The position numbers and the translations under genes are program-made. The notes beneath the pieces are model-generated. The model searched no databases. It had not been told where the DNA came from and saw nothing but the letters and a program-made list of their open reading frames with translations. A DNA stretch of 64,000 nt from Nemertoderma westbladi (taxonomy: Eukaryota > Animalia > Xenacoelomorpha). The DNA is taken from NCBI GenBank assembly GCA_032718475.1, contig JAUCBJ010000011.1:1-64000 (forward strand). Direction: 5' to 3'. Position 1 is the stretch's first letter, and every line of letters starts with the position of its first letter. Of this stretch, positions 1 to 64,000 are shown one piece after another.

Positions 1-323
1 CCAGAAAAACCCATAATAGCGTCACTCTACTCTAAAGTACATTATAATGCAACCAACGTTATTTGGAAGCAAAAACTAATAATCTAAATTATTAAATAAA
101 TACTAACTCAAATGCTCTTAAACTATAACACAACGAATAAATTATACTCCAAGACTCGGGAGCAGAAACTAAATTGTTATGAGAAGAATAATAATCAATT
201 TATGAATGAATAAATTTCAAAACGATTATTATTAAGGATGAGGAAGAATTAAGGAATGCACCAAAATATGTGATAAATTTAAATCGTTTAATTTAAATTT
301 ACTTGTAAATCCTGGCCGATGCA

Positions 324-1727
324 TTATAACTTACTACTGGCTTCGACTAACTCTATGTCGCTAATCCCATCCCGTCCGAGGCGTCTGTCCTCGTCTTCCT
401 CACTGGTTGTCGTCGTTACCGTATACGTCCTACCGACCTCGAATTTAATCCGCTCCTCCGCGACTGCGGTCCCCTCGATAGCGCGACGGACTTCCTTCAA
501 CGAAACAACGCCGACCAGTCGACCGATGGACGTTACGTACGCGAGTTTAAGTCCGAGCAACGAGAACAACGAGTGGACCTTGTGGAGCGAGGTTCGTTCC
601 ACGAGTTGGAAGGGAGCGGGATCGATGTGGCAGGTCGCGAAGTCGATCTGCAGGCCGAGTTGGCACTCCTCCCAATCGGCGATCTCCCCGGGGGACATCC
701 GGTCCCCGGGGTGCGAAGATCCCGCGAGCTTCCGACTCTCAGACAGATTGGGTCCGGAGCCGAACAGCGACTGCAGATGTCCCTTAATCCCGCGACTCAC
801 CGACTTGGGGTCGCCCTGCGGAGGTTCGGCTTCCGGGAAGGCAACCGGAGGCATGGAGTGGCGGTAGGACGCCGACGGGTCCCCGGCGTCGTTTAGGATT
901 AAACCGGCGGTGTAGGAGGCGCGGTTGCTGGAGGGGGAACCCTTCCGAGTGGCGGAGTGTCCCCGGGAGGGAGAGGTGATCCCGTCTAGGTCGCCGCCCC
1001 CCGTCGCCTCCAGATGGTGCGCCAACGCCAACCGATGGTGCGTCACGCTGGCCAGACGTCGTTCACGACTCAATCGATCCTCGAGGAGGGCGTAGAGACC
1101 GGCGCGCGGGATCGAGCCGAGGAGAACCATCGATTCCGGGGCGTCGACCAAGGGGAACGACGCCAACCTCGACTTCTCGAGAAGTCGTTTCAACTCTCTG
1201 TATGTCGATAGGAAAGTAATGAAGCGAATTTCTCTAATCATAATATCCTCAACATATATATTGTACAGCTGACTCTTATGGGTGATAATATCTGGGAGAT
1301 ACGGGAGTTTCTTTATCTGTATGATCGAGTCGTATATGGAAGGTTGTAGCGACTGAGCGATAACGTTGCTGATTAGTACCGCTATCATTACCGGGAGGAT
1401 GTGCGATATCTGCCCGGTTAGTTCGAACACGATCACGCTCGTGGATATTGTGTGCGTGACGCTCCCGCTGAGTGCCGCCGCACCTACCACACTGTAACCA
1501 CCGGGGTTTATTGCGAGATTGTTCCCGTATATACCGTACGGGAACAACTTGGCCATACACTCGCCACACAGACGGCCGAAAGCGGCGCCGATGATGAACA
1601 CCGGTATGAAACAGCCGCTGGGTACCGGTAGGGTAACGGCCACTGCCGTCATCCAAAACTTCATAATAATGAAGAGCGCAAGAGAGATGAAAACCCCGGT
1701 CGTGGGATGTTTCCAATGGGAGACGAC
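324..1727 (-). CDS. CLCN2: ClC-2-type chloride channel, coding exon 2 (C-terminal TM helices and two CBS domains)
   Basis: Acceptor ttttctctaccAG|GTC at 1728/1727 is in frame with the 446-aa ORF. Motifs: GCFIP, VTHTIS, SIYDSII, CBS1 (FPLVD), CBS2 (IDPAPFQLVERTSLHKVHSLF). Spliced protein is about 871 aa. Confidence 0.93.
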   Translation of the reverse strand, partial: VVSHWKHPTTGVFISLALFIIMKFWMTAVAVTLPVPSGCFIPVFIIGAAFGRLCGECMAKLFPYGIYGNNLAINPGGYSVVGAAALSGSVTHTISTSVIVFELTGQISHILPVMIAVLISNVIAQSLQPSIYDSIIQIKKLPYLPDIITHKSQLYNIYVEDIMIREIRFITFLSTYRELKRLLEKSRLASFPLVDAPESMVLLGSIPRAGLYALLEDRLSRERRLASVTHHRLALAHHLEATGGGDLDGITSPSRGHSATRKGSPSSNRASYTAGLILNDAGDPSASYRHSMPPVAFPEAEPPQGDPKSVSRGIKGHLQSLFGSGPNLSESRKLAGSSHPGDRMSPGEIADWEECQLGLQIDFATCHIDPAPFQLVERTSLHKVHSLFSLLGLKLAYVTSIGRLVGVVSLKEVRRAIEGTAVAEERIKFEVGRTYTVTTTTSEEDEDRRLGRDGISDIELVEASSKL

Positions 1728-2517
1728 CTGGTAGAGAAAATAAACAGTAAACGGGTTTATATTGAGGGGCTGCTGTTATGAAATCAAATGACATAAAATA
1801 TACCAATAGCAGCATCTCTATAGGCCTCCACTCTACAGACATAAAAAATGAGCTGGGTTGGGGATTCAATAGACGAAAAAGCAGACGGCAAAATAAATAA
1901 ATATAGTACGAGCTCTTTTTGGAGGAAAATTACCTCTAGTACTAGTACATGATAGTAAATGTGGGAATTTAATACTCCGGTTACAATTACTCTGTGTTAT
2001 TCGCGTTACATCGCGTTATTGGGGTTGTATCACCATTCCATTCCCCAATGTATGTAACCCCCTTTATAAATAATCACACCATGCCCTCCACTGGCCACCT
2101 TAAAATGACAAGACCTAAACACCATTCAGTGACATCAATATAAAAGATACATTAATTCTTAACAAAGTCCTGCGTTGTTTTGGTCGTATCGTAGGTTAAA
2201 GAACCGGTAGGATGATAAATTCTTATGAATAAAACATAATAATTTATATAATAATACATAAACTACGTCGGCTGAATGCGCCCAATCTCAACCGGATGGA
2301 TCTTACATTCAACCCGTGTGGGGATTAGGCCTACTGTGTGAGACTCGGGTGCGATAAAGTAGTCAATCAAAAGTTAGAGGAAATAATGATATTGAATAAG
2401 AACAGAGCGAGCAATGATTCACTAGATATCGAGACAGAAACGACTTAACCAAAACAATAAAGTAAATAAACACCCGGGATTCCCATCGGGATCCAACTAA
2501 AACAACTCGTAACGAAC
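1728..2517 (-). other. 790-bp GT-AG intron of the ClC gene
   Basis: Canonical donor, polypyrimidine acceptor, AT-rich; removal restores a continuous frame (EEQK|VVSHWKHP). Confidence 0.88.
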
Positions 2518-3729
2518 CTTCTGTTCCTCGACATTAACGTGGTCGTCGGTGCTCCAGGTAAGGTTGGAGAAGAGTTCGTTAATCGTCTCCTTCTGCGTCA
2601 GCTGTCCCGCCATGAACTGTCCCAACCACGGCGGGAAGGTGAGCGTCGCGAACACCAGCGCAACCAACGCGGGGTAGATGAACCGGTTCTTCTGCAGGAA
2701 CGTGTTGATTCGATGGTGTCGACGGTGTAGATCGACGATCTTGCGGTGTAGGAAGACGAAGAGCGCCCCGGCGAACCCGCAAACAACGCCGATTAGCGCG
2801 AACGCGATACACTCGATAACATCGTAGGGAAATTCCAACTGAAAGTTCGTTTTAAACAGCGCCGTTAGAGTTTCTTCCTGGTTAATCAGAACGCCAAGAA
2901 TTCGGAATACGAAAGCGCCACAAACCGCGGAAAAGAATCCGCGCCAGTAGTTGCGAACGGCGAAGTAAGTCGCGGTTACCTCGATAGAGAAGAGCACGCC
3001 GCCTATCGGTGCGGCGAAATTACAAGCAACACCGACGGCGCAAGCCGCCGCTAACATCTCCACGTTGCGAGACTCGTTCGTGTAAATCCCCTTAAAGGAT
3101 ATGAACATTTTGCTTAGAAGCGTGGCGACTATGCTGGCCACGTGTACGAAGGGGCCTTCCTTGCCGAGGGGCAACCCCGAACCCAAGGAAGTCGTCAACC
3201 CGAACATCTTGGAGACCAGCGTCCGGAAGGAGAGGTACTCCTTGAGGACGACGCCTCGCATTATCGTCTTCATCTCGGGTATCCCGGATCCGATCGCGTT
3301 GGGGCCGACCACGTGAACGAACCCGGAAGAGAACAGGATGAGAATCGTCGGGAAAGAAATCCAAGCGACGTACTGAAGGATCATCGAGTTTCGTAACTCT
3401 TGATGCAACCAGGTGTGGGTCATCTGGAACTTAGCGATAACATAGTCCATTGCGAAGGAAAGCAGTGCCATGCAGATACCCAAGACGAGAAGGAATATCC
3501 AGTCCTCGCCAACCTTACTGAAGAACCAATCTCGGAACCGTTGCATCCGGGACAGACAGTCACGGCAGCACTGACTGCGTGGTGTCGGCGGTTTCTCCTG
3601 GTGCACTGTGTTCGCTCTGATACGCACCGAAGCGTCTTTCGCCATGCCGCCCAACTCCTTTGTGTAACAGCCGTACATGAGTGTCTGCTCGTAGCCGAGC
3701 TGACTGTTTTGGTCTTTGTCTTCCGCCAT
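2518..3729 (-). CDS. CLCN2: ClC-2-type voltage-gated chloride channel, coding exon 1 (404 codons)
   Basis: ClC signature motifs GSGIPE and GKEGP and a ClC-1/2-like N-terminus ([10 protein letters not shown]). The exon ends at AAG|GTTCGT (phase-0 donor, GT at 2517-2516). Confidence 0.93.
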
Positions 3730-4344
3730 TGTGTTGCGGATGCTGCGAAACCGCTAGGCTATACACAGCTGGTCGGAGTTGGAAATTTAACTGTTTTTCT
3801 ATATTATATAGGTCTATGGCTGTATGGAGAGCAGGAGAGGCACTAAAATTAAAAGTCACGTCACAGCGCCAAGAGAAATATATAGGCCTAGGCCTATATC
3901 AGTATATATTAAATTAACCGACTGTATATTGATAGATATGGCCTACTGGCCTAATAACCCTAATAAATCTGCCGAGCAGTTAGTATAGTACAGTAGGCCT
4001 AGTATAGTCAGATAGTACATAATCTAAAGGAGGGTCCCCTATTCACTATTCTGCTATTATTAATCGGTACCGGTAATAATAACCTAATAACCTAGTAATA
4101 ATAACCTAGTACAGTAGTAATAAGCTGCTGTCGGCTGTCAGCAGGTAGGCCTATAGAATTCCTTTTAATGACTTTTTATGGTATACCGGTACTGTAAGAG
4201 TTGGATCATCCTAAATATACTTTATAATTTTATTACTTGGACTGGAATTTCAACTAATTCGTAAATCGGTGATCCCGATCCGTCAAGATATATATATATA
4301 TTATATGATAGGCCTATAAAAGAAGAATATAGACCACGAAAAAA

Positions 4345-5150
4345 ATGAGCAACCCAGGAAGATCATCAACAGGGAATAACGGAAAGACCAGCCAAAAGAA
4401 GTTTGTACAAACTACAGTAGTGTAGAATGTACATTCTGCACATCAACCTGGACTGATATTCAGTTACCTGAAGAGATGGCGCGTAAAAAAACCATTGTAT
4501 CTAAGAAATTTGCCAGTGGATTCTGCGCTGCTGAGCACTTATCCCGCTTGTCAGTGATGGAGGAAGAAAATCTACAGTTGCAGCAGGAACTGGAAGCAAT
4601 GAAAAAACATAAGCGTAGACTTAGATGGTGAAGATAAGCTAGTTGCTAGTAAGGAATTATCAGATATGCGTTGCGAGATCGAAGAACGTTTCAACGACGT
4701 TGAGGCTTCCCAAGCCGGGCTTCATACAAAGATTGATAATAGTGGGACTTCTCCCATTGCAGTAGATCAAGATGAGAGTTCGTCTACCTGGGTGGAAGTG
4801 GTGCGCCAAAATACCAAAAAGCTAGAAGACCTAAATAAAAAAATGGATGTTCGAACCCAACAGAAACCTCAAATCGCTATTGAGAGAGCTATATGATTAC
4901 ATGATCAACGCAAATGCAACGTTGTGATTAAACATATCCCTGGAGATAACGCAACTAACGAGTCTGCCAAACAACGATCTCTGGATGCAAAGTTCCTAGA
5001 GGACTCACTTGGAGAAAAAATAGAATGCCGCGGGATCCCGAGGCTTGGAAAACCACGAGATGATAATTCTGCTCGAATAATATTGCTCTCATATCAGCAT
5101 ATGACTCCCCCATTGAAGCAAATAAAATGCTAGCACGTCGCAACTTCACA
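4345..5150 (+). pseudogene. Decayed non-LTR retrotransposon ORF1-like remnant (CR1/L2 group)
   Basis: Broken frames read ECTFC...GFC, a coiled coil, TWVEVVR, and RKCNVVIKHIPG...RLGKPRDDNSARIILL. This matches the architecture of ORF1 at 58660-59859 (RKDNIVVSG...KRVGK). Confidence 0.6.
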
Positions 5151-5307
5151 GTGGATGGAACCTGTAAGCGGATTCAATTCCGCCTTACTACCCACCATAA
5201 AATGGGATAGTGGCATTTTAAGCAATATGTTGGAGATACGCGATTAGCAATATCAATCTCGTAACACAACCAACATTTTTTTTTGGGGGGGGGGGGGGGG
5301 GGGGTGG

Positions 5308-5852
5308 TGCAACGCAACACAAGCCCCGAAGCAAGCCACACACAAATGAAGGTTAGAGGTCAAACCACCTCGGAGGGGACACAGCTAGCAGAGGCTAGCA
5401 ACAGAGGGGAAACACTCCCAGAGAGTGGAAGGGTGAGAAGTAGGTTATTAGCCAATAAGGTCAAAGGAGAGCATCCATTAGGTAGCAGGCCAAGGTAGCG
5501 TAGGAGTGAAGTAATATTGGTATATCAATCTTATATTTATCTCCTGCTACCGGTTTGTGATTCAGTTTAGTTAGTTTCCCAGTTTCAGTGCAGACGGGTA
5601 ATGTTTTACCATCACCTTCAACAACATTGGCTGTATTTTAATCTATTACATGTACCAAGCAATATTGTCATCCGCTATCATATTAACATCATATTAACTG
5701 TGCTATCGCTATTATATTAGACCGCCAAGGAACAACGTTAACTCTGAACGCTTTTCTCCAACAGCCTCGGCCAAGCAATCAGTGACACCACCCCAGCCTG
5801 CGGTGACGCGTACGAAACAACCTACCCGGTCGGGATCTCTGATCCCGTCACA
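5308..5852 (+). repeat. Possible LTR of an older retroelement (no partner copy in window)
   Basis: Starts TGCAACG just after a G-run and ends CGTCACA (imperfect TG..CA inverted ends). Followed by a GC-rich leader and a gag-like ORF. Confidence 0.3.
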
Positions 5853-6239
5853 GTAAAACAATGGCCAACTGCCATCGAACTGTGACTGTTAAAAGTAAAC
5901 AGATGAGCCAAGGAGAACCCCGATTATCAGAGGGAGAGAGGACGCCGCCGTGGATCCCGGACGATACCAACCAAACGATCCGTGAGGCCGCAACGCGACG
6001 GTATTGACCTGCGACACCGGATTCGCCGACGAGGGACGATCCGGTACCCCAAGCGGAGGGCGGCTGTCAAGCACGAGGGAGGGACGAGTCGACGCACGAC
6101 GGCGGTCGGAGTACCGAAGTCGCCGGCCAGCCACAGGCCGAGGGCGATGGACGGCACACCGGAACGGCGACGGTGGGGCCGCCGGTACGACGCCAAACAA
6201 GGAGAGGAGGAGGAGATGTCGGCGAAGAGGATGTCGGGA

Positions 6240-7178
6240 TGAGTGATTGGCTACAACGGGCCTACAACGCCACAAAGAAACTACTAAAGGAGGCCAGAGA
6301 GGGAGGAAAGGTAGACCAGCCTAAGTTACACCAAAGGCTAGGTGAGTCTAACAAACATTTTCGATACTTAGTCCGTTTTGGACAGGGAGAACTGGCGAGT
6401 GAGAGAGCGAGGGGGGTCGCCACCGAACTATTCGAACTGTGGCGATCCGGGGTTATGGAGCCTGAAGTAGTGTACGTAGGGCCATATTTAGTGGATGCTA
6501 GGGGAATTAAGTTAGTGGGTTGGGCGGACCCGCACGAGGGCGAACCCGAGGTTAACCCCGAGGATTCGGTCTCGTCGGTTAGCGAGAACCCCAGAAAGCG
6601 GGGAAAGTTAGTAGGACAGAGAGGCAAAGGGAGTCCATCGCGACCGATAAGTCCGCTACATCCTCCACGAAAGCAAGAAGGGTGTTAGAGATAGATCTGG
6701 CATGTCAATTGGACATGGTGGCGCTAGACCAGAAAGAATTAGAGAGGCAGTTGGATAAGGGAACTGCGTTGTTAGAGAAAGAGGGAGAGTTAGCGAGGGA
6801 ATGTAGAGAGGGGGCCGAGAGGGTGGCGAGAAACTCTAGGGAGCGGGAGGAGGGAAAGATAAACGAACGTAAAGAGCGAGAAGCAAAAGAGGCAGCGAGG
6901 GCAGAGAGAGAAATGAACGAGTGTAGGGAGCGGGAGGCGAGATAAATAGAATTAGCGAATCAAAGTTTACGAGAGGATAGAGAGAGAGAGAGAGCGGGAA
7001 ATAGGGGCTAAGGGGGCTTATGCAATATCAGGCTAAGCAAAAGCGCCGATTAGAACTGGCGCAGTTGGGACTATCAGAGAGTGAGGCTGGCTCGGGTAGC
7101 ATTTACGAGGATGAGCCAGAAGTAATGGAAACGTTCGTTAATACCCCACTTACAGGTACTGGATGACAGAGCCAGGAC
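6240..7178 (+). pseudogene. 5' part of a decayed retroelement-like gene (coiled coil), cut by the BEL insertion
   Basis: MSDWLQ...EVNPEDSVSSVS, then an E/R-rich coiled coil across frameshifts and stops; ends at the AGGAC TSD. Confidence 0.6.
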
Positions 7179-8356
7179 TGTTCGCGCTTTTAGACCTTTA
7201 GCAGTTTAACCTGCCAAATTTGGATGTCTTCTAGATAATAAATCGTCTTTAGCCTATGACAAGTATTTGATACACTGCATTAGCCGAAGCCAGTCTATGC
7301 GCGACCATTCACCCGCTGGATATACCCGGGAGACTGGATTCGGAAGCCTAACCGTATTGCGGTGTAGGCCTACTGTATTATTCGACTGATCTTAATATAT
7401 AATCTCTGACAAATATTATTCACTTTCGGGAAATATTAACAGTTCCTTTAGGACGTGGCGCTCTAAATATGTAAACAGAGTTATGACTTAAACTAGACAC
7501 AACGGGAAGGCTATAGATTCACGTATATGGCGCATTCTTTAGGAGATGCTTTGTTATCAGTCACAATCATACACAATACTGCACAATGCTGCACACCGAT
7601 CTGCCGACCTTCACTAATTTTAGTCACATATAAAGAGAACAACAACCAATACATGTAGTGCCTATGAAATAGCATTAGATTCACTTCAAAACCACTTTAA
7701 TGTAAGTCGCAATCGTTATATGTAACCGGTCTCTCTTACCTTCAGTATATCAAGAAGATTGAGGGTTTGTAATTATTTATCGGTATTCCAAATATAATAA
7801 TATTCCATCAACAGATATAATGAATAACCGACAGTAAATAGCAGTAAAAATGTGGTGTTTGTAGTTGAAAATATGATTAGGTGAGTGAGTTGTGAGATGT
7901 GATAACAGATATACGTTCTATAATTAAGCCTACTAATGTTGGGCTAAAGACTGAAAACACAGAGATTCCAAAAGCCGGTCTTCTAGGCTCAGGACGAAAT
8001 GTAAACATTGACCCATAATGCATTGCGCGATTTCCCGGAGGTTTCTGTACAAAAAGCAGGAGAATCGCTCTGATTGGTTGACCAAACAAAGAAACACCAG
8101 AGAACAAGGAAAAAGCTACACGTGTACTGCTCAGCTGTTAGCTGTCATCATAGTAACTACACTGTTTCAAGAGGATCTAGCGCATTGCGTCATAGAATTG
8201 CTAATTATGTCCGCTAAAGTACACATACAGAAGAAATGGCTTTCTACATCCCCTAAAACACCAGTACAGTAAGGATACGGCTTTTTATGCCTATTAAACC
8301 AACTACAGAGTACTTTACGGGGAAAATAACAGGCTAATTCCGCAAAAGCTTTTACA
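7179..8356 (-). repeat. 3' LTR of the BEL element
   Basis: Direct repeat of 22681-23858 with about 16 substitutions counted by eye; preceded on the minus strand by the PPT-like GGGAGCGG (8364-8357). Confidence 0.96.
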
Positions 8357-8434
8357 CCGCTCCCAGAAAATGGGATTTAAGTCTATAAAATATAAAAAAT
8401 TACAGTTTCTAAAATATAAAAATACTCTAAACAG

Positions 8435-10210
8435 TTAGTCTTTCTTACGCGGACGGCGTTTACGCAGTTTTTTGAGGCTAGCAAGAGTCCTTTTCTCGTT
8501 GGGGCGAGCCACTTTACTAGGAGGGCTGTAACTCCTGGGTGAAGGGTGCAATACAATTGCATCAGAAGGTTTAGGATTACGATCGGTGTATCCGCCGGTC
8601 GAGGTACCTGGTTGATCGATATTAACTTCAGTGGAGCGAGGTCTAACGGCCTTTAGGGCGCGTCTTAGGACAGCAGCTCCTACGGGTCCTTGATGGGTCG
8701 TCTGGACAATAGCGGTAGGTGGACCGTGAGTGGTGAGAAACTTCCTCGGTTTAATGGTTCTTTCCAGCTCGCATTCTCGGGCTCGATATTCGTAGGGCCG
8801 TCGAGATACTTCTTGTAACTCAGGGTGCGAGTTGATAAATAAATGAATGGATGAAATGAATGAATGGATGAAATTGATCAAATGGTATGAAGTAATATCG
8901 TTAGGATTGACGTTCCTGAGATATTTTCGAACAAATTTGGTGGAAATACACTCACCAACACGCTTCATTAGTTCGTAACTCGGTGTGCGTGTTTTTTGTT
9001 CAACAGACGCGAATAAATAAGGATGGAACGCGTAAACTCCCTCGTAAGAGCGTCCAGGGTAATAGCGATGGCGGGACTTACAATGTAAATCTGCGTTCGC
9101 TTCCCAAGCTCGGATGTAGCGCAGGGTAATCATCTCATCTACGCTTTCTAAATCGCGGTTAAAGGGGCAATTATAACTGGCATGTCCTTTAAGTTGACAG
9201 TGGTGGCATTGAGTCATAAATTGGGGGCAGACTGCAAAAATGTGCGAGTTATTAAGTCTGCAATACGCACAATAGATCTCCATCATCGGTTGTTCGTGGA
9301 AATAGGAGCAGGGTACGTCTGAGTCCATAGGTGTGAAATGGTCTCTCGATGCGCATAATCGACAACGTTTTCGAGAAACATATTTGGCGTGTCGATAATC
9401 GTATGCGGTGAGACATTGTGGACCTTGATACCACTCCAAGACGTAATCGTTATCGCTGCTCCGGGGCGCTGTAGGCTGAATCGCCTCAGATTCTAAGCAT
9501 ATTGGTTCGTCTTCCAATTGCATAGCTGAGGTAGGTGCGGCTGTCTCCGCAAGCGGACCCACTGTCTGAACTTCCACGACAGAATAACCCGTGGGTATTC
9601 GGGGTCTTTGTATAACAGATGAATGTAAGTTCTGTATACAAACGTCCTGGAAAAGGGCAAATCCCGCGCTGTTTAGTTTCTCCGCAGCTGAGTCTCTTAG
9701 GCTGAGTTTGGTCAGAGTGCGGTCCTTGAACTGACTATCAACGTTACGGAACGGAGTCAGAAAGCGCCTGAAACATTCGAAGCGGATGAATTTATTGTGT
9801 TCATCTAACTTTGCGAGTTTGGTTCCAAGTATTAAGGGATGGGCGCGTATGGTACGACTGCACACATCGGCTAGCCAACCGGCAAGTGCTGCGTTTTCAA
9901 AGATCGTGTATATAGCTAAGGAGGGACGAAGTGGAACACTCATAAAGCTATACACGGCGCCAGGTGCGGTCAATGGTCCATCAAAGTATAAACGAGAATA
10001 ATGATCTCCATATACTTGTTGGTAATTGATAGGATTTCCAACCTTGAAATTCCATCCGTATTCTTGAAAGGCAAGATGTCCGATGGAGGTTCGTTGTACT
10101 TTAGTAATGCCGCTGGGTGTATTGGCATACATAGTGCGGAAGAAACCTCGGCCTTCTGCCCAGGGAGCAATCAGCTGAGTATCAACGAAAGGGTATGGAA
10201 TGTTCTCCAT
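8435..10210 (-). CDS. BEL accessory ORF: 591-aa protein with three CCHC zinc motifs and a basic C-terminus
   Basis: Long uninterrupted ORF between pol and the 3' LTR. Motifs Cx2Cx4Hx9C, Cx2Cx5Hx4C, Cx2Cx4Hx4C; ends KKLRKRRPRKKD; no evident signal peptide or TM segment. Confidence 0.8.
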   Translation of the reverse strand: MENIPYPFVDTQLIAPWAEGRGFFRTMYANTPSGITKVQRTSIGHLAFQEYGWNFKVGNPINYQQVYGDHYSRLYFDGPLTAPGAVYSFMSVPLRPSLAIYTIFENAALAGWLADVCSRTIRAHPLILGTKLAKLDEHNKFIRFECFRRFLTPFRNVDSQFKDRTLTKLSLRDSAAEKLNSAGFALFQDVCIQNLHSSVIQRPRIPTGYSVVEVQTVGPLAETAAPTSAMQLEDEPICLESEAIQPTAPRSSDNDYVLEWYQGPQCLTAYDYRHAKYVSRKRCRLCASRDHFTPMDSDVPCSYFHEQPMMEIYCAYCRLNNSHIFAVCPQFMTQCHHCQLKGHASYNCPFNRDLESVDEMITLRYIRAWEANADLHCKSRHRYYPGRSYEGVYAFHPYLFASVEQKTRTPSYELMKRVGECISTKFVRKYLRNVNPNDITSYHLINFIHSFISSIHLFINSHPELQEVSRRPYEYRARECELERTIKPRKFLTTHGPPTAIVQTTHQGPVGAAVLRRALKAVRPRSTEVNIDQPGTSTGGYTDRNPKPSDAIVLHPSPRSYSPPSKVARPNEKRTLASLKKLRKRRPRKKD

Positions 10211-11027
10211 ATTCCCGTCGTATGCCTAATATGTCTTCCATTGATGGTAGAGGTAGAGAGCAGGGGAAGACCTATGTCGTATTCAGAAATATTCAGAAAT
10301 ACGATCTCAGTTCTCAGTAGGAGGATTCAAACGTTCGAAGACTATCTCCAAATGAATTTATCCCCAGTGATTAGGGGGTGAACAACCAGATTTATGACAC
10401 ATAATGGTACCAGTTGTTCACAGACTATCCACGTGTCCTTTTAGTCCTTGAATCACGGTTGTGGACTTAAGGAAATTATTGGTGGTTGATTATCTAATCA
10501 ACGACAAGAGGGTGGAAGTTGATATCATAAATATCAACAGAATGTGACATGGATAGGAGGTGCGGACACCAATATGAGCATCCAGATTAATAGTAAGGGA
10601 TGGGAGGTTTATTAAGAGGCAGTATGATCAATACCACGATACGGCAATGATCGGTCGATCGTCTCCTAAAGCTCCGAGCGCGTTGGGAAGAGAAGGTGGG
10701 ATGAAGTATGTTGTATTTTCAATAGCGATGTATAGAGGGATAAGGGTATTGAAGAGGAGGGAGGATATATGGTAGTATCCATAAGATACCACAATGGACA
10801 TGTTTTCCGTCACGTCATCATTCATTCTTGCCTTTTAATTGTGACACTGATCACAATAATTACAGGAAAACGTTGAAGGAAGAGAAAATTACAGCCTCCC
10901 GAAGGAGACTGCCCGCGAGCACCCGTGCCCCGGGGAAAACTATTCACATTATGGACCCTGGACATTAACCCATGTCTCTTCTCCAGTGGTTCTCCTCTAT
11001 TTGTCTTTTCAAGCCTTCTTCCACGTT

Positions 11028-11405
11028 CTATCTTTCGAGTTGATTTCGAATAGAATTCTCGTATTCTATTCTCGGTTTATCGTGCCGACTCCGCTGGGTA
11101 TGATATTTAAATAAAACCATTTCCCTTTCGGTGTCTACATCGTCCGTATCGTGTAAATCTATAGGATGGCCAGTAGTTAAGAAGTCCATATACGTACCAT
11201 TACGATGCGTATAGCGAGCGGTGAACTTTCTATAATCCAATTCACGCGTAAGTTGCTCCGGGGACGTTGGCGGTTCGATATAACGACCATCATCCTCCGT
11301 AGTAGTGGGACCAGCGTCGCCGCGTATCAAGCTATCGACAAACGCTTGTAAAGGTAGAGTATATCGCTCCCTGATACCAAGATCATCTTCTATCAACTCA
11401 GTCAT
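11028..11405 (-). CDS. Small BEL accessory ORF (125 aa), unknown function
   Basis: ATG-initiated with coding-like composition; N-terminus resembles the frameshift-corrected start of the 591-aa ORF. Confidence 0.5.
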   Translation of the reverse strand: MTELIEDDLGIRERYTLPLQAFVDSLIRGDAGPTTTEDDGRYIEPPTSPEQLTRELDYRKFTARYTHRNGTYMDFLTTGHPIDLHDTDDVDTEREMVLFKYHTQRSRHDKPRIEYENSIRNQLER

Positions 11406-12227
11406 ATCTGCTATATGAGTTTATCAATATTATAATGAGTTTATATATTAGGCTAGCGGGCGTCGCTGCCTACCCCTCTTTTGCCCCCGGACAGTGCCAG
11501 ATCCTCAGCGCCGATGTACCGTCGTCGCTGTGCTTTCGCCAACGATGTAGCTACACAACGACAACGATAACCGGCACAAGTCACTCCACTGTCCGTCCCA
11601 AAGGCTTAGATGTACTTCAGGTTCTTTCTGGAGAGTTAGGTCTACTTTCACAATTGCGACTCGCTACTGTAAACACACTTTAGCAGTAACATTCACCTAT
11701 AAATGCACAAATTCAACACAACTGTCACAAACTGTACACATTCGGGCCATTTGTCCGTTAGTCAGTGCCTTCCAGAATGTCACTTTATTTATTATGTATC
11801 CTTGGATACTAGCAGTGCGCTATTTATTCCCTATGCTATTCAATGGGGCAAGCTTTCTATTGTTCTTTTAACTCACTTCTAATTCTAGCGTGGTTGTTGC
11901 CATGGTGACATTATGGAAAGCTAGTGGTAGAATTAGGGTAATTCTCATGCATACAGATCTGGGATGCTATTTAATAGTAATTCTTTAATGGTCAATATCC
12001 TCTCTATACATGATTTTATGAATTTTATCGGCTATTGACTATATATTGGAGATTCTCGCACACTAATACACTTAATAGAGTGAATCTCTGCTCCCATGAT
12101 CTATTAATTAAAGGAATTTTGGGAATATTATAAATTGTATAAAAATGACAATTTATTAAATTCATTAAAAATATGAATTTAAATTTATTCCCGTAAATTT
12201 TATTATTCAATATTAAATAGACACAAT

Positions 12228-12520
12228 TTTATTCCAAAACATGTCTGGGGACTGGGATCCTTGATTCTAGGAAATTGATCTTTTTAAGAATATCGGTAAG
12301 TGCTACGATATCTTAATAGACTAGAATTTTAAAGGATCTAAAATTTGACAGATTTTGTAAATATTAATGATTAATATTTAGGATGGGCACCAGTTTATTC
12401 CAGAACTTGTCTGGGGACGTTAACCACTGATTCTAGAATTTTGTCTTTCAAGTATATCGGTGGGTGCCGCGATATCTTAATCGACTAGAATTGCAGATGG
12501 TCAAAGGGTTTAACAGATTT
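12228..12520 (-). repeat. Two diverged copies (~166-bp period) of a stem-loop element between pol and the accessory ORFs
   Basis: Copies start at ~12228 and ~12394; both keep the ATTCTAG/CTAGAAT, TTAAG-ATATCG/CGATAT-CTTRA and CCAGA/TYTGG pairings. Confidence 0.75.
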
Positions 12521-13039
12521 ATTTTGCGTTGTACGCTACTGTTAAAGGGACATCACGCTACTATATGTATTATTTAATATATGGTATGAGAGCAATATCG
12601 CACGAAGCAATGTCAGTGAGAAGAGGCAAGTCGTTTCCAAGGTCTACCCAGAGCTTGGTTTAGCCGAGACACGAGGATCTGAATTTTGCATTCCTAATAC
12701 TCTACTTACCAATAATACTTGAATATAGTAGGAGCTTTATTGTACTTTAATAAGTACGGATATTTCATCTTACTGTAGTTACGTATTTGTAATGTAATAC
12801 GGACAGTAAGGAAAGAGAAAAAGAATTATTTCTCGCCGTCGCACTAAATATATAATATATAAGTAATTAAATAATAAACGCAAATATATTGCACTAATCT
12901 ACTAAATAATCGCTAAAATAACATTCTACTAAATAAAATTAAAGAAAACGATTATAATAAAATTACGTAATAATACATACATAAATATAAAATGATAAGA
13001 ATATAAAATAATATGGTCACACACCCACTCCATACGCTA

Positions 13040-16000
13040 CTAAGCTGGGGAGTCCCTAGATGTTTGTTGGATTAGGGAGGTGGTCGTGGGAAGAGTATCT
13101 TGTCTTCCATAGTTTCCGGAGAGTTCTCTGTCTCTTTCCAGTAAACATAAACGACCAACTGGGCGGTTGAGCTGCTGTGTCTCGAAGACAATTCCCGGTT
13201 TCTTGAAGTTACGTCGCATGACGACGAGTTCTACCGATCGCACCAAACCGTCATCCGAGATGTGAGTCTCGATGATACGACCTGTCTGCCACTGCTTACG
13301 TGGAAGATCTGAATTCACAATAAGGACCATGTCTCCAGCACTGACGTTTTCTTGCTGCGCAAACCACTTAGTTCGAAGTTGTAGCGTGGGCAGATAATGT
13401 TTTTCGAAATGGTCAGCGAAACGACGGGATAACAATTGCATGAGTTGCCAAGTTTGCCGGCAGTATTCGTCTCCGTCTGTGATTTCCGATTGTGGGAGCA
13501 TGGCTACAGGTTTCTTCAGTAGGAAGTGCGCGGGTGTTAGCGCTTCCAGGGAATCGGGACTCGATGAGACTGGCATAAGCGGTCTCTCGTTGAGATAGGC
13601 GGTGATTTCCTCCATTAACGTCTGCAAAAGTTCGTCGGTGAGATACGCGCGGCACGGCACTATAAAGTGAAATGCGGTCTTCACACTTCTAATTAATCTC
13701 TCCCAACTTCCTCCCCACCAAGGGGCGTCGGCGGCGTTGAAGGTCCAGCTAGACGCTGTTACCCCCTTAGCTGATCGTCCACCTGTCTTTGGTTCCAATC
13801 TTTGACGTAAGCTTTGATTTCATTGTTGGCACCAATGAAGTTTGTTCCCTTATCAGATCTCATCGTGTTACTAGTGCCAAAGCGAGCGATCTGTCGTCGT
13901 AAGCTTAATAGGAAGCTGTTGGTAGACAAATCGTTCACCATATCGAGATGGATAGCTCTACAAGTCATACAAACAAAGATGACACACCATCTCTTGACTA
14001 TGGTCCTAGCACGATATACTTCAATAGGGCCAAATAAATCTACACCGGTATTAGTAAAGGGTGGTTCATAGAAGCTTACTTGTTCCCTAGGTAATTCTGC
14101 CTCTCGCTGTGTTAAAGGCCTACTGAATGCTTTCCTACAGGGTATACAGTTCCTAAGAACTTGGTTCAGAGCACTACGGGGTTTATAGAAATAATAGCGA
14201 GTTCGAATTTCGCTAAGAACTCGTTCTCTACCAGCATGATAAAGTTTGCTGTGAACATCTACAATCATCTTGACTTGTATTTCAAGATTTCTAATTAGTA
14301 TGGGAAACTTAGTGTCAAAGGATAATGGAGCATTCGTTAATCTTCCTCCAACACGTATCAACCCATCTATCATTGTGCTAGAGAAACGATCCCTTAAGCG
14401 CATCTGTGGATTTCTCAACAACAGGAAATACTTATCGGAATCATCATAGCATTGCAGGAGTCTCAGCATCTGCTTGTTGGTTTCTTCATGCTCCTGATAA
14501 CTGATCTTCTCCTTCAGAAACCTGTCGGATATCTTATATTTGGGAAGATCTTTAACAACATGGACCTGCACTGATGTCAGCGGAGCGGTATCACTATTGG
14601 TCTTCATCCCGGAGTAGTGATGGTGAAAACATCTTTTTAAATATGTAACGGCTTTACAGAGCCGATTCCAGGAACTGTAGTGATGTATCGCTCTCTGCAG
14701 GAGAGGTGAGAGTCTTTGCGAGACGTCTGGTATTACAGATTTCCAATCCTTCTCACGGATTTCTACAACAGACTTATTTATGGCTGTGGGTTTCTGATCC
14801 AAAGCGTCGTCTCCGGAAGTATGTAGTACAGACAGATCTACCGTAGGTTTAAATAACTTCGATTTACTCGCCCGAGTTTTAGGTTTGACTTTCTCCGCTC
14901 CCTTGGCCTGTCTGATCTCTGCCGTAGTAAGATGAGGAGGCCATTCTTCTTCTTCTTTGTAGAGGAAGTCGGGTCCACCTAGCCAGTCTGGAGTATCTAC
15001 CAGTTCCTGTGGAGTAGCTCCCCTGGAGGCGATGTCTGCTGGATTGATCGTTCCGGGGCAATGTCTCCATTGATCAATCTTCGTGCGACTAAGTATAATG
15101 GCTACTCTGTTGGTAACGAAGACGGTGAACTGACAGACTTCATTGGTTATATACTCCAACACGAGTAAAGCATCGGTCCAATAGACAGTTTTCTCCAGTG
15201 GATAGTCGATCTGTTCTGTTACATTCCGGCCGATGGCTGTAGCGTATAGAGCCGCTTTTAACTCCGCTCGAGGAACTTTCAACTTGTTGTTTATCAATGC
15301 CTTAGAGGTAACCAAGGCGACTTTGATTCCATCCGGAGTTTCCACTCTTAGGTAGGCTACTATACCTATTCCCATATCGCTGGCATCTCCAAACACATGG
15401 AGTTGATAGGAATACGTAGGGAGAACATGACCAAAATATGAACGGGAAATTATAAAGTTCTCGATGGCTGGTAGAGAATCTTCCCATTTCATCCACTTCT
15501 TTAATAATTCTCCCTTAAGTGGATCGTCCCATGAGTGGTTTTCAAGCCACATTTGTTGTACTAAACTCCGAGCAATCAATATAACTGGGCTAATAAATCC
15601 CAATGGATCGAAATAAGTACTCAGGATACTTAAACAAATCCGTTTAGTCCGAACTGGATTATCCCGCTGTTTTAGCTGGAAAAACAGGATATCTCTCTCT
15701 GTGTCCCATTTCAAACCAAGGGTCTTGGTTTCTGGAAGATCATCTTTGATTAGATCTAGGTCTTTCGCTCCTCGATCTTCTACCGGGATCGACTCCAGAA
15801 ACTCACGGGAGTTGCTGGTGAATTTAGTTAATCGAAATCCACCTCTTTTTAAGCACTCTACCATTCCTTTAGCGACATCAATGGCTTCTTCGACTGATGG
15901 AAGGGACTTTAGGTTGTCGTCCATGTATATATCCCGTTTGATGTTGTCAATCACCTCTTTAGAGAAGGCTTCTCGGTTGTCATCCGCAGTGGTGCGCACC

Positions 16001-19000
16001 ACTGAACAGGCGTTTGAAGGGCTTGAGATTATCCCAAAAGCCTGGATGGTCATCCAGTACTCCACCGGTTTCTGGTTGAGGTCTCCTTCAGGCCACCACA
16101 GAAATCGTAGGCTATCTCGATCCCTATCCAGCGCCTTGACTTGTAAGAACATGCCTTCTATATCTGAGGCGAAAGCGATTGAATATTGTCTTAATCTTAA
16201 GAGTATTCCCAACAAGGATTGGAGTAAGTTGGGTCCGGGTAACAATTCGGAATTAAGGGATTGGCCCATATAGAGGGCAGAGCCGTCAAACACCACTCGT
16301 ACCTCATGGGGTTTACCGGGTTTGGGAACGTAATGGTGAGTTAAATAATACGTTCTCTCAGTTATAGGTGTTTCTTCCGGTACTCGCTCCGCATATCCCT
16401 TGCTAATAAATTTCCTCAACTGCGTTTGATACATTTCTTTAGCTGAAGAATTTGCCGTAAGGCGTCGATGTAGTTGAGCAATTCTTTTCTCCGCCAAGGG
16501 TCTGCTGTTTATGAACTTTGGTTCTCGCTTTCTGAAAGGTAGACCGATTTCATATCTACCTTGATCTTTAAGAAAACGTGTAGTTGTCTCTTGGATCTGC
16601 TTGGCTCTTTCTTCTTCTACCGATAGGGCCTTATTGTAGGAATTGGGCTCTACAGCCTCTTGAGTAAAGAATCGTACGGCGTGTTCATCCCGAGCCTTGG
16701 CATTACAACGTTCAATGACGTCATTCAGTTCGTCGTTATAGTCGTCTCGTTCTGATGGATGAAGGAGCTGACATAAGTTCACTTGGTTTTGCCAAGTCTC
16801 GTTTACCTTAAGGAGATCAATGGTATTCTCCTCGTCGAAGAGTAGGTGGATATCGTCGTTATCTGAGGAGTATGGTGTTCCCTCAGTGGGATCGTCTAAC
16901 TCACTGCTCTCAACTTCCCATTCTCTTACTTGATATACCTGATCTTTCGGTAATCTTTCCATGAGAGTTCTACGGGAAGGGCCAGTAAAGTACCAACCCA
17001 CTCTAGTTCTTCCCGCATAAGCTTGTAGTGGTTGCGGTTGAGCAGGCCGTTTCTCCAATGTCTCGAGCGCTTCATGCGCGTTTTGACCGATGAGTATTTG
17101 CACTCCAGGGTAATCGGTGTTGAATCTAGGTATTTAGAGCTGCTGGGTGAAATCGTCCTCATCCCAGTTATAAGGTTCCACTTGGCTGGTAGCGAAGTTC
17201 TTTATCGCCACCATTTTTACTGACCTTATACTATGTTCTCCTAGTTCATCCTGGGGGGTGGACAACGCACCTACATAATAATCCGCTATTACTGTAGATT
17301 TCCAAACCTGCATAATTCCTGACATGTTTAGCTTAGTTCGGAACTTGGGTTGTCCAGCAAAGATGTCTTCGGCTAGTTCTTTGTCGATGAATGTTCCTGT
17401 GCTATCGGAGTCAAGGAGGGCGTTCACTATATAACTCCTTTTAGGTCCGTGGACCCTTAACTGTACTACAGGAAATTCTCGGATTCCTACATTGGAAGTT
17501 GGCGCCTTCCAAGATGGTTGTCAATCAGAAGTAGTTAGGGTGAGGTCGCTGTCTGTGTCTTTTTCATACGTAAGTGCTCGATACACTGCGGTATTTATCA
17601 TGTAACAGGATTCATCTTCGTCGGAGAATTCATCCGTATAGAATCCTTCCATCTCAGAACTTTGGTCAGTGTCGTTCACATCACTGAATTGGACATGTAG
17701 TTCGGAATCACTTACCTGACTCGGACTGTTTCGTTCGAATTCAGTGTGCAACAAGATATGATGTTTCGCACCGCACTTTGCACACCTTGTGTCGGAGTAA
17801 CAGGTTCGCCGTTGGTGTCCTTGTCTGAGGCAATTATAACACAACCGCTTATCCCACATGACTTCCCGTCTCTCCGTTAATGATTTCTTCAGGAATTCAT
17901 CACACATATTCAAACGGTGGGTCCCGTCACATAGCACACATTTCGGTTTGATGTTACTTACCTTATTTTGAATAACATTGTGCACACTCGTTCTTTCTTC
18001 GGGCTTTCTCACCTGAATTCTCTTAGGAGACGTAGGAGGAGTTTTTCTTACCTGTTCTCTCCTGTCATTGGCTCGAGACTTGAATTTACTTACCTGTTCT
18101 TTAGGCGTTTTATTGACATAATAAGATCTTTCAGTGTCTTTCCCGCTATCCTCTCCTTGAGAAGTCTGGCTTTCGCCGTCGTCGGTATAACACACTGGTG
18201 TTACTTTTCTCCTAGAAACGGGTTTCTCACTTACCTTGTTTTCCGGTGTCTTCTCTCTGGATTTCCTTAGGAGCTGTAATTTCACTTCTCCATCTAAGAA
18301 TGACATGGTAGGGTCTCGTCGTTGTTGTTCCATCATATATAACACTTTCTTATCCCAGCGTGTACCTACTCCACCCTTCGGTAAAGTAGAAGCCACGGCT
18401 CCAATAACCATAGAACTCTGATATTCATGAGACTTACCTAACCAATCTAATTGTCTACAGATCTCTTGAATCTCATCGGAAAACTCTATTATCCCAGTTG
18501 CCAACGTTGTAGCGGGCGGACGAGGGACAACGGGCGACAAATCATTAATATTTCGCTCGGAGTCCAAGACATAAACTGTCTCATGGGCTGTTCTGCTGGG
18601 CACAGGTAGCTTAGTGCTATGCAAAGAGAATTTAGAGGTAGGTTCTGGGAGTACAGGTGTCTCTATCACCGAAGGGGTGGCTTCGGGAACAGGCCTAATT
18701 ATTTCAGGCTCATCTACTATAGTAGGGAGTCTGTCTATTTTAATAATTTGGTCTATGGGTTCTGTACTACCTAAGTCTGTGCTAGTTAGTTGTTTTCGAA
18801 CAGCTGGGGGCAAATCAGGCAATTTCTGACGGTGGGACATTCTTCTACGTCTGCTGAGACGAGATCTATTTCCTCCACCTTCAGTATCGGTGGTATCGCC
18901 TTCCTCAGATGATGTATATCCCTGTCTTTTGGGAGTAGATCGACTCATCATCTGCATTTGACTAGCTGTTAACTGTTTATTTATGCAGTCTTGATTCTCT

Positions 19001-20397
19001 TGAATATTTTCCAACTCTAGTTGTGTGGTCTCTTCAGCTGCTCTTCATTCTGCTTCTGCCACTGCTCGCTTTCTTTCTGCTTCTACTGCTGCCGCTGCCG
19101 CTTTTCTTTCTGATTCTGCCACTGCCGCTGCTGCTTTTCTTTCTGATTCTGCCGCTGCCGCTGCCGCTTTTCTATCCACTTCTGCCGCTTTTCTTTCTGC
19201 TTCTGCCTCTGCTGCTGCTATCTTTCTGTCTTCTATACGTTTTTTCTTTACTTGTTCTTCTTGGACTCTAGTGATGCGGAGACGTTCATCAAATTTAGCT
19301 TGGTTCGCAGCTCTCATATCCGCATCGATTGCGTCCAACACAAGCTTGGCTCCTTCACTGTTAGGGCTAAGTCCATCTAGCCTTCTCCTCAACTCTTCAT
19401 CTCCTACAAAACGTTGATAGTCCGACAGATAGATGTCAATAGCATCCCTCTTATGCGGTTTCTCTACCGTCGCTTCACTTTCCACTTGGGAAAATGTAGC
19501 GTCTGTGGATTCTCCATGGATTGAGCGCTCAGCTAACTGAGATTTCCAAGGGGCAGTTCTTTGAACTTGGAGACTCACCCGCTGTAACCAAGTCTTTACG
19601 GCAACTTGCAACGACGTGTCTTGTCTTCTTTTCGAAGCCTCCTCAAAGGCCGATAGGATTAGTCTGATTCTTAGAATTCTTTCTCGAACTTGATAAAGCA
19701 GCTCTCCCTGCTCTTGAGGTCCTTGTGGTTGTCTAAACAATTGTTCTTCTAATCGCTCCATGGAGCCGAAGAATCCCTGTACGTATCCGGCTGCGGACCA
19801 CTTCCACACAGCTGGATCGATGGTTTCCATGGTTACTCCCATCCTGTGTATGTCTTCCCAGGCAGCTTCCGATAAGTCAAACGGGAGTCCGGGTCCGGGG
19901 AAGTTCCATTGCGACTCGACAATAGACTTCAGTTCTTCCCTTGTGTATACCGCATAACTATCCTTAGTCGATCTCTTACTTCTCGCCCAATCAATCTGGT
20001 GTTCCTCCACCGCAATCAACAACCTAGTGAGTACGGCTGCAGGAAGGATGAGAAGGGGATCCGAATAAACCGCATCTGTCATCTTTGCTCCGTGCTCGGG
20101 TGTCAGCTCTACAGTATCCGCACTACTGTAGCTGTCGGGCCGCTGAGAAATAAGTTCTCGGCTCGAGTGTTGCTGCTGTTCCGCTGCTTCTTGGTCCCGC
20201 TTGACCTGAGCTCGAGTGCCTATGATAGACCTACGGTGTTGGACTAGCCTAGGGTCTGATACTACTACTGGAGGGATGATCTTTCTTACAGTAGGAGGTG
20301 AGTTGAACTTCGGTCTCACACGTTCCACACTCCTGTCTGGGTCACAGATGGTCGTATCTAGGAGACTGTCTGACAGGTTTTGCTTTGTGTCAGACAT
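13040..20397 (-). pseudogene. BEL gag-pol polyprotein, disabled
   Basis: One frame broken by stops at 19047, 17523 and 17136 plus a frameshift near 13780. Gag zinc knuckles CVLCDGTH/CYNCLRQGH/CAKCGAKHH; protease ALLDSDS (DSG altered); RT RVVFDGS and YMDD; RNase H HVFGDAS; integrase GVDLFGP, RSDKGTNF, WWGGSWERL. Confidence 0.95.
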
Positions 20398-20519
20398 GTT
20401 TGTTTGTACAGTTGAATGCCTACTGCTATGTTACAGTTAAAGCAAATCTAGTAATTCAGTATCAACTGATAGCCTAGTAATTAATTACCGATATCGTCAC
20501 TGAATGTAACTTGATATAT

Positions 20520-20900
20520 ATATAATATATTAGAATACCGGTATGCTTATAGTATATATAAGTATTATTACAGACTAGGTTTGTCACAGAATACCTGTAT
20601 GTAATTTCTGCACAAATATATATAAATATATAATAGGCCTATCGTGAATACCGGTATACAGCTTACACTTATAGTATATATAAGTATAATTATAAACTAG
20701 AATTAATTACAGAATACCGGTATAATTTCAGCCTAGATTTATAAATATATAATAGGTCTATCGTGAATACCGGTATACAGCTTACACTTATAATATATAT
20801 AAGTATAATTATGAACTAGAATTAATTACAGAATACCGGTATGATTTCAGCCTAAATTTATAGAAATAAATATAATAAGCCTATGTTAAATACCGGTATG
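20520..20900. repeat. ~119-bp AT-rich tandem repeats in the BEL leader
   Basis: About three copies containing atcgtgaataccggtatacagcttacactta...ttacagaataccggtat. Confidence 0.75.
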
Positions 20901-21859
20901 TCAATTATTTTGGAATAATTGAATTTCTGAATTTTAGGGGTTACTTGGTTACTTTAACTTACTTTATTACCGTTATTTAAGCAGTAGTCCAACTGATATT
21001 AAGACCTAATTGTTGTATGGCAGGCCTACTATTTATAAATCGTTTGAGTTGATTTATAATATATATACCCGTTTAATGGGTTTTGTCAATATTTGAAATA
21101 AATGTTATTATTTCTGGGGGAGTCACTACACAGAAGCTGTACGCTCTCAGTGGAGTGCTACTTGTTGGACACTAAAACAAATAATTCTAATTTACCTAAG
21201 TTACTTAATACTACAAATTACGTACAATTCTGGGTGAGATTACAATCTCTAAATAAACACAAAAATTACACGTACGAATTTTTAGGGTAATTTTACAAGA
21301 AGTCTACAAACCAGCCTAACAAAGGGTTAGAATATCTGGTTATTACAACGGACAGGGTACTACGGTATTTGAAAATAATAAGTAGTAGTAAATATACTGC
21401 GTTGTCCAGATAGGAAAAATACCACCGTCTGACGACTTATAGCCGTATCGCTATAAATACTACGTTATGTATCACGGAGTGTTCCTACCTAGAAGTTAAT
21501 TACCGCGGTCTACCAGAACCAACGTGCCTATTAACCACTTTACAACACAAATATACCGTCTACACACTAATTGCCTTCGGAAAGCACTGTACACTAAACC
21601 CTAAATTAGGTACAAGTACTTATACAACAAATAATCAGTAGTTAAAAATACTTGAACAGCTAAAAGAACCACGGTATCTGCTGGAGTGACCGGGGCACAA
21701 AATCACCAGTCTTTACCTACGCCAAGCAGCCCTGATGTAGTACCGGGGTTAATTTAACTATAACGGTATATATAACAAGCACAATTACTGTAGGAATAAA
21801 CTTGGGGATATGAATGTTGCGAATAATCGCATAAACTCTGAATAATAAATATTACAGTA

Positions 21860-22401
21860 CAGACTATTCAAACAAAATGCAGACCAAATACCGACAGACT
21901 ACTATCAAGCCTAAACAAACTACGGTATATGCAGACTCCGAAATGGTTAGTTAGTATGCGTTCTAACCGAGTAGTACGACTTATTCTTTCGAGGGGGTTT
22001 ACCTCACAGCACTGGAAGCCCCTACGTTCCCAACTGGCACTTTATCGGACATACACTCTACACACACCGAAATCTTTTCAGACCTAACAACAGCCAGTCA
22101 AAATCCAGCCTACAAATTATCTAAATAAGAAATATTACGCTACCCGTACAGACTACACAAACAAAGTACAGACCAAACGCTGGCAGACTACTATCAAGCC
22201 TAAATATACTACAGTATATGCAGACTCCGAAATGGTTAGTTAGTATGCGTTCTAACCGAGTAGTACGACTTATTCTTTCGAGGGGGTTTACCTCACAGCA
22301 CTGGAAGCCCCTACGTTCCCAACTAGTACTTTTTCGGACATACGCTCTACACACACTACAGTCCCTTCAGACTTAACAACAGTCCAGCCTACAAATTATC
22401 T
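21860..22401. repeat. ~290-bp tandem duplication in the BEL leader
   Basis: cagactactatcaagcctaaa...ggaagcccctacgttcccaact occurs at ~21895 and ~22184. Confidence 0.85.
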
Positions 22402-22680
22402 GTACAATCTGAGCAGGCTTACACGCCTTCTGCTCAATATTGGCCTACAAATAAATAAAACTGACAGAAATAAGTAAAATCTCAATAAAAAACCAGGGCG
22501 GGCCCTCCCTGATTCAATATTAAGGCCTACCGGTATATAATTATCAAATCGAATAATACTGCTGTACCTGTACTACTGTAGGTACCGGTCCGGGTGGTTA
22601 GGTAGTCAGGCCTACTAGGTACCGGTTAACCGGTACTTCAGCTTTATTTCCTACTGCAATACAGAAGCTATATCTGTTAT

Positions 22681-23858
22681 TGTTCGCGCTTTTAGACCTT
22701 TAGCAGTTTAACCTGCCAAATTTGGATGTCTTCTAGATAATAAATCGTCTTTAGCCTATGACAAGTATTTGATACACTACATTAGCCGAAGCCAGTCTAT
22801 GCGCGACCATTCACCCGCTGGATATACCCGGGAGACTGGATTCGGAAGCCCAACTGTATTGCGGTGTAGGCCTACTGTATTATTCGACTGATCTTAATAT
22901 ATAATCTCTGACAAATATTATTCACTTTCGGGAAATATTAACAGTTCCTTTAGGACGTGGTGCTCTAAATATGTAAACAGAGTTATGACTTAAACTAGAC
23001 ACAACGGGAAGGCTATAGATTCACGTATATGGCGCATTCTTTAGGAGATGCTTTGTTATCAGTCACAATCATACACAATACTGCACAATGCTGCACACCG
23101 ATCTGCCGACCTTCACTAATTTTAGTCACATATAAAGAGAACAACAACCAATACATGTAGTGCCTATGAAATAGCATTAGATTCACTTCAAAACCACTTT
23201 AATGTAAGTCGCAATCGTTATATGTAACTGGTCTCTCTTACCTTCAGTATATCAAGAAGATTGAGGGTTTGTAATTATTTATCGGTATTCCAAATATAAT
23301 AATATTCCATCAACAGATATAATGAATAACCGACAGTAAATAGCAGTAAAAATGCGGTGTTTGTAGTTGACAATATGATTAGGTGAGTGAGTTGTGAGAT
23401 GCGATAACAGATATACGTTCTATAATTAAGCCTACTAATGTTGGGCTAAAGACTGAAAACACAGAGATTCCAAAAGCCGGTCTTCTAGGCTCAGGACAAA
23501 ATGTAAACATTGACCCATAATGCATTGCGCGATTTCCCGGAGGTTTCTGTACAAAAAGCAGGAGAATCGCTCTGATTGGTTGACCGAACAAAGAAACACC
23601 AGAGAACAAGGAAAAAGCTACACGTGTACAGCTCAGCTGTTAGCTGTCGTTATAGTAACTACACTGTTTCAAGAGGATCTAGCGCATTGCGTCATAGAAT
23701 TGCTAATTATGTCCGCTAAAGTACACATACAGAAGAAATGGCTTTCTACGTCCCCTAAAACACCAGTACAGTAAGGATACGGCTTTTTATGCCTGTTAAA
23801 CCAACTACAGAGTACTTTACGGGGAAAATAACCGGCTAATTCCGCAAAAGCTTTTACA
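22681..23858 (-). repeat. 5' LTR of the BEL element
   Basis: Direct repeat of 7179-8356; bounded by the TSD AGGAC at 23859-23863. Confidence 0.96.
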
Positions 23859-23863
23859 AGGAC

Positions 23864-25627
23864 TGGTGTAACCGTATGGGCAGGGGGGGGGGGGGGTAAT
23901 AATAATACGTTAGAAGGCATTAATATTAATAGTACCGTAGTAGACAACCCTAATCAAACTTTCATTGCAGGAAGGAATTAATCTTTTACCCGGTAATATT
24001 AATTTAAATACAAATAATACAAATAATAATTTAAATTCATGTATACAAAATAATTCGAATAATAATATTAATTTAAATATACAAAATAATAATAATTCTA
24101 ATTTAAATAATTTAAATAATAATATTGATAACGGGGCTATTAATACGAATGCAGGAGACACAGGTGGTCCGGCCAGCGAGAGCCTGCAAGGCCACGCAGT
24201 TACGCAGGGAGTAGCGGGGGTGAGTCACCCCGACGGGAGCCTGCAAAGCCACGTAGTTAGGCAGGGAGTAGCGGGGGTGAGTCAACCCGATGGGAGCCTG
24301 CCAGGCCACGCAGTTGCACAGGGAGAGGCGGGGGTGAGTAGACCCAGCCTCAGTAGAGACAGTGCGTCGACTAGAGAGGGGCGTAGAAGTGAAGTAGGAG
24401 AGATTGAGGACAAAGGCGAGGATGTTTACTTTGTTCCGGATCGGCAACCCTTGACTGGAGAGGATGAAATTGTTCTAGATATTGGGAAGGAAGGGAGTGC
24501 GAAGCCGATTGGAGACCTCATATATGAGAGGGCTTGGTTTCCGCAAGCGCGTAGATGCAAGTTGTGCGGCAGCACAAGACATAGTCAAAAGTCTTGTGAT
24601 GCTGTGGTAGAGGCGGCGCACAAAGTTTGCCGTTGGTGCAACGAGACTGACCATTCATTTCATACGTGTACCGTCTTCATTTCCCAGTGTGGATATTGTG
24701 GGGTAAAGGGACACCGTAGCGCAAAGTGCCAGCTGCGTGATGATTCCTTCCAAAACCATAGCGCTAACCTCCTTCGGGAGATGTTGGATAAGTAGGAGAA
24801 TGTGGCCGATTACCACATTCAGGCCCAAATGCGGTGGTTGCCGTTTAAGGCAGGATACGGATTCTGGGCAGTGGATCCATCACACGTTGCTTATGAGCCG
24901 TATCTGCAATCCCTACCGCAATATCAGGAGTTGATGTTAACCGCTCAGGACCTTCCGCAGAATACAGGAGTTGTGGTTAATAGATTGTATTTCCGGCAGC
25001 TTAATATGGACAATAAATATACTTGGAATTTCATCGCTATCTGCGACAGGATAACCAGGGGAGTATTTTCAGAGACGAGGAAGGTGGTGTGTGCGCGAGG
25101 CGACTGGAGGATGGCAGCCATCCAATACCGCAACGAATTCTTGCGGACTCACATTCAGTTGGGGTCATTGACCTCTGAGCGGGTGGAGGAGCAACGGATC
25201 GCCGCACCCACAGCGACAACAGCCGGAGCCCATAGCTCGCGGCAAGTGCCAGAAGGAGTAGTCCTTGTCAAGCGTCAAGCCAAGGACGAGCAGTTCCATT
25301 CTATTATTGATTCGCAGAGACTGCAACGAAAGGCGCAAGGAGCGTCCGAAAGGGCACGCATGCAGTTGCAGAAAGAGGAGTTGGCGGAGGCGCCCGCAGG
25401 GACACAGCATCTGTGACGAGGCCGAGGGAGGAGTACCAGCCGGGAGACAGCTGGGGCCCAGGGAACGTCGTCGCCGGTTCCAGGAAGTGACGCCTCAAGG
25501 ACGCCGTCAACAGAGTCTACAGGGGGTAGACTGGTGTATCTGGGGAGGGGACGAAAGAGAGGAGCGAGCCCGAGAGACCCAGGAGCTAGCCAATGAGACT
25601 ATAATATCACGGAGCGACAGACTCTAG
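23864..25627 (+). pseudogene. 3' part of the decayed host gene: Asn-rich tract, 20-aa repeats, three CCHC knuckles and a downstream domain
   Basis: ORFs 23965-24795 and 24802-25416 are in frame across a TAG that aligns to Trp of the 591-aa ORF. Three Cx2Cx4Hx4C motifs; 60-bp repeat x3 at ~24180-24345; Arg-rich tail in a shifted frame to 25627. Confidence 0.7.
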
Positions 25628-25879
25628 ACATATACATCATCGTCGCTCTGATGTATATCGTAGGTTTTGATAAAACATTCGACTGGACTCATACACACTA
25701 GTCGTATCCAAATTTTAGAATTTCATAAGTAATGTATATTCTATTATGATATAATATTAATAGTGAGTGGCGAAGGAGGTGACTGGGGTGACAAACCCGC
25801 GGGTTTGGCTTACCCCTTTCACCTGCCCTAGCCAGAGTGTTTTTTATATTATTTAGGTAGACCGTCAATTTGTAAATAA

Positions 25880-26036
25880 GTAAAGAAAGCAATATTTTTG
25901 TAATTTAATTTGTATGTAGTATCATTATGCAGTAAAGAAAGCAATATTTTTGTAATTTAATTTGTATGTAGTAATCATTATGCAGTAAAGGAAGCAATAT
26001 TTTGTAATTTAATTTGTATGTAAAAATCATTATGCA
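25880..26036. repeat. ~52-bp tandem repeat x3
   Basis: gtaaagaaagcaatatttttgtaatttaatttgtatgtagtatcattatgca repeated. Confidence 0.85.
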
Positions 26037-26054
26037 ATATCAGTGGCAATATTG

Positions 26055-27855
26055 AGAAAGTCACACGCAATTTTGGACACAAACACCCTATATGAGACAC
26101 AAACACCCTATATGGGACATAAACAACCTATTTGGGACAACAAATTTAATTTATAGCTATGATAGTGAATTCTATAATCTTTTGAGTATTCCATTGCATT
26201 TAGAAAATATTTGAAATCCTTATAAGCAATTCACACCCTATACGGGACACAAACACCCTATATGGGACAAAAACAACCTATTTGGGACAAATAGAAATTA
26301 AAGCTATGGTATTGAATTCTATATTCTTTTGAGTATTCTATGAGAGTTAGAAACTATTTAAAATCATTTTGAGAAAGTCATACGCTATTTGGGACACAAA
26401 CACTTATAACAGAATACTAACTAACTAACATTCTCGCTCTGGGGGTTTTAAAGGTCGATGATTTCATTTCTGATGTCAGTTTTCACTTTTAAATAAATCT
26501 TGTCTGTTGGTCTGTCGGTCTTTCTGTAAGTCAGTCCGTCAAAACTAAAAAAGAATATAAACTAACTAACATTCTTGCTATGGGGGTTTTAAGGGGTTCT
26601 GATTTCATTTCTGATGTCAGTTTTAATGTTTACATAAATCTCGTCTGTCTGTCTGTTGGTCTGTCGGTCATTCTGTCAGTCAGTCTGTCAAAACATAAAA
26701 AAGAATACAAACTAACTAACATTCTCGCTATGGGGGCTTTAAGGGGTGCTGATTTCATTTCTAATGTCAGATTTCACTTTTACATAAATCTAGTCTGTTG
26801 GTCTGACGGTCTGTCGGTCTTTCTGTCAGTCAGTCTGTCAAAACTTAAAAAAAAGAATACAAACTAACTAACATTCTCGCTATGGAGGTTGTAAGGGGTG
26901 CTGATTTCATTTCTGATGTCAGTTTTCAGGATTACATAAATCTAGTCTGTCTGTTTGTCGGACTGTCGGTCTTTCTGTCAGTCAGTCAGTCTGTCAAAAC
27001 TTAACAAATAATACAAACTAACTAACATTCTCGCTATGGGGGTTTTAATGGGTCCTGATTTCATTTCAGATGTCAGTTTTCACGTTTAAAAAAATCTAGT
27101 ATGTCTGGCTGTCTGTCTGTCGGTCTTTCTGTCAGTCAGTCTGTCAAAACTTAAGAAAGTGAACAACTAACTAACATTCTCGCCATGAGGGTTTTAAGGG
27201 TTGCTGATTTCATTTCTGATGTCAGTTTACAAGTTTACATAAATCTAGTCTGTCTGTCTGACGGTCTTTCTGTCAGTATGTACTACTGTACTGTGGTTGG
27301 CATTACGCCATATACCTAACACTAATAATACAGTCTACAATACAGCCTATCTACAGTACAGAATGGATTTTTGCCATGAAGAGCGCTAAATGTCTTTAAT
27401 ACTGTCCACCAGTATACCTAGACCAAGAGCCTTCCAATAAAACATGTATTCCAGCACGACGTCCACTGCACGTCTTAGTGCTGGCCATGGTGACGTGCAG
27501 TGGACGTCATAGGTTCTAAGGGATTAAATTAAAGCTATGATAGTGGATTCTATTTTCTTTTGAGTATTTCCATTATATTTATAAACTATGTAAAATCATT
27601 TTGAGAAAGTTACATGCTATTTGGTACAAAACCACCCTGTGTGGGACACAAACACCCTATATGGGACATAAACAACCTATTTGGGACAAATTGGAATTAA
27701 AGCTATGATTATGAAGTCATTATTCTTTTCAGTATTCCTTTACATTTATAAACTATTTGAAATAATTTTGATAAAGCTACAGGCTATTTTGGACAAAATG
27801 AACCTATATGGGACACAAACATCCTATATGGGACACTAACAACCTATTTGAGTCA
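26055..27855. repeat. ~155-bp repeat family (gggacacaaacaccctatat core) in two blocks, 26055-26405 and 27525-27855
   Basis: The same unit occurs on both sides of the 26411-27520 insert. Confidence 0.75.
26411..27277. repeat. ~150-bp tandem repeat x6
   Basis: aactaactaacattctcgctatgggggttttaaggggtgctgatttcatttctgatgtcag at ~26419, 26560, 26710, 26863, 27016 and 27165. Confidence 0.9.
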
Positions 27856-28180
27856 AATTTAAGACTTATTAAGTACTATTTGGGATGAAGTTGAGTCTGG
27901 GGAGGAGGTTGCGATATCATTAATTTGATTCTCATTTAATTATTATTATATGAATGTATTTAGATTTATTATAAGTGAATAAATTGCACCACATGAATAA
28001 ATTGCACAATGAATTAATTGAATTAATTGTAAGACTGTGATGCATTATAATGCATCACAGTCTTACAGGCCATTTGCAAGGCACCCACAGTGTATCTTTA
28101 ACCCTAACTAGGGAACATGTATTCCAAATGCCCTTATTTAGAATGGGAATTTCCACTGTACATATACCTCAACCAGCTCT

Positions 28181-28426
28181 TGTCCCAAATACGTTGCTCT
28201 GTCCAGTATAGGTTGTTATAATGAGCCCCGGATTCGTAGTTGACACTTGGATTATATATCAGTGGAATTTACCATTAACCTTTACATTATATAGCCAATA
28301 AGGGAGATGCCTAACTTTAGAAATGTTGGTATTGGTCCGATGACGAGGAGTTGGCTCATATGATGATTTGATTGGATGCCCCTATATTGGACAGGTTGGA
28401 AAACATTACACAACGTATTTGGGACA
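28181..28426. mobile_element. Small inverted-repeat-bounded (MITE-like) remnant
   Basis: TGTCCCAAATACGTTG ... CAACGTATTTGGGACA 16-bp inverted repeat; TSD not resolved. Confidence 0.45.
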
Positions 28427-28554
28427 GGTAGGGGTGTTGATGTGTTGTGCGTGGTTCGGTGGCTGAGTGGTGGTTTGCAGCCTGGTCATATCAGTCTGTC
28501 AGTGCCCGTACAGCTGTACTGCCGTACCGGTACCTTTTGTAGTTAATGTGCCCT

Positions 28555-29570
28555 TACTGGTATACGATGGTTCGACAACATTTGTGTCTACTGTTGACGG
28601 TGACACAGAACCATTTGAAGTGTTATGGGGCGTCCAAGGAGACACACTTGCACCATTCTTGTTCATTATTGTGGTTGACTATGTTCTACGCATGTCCTTA
28701 GATCATCATAATGATGATGGGGTGATGATAACTCCACCTACTGGCTCCAGAAGTCGAGGAAATCCTGCCAAGTACCTAACTGATCTAGACTTTGCTGATG
28801 ACTTAGGAGTACTCTTAGAATCATTAGAGGGAGCCCAACGGCTCCTCAGCTCATTAGAACATGCTGCTTCTAGTGTTGGTCTTTTTATTAACTCCAGAAA
28901 GACCAATATTCTGACAGTTAACTTTGAAAGTCCTCAGCAAGTCTCTGATCGGATGAGCATAAGCTCTACGGATGGTATGCTTGAACATGTGGACGACTTC
29001 TGTTACCTGGGATCATGGATCCGGAAGTCAGGTGAGGACCTTCGAATACGTAAGGGAAAGGCATGGGCAGCCTTGAATAGGCTTTCCAGGATTTGGAAGT
29101 CACCGAGAATTAATCGGAAACTTAAGGTCCGATTATTTAGAGCAGCAGTAGTTCCAGTACTCCTCTACGGGAGTCCATGCTGGGCTCTAACTGCTGAGGA
29201 CACCAAATCTCTGGATGGCACATTCACAAGAATGCTACGCCGGGTTCATTGTGTCAAGTACAATGCACACATCTCCAACCAGACACTATATAACATTGGA
29301 GGTGTCTCATTGGTTCCCCCAAGCTTGACACTAGAACAAAATCGCCTCCGCTTTGCAGGACATTGCTTTCGCCGTGAGGACCAGCCAGTGCATAATCTTG
29401 TACTTTGGCAGCCTCATGGAGTGAATAAGCATGGTGGACAGCCCATAACTTTCTTGAGACGCATCTTAAAGGACACTGGCCTTAAAGATGCGTATGATCT
29501 AGCAAATGTCATGGGTGATAGGGAGTTGTGGCGGTGCAATTTTGTTGACAAGCCGGCACAGCATTCTTAA
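28555..29570 (+). mobile_element. 5'-truncated RTE-clade LINE (RT C-terminal half)
   Basis: GVQGDTLAPFLF, DLDFADD, FCYLGS, VLLYGS, RLRFAGH. Confidence 0.88.
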
Positions 29571-29767
29571 AAATGCAGCTGCAATGCAGCATGCCGATCC
29601 TTGTAGTAGTAGCCCTTACTGGTTGGGAAGTACCTTATTGAATTTATTATTATTGCAGAAATGCACTTTATTGATTGTTATACAGTAGTACTGTAGTATT
29701 AGCTAGTACTGTAGGCCTAACTGCCTAAGTCTGAACTCCATGTCTGTAATAACGATACTGGCTGACT

Positions 29768-31436
29768 GGGTATATCTTTTGCGTAGAGGTATAGCCTACA
29801 TAGAGGCTACATGTAGGTATGTGTAGCCTACATGTAGATGCACGTGTAGGGTGAATGTAGTTAGGTGTAGGTAGGTCTTTAAAAACAACAATGATGAATG
29901 AATAGGCCTACACGGGGTACCCGGACCCGAACTTCCTCGATGAGATGCGAATGCGGCGAACGGGGGTGGTACCCGGAACAACCACGAAGAGATGCGCATA
30001 TGGCGGGCGGTGGTACCCGAAACAACCAGGAGGATATGCGAATACGTCGAATGGGGGTCCCCTGAATACCCACGAGACGGAGCCTATCAATACTACAGTA
30101 CTGACAAAGGAAAAAACGACTGAACGATATACCGATACATACTGCTGTAGATCTTATGATCCTGCGGGTTCAGGCATGGAGGCTAATGACTTTGTATGGG
30201 CCGAACGGCCCGAACCTGATGTTTCCAGTCAAGGAGGAATCGACTAACGGTTAGGGTTAGAGCTCGTCGTCGGTGTCCATGAGGGTCTGAGGATGAGTGG
30301 GTAATTCAACAAAACGCTAACAATGATACCGGACTGACTGATTGAACCAGAGTGGCGATGGTAGTTGGTAGTCGCTGATGTATATATATTATATATATCA
30401 TGTATTGATTGTTAGTAGATATTTTTTTATAGTATTTGTTTATTAAATTGTCTTCAATGTCTATATTGATAATATTCGTGCTGTGCTGATTTTACTTATT
30501 TTTCATTTTATAAATCTTGCTGTGGCCGTTTTAATCGACTAAACTGCCGTATCAATTTCATGATATTTTAATGGATATGCAATTTAACTTCTTCTTTCTA
30601 TTAACTTTCAATGCAATCAAATATAACTGTAAAGCTATTGACTTTCGTGTTATTGTTTTGCTGTTACTTCGAGATGGGATTTGAATCCCATCGGATTACT
30701 GATTAATTCCCATCATCGAGATGGGAATACTTTATAATGAAACAGTGTGGTGGTCGGCGGGGTCGGGATAGTGGGAAGGGATGGGACTGTTGCTGGTTGG
30801 TGGAATGTGACTGCCTGAAAAATTAAAACAAACAAAACTTCCAGACTTCTATATTTTTACTTTCAAAACAAAACGTCCAAAACATTTCAATGCTGAAGTA
30901 CTGTTCAAGTCCCATGGATGTATGGTTGATAAACAGATAAAGAGGGGCAGAGGGGGGTCAGGGTTTCTGGTAGACTATAGTCCCCGCGATGATGGCTGTT
31001 ATTCTTGTTTAGTTACTCTTACTCAATAAACATATAAATCAGAACGAGTTAATCTAATGGAACGATGCCTTTCGTGGCGTTAGCATACGCAAATTTATTA
31101 GGGCATAATATTTATGACGAGTAAGGGACTTTAGTATAATCAGAACGCGATGTTTGATATTTATACAGTACTGCAGTATGCAGTAAAACCTGTTGTCTGA
31201 CAGCAGACAGGTCTGCATGTTGATGTACCGTATTGTACCGTGGAGATCAGAGATTATTGCCATACATCCTGATTGACGACCGTGTATCACGTTACTGCAA
31301 GTTGACACATAAATTACATTAATATCTATGGGACTACACCTACCTACATTCACCCTACACGTGCATCTACATGTAGGCTACACATACCTACATGAAGCCT
31401 CTATGTAGGCTATACCTCTACGCAAAAGATATACCC
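29768..31436. mobile_element. Non-autonomous DNA transposon with ~100-bp TIRs and 8-bp TSD (MULE- or Merlin-like)
   Basis: TIR GGGTATATCTTTTGCGTAGAGG... at 29768-29870 is inverted at 31334-31436; TSD GGCTGACT at 29760-29767 and 31437-31444. Confidence 0.85.
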
Positions 31437-32530
31437 GGCTGACTGGGTACCGTATGTAAAATACATAGCACATAGGCCTATTTCATTTTCAGCATTAAAT
31501 AATTTTGTTTGTTCTGATAATGGGGGAAACAGCTGGAAGCGAAGATACCGGAACTTCGTACTTCAACATCTTCTTCTATTGGTGCCGGTACGGGTACCGG
31601 TACAATAGACTCACTGAAAACTCTACTGCTCTACTCTGTAGGCTTGCTGCCGTACTTGTGTAATCCATAATCAATCATGCAACGGGAAATCAGTGTTATT
31701 GCGTATTGTACATGGGTTATGGGTAAGAACGTCATCTTACAGTCTTAAGTTAGCGACATTATAAACTGATAAATGGCACTAAATTTTAAATATATTATTA
31801 CACCTAGCTGCCTAGCTAACTTCAATTATCTATTTTCACCTGGATGTATGGATGATTATTTTTAAACGATCTAACTGTTTTCGTCTGTTTTCCCTACATT
31901 CCAATTTCGCCTGTTTTCGATTGTCTGACTGTTGTCACAATCTAGTACTATCCGTCTGCCGGTAGGCCTGGCTGTATCCTGCTATGTACTCTCAGACTCT
32001 ACTGCTCTAACCAACTTACCTAATGAGTAATTGTTTGTAGATAGGGCTACTGACGTAATAATGTGGGTGGCTCGGTTGGTCGGTCGGCGGCTAGATGGGA
32101 ATGTTTGAAGGTGGCTGGCCTGGATGGGAATGTGGGAATCAATAAACGCTGTTGTTACCAACCAATTGAAGGAAAGGGGCAGGTTACAGCAACAGTATTT
32201 TCAAACCAAAACAATAAACCATCTTGTTACCTACAAATGAGGGAAAGTAGCAGGTTACAGTCTGACAGTGGCGAGTGACAATAAACGTTGTTGTTGGTTA
32301 CTTCATAACCAAAACAATAAACTGTGTTGGCCAGGTTACATGGTGTCGCTTTTCTAACCAAAACAATATACTGATATAAGTTGTTGTTACAATAAATAGG
32401 CCTAATAGGCCTACCGGTACTATAAATAATTATTACCAGTACCACCTAATTATATTTTATTGGTTGTACATATCTGACGTTTTGTGCTCTTTTTACCTTA
32501 CATCTTTATTCCAAAGTAAATAATAAATAA

Positions 32531-33510
32531 AACGTGTGGCTATTCACACGAATAGTTTCCAAAAGGCAATCATTACAATGTGATATTTATATCTTCATAT
32601 ACGCTGATTAGCGTACTTTTGCCAGATATGTGTGTATGCAGTATCTCTAAATTTAAAGGTGCAATCATGAACTTATTGTTACTCTGGCGTCATTAATAAC
32701 ATAACATAACATAACAAAAGGCACGTTGGCATTCTGGCATTTTCCAGGTACTTAAATAATTGCAACCAGCGTAAATGCCAAAATGCCAGAGTGCTTTTGG
32801 GGAATTGTAGTACGGTATGATTCTAACAGTTCCCCAAATGCACTTTGGCATTCTGGCATTTAGTTGAAATTCATTATTCGCTGAGAAAATAATGCGGTAA
32901 TACGGTAATGAATTTCATCCGTTTTTAAGAACACTTACTGTAAGTATAAAGTGTACGAATAATGTACTCATAATATGCAATAATATTTAATTGATAAAGT
33001 ATTACTTAGTCTTGTATGTCAGTATGTTGTAGTTTATTTATAGTTTTTATTTATATAATTTATACTTTATTTATATTTTAGGTACATAATACAAATGTTA
33101 GGCTATATTGTCAGTTTCATATTATGATCTGGAACGTTTTATAAAAACGTTTTTTATAAAAGTTTTACATTAAATAGGTATGACCTACAATTGCGCGGTG
33201 TAATTCATTTTATATTTAAACATGTTCAATCAAGCTAATACTAGGTAGTTTGCTTTACTATGCTATGCACACTTAGGCGTACTTCAGTACTTGTATAATG
33301 TAGTAATATCATCACTAATAATGATTTACAATTAAATACCAGAATGCCAAAGTGCCTTAGGTTGGGAACTGTTAAGGAATCATACTACAGTTCCCCAAAA
33401 GCACTCTGGCATTTTGGCATTTACGCTGGTTGCAATTATTTAGGTACCTGGAAAATGCCAGAATGCCAAAGTGCCTTTTGGGAACTATTCGTGTGACTTA
33501 GCCACACGTT
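32531..33510. mobile_element. MITE with ~175-bp TIRs; left TIR interrupted by an insertion
   Basis: AACGTGTGGCTA...GGCA plus 32715-32862 is the reverse complement of 33335-33510. Confidence 0.8.
32569..32714 (+). mobile_element. Very short retroposed 3' end with a (CATAA)n tail
   Basis: Flanked by the 9-bp duplication CAAAAGGCA (32560-32568, 32715-32723); ends taataacataacataacataa. Confidence 0.6.
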
Positions 33511-34358
33511 AAATATAGAATGTAATAAAAATCATTATTATTCTATCCATTATCCTACCACAGCAACATGGTCCTTTCCCTCACTTAATAATTATCATTG
33601 TTAATTCGCCGGGACGTGCTTTTAATTCACCAAGAGGTTTTGCGACTATCCAGAGACCCGTGACCCGATCTACCCTTGCCCGAGACCCGATCTACCTTTA
33701 CCCATGCTAGCCCTGTCCAAATACAGCCATATGCAGCCATGCAGGCAGATCCCCCGACTCCAGCCTCCAATCAGCCAGTGGAAATAAATATTAATTAATA
33801 GGCCTATACAGCTATAGGCCTACTGAACAGCTGAAGAAGGCCTACTTCCTGCCCTTGGATTGGAAGCATAAGTGTTCATTAGGTCATACATACCCCATAC
33901 CGGTTCAGTAGGCTAATGGGTAGGCCGAAGGCCCTAACGTTGCTTTTGTTCCATTGTCGTTAGGTCCCAATGCCATAAATAAATTGTGCTGCTTAATCGT
34001 GTAACATGTTTAACTTTCGTTTATTATTTTGTTTCCCCCAGCACAAATCTGTAACCTGCTCTTTTAAGTTTTACTAGGCAGCTCTTTAGGCAATGGGACC
34101 TAATGCCCCAGGATCTAAAGGATCTGACTAGGACCCAACGCAACATATTGACTACTGGTAAGGAAGGTGTTTGCATGGTCATTACTCATTACCGGTACCG
34201 TACCGTATGGAACAAAGTAATTGGTCTATTTTGGTTTCACTCTTATTCGGCCTATATGTTTATTTATATTATTAGAAGTTAGTCATCGCAGTATCTGCAC
34301 TTAACTATTAGTCAACAGTCAAGTCGCATGTATGTATGTATAGACCTTCGAGTGGAGT

Positions 34359-37300
34359 ATGGTGAGAAAAGTGGGTGTTCCACAGAAGGTAGCAACTAAT
34401 GATTCTCCACTGGGGAACAGATATTCATGGGGCTTTCTCTGCCCTCCCGGATGTAGTTCCAATACTTCTGATACAACTGAGAAGTCATTCAACTGCAATA
34501 TAGATGGTTCAGATAGCGGTTGTGTGAGCGTGGCTCGTTCCAAAACAACTGAGAGGTCATCCAACTCCAATGTAGATGGTTCAGATAGCGGTAGTGTGGG
34601 TGTGGTTCGTTCCAATAAAACTGAGAGATCATCCTCTGATGTAGTTGTGACTTCTTCGCAGTACAGATCTGATGTGATTCCAAGTGTTTCTACATCTATT
34701 ATACCTGATGATGGCAGTTATGTTCTCGTCCTTATGGTTTCTGCTGACCACACTCTACTGGATACAGTCTACCCGTTTGGTTCGTTTGACTTGCATTTTT
34801 GTGATAACAGTAGGGATAATGTTGTATTTGATATTGAAACATGCGCAAACATTGATTTCTGTCTCTATGTCCCTAATGATAAATTCAATGACGGTGTCAG
34901 TGATAAAGATTCTACATTGGATTGTATATTAAAGTCTGTAACATCTAATGGAGGTGATAGAGATGGGATGCTGTATTATTATTGTACACCAACTTGTCAT
35001 TTGCGTTTATTAAGAGTTATTGCTGCTATCCAAAAACAAAATCAGAGTTTAGTTATTCTTCAAATAATTTTAGATAAAAGTGATTCACAATTACATTCAG
35101 CCATGTCTTGCAAAGTAACTGTTTCATTACTAAAGAGTTCGGTTCACTATCAGGTTGATTTTAATTCTTCCCTTCAACCTAATAAATTATGGCATTCAAT
35201 TTATTTTGATTTAATTTGCGGTTTTATTGTTGGATGTGATGAAAAGTGCATGGAAACTCTGACAAAGAAATCAGGAATATCATCTGTTTCCTTAGATCTT
35301 GATTCAACCTATAGAATTGTTCAGTCGATGGTAACATTCCGACCACAATCGGAAGATATTAATTTAGACTCAGAGCTTCACAAGTTGGGATTTCTTTCTC
35401 AGCTTCGTCCTTATCAGAAAGATTCGGTTCTTTGGTTGTTTGATCGCGAGAAAAACCTCGATGATAAATTGGAAGTCCATCCCAACTGGATGGAGTTGCC
35501 TTTATTGAATGGTTGTAAGTTGTGGTGCAATCCGTGGTTGGGTTGGTTAACTGCAGACCAACCTCAGATGAAGTGTGCTGTTTCTGGTGGAATATTGGCA
35601 GATGATATGGGCCTTGGGAAATCTGCCGAGATTCTAGCCCTTGTGTTATTAAATAAACGTATTGACTATTTGGAATTTCCTTCTGCGATTGGGGATAAAT
35701 ATGAATGTGAAACTGGCAATAGGCCTAATGTCAACGAAGAAGTGATAACTGACATACCGGTAGTTGATAATGAGATTATTATGCTTGGTGATAAGGGAAT
35801 TGAAACTCAAGTTTTTAACGTTGATGACAATTACAAGGAGGAGTATATTGGCAATGGTAGAAAGCGAAAACTATCATTGGATAATCAACAACATAGCAAA
35901 ACAAAAGAAAAATCGAGAAAAACCTCAACCTATAATGCAAAATACCAGGATTATCTGGTTGAACTAAGTAAATACTCATTGGCTAACTATGCCTCCCAGG
36001 CTACTGGCACCTTACCAGAGTCTAAGTATTTATTATCTTGTTCTTGTGGCGGCCAGAGTATGTGTAATCTTTTAACCTGTATATTTTGCAAGTCTGAACA
36101 TCATTCCAAGTGTGTGAACTGGGACTCTAGCAAACTAAAGTTATCTGAGTACCTCTGTCCAAAGTGTTGTGTCTCTCAGGGGAAGGTCATAAAATCCCGA
36201 GCCACTTTAATTATAGCTCCCCATACAATCAGCAACCAGTGGCTGTACGAAGTAAATAAACACACCTCTAACTTGGATGTCTTTATTTACTTGGGAGTTT
36301 TTAGCCATGGCTTTTTACAACCGAAATTACTAGCCAATAATGATGTAATTATTGTGACGTACGAGGTACTTAAAATGGAATTGAACCATGCGAATATTTC
36401 CTCATGGGATGACAAACGACTGAGACATGGAAAGAAGTATGCCTTTGATCCATCTCCGCTCCTTTGCATTCAGTTCTGGAGAATTTGTCTTGACGAGGCT
36501 CAAATGATAGAGTGTCCTACGGCTCTTGTCTCCCAGATGTGCAACAAACTCCACTCGGTACATCGCTGGTGTGTGTCGGGAACACCACTCCAGAAGTCCA
36601 TAGATGACCTGTTTGGGTTGCTGGTGTTCCTCGGATGCCAACCCTATAACGATAAGTTCTGGTTTGACATTCATCTGTTAACACCATTTCAGAACGGTAA
36701 TCATCAACCTATGATCAAACTGTGTTCCAATCTTATTTGGCGAACAAATAAAAGTGACGTTCTTGATCAACTCGGGATCCCCAAACAACATTTTATTACA
36801 GAATCATTAAAATTCTCTCCTATCGAGAATCATTTTTATCAGCGGACTAAAGAGTCATGTTGCCAAGAGGCACATGGAAGTCTAACAAAGATAGAAGGTA
36901 AAGATCTGTCAGAGGTAGATAGACATACTCAATGCGTCATAATGAAACCTTTAATTCGTTTGAGACAAGCATGTGTCCATCCACAGATAGTTCGCGGTGA
37001 ATTTGTTTCAATTGATAAAACTACAATGTCAATGGAAGATGTCCTGGATAGTTTGAGGAGTAAATGCGAGACAGAGAGTGAGGAAGGGTTACGTGGAGTT
37101 ATTTCTGGTATAAATGGGCAGGCTGCCCTATCAGCATTACAGGGAGATATACCCACGGCTGTTGAGCAGTACAGGAACGTTCTACATGTATCCAATGAAT
37201 TCCTAGTTACAAATGGCATTCGAATGGATCCTTTACAAAAGATCCACTCCCTCTACAATCTCCATGTACTTATAAACGATGGAGATAACCAGGCATTAAA

Positions 37301-39011
37301 CCTCCCTAGGACGTTACATGATGACAGTTTATTTGACGATGTTGAGAAACTTAAACTTGAATACCTTAATGATGCTGACACAGTCATCAATCTATCAGAT
37401 GCGTTACTCAAAGAGATCAATCAGGCCATTGTGGATGCCATTCCAAATGAAAGCAAAGACTGGTGGATAGAATTCCTAATGCATGTCAGCCAAACTAATC
37501 AGTTCTATGAGCTCATGAACAAGATTAAATCGCAAATGCCGGACTGCAAACTGCCTACTACTAATCAGGGATTGACCATTTGGATTCAGAGTAAACTTAA
37601 TAAACTGTATGAGACTCGAAACCATCTATTGAAAAAGCTATACTCATTACCCATTAACCCATCCAGTGATGTAGTAGATGTGGCTCATTTCTGCCATCTT
37701 TTAGCGGATGATCGTCCCAAAGGTAACTGTGTTTATTGCGTGGCTGATGATGTAATGCTAGATTACGCGGGTCTTCTGTTTGCGGATAGTGAACATGGCA
37801 AGAACTTTGCAGTTTCATCAACAACTGAAGGGGAATCTCTTGTAATGAACTATGGGAAGGGGAAACATAAGATTAGCCATGGTGTTTGGAAGAGCTCGTT
37901 GGTAATAAGGGTCCTTTCAGTTTTGTCTCAGTTTATTAAAGGGAGTCAGTTCAAGGACCTTAAGCTTGTTAGTAAATCTCATACAAATATGTTCGAATTA
38001 TATCGGAAAGAGTTCAGAATTCTCCATAAACATTGGCGAAATTTACGAGATAAAGTAGCGGCCGTTGACGAGATTAATATGGCGATGTCTCGATATAGGT
38101 TGGCCAGTTTGGAGGATGAGAATCAACCTAGAAATCCGTACGTCTTACAAACCCACGAGTTGGACGTGATGATGTTGAAATTCCAGTCAGATGAAATGAC
38201 AAGTTATTCATTGTTACGCAGGAAATTGGGACAGTTAAAGTTTTTGAGACGGTTGGAGAAGAAATCCGGAGAATTCGGTAGCAACGATGATCCTTGCCCT
38301 GTTTGTCAGGTGGAATTGGGAGTGGCATGGGCTGTGCTATCCTGTGGACATTGCTTCTGTCACAACTGCAGCGGAGTTCTAGTCACTAAGAGTTCAAATA
38401 TTAAATGCCCCGTCTGTCGAGAGATGACGAAATTCAACGAAATTTCCTATGCGACAACAGAGCCTATAAATCCAGCAGCTGCTGAGATGAACGGTAATGA
38501 TATTGTGGGGAGTTGGTCCACTAAAGTTTTACACATTATTAAGACAGTTAAGGAAATTATTGCCCAAGACAACACGAGTAAATGTATAATATTTTCCACT
38601 TGGCCTGATGTGTTGAAGTTGCTCGCATCTGCCTTCTCAACTAATAATATCAAACATTGCCGAGTTTCTCGTGGTGATAAAAAGTTTGTTGATCAGTTGG
38701 AGCATTGGAAACGAGATTCTAGAAATCCTGTTATATTCCTACCAGTTCAAAACGGTGCTAAAGGACTTAATATATTAGAAGCTACGCACATTATACTTGT
38801 AGAGCCGTTGTTAAGTCTTTCGGAAGAGAACCAAGCTGTAGGAAGAATCCATCGCATAGGCCAAGTGAAAGAGACTTTCGTTTATAAGTTTATTTTAGGA
38901 AGCACGGTCGAAGAGAGAATATCGCACCTAGTCAATTCCGTTTCGCATTCCGTAAATAAACGTAAATCAGTTTTGATAACAAAAGATCAACTAACGCAGC
39001 TCCTGGAATGA
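34359..39011 (+). CDS. SHPRH: SHPRH E3 ubiquitin ligase / SNF2 ATPase, single-exon CDS (1550 aa)
   Basis: LRPYQ, GGILADDMGLGKS, a PHD finger inserted in the ATPase, WRICLDEAQ, RWCVSGTP, RLRQACVHPQ, C3HC4 RING (CPVC..CGHCFC..CPVC), GSWSTK, QAVGRIHRIGQ. True start codon uncertain. Confidence 0.93.
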   Translation: MVRKVGVPQKVATNDSPLGNRYSWGFLCPPGCSSNTSDTTEKSFNCNIDGSDSGCVSVARSKTTERSSNSNVDGSDSGSVGVVRSNKTERSSSDVVVTSSQYRSDVIPSVSTSIIPDDGSYVLVLMVSADHTLLDTVYPFGSFDLHFCDNSRDNVVFDIETCANIDFCLYVPNDKFNDGVSDKDSTLDCILKSVTSNGGDRDGMLYYYCTPTCHLRLLRVIAAIQKQNQSLVILQIILDKSDSQLHSAMSCKVTVSLLKSSVHYQVDFNSSLQPNKLWHSIYFDLICGFIVGCDEKCMETLTKKSGISSVSLDLDSTYRIVQSMVTFRPQSEDINLDSELHKLGFLSQLRPYQKDSVLWLFDREKNLDDKLEVHPNWMELPLLNGCKLWCNPWLGWLTADQPQMKCAVSGGILADDMGLGKSAEILALVLLNKRIDYLEFPSAIGDKYECETGNRPNVNEEVITDIPVVDNEIIMLGDKGIETQVFNVDDNYKEEYIGNGRKRKLSLDNQQHSKTKEKSRKTSTYNAKYQDYLVELSKYSLANYASQATGTLPESKYLLSCSCGGQSMCNLLTCIFCKSEHHSKCVNWDSSKLKLSEYLCPKCCVSQGKVIKSRATLIIAPHTISNQWLYEVNKHTSNLDVFIYLGVFSHGFLQPKLLANNDVIIVTYEVLKMELNHANISSWDDKRLRHGKKYAFDPSPLLCIQFWRICLDEAQMIECPTALVSQMCNKLHSVHRWCVSGTPLQKSIDDLFGLLVFLGCQPYNDKFWFDIHLLTPFQNGNHQPMIKLCSNLIWRTNKSDVLDQLGIPKQHFITESLKFSPIENHFYQRTKESCCQEAHGSLTKIEGKDLSEVDRHTQCVIMKPLIRLRQACVHPQIVRGEFVSIDKTTMSMEDVLDSLRSKCETESEEGLRGVISGINGQAALSALQGDIPTAVEQYRNVLHVSNEFLVTNGIRMDPLQKIHSLYNLHVLINDGDNQALNLPRTLHDDSLFDDVEKLKLEYLNDADTVINLSDALLKEINQAIVDAIPNESKDWWIEFLMHVSQTNQFYELMNKIKSQMPDCKLPTTNQGLTIWIQSKLNKLYETRNHLLKKLYSLPINPSSDVVDVAHFCHLLADDRPKGNCVYCVADDVMLDYAGLLFADSEHGKNFAVSSTTEGESLVMNYGKGKHKISHGVWKSSLVIRVLSVLSQFIKGSQFKDLKLVSKSHTNMFELYRKEFRILHKHWRNLRDKVAAVDEINMAMSRYRLASLEDENQPRNPYVLQTHELDVMMLKFQSDEMTSYSLLRRKLGQLKFLRRLEKKSGEFGSNDDPCPVCQVELGVAWAVLSCGHCFCHNCSGVLVTKSSNIKCPVCREMTKFNEISYATTEPINPAAAEMNGNDIVGSWSTKVLHIIKTVKEIIAQDNTSKCIIFSTWPDVLKLLASAFSTNNIKHCRVSRGDKKFVDQLEHWKRDSRNPVIFLPVQNGAKGLNILEATHIILVEPLLSLSEENQAVGRIHRIGQVKETFVYKFILGSTVEERISHLVNSVSHSVNKRKSVLITKDQLTQLLE

Positions 39012-39187
39012 CAAGTATCATTTCCAAACGAAGCAAACAGGTTGGGCGGGTTTGTCTTCCATGTTGGTCGTAATTCCATTATTGTTTACTTATGTGACTT
39101 ATGTATTAAAAAACATCAGCTTGAACTTTAGTTTGCTTAAATTTGGCCAGAGGTTTCCATAGAAATACAGCTATTCCTTTTCCAGAA

Positions 39188-39244
39188 CGAGACTGGCACC
39201 ACACGTACACGAGACTGGCACCACACGTACACGAGACTGGCACT
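39188..39244. repeat. 22-bp tandem repeat x2.5
   Basis: acgagactggcaccacacgtac repeated. Confidence 0.8.
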
Positions 39245-39308
39245 TAAAGAGAGACTTTTTATTCAAAGTTGAAGTCAATTAATTTTGACCTTTTAATAAT
39301 TGCCTAAT

Positions 39309-41171
39309 GGGGTAGACGACTCGGAAAATTTTTTTCGAGTTTTCGTTGGTTTCATGTGAAAGAGCATGTGAAAAAACCCCAGAGAGCAATTTTACTTCAA
39401 AAAAAATAATATTGGCCGAGTTATAGCGATTTTAAAACGCAAAATTAGCAACATCGAAAAATCAGGCCGTTTTAGAAAACTGCACTAGTGACGTCACTAG
39501 TGCAGCAGTAAATGTTCATTGGTTACTATACAATATAAATCTCTTAGTAACTAAAATAAATTGTGTAGCTAATATTTATTTAGTGTGTTTTTGTGTTGTG
39601 TTAAGAATACATTATTTGATATCTTAATGTGGAAATTGATTCATGACAAGTTAATTATTCCAGAATAATAATTATTTTTCCCAAACTATACAGTGGTTAG
39701 CTATAAAAATAAAACATATTTTGTAGCTAAAACTGCCAGGTGGTAGAAATCCAGTAGCTTATTGATGTTTTATTAAGCTTCAAAACTTAGATTACGGATT
39801 CGGATACGGATTGTGGATTCGCACTTTTTCGATCGCAATTATTTTTATACAAGTTAAATTATTGAATTCCAAAAAGCATTGATAGTTAGTCCATGTAGCT
39901 GTAATGGATGACGTAGTATCTTCAGCTGCCATCTCAATACAATCAGCATTAATCAGAATTTAGTTGAACTATAACTACTGTATAATTTACATTTTTTAAT
40001 TATCTACTTTTTCACAATTTTGGGAAATATATATTCCTTCCAGAAGCTACTACTACTTTTCAGTAAAGTTTGCATGTATATGGAATCATATTATGATACT
40101 TCAACTATTTTCACTTCGCCATTTATTTCAAAAGATGGATCTGCGACGCTAAACAAGGCCCATTGTTTATTGCAAAGATGCATTTGAAGTTGGATTTGTT
40201 ACATGAATTTAGCGCTTACGATATTCGATTGTGTAAGATAAGATTTTTGAATGGCATGTTTTGATGTTGGACATTTTACTTCTACCACATGCGTTGGTTT
40301 AATGGCATCTGAAATGGCATCAAAAAATAAGATTTTGTGGTATTTTATAAAAACACTAGCTACAATATTAAAACAGTACATACCATTGAAAACAATAGCT
40401 ACCACAAACATTTGTTTTCATTTTCTTTAAAACATTTTTTTTTTTCACATGTAACTCGCCAAAATATGTCAAGAACATAAACCAATAGCCCAAAACATTA
40501 TGTTTTGGTATTTTTTGGTATTTTGATATTTTTGGATGTCAAACCAAAAAACAGCTATTATGAAAGGCAGAGAATAATGGTGACACAGGCAACACTAGTA
40601 CCAGTAACACTTTACAGTGAACTGACAAAAAATCTAAATAATTTCCATCTAGTGCTAATCTTCCCATCCCGCATTGTTCGCTGTAAAAACAATAAAAAAA
40701 TAGATTAATGAAACGCCTGGCAGTATTTAGCTAGCTATATTTGTTTCTAGCTACAGCTATACGGTACAGGTATGGGCGAAATAAATATTATTCTAGAATA
40801 ATTAACTTGATATGAATAATTTGCCTCCATACCGCTATCCTATAATCGATTCTTAACACAACACAAATACACATCCAAATAAATACATAGCTACATTTAT
40901 TATTTGTTTTATTTTAGATACTGCAATATTATACTTTATATTAGCCAATCAACTGCGCTTGACAACTGTTGCTGTGTTATGGCTGACGTCACTCGTGCAG
41001 TTTTCTGAAACGGCCTGATTTTTCGATGTTGCTAATTTTGCGTTTTAAAATTGCTATAACTCGGCCAATATTAATTTTTTTGAAGTAAAATTGCTCTCTG
41101 GGGTTTTTTCACGTGCTCTTTCACATGAAACCAACGAAAACTCGAAAAAAAATTTCCGAGTCGTCTACCCC
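39309..41171 (-). mobile_element. Internally deleted ISL2EU-like (PIF/Harbinger-related) DNA transposon
   Basis: ~190-bp TIRs GGGGTAGACGACTCGGAAA...; AT on both flanks; internal YqaJ-like exonuclease relic. Confidence 0.78.
40012..40340 (-). pseudogene. YqaJ/lambda-exonuclease-like fragment
   Basis: DAISDAI..VVEVKCP..KFM*QIQLQMH..FSVADPSFE..VS*YD..FWKEYIFPK, with two in-frame stops. Confidence 0.75.
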
Positions 41172-41409
41172 ATTTTACTAACTAAAATTAATAATTATGC
41201 GATCTCTTATCTGTTATTTTACTATTCACACATATTTGTACTAAATCTTGCGATTATTTTTCCTTCTATTTTAACATAGTGTTAATGTAATTTGTTTATA
41301 ATTGTATTTTGTTAGAGTGCAGTTTATCCATTAATATTATAGTATTGATTAATTAATTAGGAACCTGCTGTAATTGAAGTTCATATATTTCCATAATATT
41401 AAATTTCTA

Positions 41410-42230
41410 GGTACTAGTGTGTTTTGTGCACCCCCCCCCCCCTCACCCCTCTCAAATTTTTTATACTAGCTAGTTTATGTTACTTATTTTTAAAAAATGT
41501 TCTAGAACATATTGTCTATTCATTTTTTTTATTAATTTTGTTCTAGAAAAAATAATTGTTGGAACAAAATTAATTAATTAGGTATTTTTGAAGTTATCAA
41601 AGCTAGTTTTTTGATTTTATGTTTTTAATGTTCTAGAACATTTCGTCTTTTCATTTTTGTAAAAAGTAATGTTCTAGAACAAATATTTTTTGTTCTAGAA
41701 CATTACAAAAAAATGTTATTTTGTGGTGTTTTTTATTTGATTAGTAAGTGTTAAAAACAATTACTAAAAAAAAGCCATGATACACCACAGAAGCGGCGAG
41801 CGGCAGCGGCCGCGACCACATTTTAAAAATAGAACACATTATTTTCTATGGGTGATGATACACCACAAATGGCCGCTCGCGGCTCCTATGGTGTATCATA
41901 CTAAAAGTCGCCGCTCACATCAGCCGCTCGCCGCGGCCGCTCGCCGCTGTCTGTGGTGTATCATGGCCTTAACAACTATAAATTTTCATTGTAGCTAGTG
42001 ATTTTTATTAAAATTTGATAATACAAAGATAACACTGAATAAAAAATTACCAAAATTTACAAATTAGCTAGTTTTTTTGTTCTAGAACAAATAATATTTG
42101 TTCCAGAACAACATTTTTATATTTAAATGAATAGATAATATGCTCTAGAACATTTTCTTTTAAAAAGTAACAAAAACTAGCTAGTATAGGGGGGGGGGGG
42201 GGGGGGGGTGCACAAAAATACACTAGTACC
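41410..42230. mobile_element. MITE-like element with poly-C/poly-G-containing inverted ends
   Basis: ggtactagtgtgttttgtgcaccccc...tatactagctagttt is inverted at 42175-42230; internal ttctagaac repeats. Confidence 0.65.
41773..41968. mobile_element. Harbinger/Tourist-like MITE nested in the previous element
   Basis: TIR GCCATGATACACCACAG / CTGTGGTGTATCATGGC, followed by TTA on the right. Confidence 0.7.
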
Positions 42231-42289
42231 AAATTACTATTTGTGTAATGTGTTGTAATTATTATATGGCACTTACAACTGTAAAAACA

Positions 42290-42700
42290 CAACAAGGTGG
42301 CAGGCCTGGCGGGATCACGGTCCTACTTCCATGAGAACAATACACAACAGTAGGCCTACTGCAGTACAGCAATACTGTAGTACTACAGTTACAGTTACAT
42401 GTAACAACTACAAAATTCAAATTTCTCGCTTTCTAATGCTAATTCAAAAATTGTTTACCCTAATAATCGCGCTCGCATTGCACAAATATCATCTCAAAAC
42501 CTAATTTTCTGTATGAGCCGTCCTCATGCTAACGTCAGGCTAACGCTTGTCCAAATTTCGTTTCAATATATATATATATATTATATAACGGAGATATCGC
42601 TCTGGACACACACACCCCAAATCACCCCAATAAACACCCACACAAACACCTACACAGTATGGTAATAATGGTCACTTATTTCAATAGGACCGTGAACTAA
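42290..42700 (+). mobile_element. Possible Helentron-associated (HINE/DINE-like) element
   Basis: Subterminal inverted repeats TCACGGTCCTA / TAGGACCGTGA with a CA-rich microsatellite before the 3' copy. Confidence 0.4.
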
Positions 42701-42814
42701 TATTTTATATTTATCAAAATAACACTGGCATAGTTACTGAGCGGGAAATTTAAAAGCATTACAGTTTTTTGTTAGGCTGCCACTCTGTGTTCTGTAAGTT
42801 CCGTAGGGTGCTAG

Positions 42815-43863
42815 CAAGGTGCACTAAATAACAGGTCATGCAGCGAGCGAATTGCTGAAATTAGCGGAGGCCAATCTTTCCATATTTATGGCACTATTTT
42901 CATAATATTTCCTTAGAAACTTCGAATGTGCTACTTTTGTTAGGTGGATATAATGACTATAATTCATAGAAATGTAATAAAAAATGTTTCTTGAATTTTT
43001 ATCTTGTAGTTGCCAAGGTAACCGGGTGCAAAGTTCAAACTTTGCGCGTCTGTAATTCAAGACGATAATGGATTCTGTTCTTGAGATTTGGTATATTAGT
43101 AAAGGGAATAAAAGTCTCAGAATATTTCACATTTGAATTTGTTTACATACCCGTTGCCATGGTAATAAGTACAATGACAAATCTGAATAAAAGTCTACCA
43201 AATCTATGTAACACCATTTTTATTCGGCTTGTCAGTCAAAATAGTAAGTTAATATTGCCAACATTTTATTTTATAAATCATAAATTGTGAATGACAGTTA
43301 TGAGGGTCAAAATGTGACAATAACCAAAACTGTCCAATCAGATATAAAGACTTGTTGACAGCATGATTTTTACATTCCAGAATATTAAATTTCGGTTTGG
43401 AATTATTAGAAACAAACAAAGGACAGCCACCAGGCATGTCAGACGCAAATGAGATAAATAGTAGACAAATTTCTCACTGGCGAGCATAATGGCAAATTAT
43501 CGTAATACCAATCACCATGGAAACGGGTTTGAAAAAAAAAATAATGTAAAATATTCTGATAGACTTTTATTCCCTTTACTCATATACCAAATCTCAAGAA
43601 GAATTTCCATTATCGTCTTGAATTACAGACGCGCAAAGTTTGAACTTTGCACCCGGTTACCTTGGCAACTACAAGATAAAAATTCCAGAAACACATTTTA
43701 TTACATTTCTATAAACCGTAGTCATCATATTCACCTAACCAAAGTAGCACATAGGAAGTTTCTAAGGAAATATTATGAAAAAAGTGCCATAAATATGGAA
43801 AGATCGGCCTCCGCTAATTTCAGCAATTCGCTCGCTGCATGACCTGTTATTTAGTATACCTTG
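42815..43863. mobile_element. P-element-like MITE with ~340-bp TIRs
   Basis: Termini CAAGG...CCTTG; 8-bp TSD GGTGCTAG at 42807-42814 and 43864-43871. Confidence 0.85.
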
Positions 43864-44709
43864 GGTGCTAGCCAATGGGCGGCGTTGCCTCTGTATCCGA
43901 GTTTACAATCAGCATGGATGAAACACCGCTTAATTGGTGCATTAAATATACACAATTCAAAAACACCGCAACTGACAGACTTGCGGTGTTTTGTAATTGT
44001 GACATTTTTTTTGCATTGTATCGAATGTATTTTTACATACAGGTTGTATAATGCAAAAACACCGTAAGTTCAAAAAATAATCCTGAATTCAAAATATTAA
44101 TGAAAAGTGAAAAAAAGTCACGTAGGAGAATTTCGCTCCCCCAATTGCGTCATAAGTGTTATAAAAAATTAGTAATTTACGGAAATTTTGAACCAACAAT
44201 CCGAAGGCAAACACTAATTTGCGTTTTACTCGAAAGGACTTTTTTTTACTTACGGTCTCGCACGTCCCTCTAACCCACCACAGCAACCCAATTAGTGTTA
44301 CTCTTTCACTCCCTACGGCTACACTACAATCCAGTAATGAGTGTTCCTGTTTCCCCACCCCCGCCACTTAAACAATAATGGTTAACTTTAAATATTAAAT
44401 ATCTAGAGGGCGCCGTTTCCTTTTAATAAATACTAATAAATAAATTAACTACACAAACAAATGGTGTATTGCGGGGTAAGTTAAACAATATCAATATAAA
44501 ATAGGAGTAACCATAAATAAAGTAAAATATCATAATATATGACTTCGGAGCCCCTAAAGTTACCTTAGTTCGTGTCTACTACTGTATCTATGTTAATTGG
44601 TTACTGTACCTTAGTATACCGGTACTGTATTTTAGTTCAACATATTATTATCCCATTGAATAGCCTTGATCTCAGAAAATGGTTAAACTCGTTCGTGTAA
44701 GCCTAACTA

Positions 44710-45415
44710 AATGATTATTACGCAAGATTACTAAGGGCAGCCCTAAACATCAGCTCGGGACAACCCGGGTCTATGGTTACAATACCACTGTATCAACCAC
44801 CCTCCGTGAACGCAGATTAAGATTCAGTGGGCACATCTGGAGAAGTAGAGACGAGGCCATACCACCAGCCGGTTGCACCAAGCTCCACTAACTACTTAGT
44901 GCCACTAACCGCTTAGGGTGGTGATAGTGGCACTAACTTCTCACTAACACTTACGTTAGTGCCAGTTTACCCACTACCTGACCACACTAAGCTGAATTAT
45001 AGTACTGTAGGCCTACTAATTGATGGTCCCGCGTTCGTTTTAAATACAGTATATAGTATAAATATGAATAATCCGCCGACGGCAACCTTTAAGCTAGATA
45101 ATGAAACCCAGAAGATTAGCGACCGGAATATTCCGACATGTTGAATTCCGGCCGGAATTAAAATATCGATTCCGGGACATCCCAACACTACAGCACTAAG
45201 CGTTTAGTGGAGCTTGGTGCAACCGGCTGCAGATCTACTTTTCTGGCAACCAACTCATGGAAAGTGTAGTCGTGCACAACCGGCTATAACATATATATAC
45301 CAGCTTGAAAGGGATACTGAACTTGGGAGAAACGAAATTGCGACAACTATGGAGAATCGGGAAGCCTGGAAGGATCTCATTTCCACTGTCCGAACACGCT
45401 CGACCTTGTTCTAGT
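44710..45415 (+). mobile_element. Decayed RTE LINE 3' fragment split by a MITE
   Basis: RLLRAALNIS..RERRLRFSGHIWR | DLLFWQPTHG..TYIYQL..MENREAW; similar to the C-terminus of 28555-29570. Confidence 0.7.
44866..45229. mobile_element. MITE with 26-bp TIRs (Harbinger-related)
   Basis: CAGCCGGTTGCACCAAGCTCCACTAA / TTAGTGGAGCTTGGTGCAACCGGCTG; interrupts the RTE frame. Confidence 0.78.
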
Positions 45416-45580
45416 ACTAGTGAATCATTTATATCTCTCGCGAGTTTACTTTATTACTTTTTCGCGAGATTAATTAATTAATACCTTACCGATACTAAGT
45501 GTGCCACTTTAGGGGTTCCGCACATATCGAACGAGCCTTCTTACCAATAAATATCGAGTTTTATATGTTTAATTTATTAA

Positions 45581-46543
45581 TTATACAGCCGGCCCTCCTG
45601 TAGTCGTTGATACGACTACGGGGATTGTTGTGTTTGTTACAAGTGAAGGAGTGGTGTTACTGGAGGGCGTGGGTTCGACACTGCTCGAGATATTGTTAAA
45701 GAAATACAAGAGAAACCCGAATGCGAGACCGGTGTGAAGGATAACTACGAGCGAGAGAGTGGCGAAGGTGAGTCGCTTAGGTCCGTCGGAGAGACCAGAG
45801 TAAAGAGTTCGGAGGAGAACAGAGAGAGAAAGAACAAGTGCGGTTAGTAGGAGAACCCACTGTAGACCGACCAAAGGGATAGACCAGAGGAGCGAGACAG
45901 GGATGTATATAGCGAGACTGTAGCCATAGATACAGAGGCATTCCACAAAGGATATATCGGAGCTGAGTAGACCAAGTTTAGCGCGCCGGTAATGGAACAC
46001 GGAGTAAACTAAAGTCGGGGCGACTATTATATAGACTAGGAGGGCAACCCCGGCAAGGAGAACCTTGTGGAAATCGTAGGACCAAATCAACTCTGGCTTA
46101 CCCGCGTTGGCGAAGTAATCCGTTATGTTTCCGGATATTGCGATGGAGAATATAAGAGTTATAGTGACCCAGAATGGGCCGTATAGATCGGGGTTGGGAC
46201 GGAGACAGTGGGTGAGGAAGTTCTTGTTCGGATGGAAAATAAATGACCAGAGTAGTCGAGATAGAACCTCTGATGTGTCGACGTCGAATAGTTTCTGGTA
46301 GAACTCGAACTTCCAGAACTTTGGCCGACTGGGTTCCGCGGGGTCGTCCGTAGGAAGTAGTTGGTCCTTGTCGTCGGCGTTGTCGGCATCGTCGTCGTCG
46401 TCGTCCAACGCGCTCGGTGGCGCCGGGAATCGGTGCGTCCGGGATCCATCGTCCCGCTCCGCCGCGTCGTGTAAAAAATCCACGAATTTGTTCTCGACAG
46501 CAGGTTCGTCCCCCGGTGATAATTCGCCTTTAATGTTAGACAT
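45581..46543 (-). CDS. YIPF1: Yip1-domain Golgi membrane protein YIPF1/2, single-exon CDS (320 aa)
   Basis: FWKFEFYQKLFDVDT, NPDLYGPFWVTITLIFSIAISGN, YDFHKV, ECLCIYGYSL, five hydrophobic segments. Confidence 0.92.
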   Translation of the reverse strand: MSNIKGELSPGDEPAVENKFVDFLHDAAERDDGSRTHRFPAPPSALDDDDDDADNADDKDQLLPTDDPAEPSRPKFWKFEFYQKLFDVDTSEVLSRLLWSFIFHPNKNFLTHCLRPNPDLYGPFWVTITLIFSIAISGNITDYFANAGKPELIWSYDFHKVLLAGVALLVYIIVAPTLVYSVFHYRRAKLGLLSSDISFVECLCIYGYSLAIYIPVSLLWSIPLVGLQWVLLLTALVLSLSVLLRTLYSGLSDGPKRLTFATLSLVVILHTGLAFGFLLYFFNNISSSVEPTPSSNTTPSLVTNTTIPVVVSTTTGGPAV

Positions 46544-46727
46544 GCTAATCCAGTAGGCTAATCAACTACCGGTACCGGTTATCTGGTAATGGCAGAATGG
46601 GAAAAGTAAATCAATGCTGGTGTTCAACTGTAATACCCAGCTACCACCACAGTACCGTACTTCAGTACTTCTGTAGTACAGTAGTAGGTAGGCGAACACA
46701 GCAGCAATTAAAATGGATTGTAATTAG

Positions 46728-47608
46728 TAGGGTTCGATCGGTGCCAAAATTTTGCCGGTGCCGGTGCCGGTGCCGGTGTCACATTGTAAATGCCGGTGCA
46801 GGTGCCGGTGCCGGTGTTTTTAAATGTTGGGCAAATTTGGCGTAATTCTATTTGAAAACGAAATAATATAAATTTTTGTGTAATCTATGTCTATTACATT
46901 AGGCCACACGCACACCTAACAGCCTAACCCTGTCACCTAATGAAATGCAGAAATGAGGCAGTGATGCAGTAAAGTACCACAGTCACAGATTGACAGAAGG
47001 TACAGTAGCTCAGTAGCTGGCCGACTATGTACTGTACTGAGCAATTTCTGAATTAATATTGTAATAGCTTAACCCAGCTGCCCAGCACACGGGTACAGCA
47101 GCAGAGCAACAAGTACGTACAATTCTACAATACTGTAAAATTATGATGTCACGCATTTATATAAAATGGTTTAGCTTTACAATAAAATGAATATAAAAGT
47201 TTAAATAAAACGATTGCATTAAAATTATATGTGTACAGTTACAGTAGGCCTACAGTATTTATATACGGGTATTACATAAAATACAGAAATAAGTAAGGCG
47301 CTAAGTACACTGTTTACACTAAGTAAGGCGTTATGATTCTGGGCTACCCTACCACTAGTCAAGTAACTAGACTGCTAGACCAGTAGACAGACAGTCAAAC
47401 AGCTATCTGGCTATAGCCTTGTAGCTGACTGATAGCTTAGCCAGGCTGTCTGCAGTACCGGTACTGCAGTAGGCTTCAATTTTAACAGCAGCCAATCATT
47501 TTAAAAAACACCGGCACCGGCAATGTTTTTGCCGGTGCAGGTGCCGGTGCCGGTGGTGCCAAACACCGGCAATACCGGTGCCGGTGCCGGTGCACCGATC
47601 GAACCCTA
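46728..47608. mobile_element. hAT-type MITE
   Basis: TIR TAGGGTTCGATCGGTGC / GCACCGATCGAACCCTA; 8-bp TSD GTAATTAG; subterminal GCCGGT repeats. Confidence 0.9.
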
Positions 47609-47956
47609 GTAATTAGTGATTAGCCAAGGACAGCTCTACTACTCAGCTACTAGAGCTGTCCTTGGAATTAGCAGATACACAATTCATCTCCTTCCAGAAT
47701 CTATAAAATGTCAAAGTAGATGGTACGGAGCCGACATTTGGAAAAAATATTTTTTCGTAAGTTTTGCGTACAAAACTATTTGTAACTAATTTAACTATAT
47801 TTTGGCAAAAAAAGTGAACTGAAAAAAGTGTGTTATTTTTGTGGATATTTATTATTTGGCGATCGTTTGACAATTAAGAAAGCAAGACGAAAAAATGTAA
47901 CATTTTGCCGCCACTTACTGTTAGTAGGCTACATCGTTTTATTCTTATAAATGTAA

Positions 47957-50900
47957 GCCCCCCCCCCCCCCCCCCCTCACACGGAGCACCTTATTTCTGC
48001 AACTTGTTTCTGAAACTTGTTTCTGTGTGTGAGGGAGTCCAGCAACAAGTTTCTGCAACTTGTTTCTGCAACTTGTTTCTGTGTGTGAGGGAGTCCAGCA
48101 ACAAGTTTCTGCAACTTGTTTCCGCAACTTGTTTCTGTGTGTGAGTGTGAGGGAGTCCAGATAATTTGAGTGATGTGATATTATATATAAATGACTGGAC
48201 ATGTTAGCTATTTATTTTGAAATAATTGTTATTTTCTTCAGCAACAAGTTTCTGTGTGTGAGGGGGGCCAGCAACAAGTTTCAGAAACAAGTTTCGGAAA
48301 CAAGTTGCTGAAACAAGTTGCAGCAACAATTTTCTGTGTGTGAGGGGGTCCAGCAACAAGTTTATGTGTGTGAGGGGGTCCAGCAACAAGTTTCTGTGTG
48401 TGAGGGGGTCCAGCAACAAGTTTCTGTGTGTGAGGGGGTCCAGCAACAAGTTTCTGTGTGTGAGGGGGTCCAACAACAAGTTTCTGTGTGTGAGGGAGTC
48501 CAGCAACAAGTTTCTGTGTGTGAGGGGGTCCAGCAACAAGTTTGTATGTGAGGGGGTCCAGCAACAAGTTTCTGTGTGTGAGGGGGTCCAGCAACAAGTT
48601 TCTGTGTGTGAGGGGGTCCAGCAACAAGTGTCTGTGTGTGAGGGGGTCCAGCAACAAGTTTCTGTGTGTGGGGGGGTCCAGCAACAAGTTTCTGTGTGTG
48701 AGGGGGTCCGGTCCAGTAACAAGTTTCTGTGTGTGAGGGGGTCCAGCAACAAGTTTCTGTGTGTGATGGGGTCCAGCAACAAGTTTCTGTGTGTGAGGGG
48801 GTCCAGCAACAAGTTTCTGTGTGTGAGGGGGTCCAGCAACAAGTTTCTGTGTTTGAGGGGGTCCAGCAACAAGTTTCTGTGTGTGAGGGGGTCCAGCAAC
48901 AAGTTTCTGTGTGTGAGGGGGTCCAGCAACAAGTTTCTGTGTGTGAGGGGGTCCAGCAACAAGTTTCTGTGTGTGAGGGGGTCCAGCAACAAGTTTCTGT
49001 GTGTGAGGGGGTCCAGCAACAAGTTTCTGTGTGTGAGGGGTCCAGCAACAAGTTTCTGTGTGTGAGGGGGTCCAGCAACAAGTTTCTGTGTGTGAGGGGG
49101 TCCAGCAACAAGTTTCTGTGTGTGTGGGGGGGGGGGGCGGTCCAGCAACAAGTTTCTGTGTGTGAGGGGGTCCAGCAACAAGTTTCTGTGTGTGAGGGGG
49201 TCCAGCAACAAGTTTATGTGTGTGAGGGGGTCCAGCAACAAGTTTCTGTGTGTGAGGGGGTCCAGCAACAAGTTTCTGTGTGTGAGGGGGTCCAGCAACA
49301 AGTTTCTGTGTGTGAGGGGGTCCAGCAACAAGTTTCTGTGTGTGAGGGGGTCCAGCAACAAGTTTCTGTGTGCGAGGGGTCCAGCAACAAGTTTCTGTGT
49401 GTGAGGGGGTCCAGCAACAAGTTTCTGTGTGCGAAGGGGTCCAGCAACAAGTTTCTGTGTGTGAGGGGGTCCAGCAACAAGTTTCTGTGTGTGAGGGGGT
49501 CCATTTATTTTGAAATAATTGTTATTTTCTTCAGCAACAAGTTTCTGTGTGTGAGGGGGGCCAGCAACAAGTTTCTGTGTGTGAGGGGGTCCAGCAACAA
49601 GTTTCTGTGTGTGAGGGGGTCCAGCGACAAGTTTCTGTGTGTGAGGGGGTCCATTTATTTTGAAATAATTGTTATTTTCTTCAGCAACAAGTTTCTGTGT
49701 GTGAGGGGGGCCAGCAACAAGTTTCTGTGTGTGAGGGAGGTCCAGCAACAAGTTTCTGTGTGTGAGGGGGTCCAGCAACAAGTTTCTGTGTGTGAGGGGG
49801 TCCAGCAACAAGTTTCTGTGTGTGAGGGGGTCCAGCAACAAGTTTCTGTGTGTGAGGGGGTCCAGCAACAAGTTTCTGTGTGTGAGGGGGGCCAGCAACA
49901 AGTTTCTGTGTGTGAGGGGGTCCAGCAACAAGTTTCTGTGTGTGAGGGGGTCCAGCAACAAGTTTCTGTGTGTGAGGGGGTCCAGCGACAAGTTTCTGTG
50001 TGTGAGGGGGTCCATTTATTTTGAAATAATTGTTATTTTCTTCAGCAACAAGTTTCTGTGTGTGAGGGGGGCCAGCAACAAGTTTCTGTGTGTGAGGGGG
50101 TCCAGCAACAAGTTTCTGTGTGTGAGGGGGTCCAGCGACAAGTTTCTGTGTGTGAGGGGGTCCATTTATTTTGAAATAATTGTTATTTTCTTCAGCAACA
50201 AGTTTCTGTGTGTGAGGGGGGCCAGCAACAAGTTTCTGTGTGTGAGGGGGTCCAGCAACAAGTTTCTGTGTGTGAGGGGGTCCAGCAACAAGTTTCTGTG
50301 TGTGAGGGGGTCCAGCAACAAGTTTCTGTGTGTGAGGGGGTCCAGCAACAAGTTTCTGTGTGTGAGGGGGTCCAGCAACAAGTTTCTGTGTGTGAGGGGG
50401 TCCAGCAACAAGTTTCTGTGTGTGGGGGGTCCAGCAACAAGTTTCTGTGTGTGAGGGGGTCCAGCAACAAGTTTCTGTGTGTGAGGGGGTCCAGCAACAA
50501 GTTTCTGTGTGTGAGGGGGTCCAGCAACAAGTTTCTGTGTGTGAGGGGGTCCAGCAACAAGTTTCTGTGTGTGAGGGGGTCCAGCAACAAGTTTCTGTGT
50601 GTGAGGGGGTCCAGCAACAAGTGTCTGTGTGTGAGGGGGTCCAGCAACAAGTTTCTGTGTGTGGGGGGGTCCAGCAACAAGTTTCTGTGTGTGAGGGGGT
50701 CCGGTCCAGTAACAAGTTTCTGTGTGTGAGGGGGTCCAGCAACAAGTTTCTGTGTGTGAGGGGGTCCAGCAACAAGTTTCTGTGTGTGGGGGGGTCCAGC
50801 AACAAGTTTCTGTGTGTGAGGGGGTCCGGTCCAGTAACAAGTTTCTGTGTGTGAGGGGGTCCAGCAACAAGTTTCTGTGTGTGAGGGGGTCCAGCAACAA

Positions 50901-53900
50901 GTTTCTGTGTGTGAGGGGGTCCAGCAACAAGTTTCTGTGTGTGAGGGGGTCCAACAACAAGTTTCTGTGTGTGAGGGAGTCCAGCAACAAGTTTCTGTGT
51001 GTGAGGGGGTCCAGCAACAAGTTTGTGTGTGAGGGGGTCCAGCAACAAGTTTCTGTGTGTGAGGGGGTCCAGCAACAAGTTTCTGTGTGTGAGGGGGTCC
51101 AGCAACAAGTGTCTGTGTGTTTGAGGGGGTCCAGCAACAAGTTTCTGTGTGTGAGGGGGTCCAGCAACAAGTTTATGTGTGTGAGGGGGTCCAGCAACAA
51201 GTTTCTGTGTGTGAGGGGGTCCAGCAACAAGTTTCTGTGTGTGAGGGGGTCCAGCAACAAGTTTCTGTGTGTGAGGGGGTCCAGCAACAAGTTTCTGTGT
51301 GTGAGGGGGTCCAGCAACAAGTTTCTGTGTGCGAGGGGTCCAGCAACAAGTTTCTGTGTGTGAGGGGGTCCAGCAACAAGTTTCTGTGTGCGAAGGGGTC
51401 CAGCAACAAGTTTCTGTGTGTGAGGGGGTCCAGCAACAAGTTTCTGTGTGTGAGGGGGTCCATTTATTTTGAAATAATTGTTATTTTCTTCAGCAACAAG
51501 TTTCTGTGTGTGAGGGGGGCCAGCAACAAGTTTCTGTGTGTGAGGGGGTCCAGCAACAAGTTTCTGTGTGTGAGGGGGTCCAGCGACAAGTTTCTGTGTG
51601 TGAGGGGGTCCATTTATTTTGAAATAATTGTTATTTTCTTCAGCAACAAGTTTCTGTGTGTGAGGGGGGCCAGCAACAAGTTTCTGTGTGTGAGGGAGGT
51701 CCAGCAACAAGTTTCTGTGTGTGAGGGGGTCCAGCAACAAGTTTCTGTGTGTGAGGGGGTCCAGCAACAAGTTTCTGTGTGTGAGGGGGTCCAGCAACAA
51801 GTTTCTGTGTGTGAGGGGGTCCAGCAACAAGTTTCTGTGTGTGAGGGGGGCCAGCAACAAGTTTCTGTGTGTGAGGGGGTCCAGCAACAAGTTTCTGTGT
51901 GTGAGGGGGTCCAGCAACAAGTTTCTGTGTGTGAGGGGGTCCAGCGACAAGTTTCTGTGTGTGAGGGGGTCCATTTATTTTGAAATAATTGTTATTTTCT
52001 TCAGCAACAAGTTTCTGTGTGTGAGGGGGGCCAGCAACAAGTTTCTGTGTGTGAGGGGGTCCAGCAACAAGTTTCTGTGTGTGAGGGGGTCCAGCGACAA
52101 GTTTCTGTGTGTGAGGGGGTCCATTTATTTTGAAATAATTGTTATTTTCTTCAGCAACAAGTTTCTGTGTGTGAGGGGGGCCAGCAACAAGTTTCTGTGT
52201 GTGAGGGGGTCCAGCAACAAGTTTCTGTGTGTGAGGGGGTCCAGCAACAAGTTTCTGTGTGTGAGGGGGTCCAGCAACAAGTTTCTGTGTGTGAGGGGGT
52301 CCAGCAACAAGTTTCTGTGTGTGAGGGGGTCCAGCAACAAGTTTCTGTGTGTGAGGGGGTCCAGCAACAAGTTTCTGTGTGTGGGGGGTCCAGCAACAAG
52401 TTTCTGTGTGTGAGGGGGTCCAGCAACAAGTTTCTGTGTGTGAGGGGGTCCAGCAACAAGTTTCTGTGTGTGAGGGGGTCCAGCAACAAGTTTCTGTGTG
52501 TGAGGGGGTCCAGCAACAAGTTTCTGTGTGTGAGGGGGTCCAGCAACAAGTTTCTGTGTGTGAGGGGGTCCAGCAACAAGTGTCTGTGTGTGAGGGGGTC
52601 CAGCAACAAGTTTCTGTGTGTGGGGGGGTCCAGCAACAAGTTTCTGTGTGTGAGGGGGTCCGGTCCAGTAACAAGTTTCTGTGTGTGAGGGGGTCCAGCA
52701 ACAAGTTTCTGTGTGTGAGGGGGTCCAGCAACAAGTTTATGTGTGTGGGGGGGTCCAGCAACAAGTTTCTGTGTGTGAGGGGGTCCGGTCCAGTAACAAG
52801 TTTCTGTGTGTGAGGGGGTCCAGCAACAAGTTTCTGTGTGTGAGGGGGTCCAGCAACAAGTTTCTGTGTGTGAGGGGGTCCAGCAACAAGTTTCTGTGTG
52901 TGAGGGGGTCCAACAACAAGTTTCTGTGTGTGAGGGAGTCCAGCAACAAGTTTCTGTGTGTGAGGGGGTCCAGCAACAAGTTTGTGTGTGAGGGGGTCCA
53001 GCAACAAGTTTCTGTGTGTGAGGGGGTCCAGCAACAAGTTTCTGTGTGTGAGGGGGTCCAGCAACAAGTGTCTGTGTGTTTGAGGGGGTCCAGCAACAAG
53101 TTTCTGTGTGTGGGGGGGTCCAGCAACAAGTTTCTGTGTGTGAGGGGGTCCGGTCCAGTAACACGTTTCTGTGTGTGAGGGGGTCCAGCAACAAGTTTCT
53201 GTGTGTGAGGGGGTCCAGCAACAAGTTTCTGTGTGTGAGGGGGTCCAGCAACAAGTTTCTGTGTGTGAGGGGGTCCAGCAACAAGTTTCTGTGTGTGAGG
53301 GGGTCCGGTCCAGTAACAAATTTCTGTGTGTGAGGGGGTCCAGCAACAAGTTTCTGTGTGTGAGGGGGTCCAGCAACAAGTTTCTGTGTGTGAGGGGGTC
53401 CAGCAACAAGTTTCTGTGTGTGAGGGGGTCCAGCAACAAGTTTCTGTGTGTGAGGGGGTCCAGCAACAAGTTTCTGTGTGTGAGGGGGTCCAGCAACAAG
53501 TTTCTGTGTGTGAGGGGGTCCAGCAACAAGTTTCTGTGTGTGGGGGGTCCAGCAACAAGTTTCTGTGTGTGAGGGGGTCCAGCAACAAGTTTCTGTGTGT
53601 GAGGGGGTCCAGCAACAAGTTTCTGTGTGTGAGGGGGTCCAGCAACAAGTTTCTGTGTGTGAGGGGGTCCAGCAACAAGTTTCTGTGTGTGAGGGGGTCC
53701 AGCAACAAGTTTCTGTGTGTGAGGGGGTCCAGCAACAAGTGTCTGTGTGTGAGGGGGTCCAGCAACAAGTTTCTGTGTGTGGGGGGGTCCAGCAACAAGT
53801 TTCTGTGTGTGAGGGGGTCCGGTCCAGTAACAAGTTTCTGTGTGTGAGGGGGTCCAGCAACAAGTTTCTGTGTGTGAGGGGGTCCAGCAACAAGTTTCTG

Positions 53901-54747
53901 TGTGTGGGGGGGTCCAGCAACAAGTTTCTGTGTGTGAGGGGGTCCGGTCCAGTAACAAGTTTCTGTGTGTGAGGGGGTCCAGCAACAAGTTTCTGTGTGT
54001 GAGGGGGTCCAGCAACAAGTTTCTGTGTGTGAGGGGGTCCAGCAACAAGTTTCTGTGTGTGAGGGGGTCCAACAACAAGTTTCTGTGTGTGAGGGAGTCC
54101 AGCAACAAGTTTCTGTGTGTGAGGGGGTCCAGCAACAAGTTTGTGTGTGAGGGGGTCCAGCAACAAGTTTCTGTGTGTGAGGGGGTCCAGCAACAAGTTT
54201 CTGTGTGTGAGGGGGTCCAGCAACAAGTGTCTGTGTGTTTGAGGGGGTCCAGCAACAAGTTTCTGTGTGTGGGGGGGTCCAGCAACAAGTTTCTGTGTAT
54301 GAGGGGGTCCGGTCCAGTAACACGTTTCTGTGTGTGAGGGGGTCCAGCAACAAGTTTCTGTGTGTGAGGGGGTCCAGCAACAAGTTTCTGTGTGTGAGGG
54401 GGTCCAGCAACAAGTTTCTGTGTGTGAGGGGGTCCAGCAACAAGTTTCTGTGTGTGAGGGGGTCCAGCAACAAGTTTCTGTGTGTGAGGGGGTCCAGCAA
54501 CAAGTTTCTGTGTGTGGGGGGTCCAGCAACAAGTTTCTGTGTGTGAGGGGGTCCAGCAACAAGTTTCTGTGTGTGAGGGGGTCCAGCAACAAGTTTCTGT
54601 GTGTGAGGGGGTCCAGCAACAAGTTTCTGTGTGTGAGGGGGTCCAACAATAAGTTTCTGTGTGTGAGGGGGTCCAGCAACAAGTTTCTGTGTGTGAGGGG
54701 GTCCAGCAACAAGTTGCAGAAACAAGTTGCTCCGTGTGAGGGGGGCC
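47957..54747. mobile_element. Harbinger-like MITE shell enclosing the satellite
   Basis: Left end GCCC..CCTCACACGGAGCACCTTATTTCTGCAACTTGTT is the inverse of right end AACAAGTTGCAGAAACAAGTTGCTCCGTGTGAGGGGGGC; flanks are TAA and TAG. Confidence 0.65.
48238..54714. repeat. 30-bp satellite array, ~6.5 kb (about 210 units), with higher-order blocks
   Basis: Unit CCAGCAACAAGTTTCTGTGTGTGAGGGGGT; variant patterns recur at 1959-bp and 1159-bp offsets. Confidence 0.97.
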
Positions 54748-56799
54748 TAGGTCTTCTCACTTTTATCTGGGCCTATTTCGGCATAAATATCCTCCATCGA
54801 AGCTTCTTCCATAGTGAAATACGGGTATGTAAAGCGAAATAGATAGGCCATATTATGATATTCTAGAATATTAAATAACCTGTAGATACCATCAGCGCTA
54901 TCTATTTAAAGGCAATATTATTATTAATGTGATGGAAAATACTTTAATTTAATTCGAAAATTCGAAATTATTTTTTTGTTGACATAAAAAGTGTTCTTTT
55001 TTGTCAAACTTCTTAACGAATTAGACAACAAAGTAAAATAAAATAATAAAATATATTTTATATTTTTTTCTATCTTGTGCCTACAAATTGTGTGCACGAG
55101 ATACTCAAGATAGCCAAACCAAATGTTTAAAAATTGACCAGAAAATGGCTCTGTAATAGCCAAAAGTGCCTTTTTGCGCCAAAGACTATTTCTCCACCAA
55201 TATTTGTTGGAATAGTTCGGAATCATCCAATTCTTCTGAACGTTTTAAACTGAAAATGGTTTGGCCCCATTTTAGACGGAAAAGGCCCAAAAAGGGAATT
55301 TATGGGCCTTAGATATTTAAAGTTAAAGGAACAATTCAAACCTTCCCGGTATTTTAGATAATACCATTTTTCTTTGTTCAACAATAACTTTGTCAAAAAT
55401 GAATGAAATTCAACGAAATTTTTCATGCTTCCTAAACATATATAACTAATAAAACATCTCTTTAGCAATTTTATTCATATCTGTAAAAAATTTCTGTTGA
55501 AAAAGGCCTTATTCACTTGTAAAATATCGTGCTGCTCGAAGGCATGTAAAAAATGAGACTAGCTCTTTCGTTTTGGCTATTAACTTGAGTTATGAGAAAA
55601 CTGCTTGTAGATTTGAAATCTCCATTAAATGGTCATCGCGTTGATCTTGGCTCTGTAGCCGTGTTAAAGCGTATATTATGGTTATTTACGGCGGTTAGTG
55701 CCGGAAACGTGCGGTTAGACCCATCGGTCATTTGTGAACTGTTTATCTCAAATCCCCAGTTTGCCTACACGGGATTGGACAGTTTCGCACATTGCCTTTC
55801 TTATCAGTCATTCGTTGCTGATCTATTTTCGAAAATTCTCAGATATTTTCTTTGCCTAAACTTTACCAACCTTAGACGAGAGTAAGAGAGACTCCAGATC
55901 TGCCACGGTTTCTCTTAACATTGGACCACAATTTATTCCTCATATACATTGACTGAGCCAGTCTGTCTAATCGGATCTGCTGCGTCTAGATTGGCGCATT
56001 AAGTCGTTTGAAGGTACAAAACGACCTCATGTAGTGGTTAAAGTGGTGTCCCAAAGCGCGGACAACCTTGCGAACGCTAGGTTTTAAAGTAAAACGTAAA
56101 ACTATCCTTAGCCAGATCATTCCAGTATGGAACGTTAGTATTCCTGTAGACCTGATGGTCTGCCGCTGATATAAAGTAAATTATATTTCCTTCTCATTCA
56201 CTAAGAAATAGATTATGATACTTGTAATTCAGTATTGCATCGTGTTTAATGTTATATTGTAATGGAAACAGACAGACTGATGAGATATAGTGTACCACCG
56301 GGTGGTTCATTAAAAAAAAAGCAACCTTTAGTTGCATAGCACTAAATGGAGCCGCGAGAGTTAAAGAAGTGTCGAACACAAAATACAGACTGATTGGCAC
56401 TGTACTGTATTTATTGAGTTTATTGGTGAGATATTTGCAGGTTGTTGATCAGTATTTATAATTAGAGTAGATTGGATGAGTTCGAAGTGTCCTTGTCTAT
56501 AACCGAATGGTAGTTAATGGGTTGGGCTTTGTCGCAATCTCGGTTGCCCCTAAAACAAAGGAAATTGTAATTCTGTGTTATTAAATAGAATGAGACTCAA
56601 TGACTAACAGAGGAAGACCTGACTTCTTAATATTAGTTTCCACTGTAACACGTGAGGCTGAATAATAATTAATAAAATGATTAATGAAATAACTGTTTGT
56701 AAAAGATTCTAGAACACCGATCAAAGACTCTACAGAGAAACACCTGGGCATATAAAACTGGCATCCTTCCTACTATAATTTATAATCTAAAACATTGAA

Positions 56800-57892
56800 A
56801 GAACTAGAAAGCCAGCAAGCTGGCTTTAAACGAACCTGCCCCTCAAACCAGTACCCTGAGTGAACTATTCAGGAAGTAATAATATAATATATAATATACA
56901 TATACATATAATAATATACAGATTCTGAGTACTAACGCAAGGATAAATACATGAACTAGAATGCCAGCAAGCTGGCTTTAAACGAACCTGCCCCTCAAAC
57001 CAGTACCGCAGTACCCTGAGTGAGCGAAAATGAAAACACGATAATTGTCTTCAACTCAACGATAGAAACACCAGCTGCTGGTACTCATGTGGGCCTAGTA
57101 AGATACTAATATTTATTGAATGGAGAGCCCAAACTGCAGCGAAGTATATTACTTGCCAAATTGATTACTATCTCACTCTAACCCAGACAGTAATCAAACA
57201 TCAACTGTAAGTTTGTATAATGTATTACCCCACCGATGAATAGCTCTTCCCAGTGAATCCTTTGCGAATATCTATAAGGTTACTACTACTCACTGCTATG
57301 TTCCCGCTGATTGAATTGTAAGCACTGGGCTGGGCCGTTTAAATGGTTTATAGGTTGATGATAATGAATGATGAGGGACCCAACTAACACTACGTTTGTC
57401 TATATGGACGGTCTCCTTACAGCCAGCTGGCTGGCTTTTCTAGTTGAATCATATTATTCTCCAACCAATAATTTACTCTTTTAGACGAATTATTGAGTTT
57501 TTTTTGCCGGACTAACAAATTTTGGCGACGTTCTGTGCGAGATTGGCGATATTTGAAAAGATTCTGAGGCTCAAATATGTTGCTCAGATGACTGAATATC
57601 TCAAATAAAAAAGTTGGTGCATACTCGACGAGTTGAAATCGGTGAAATTCGACTTTAAATTTTCAAAACCGCTATTTTTCAGTGACCCCGTGATCGAAAC
57701 GCCACAAAAAATATACAGTCTTCTGCGCAACCAAAATTTATGGAGAGTTTGTTATTAAAATTTTTGCGTACCTGCTTGAGTTTTTGAGATATTGGATGGT
57801 TATACATACACAACCACACACATCGTGTTTTTAAACGGCCCAACTCTTGACAAGAACTACCCTGACCTATTAATAGGCAGGTTCGTTATAAT
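56800..57892 (+). mobile_element. Helentron/HINE-like remnants
   Basis: Duplicated head AACTAGAAAGCCAGCAAGCTGGCTTTAAACGAACCTGCC (56802, 56954) with a short palindrome; inverted subterminal GGCAGGTTCGTT at ~57876; CA-rich tract before it; a reversed head at ~57421-57445. Confidence 0.5.
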
Positions 57893-58659
57893 CTCACCGC
57901 CATGTCATCAGCAGAACAACTGGTCACCATTACCTATCTTATTCATATTACACTTAAACCAACTGATTTAGATATTATGGGCCTTTCTTATATCGAGTTA
58001 ACCAAGAAATTTACACGTATTTTATTTCGGAATGTATCTATATAAAAAATAATTCATTCAAATAAAAAGTATATAAGATAACTTTTGTAGAATCGATCAC
58101 GCCGAGTCCAAAGAAGTTGGTTTTAATAAATTTTGACAAAGATTGAGGGACTAGTAGCAATTTTAGCGAAATCTTTAAATCCGCCGCCAGCCGCTAGGGG
58201 GAGACTATATTGGCCTTCCATACAGTGGTTGGCCATGGCCATGTCAAAATAGCAATATTATCATTTAACACTAATAGACAGCCATTTAAAAAAGGTTCAT
58301 GGGGGGTTATAACCCCCCCCCCCCCCACCCCTTTGAGACTTTATAATCTAAATTACAACGTCTAAAAAGACGACGTGTAAAAAGTCGCTGAACCCGTTCG
58401 TTCAATTACGTCTATACAACCTACACGATATGGCGACCATATGGTCGCCATATGTATGATTATAGGGTGATATGGTGATTATAGGACATAGTATTGTACG
58501 TAGTTGTACTGCTAGTCTAAATCTGCCTGTCAGCCTACTAATTACTTTAAACTGATTCTGATTTTGATATTGGTTTTTTATTGATATTGTGGAATTCAAC
58601 GCCTAGTTGCACAGCAAAGCACAAAGCGACAGACCCTAGCAAAAAAGTAAAGAGAGAAT

Positions 58660-59859
58660 ATGTCCCACTCGCAACCGACTACGGGTGGGGGCCGCCGGTC
58701 AAGCATTGCTTCTGACCATCGGCAAAGTTCATCCGGATCTATACACACCACCATGCAGAAGAAACGGGAGGTTAAGTCAGCAAAGATAACACCTCCCGCT
58801 AACGTTGAAGCTGTTTCGGTACCTTCAAACCAAAGAAACGACGGTAGCGAAGAGATATAAGTTTGCTGCTCGGGTGCGAACTGCGAAATTTCGATGATAT
58901 GTATCGCCGCGAACGGAACAGACTTTGGCCGAGTTGACTTTTATTGTGGTCGATGTGTTGGGCGACGGTTGTCTCGAACATCAAAAGATTTAGAAGATTT
59001 GGAGTCTCGCATAGACGATAAACTTCTTGAATTTCAGCAACAACTTGATGTTGCTGAAGACAAGTCGACCAATATCGAAAAAAGTATAAATGACAACCGA
59101 CAACTAGTAAATACCAGACTTAAGGAAATGCGAGTTGAGATTGAGACCAGTGTGGAGGATCTACATGGGAAACTGGACGGACTTGATTCCCCCTCGATCT
59201 TAATAGATGATGGCGAATGGAATGAAGTCCCATCCTCCCGTAAGTCCAAACGCAGCAATAACTCCCACGAACCTTCTAATCTAGCTCTTCTTGCGCGCAG
59301 AGTTAAGGGTGAAGAAACAGAACAACAGCGTCGTAAAGATAATATTGTTGTTAGCGGAACCTCAGTAGAGGACGACGATAACCAGCTTGTGATTGATATT
59401 GCCAAATCTATACGCATTGAGTTGGTATCCACGGATATATCCACTAAACGGGTGGGTAAAATTAAAGATAACGGGACGCAAACAATGGTGGTCACCTTAT
59501 CTCCAAATATGAGAGCAACCTTACTTCGGAAATCGCGCGAGCTGCGTCAATCACAACGCTACAACAACGTATATATATCGCCCGATTACACTCCTGCCGA
59601 ATCCAATTATCAATACCAACTAAGAGAAGAACGCCGTAATCTACAGAAATCACATCCTGATAAACGTTGGGTTATATACAGGAGCGAAGTTATAGATGCT
59701 GCTAAACTGAACCATCGTAATGCGTCTCCTTACGGAACTCAGGGATCTCTACCAGTTCAAAAGGAAGTCCCTTCCAGCCACCGTTCTAAGACCATCTACA
59801 GATCTAAGGCGGCACAGCCATCCGTGACCCCTGTATCGCCATCCAAACGTGTAGACTGA
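58660..59859 (+). CDS. LINE ORF1 (Cys-rich motif, coiled coil, RRM-like/CTD); one in-frame TAA at 58858
   Basis: ORFs 58660-58860 and 58894-59859 share a frame; CC..C..C..FYCGRC, RKDNIVVSG, VYISPDYTPAE. Confidence 0.8.
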
Positions 59860-62800
59860 CTATCTGGCGAGTCTCCAGAAACTGACGGGTCTGAGGGAGC
59901 AGTCGAGTCTCCAGAGACTGTCGGGTCTGAGGGGGCGGTCGAGTCTCCAGAAACTGTCGGGTCTGAGGGAGCGGTCGAGTCTCCAGAGACTGTCGGGTCT
60001 CAGGGGGCGGTCGAGTCTCCAGAGACTATCGGGTCTGAGGGGGCGGTCGAGTCTCCAGAAACTGTCGGGTCTGAGGGAGCGGTCGAGTCTCCAGAGACTG
60101 TCGGGTCTCAGGGGGCGGTCGAGTCTCCAGAGACTGTCGGGTCTGAGGGGGCGGTCGAGTCTCCAGAAACTGTCGGGTCTGAGGGAGCGGTCGAGTCTCC
60201 AGAGACTGTCGGGTCTCAGGGGGCGGTCGAGTCTCCAGAGACTGTCGGGTCTGAGGGGGCGGTCGAGTCTCCAGAAACTGTCGGGTCTGAGGGAGCGGTC
60301 GAGTCTCCAGAGACTGTCGGGTCTCAAGGGGCGGTCGAGTCTCCAGAGACTATCGGGTCTGAGGGGGCGGTCGAGTCTCCAGAAACTGTCGGGTCTGAGG
60401 GAGCGGTCGAGTCTCCAGAGACTGTCGGGTCTGAGGGAGTGGTCGAGTCTCCAGAGACTGTCGGGTCTCAGGGGGCGGTCGAGTCTCCAGAGACTGTCGG
60501 GTCTGAGGGGGCGGTCGAGTCCCCAGAAACTGTTGGGTCTGAGGGAGCGGTCGAGTATCCAGAGGCTGTCGTGTCTCAGGGGGTGGTCGAGTCTCCAGAG
60601 ACTGTCGGATCTGAGGGAGCGGTCGAATCTCCAGAGAATGTCGTGTCTCAGGGGGCAGTCGAGTCTCCAGAGACTGTCGGATCTGAGGGAGCGGTCGAGT
60701 CTCCAGAGACTGTCGGGTCTCAGGGGGTGGTCAAGTCTCCAGACCCTATCGGGTCTGAGGGTGCGATCGAGTATCCAGAGACTGTCGGGTCTCAGGTGGC
60801 GGTCGAGTCTCCAGAGACTCTGCATACTGCATCCCATACCTCACCAGATGTGCCAATTATATCTCATGTCACTGCGAACTTATTGCTATATAATGCACGT
60901 AGTCTCCTCAATCTACACAGACGTAAAAGTTTAGCAAATTTAATTTTATTACATAATTATTGTATATTGTGTATAACTGAAACGTGGTTAACGACTGATA
61001 TCCTAGATAGTGAATTGTTTTTCTCAGGTTATAATTTAGTACGTACCGAGCGCGAAGTGAGTGAGAATGGGGTGTCTTCTCATGGTGGTGTCCTTATTGC
61101 AATAAAATCTGGGATTAACTACACCACGGAAGAGATCCCGGGTGCTTCTAAAACTCTTGCATCATCTGTTGCGATTTGTAAGTGCAATTTTAATGCTTGG
61201 CGTTGTTTAATTTTGTGCATATACAACCCCCCTGAAAAGAGCCCATATCGCTTACCCGTTACAGACTTCTTCACACTGTTTGAATACATACAATCGTGGA
61301 GAAGTCGTGTTGACGAAATTATTTTATGTGGAGACACTAATCTGCCACTAATAAATTGGGAATCACATTTTTCAGCTGACGATTATGAAAAGTCAATCTT
61401 ATCTTTTATTGATAAATACAACCTTAAACAGCACGTAACATTCCCTACTCGCGGCACTAATACCCTTGATGTTTTTATCACACTTACTGATACTACAGTT
61501 ATCAATACGGAAGTTGACAATAATCTTACCAGACAGTTGAATGCATATCAAATCAAATCGGATCATGACCCTGTCGTCTGCTTATTAGACCTACGACCTG
61601 TGAAGAGCACACAAACACAGCGCGAATATGATTCACATACGATGGTATATTACAGTTTTTGCAAAATCGACGTACTGAAAGCAACTCAAGTTTGCGCCGC
61701 ACATCCATTTGTGTTAGAATATCCTATAGTAGATAATGTGGTGGATTATGACTTGATTATTGAAAAGTGGTACAAATGGATATATAAAGTAATTGACAGT
61801 TGTGTACCAAAACGGACCATCCACAGGGCATCTCAACCACCATGGATTTCACAAAAAACATCCCACAAATTAAAACAGCTACATACAGTACAACGGAAAA
61901 TCGCTAAATATAAATCACCTGCACTTACATTACAGATGAAATTTGATCAACTCCAAAAAGACATTGAAAGTGACATTATAGAAGATCAAGCGCAGTATGA
62001 GACACGCCTTTCAAACTCGAGATCGATGAAACACTTATTTAAATACTTTAAAAGTCTCCGCAGATCATCACAACTACCACCAGTTTTGCATTACAGAAAT
62101 CACATTGCCTCCACGGACATTGAACAAGCTGAGCTTTTTAATGAATTTTTCCAATCTGTCTTTAAAACACCTCGACTACCTACTAGCAAGGTCTCCCCTC
62201 CAATTGATATTGTTGATCCCCCAAACTTCACAACGTCCAGCAACTATGATGTATCGGTAGAGACCGTGGAGAATATTCTGTCCGCTCTTGATGTTACTAA
62301 ATCCCGAGGACCAGATAATATTTCGCCTGGGTTTCTTAAATCGTTAGCGAAAGTCCTTGCACCTTCTTTGTCTACAATATTTAAAATACTGAAAAAAGTC
62401 AACTATTTTCCGATTTTGTGGAAACATGCGTTAGTAAATCCCCAACATAAAAATGGGAGTAAAATTAAAATAATTTTATACCGTCCGATTTCACTTCTCG
62501 CAATCCCAGGGAAAGTATTCGAACGGTGTATATTCATTGCGGTATATGAACAGGTGAGGGAGCGACTACACAACGCCCAACATGGCTTTAGAAAATGTAG
62601 ATCAACAATTACACAACTTCTTATTTTTTTGGATAATGTATACAAAGGTATGGATGATGGACAGTTGGCGGTGGAGACAGTTTACTTGGATTTTCAAAAA
62701 GCATTTGACTCAGTTAGCCACGAATCCCTACTTAAAAAGTTGTGGAGAATAGGAGTACGAGGAAATCTCTGGTATATTATTCGTAGTTATTTATCTGGAA

Positions 62801-63861
62801 GAACTCAATCTGTAAGGGTTGGCAAGGCGACATCCACCGCTAGAGACGTAGCTAGTGGCATGGCACAGGGATCTCTCCTGGGCCCCCTCCTTTTCCTCAT
62901 CGAGGACAATGACCTCCCCGAAGTCTGTGGTGTCAGCATCCCTTATCTTCTCGCAGATGACTGTAAATTAATGTCAATATCACCGATAAACGATACGATA
63001 AACACCCAACTCGATATTGATCAACTTGTTACTTGGGGTCTGGAAGCCGGGTTAGAATTTAATGAGTCGAAGTGTAAGCAGATAGTATTTCGTGGGGATA
63101 TTGAAGGGCGCAGTATAAACTCAAAATTAATATCGCGCGTTGATAAAGAAAAAGATTTGGGAATAACAATTACGTCTAATTTGTCCTGGACGGCGCATAT
63201 CAAGGAGAAATGTAAAAAGGGAAATAATGCATTTCAATTAATCCGAAGAAATTGTGCAGCAACACTTCCTATTCTGGCAAAGTTGAATTTGTATAAATCC
63301 ATGGTGTTACCCATAATTCTATATGGGTCGGCCTGCTGGTATCCAAACAAAACTGATTCCCATCTGGTAGAAAGCATCCAACGCAGAAGTACAATTTGGA
63401 TATTAGGCAGTGATGAGTATACATACAAAGAAAGACTATTAAAACTAAATGTACTACCAATATCTTTATACCTCCAATTATGTGACCTTCTAACACTATC
63501 AAAAATAATAAATAATAAATATGACATCGACTGGACCCAGCACATCAAAGTAAAGACGCACAATCGGGACAGGAATACTCGTAGTACAGATCACCTTACA
63601 TTCGATATATCGCAACCACGGAAATGCATTTCGAAGCAAAATTTTTGGTTCCGTGCGCCGCTTCTAGCTAATCAGTTACCATCGCGAACTGAATTTTTTA
63701 ACCATGTTGGACTAAAGGCTCGACTCCTAGACCTATTCTGGCGACACTTCCATAAACGATATGACGTAGATATCAACTGTACATGGAGATTAAACTGCGA
63801 TTGTGTCCAAATGAATTGTAATTTGTGTCTCCCGAATCTTGATGACCTACTCAACCCATAA
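59860..63861 (+). CDS. LINE ORF2: 12-aa repeat region, AP endonuclease and reverse transcriptase
   Basis: Open from the ORF1 stop. APE motifs YNARSL, ITETW, GGV, YNPP, GDTN, LD, SDH; RT motifs YRPISL, QHGF, LDFQKAFD, QGSLLGP, LADD, DLG. Confidence 0.92.
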   Translation, partial: LSGESPETDGSEGAVESPETVGSEGAVESPETVGSEGAVESPETVGSQGAVESPETIGSEGAVESPETVGSEGAVESPETVGSQGAVESPETVGSEGAVESPETVGSEGAVESPETVGSQGAVESPETVGSEGAVESPETVGSEGAVESPETVGSQGAVESPETIGSEGAVESPETVGSEGAVESPETVGSEGVVESPETVGSQGAVESPETVGSEGAVESPETVGSEGAVEYPEAVVSQGVVESPETVGSEGAVESPENVVSQGAVESPETVGSEGAVESPETVGSQGVVKSPDPIGSEGAIEYPETVGSQVAVESPETLHTASHTSPDVPIISHVTANLLLYNARSLLNLHRRKSLANLILLHNYCILCITETWLTTDILDSELFFSGYNLVRTEREVSENGVSSHGGVLIAIKSGINYTTEEIPGASKTLASSVAICKCNFNAWRCLILCIYNPPEKSPYRLPVTDFFTLFEYIQSWRSRVDEIILCGDTNLPLINWESHFSADDYEKSILSFIDKYNLKQHVTFPTRGTNTLDVFITLTDTTVINTEVDNNLTRQLNAYQIKSDHDPVVCLLDLRPVKSTQTQREYDSHTMVYYSFCKIDVLKATQVCAAHPFVLEYPIVDNVVDYDLIIEKWYKWIYKVIDSCVPKRTIHRASQPPWISQKTSHKLKQLHTVQRKIAKYKSPALTLQMKFDQLQKDIESDIIEDQAQYETRLSNSRSMKHLFKYFKSLRRSSQLPPVLHYRNHIASTDIEQAELFNEFFQSVFKTPRLPTSKVSPPIDIVDPPNFTTSSNYDVSVETVENILSALDVTKSRGPDNISPGFLKSLAKVLAPSLSTIFKILKKVNYFPILWKHALVNPQHKNGSKIKIILYRPISLLAIPGKVFERCIFIAVYEQVRERLHNAQHGFRKCRSTITQLLIFLDNVYKGMDDGQLAVETVYLDFQKAFDSVSHESLLKKLWRIGVRGNLWYIIRSYLSGRTQSVRVGKATSTARDVASGMAQGSLLGPLLFLIEDNDLPEVCGVSIPYLLADDCKLMSISPINDTINTQLDIDQLVTWGLEAGLEFNESKCKQIVFRGDIEGRSINSKLISRVDKEKDLGITITSNLSWTAHIKEKCKKGNNAFQLIRRNCAATLPILAKLNLYKSMVLPIILYGSACWYPNKTDSHLVESIQRRSTIWILGSDEYTYKERLLKLNVLPISLYLQLCDLLTLSKIINNKYDIDWTQHIKVKTHNRDRNTRSTDHLTFDISQPRKCISKQNFWFRAPLLANQLPSRTEFFNHVGLKARLLDLFWRHFHKRYDVDINCTWRLNCDCVQMNCNLCLPNLDDLLNP
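59869..60820 (+). repeat. 36-bp coding tandem repeat (~26 copies; ESPETVGSEGAV)
   Basis: Unit GAGTCTCCAGARACTGTCGGGTCTSAGGGRGCGGTC; frame preserved throughout. Confidence 0.95.
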
Positions 63862-64000
63862 TCATTAATCATAATCAAACGCCTTACTTAGACCTAAGTG
63901 TTGTTATTTTGATGTAAATCATTAACCATTTTAAGTAAATACTGTACATATATAATTTTAATGCAATCGTTTTATTTAAAAACCAAACCATTTTATATTT

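What the first reader, a model, noticed from the sequence alone, without database searches (positions are those of the whole stretch)
6240..25627. BEL element inserted into a gene encoding a homologue of its own accessory zinc protein
Seen: removing the BEL element and one AGGAC joins 6240-7178 to 23864-25627 as one decayed + strand gene. Its core (RRCKLCGSTRH..CRWCNETDHSFHTCTVFISQCGYCGVKGHRSAKC..*ENVADYH..RWLPFKAGYGFWAVDP..PQYQELM) aligns with the BEL ORF (KRCRLCASRDH..CAYCRLNNSHIFAVCPQFMTQCHHCQLKGHASYNC..WEANADLH..RYYPGRSYEGVYAFHP..PSYELM), including beyond the cysteines. The TAG falls on a Trp. Inference: an unnamed protein family shared between distinct retroelements, placed 5' with a coiled coil in one and after pol in the other. 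The nesting may be chance or targeting.
Basis: partly seen in the sequence, partly recalled or inferred. Interest (0 to 1): 0.82.

Follow-up and report, generated by a model that had tools for sequence, protein, structure and literature searches.

The report
Unnamed zinc module in nested repeats
A jumping gene (BEL/Pao retrotransposon) has landed inside a broken gene of another repeat family, and both encode distant versions of the same unnamed three-zinc-knuckle protein module, which likely binds RNA; the module is real, but the nesting is most likely chance.

Summary
Observation largely confirmed. A BEL/Pao element (7179-23858, 1178-nt LTRs 98.6% alike, 5-nt target duplication AGGAC) sits in a decayed, multi-copy + strand gene. 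The host core and the BEL post-pol ORF align at 26% over 179 columns (E 6e-13). The likeness survives Cys/His masking (9 of 1000 shuffles reach it). Two outside proteins carry the same module, with invariant E-x2-AD, R and G beyond the knuckles. A profile built from those two alone finds the BEL ORF (E 9e-10) but not BEL gag (E 1). No Pfam family covers the module.

The two window copies are no closer to each other (22%) than to the outsiders (22-29%), share no DNA likeness, and the target site lies 689 nt from the module. So targeting and recent capture are unsupported. The host is a repeat, but no RT or terminal repeats were found, so 'retroelement' is unproven. An uninterrupted copy was not seen. 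An exonuclease partner domain is only a lead.

Sharing of accessory ORFs between retroelements is published for rotifers. This scan noted exonuclease-knuckle ORF3s on other DNA, but not this module. Verdict: new variant of a known kind.

The parts
7179..8356 (-). BEL 3-prime LTR
   Evidence: 1178 nt, 98.6% identical to 22681-23858, TG...CA ends
22681..23858 (-). BEL 5-prime LTR
7174..7178 (+). target-site duplication AGGAC, left copy
23859..23863 (+). target-site duplication AGGAC, right copy
17521..20430 (-). BEL gag region with coiled-coil repeats and its own three knuckles; in-frame stops at 19045-19047 and 17521-17523
   Evidence: other copies differ at 17523 in most of the depth
13040..17520 (-). 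BEL pol: protease, RT (YMDD), Pao RNase H region, integrase, DUF5641; stop at 17134-17136, frame switch near 13760-13819
   Evidence: PF05380 E 2.7e-36, PF18701 E 2.7e-21, PF17921 E 5.9e-7, all over cut-off
11028..11420 (-). small acidic ORF upstream of the accessory ORF; possibly the broken front of the same gene
   Evidence: one deep contig of run X4 joins 11047 to 9515 in matching frame
8435..10225 (-). BEL accessory ORF after pol (591 aa from ATG 10210), ending in a very basic tail
8940..9375 (-). shared module in the BEL ORF: three Cys/His knuckles plus an approximately 70-aa tail with E-x2-AD, R, G, Y
5316..7178 (+). left arm of the host repeat; coding likely from ATG 5861 or 5903, charged predicted coiled coil about 6690-6940; breaks at 6005, about 6599, 6943, about 7005, 7164
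   Evidence: multi-copy in 29 of 30 bins, first bin skipped by the tool
23864..25416 (+). right arm of the host gene: G run, Asn-rich stretch, three 57-nt repeats, module, helical tail; breaks near 23890, 23960-23980 and at 24793
   Evidence: multi-copy
24541..24945 (+). shared module in the host gene, with an in-frame stop at 24793-24795
25768..25835 (+). strong hairpin downstream of the host gene, followed by 53-nt AT-rich repeats; possible 3-prime end of the host repeat
   Evidence: -38.2 kcal/mol, z -3.4, 0 of 200 shuffles (1 of 3 stretches folded, chosen by eye)

Best explanation
A BEL/Pao retrotransposon sits, with a 5-base target duplication, inside a decayed gene of another multi-copy repeat, and both encode distant copies of one old three-knuckle module that likely binds RNA; the landing site was most likely chance. 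Shown: the element, the duplication, the homology beyond the cysteines, outside members, and multi-copy status of both families. Inferred: the knuckles grip single-stranded RNA, as nucleocapsid, Lin28 and Air2 knuckles do, and the conserved tail packs against them as a helical subdomain. In the BEL element the module is part of an ORF3-type accessory protein with a basic, likely nuclear-targeting tail; it would bind the element's own RNA to protect or export it. In the host it follows a predicted coiled coil, a Gag/ORF1-like layout that would oligomerise on and package the repeat's RNA. The module belongs to an old pool of accessory domains that mobile elements pick up, likely by template switching during reverse transcription.
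For: Homology: E 6e-13; survives masking (9 of 1000) and in the tail alone (1-4 of 1000). A phmmer search of 1.84 billion representatives gave 5 hits; by their sequences and Pfam rows 2 carry the whole module (P0003, twice, and P0004) and 3 are generic knuckle arrays. A profile from P0003 and P0004 only, run on 642 six-frame pieces of the window, ranks the host (E 1.7e-16; circular, since it found them) and the BEL ORF (E 9e-10; independent) first, with BEL gag at E 1. A cysteine-free tail profile ranks the same two loci first (E 0.0012 and 0.04; next best 3.1). Best PDB sequence matches are the knuckles of Lin28, HIV-2/HIV-1 nucleocapsid and Air2. Chance nesting: host-BEL identity is 22%, against 22-29% to outsiders; the tree joins them only at 67/83; there is no DNA match beyond a 34-nt low-complexity piece; the site is 689 nt from the module; both families are highly repeated in 4 runs of 3 studies. 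Precedent for shared ORF3s: PMC5408684 (sections 3.3, 3.4, Discussion). Nesting is common: PMC6911290 (abstract, plants).
Against: RNA binding and every functional step are untested. Both structure models are too poor to use (mean pLDDT 42 and 34). The tail-only match of the BEL ORF is modest (E 0.04). The family rests on 4 proteins. The weak tree does group the two window copies (67/83). Only one insertion site of this BEL family is known, so chance was not tested directly. The host's element class is unknown. PMC6911290 (abstract) reports that plant nesting is not fully random and avoids coding regions.
Confidence: 0.62

Rival explanations
1. The BEL accessory ORF is a DEDDy/RNase D-like exonuclease fused to the module, probably catalytically dead: a member of the ORF3 exonuclease pool known from rotifer elements, acting on RNA 3-prime ends or against small-RNA silencing. 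This is compatible with the best explanation and would refine it.
For: By eye (motifs recalled, not from a call), P0004 has D-x-E, later D and Y-x3-D motifs in exonuclease order, and P0003 and the BEL ORF have degenerate versions. The Atlas first hit for P0004 is a DNA_pol_A_exo1 plus CCHC cluster at 0.78, lead level only. The best stretches of my exonuclease profile fall on those motifs. Two unchecked scan notes report exonuclease-knuckle ORF3s elsewhere.
Against: No Pfam, NCBIfam or PDB sequence hit. hmmsearch with a profile of 30 rows (3 mis-picked) gave E 0.12-1.1. hhalign against the 27 clean rows was matched by 4, 25 and 7 of 40 shuffles. The N-termini of the three proteins do not align with each other significantly (best 5-11 of 500 shuffles).
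Confidence: 0.35
2. The nesting is not chance: the host repeat is a non-autonomous partner or a preferred target of this BEL family, and the shared module tethers BEL integration complexes or RNA to it.
For: A rare module occurs twice in one nested pair (only 2 other carriers among 1.84 billion representatives). The two copies group weakly in the tree.
Against: No DNA likeness, 22% protein identity, site 689 nt from the module. Predicted-protein libraries hold little animal repeat DNA (my inference), so rarity there says little about frequency in this genome. An unchecked note from the same genome describes ordinary nesting into a BEL pol.
Confidence: 0.1
3. The two arms are not one gene, or the host is a multi-copy cellular gene or cargo of a DNA element, not a retroelement gene.
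For: At least 8 breaks are needed for one reading. No majority indel at the switch near 7005. Left-arm bins are mostly deeper than right-arm bins. No RT or terminal repeats. The P0003 contig L001 shows a single intact gene with no element hallmark in 3685 nt.
Against: The exact 5-nt duplication around TG...CA implies the arms were adjacent DNA. Other copies differ at the stops 6005 and 6943 and at the switch near 6599, as expected for one ORF decayed in this copy.
Confidence: 0.2
4. The likeness is only that of any two triple-CCHC arrays, such as a Gag nucleocapsid.
For: The host core also scores above chance against BEL gag (60; 3 of 1000 shuffles). Masked significance is modest.
Against: Shuffles that hold Cys/His fixed never reach the score (0 of 1000). 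The tail motif is invariant in all 4 aligned sequences. The outside-only profile separates both ORFs from gag by 9 or more orders of magnitude.
Confidence: 0.04

Closest known systems
BEL/Pao LTR retrotransposons (Belpaoviridae)
   Same: TG...CA LTRs, 5-nt duplication, gag with three knuckles, PR-RT-RH-IN order, PF05380 and PF18701 over cut-off.
   Different: 16.7 kb long, with a 2.2-kb leader and a non-env, zinc-knuckle ORF after pol; no TGG primer-binding site right after the 5-prime LTR.
ORF3 pool of bdelloid rotifer Juno/Vesta LTR elements and Athena/Terminon elements (PMC5408684, sections 3.3-3.4 and Discussion; PMC6431247, passages)
   Same: A non-env ORF after pol whose relatives sit in a different kind of repeat.
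   Different: Those ORFs are DEDDy exonucleases, GDSL esterases, coiled-coil or membrane proteins in gypsy-like elements. The passages read describe no triple-knuckle module, and exonuclease identity here is not established.
CERV of C. elegans Cer1 (PMC10309623, abstract start and passages)
   Same: Works-like analogy: a nuclear accessory protein of an LTR element whose cysteines are needed for export of unspliced genomic RNA.
   Different: CERV shares its N-terminus with Gag, has a C4-type loop and not CCHC knuckles; homology was not tested.
CCHC knuckle arrays: retroviral nucleocapsid, Lin28, Air2
   Same: C-x2-C-x4-H-x4-C units; best PDB sequence hits.
   Different: The matches cover only the knuckles (up to profile position 71 of 160); none covers the conserved tail.

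Membership tests
BEL/Pao | LTRs with TG...CA and a short target duplication | tested here: met
BEL/Pao | Pao-type pol domains in PR-RT-RH-IN order | tested here: met
   PF05380, PF17921, PF18701 over cut-off; protease weak (E 0.046); YMDD seen
BEL/Pao | gag with three Cys/His knuckles (pattern recalled) | tested here: met
   three motifs in 17521-19044
BEL/Pao | RT phylogeny within BEL/Pao | not tested
   no reference RT set on hand
BEL Gag nucleocapsid (for the shared module) | module matches the gag knuckle array as well as it matches its partners | tested here: not met
   outside-only profile: gag E 1 against 9e-10 and 1.7e-16; BEL ORF vs gag reached by 217 of 1000 shuffles
DEDDy exonuclease ORF3 | significant match to a DEDDy/RNase D profile | tested here: inconclusive
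   not significant; Atlas lead 0.78 for P0004; the profile was bacterial and shallow
DEDDy exonuclease ORF3 | RNase H-like fold | tested here: inconclusive
   model pLDDT 34; no usable match
DEDDy exonuclease ORF3 | position between pol and the 3-prime LTR | tested here: met
Retroelement (host repeat) | multi-copy, diverged family | tested here: met
   6303 and 3435 contigs laid on the left arm, mostly 90-99% alike
Retroelement (host repeat) | own RT/pol gene | tested here: inconclusive
   none between 5316 and about 28400; this copy may be partial or non-autonomous
Retroelement (host repeat) | LTRs, terminal repeats or flanking duplication | tested here: inconclusive
   no shared repeat longer than 12 nt between 4200-6240 and 25400-28400; true ends not fixed
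Retroelement (host repeat) | capsid-like domain | tested here: inconclusive
   no Pfam or natural PDB hit for the N-terminal stretch

The most novel reading that the evidence does not exclude
The module is a shared RNA-handling or tethering factor that ties an autonomous BEL family to a Gag-only partner repeat: the BEL version, fused to a dead exonuclease, shields element RNA from small-RNA silencing, and the family preferentially integrates into or mobilises repeats that carry the same module.
Probability: 0.08. Interest if true: 0.8.

Novelty: new variant of a known kind. Interest (0 to 1): 0.4.

Why it matters
It defines an undescribed, probably RNA-binding domain with a clear motif, and extends the pool of accessory ORFs shared among mobile elements beyond rotifers and into BEL/Pao. 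Such non-env ORF3s are candidates for RNA export or anti-silencing factors. The nesting itself would matter only if insertion-site counts show targeting.

Tried and rejected
No whole genome is held, so copies and insertion sites could not be counted.

Atlas first hit for the module was DUF8363 at 0.87, lead level; the one paper holding that term has an unrelated title (listing only).

Structure: both AlphaFold models were unusable. Foldseek gave nothing at E 0.001; VIA-align gave only generic helical matches, best Z 7.2. The exonuclease tests were not significant; 3 of 30 profile rows were mis-picked and dropped. The 80 RNase D loci were too alike and were not used; one search found none.

Rfam at E 1 over 3700-28500: 0. 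ARAGORN: 0. No RNA holder listed. The empty site was not among the rows shown in either read call (21, 70); those tables are truncated, so this is not absence.

Literature searches that showed no description of this module: (open-access library only; judged from listings and the passages named). Repbase and Dfam could not be searched, and no supplements were read, so element annotations there may already hold this ORF. Scan look-ups by sequence and place were blank.
Full report
The window is animal-like DNA with intron-poor cellular genes and many repeats. No whole genome is held, so the work rests on the window, protein libraries and contigs of four public runs of one organism label from three studies.

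The element. Positions 7179-8356 and 22681-23858 are 1178-nt direct repeats with 16 differences and TG...CA ends. AGGAC flanks them exactly. On the minus strand lie gag and pol in one frame broken by three stops and one frame switch, with PF05380, PF17921 and PF18701 over cut-off. This is a BEL/Pao element, recently inserted but already damaged. After pol come about 1.6 kb of AT-rich DNA, a 130-codon ORF (11028-11420) and a 596-codon ORF (8435-10225) that stops 79 nt short of the 3-prime LTR and ends in a very basic tail.

The host. Both arms are repeats: all 30 bins were covered in 4 of 4 runs, and 6303 and 3435 contigs lay on the left arm, mostly 90-99% alike. Reading them as one gene needs frame switches near 6599, 7005, 23890 and 23960-23980 and passes stops at 6005, 6943, 7164 and 24793. 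Other copies differ from this one at 6005 (81% and 79% of depth in X1 and X3), at 6943 (95%, 96%) and in length at 6599 (47%, 52%). This fits one ORF that decayed in this copy and likely starts at ATG 5861 or 5903. Against it, no indel at 40% share was listed near 7005, and 7164 was not among the 40 of 78 rows shown. The empty site itself was not among the truncated rows of either call. The duplication is the evidence that the arms were adjacent. No RT, LTR or terminal repeat was found for the host. A strong hairpin follows the gene (z -3.4).

The homology. BLASTP gives 26% over 179 columns, E 6e-13. The score of 143 was reached by 0 of 1000 shuffles with Cys/His fixed. With Cys/His masked, 9 of 1000 shuffles reached the score, and for the tail alone 1-4 of 1000. 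A phmmer search of 1.84 billion representatives with the host core gave 5 hits. P0003 (two copies of the module) and P0004 carry the whole unit; the other three are plain knuckle arrays. The four-way alignment has invariant E-x2-AD, R, G and Y beyond the knuckles. The cleanest test used a profile built from P0003 and P0004 alone on 642 six-frame pieces of the window. It found the BEL ORF at E 9e-10 and the host at 1.7e-16 (circular), with gag at E 1. A cysteine-free tail profile again ranked these two loci first, at E 0.04 and 0.0012. No Pfam, NCBIfam or PHROG family covers the unit, and PDB matches cover only the knuckles of Lin28, nucleocapsid and Air2.

Chance or targeting. The two window copies are 22% identical in a five-way alignment, against 22-29% to the outside copies. 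The tree joins them only at 67/83 on very long branches, and the elements share no DNA beyond a 34-nt low-complexity piece. The target site is 689 nt before the module. So neither homology-guided insertion nor recent capture from this host is supported. Both families are highly repeated; BEL bins are deeper than host bins in X1-X3, although summed contig depth is not a copy number. Nesting is common in repeat-rich genomes (PMC6911290, abstract, which also reports non-random preferences in plants). With one site known, chance is the simplest reading but is untested.

Partner domains. By eye, and from recalled motifs, P0004 has exonuclease-like motifs before the module, and P0003 and the BEL ORF have degenerate versions. 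The Atlas gave a lead of 0.78. My profile tests were not significant and the model was unusable. I leave it at about one in three. One deep contig in run X4 joins 11047 to 9515; by length alone it keeps the small ORF and the module in one frame (one chance in three by default). If real, a natural variant keeps the module and drops the N-terminal half. The P0003 contig L001 shows one intact gene and no element hallmark.

Mechanism. CCHC knuckles of this spacing bind single-stranded nucleic acid in nucleocapsid, Lin28 and Air2 (established knowledge). I infer an RNA-binding module, used by the BEL element as an ORF3-type accessory factor on its own RNA, probably nuclear. CERV of Cer1 is a functional analogue (PMC10309623, abstract start and passages). 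In the host the module follows a predicted coiled coil (48% E/K/R over 84 residues), a Gag/ORF1-like layout. None of this is tested.

Comparison and verdict. PMC5408684 (sections 3.1-3.5 start, Discussion, passages) already describes non-env ORF3s shared between LTR elements and Terminons in rotifers and proposes template switching. PMC6431247 and PMC2774666 were seen as passages only. My searches showed no description of this module; repeat libraries and supplements were not seen. Unchecked scan notes report exonuclease-knuckle ORF3s in other genomes and ordinary nesting in this one. The finding is a real, undescribed domain in a known kind of arrangement, with a probably incidental nesting: new variant of a known kind, interest 0.4.

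Noticed in passing
window 9515-11047 (run X4): One very deep contig joins 11047 to 9515 with 10 letters between; by lengths the small ORF and the zinc module share a frame. Possibly a natural subfamily lacking the N-terminal half of the accessory gene.
   Followed up: partly
window 4330-5264 (+): Decayed ORF that looks by eye like a LINE ORF1 (Cys/His cluster, coiled coil); it ends just before the T/G run at 5276-5304 where the host repeat seems to begin. No Pfam hit better than E 0.1.
   Followed up: partly
window 59860-63861 (+): LINE ORF2 (endonuclease plus RT) whose frame opens with about 28 in-frame copies of a 36-nt repeat, behind an ORF1-like gene at 58861-59859.
   Followed up: no
window 47970-54800: About 6.8 kb of a 30-nt satellite bounded by 42-nt inverted arms (47971-48012 and 54704-54745), like a foldback element.
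   Followed up: no
window 29768-31436, 32715-33480, 39306-41174, 42815-43863: Four pairs of long inverted repeats (98-303 nt), likely MITE-type elements.
   Followed up: no
window 324-3753 (-), 34344-39011 (+), 45581-46561 (-): A CLC chloride channel in two long ORFs, and SHPRH and Yip1-domain genes as single uninterrupted ORFs: unusually intron-poor for an animal.
   Followed up: no
window 20431-22680: BEL leader of 2.2 kb with internal tandem repeats (119 and about 285 nt); no TGG primer-binding site directly after the 5-prime LTR.
   Followed up: no
window 28467-29570 (+): 5-prime truncated RT fragment with DUF6451 (weak), probably an RTE-like LINE.
   Followed up: no
L001 79-2025: P0003 carries two tandem copies of the module (43% alike) behind a possible dead exonuclease; no element hallmark in the 3685-nt contig.
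   Followed up: partly
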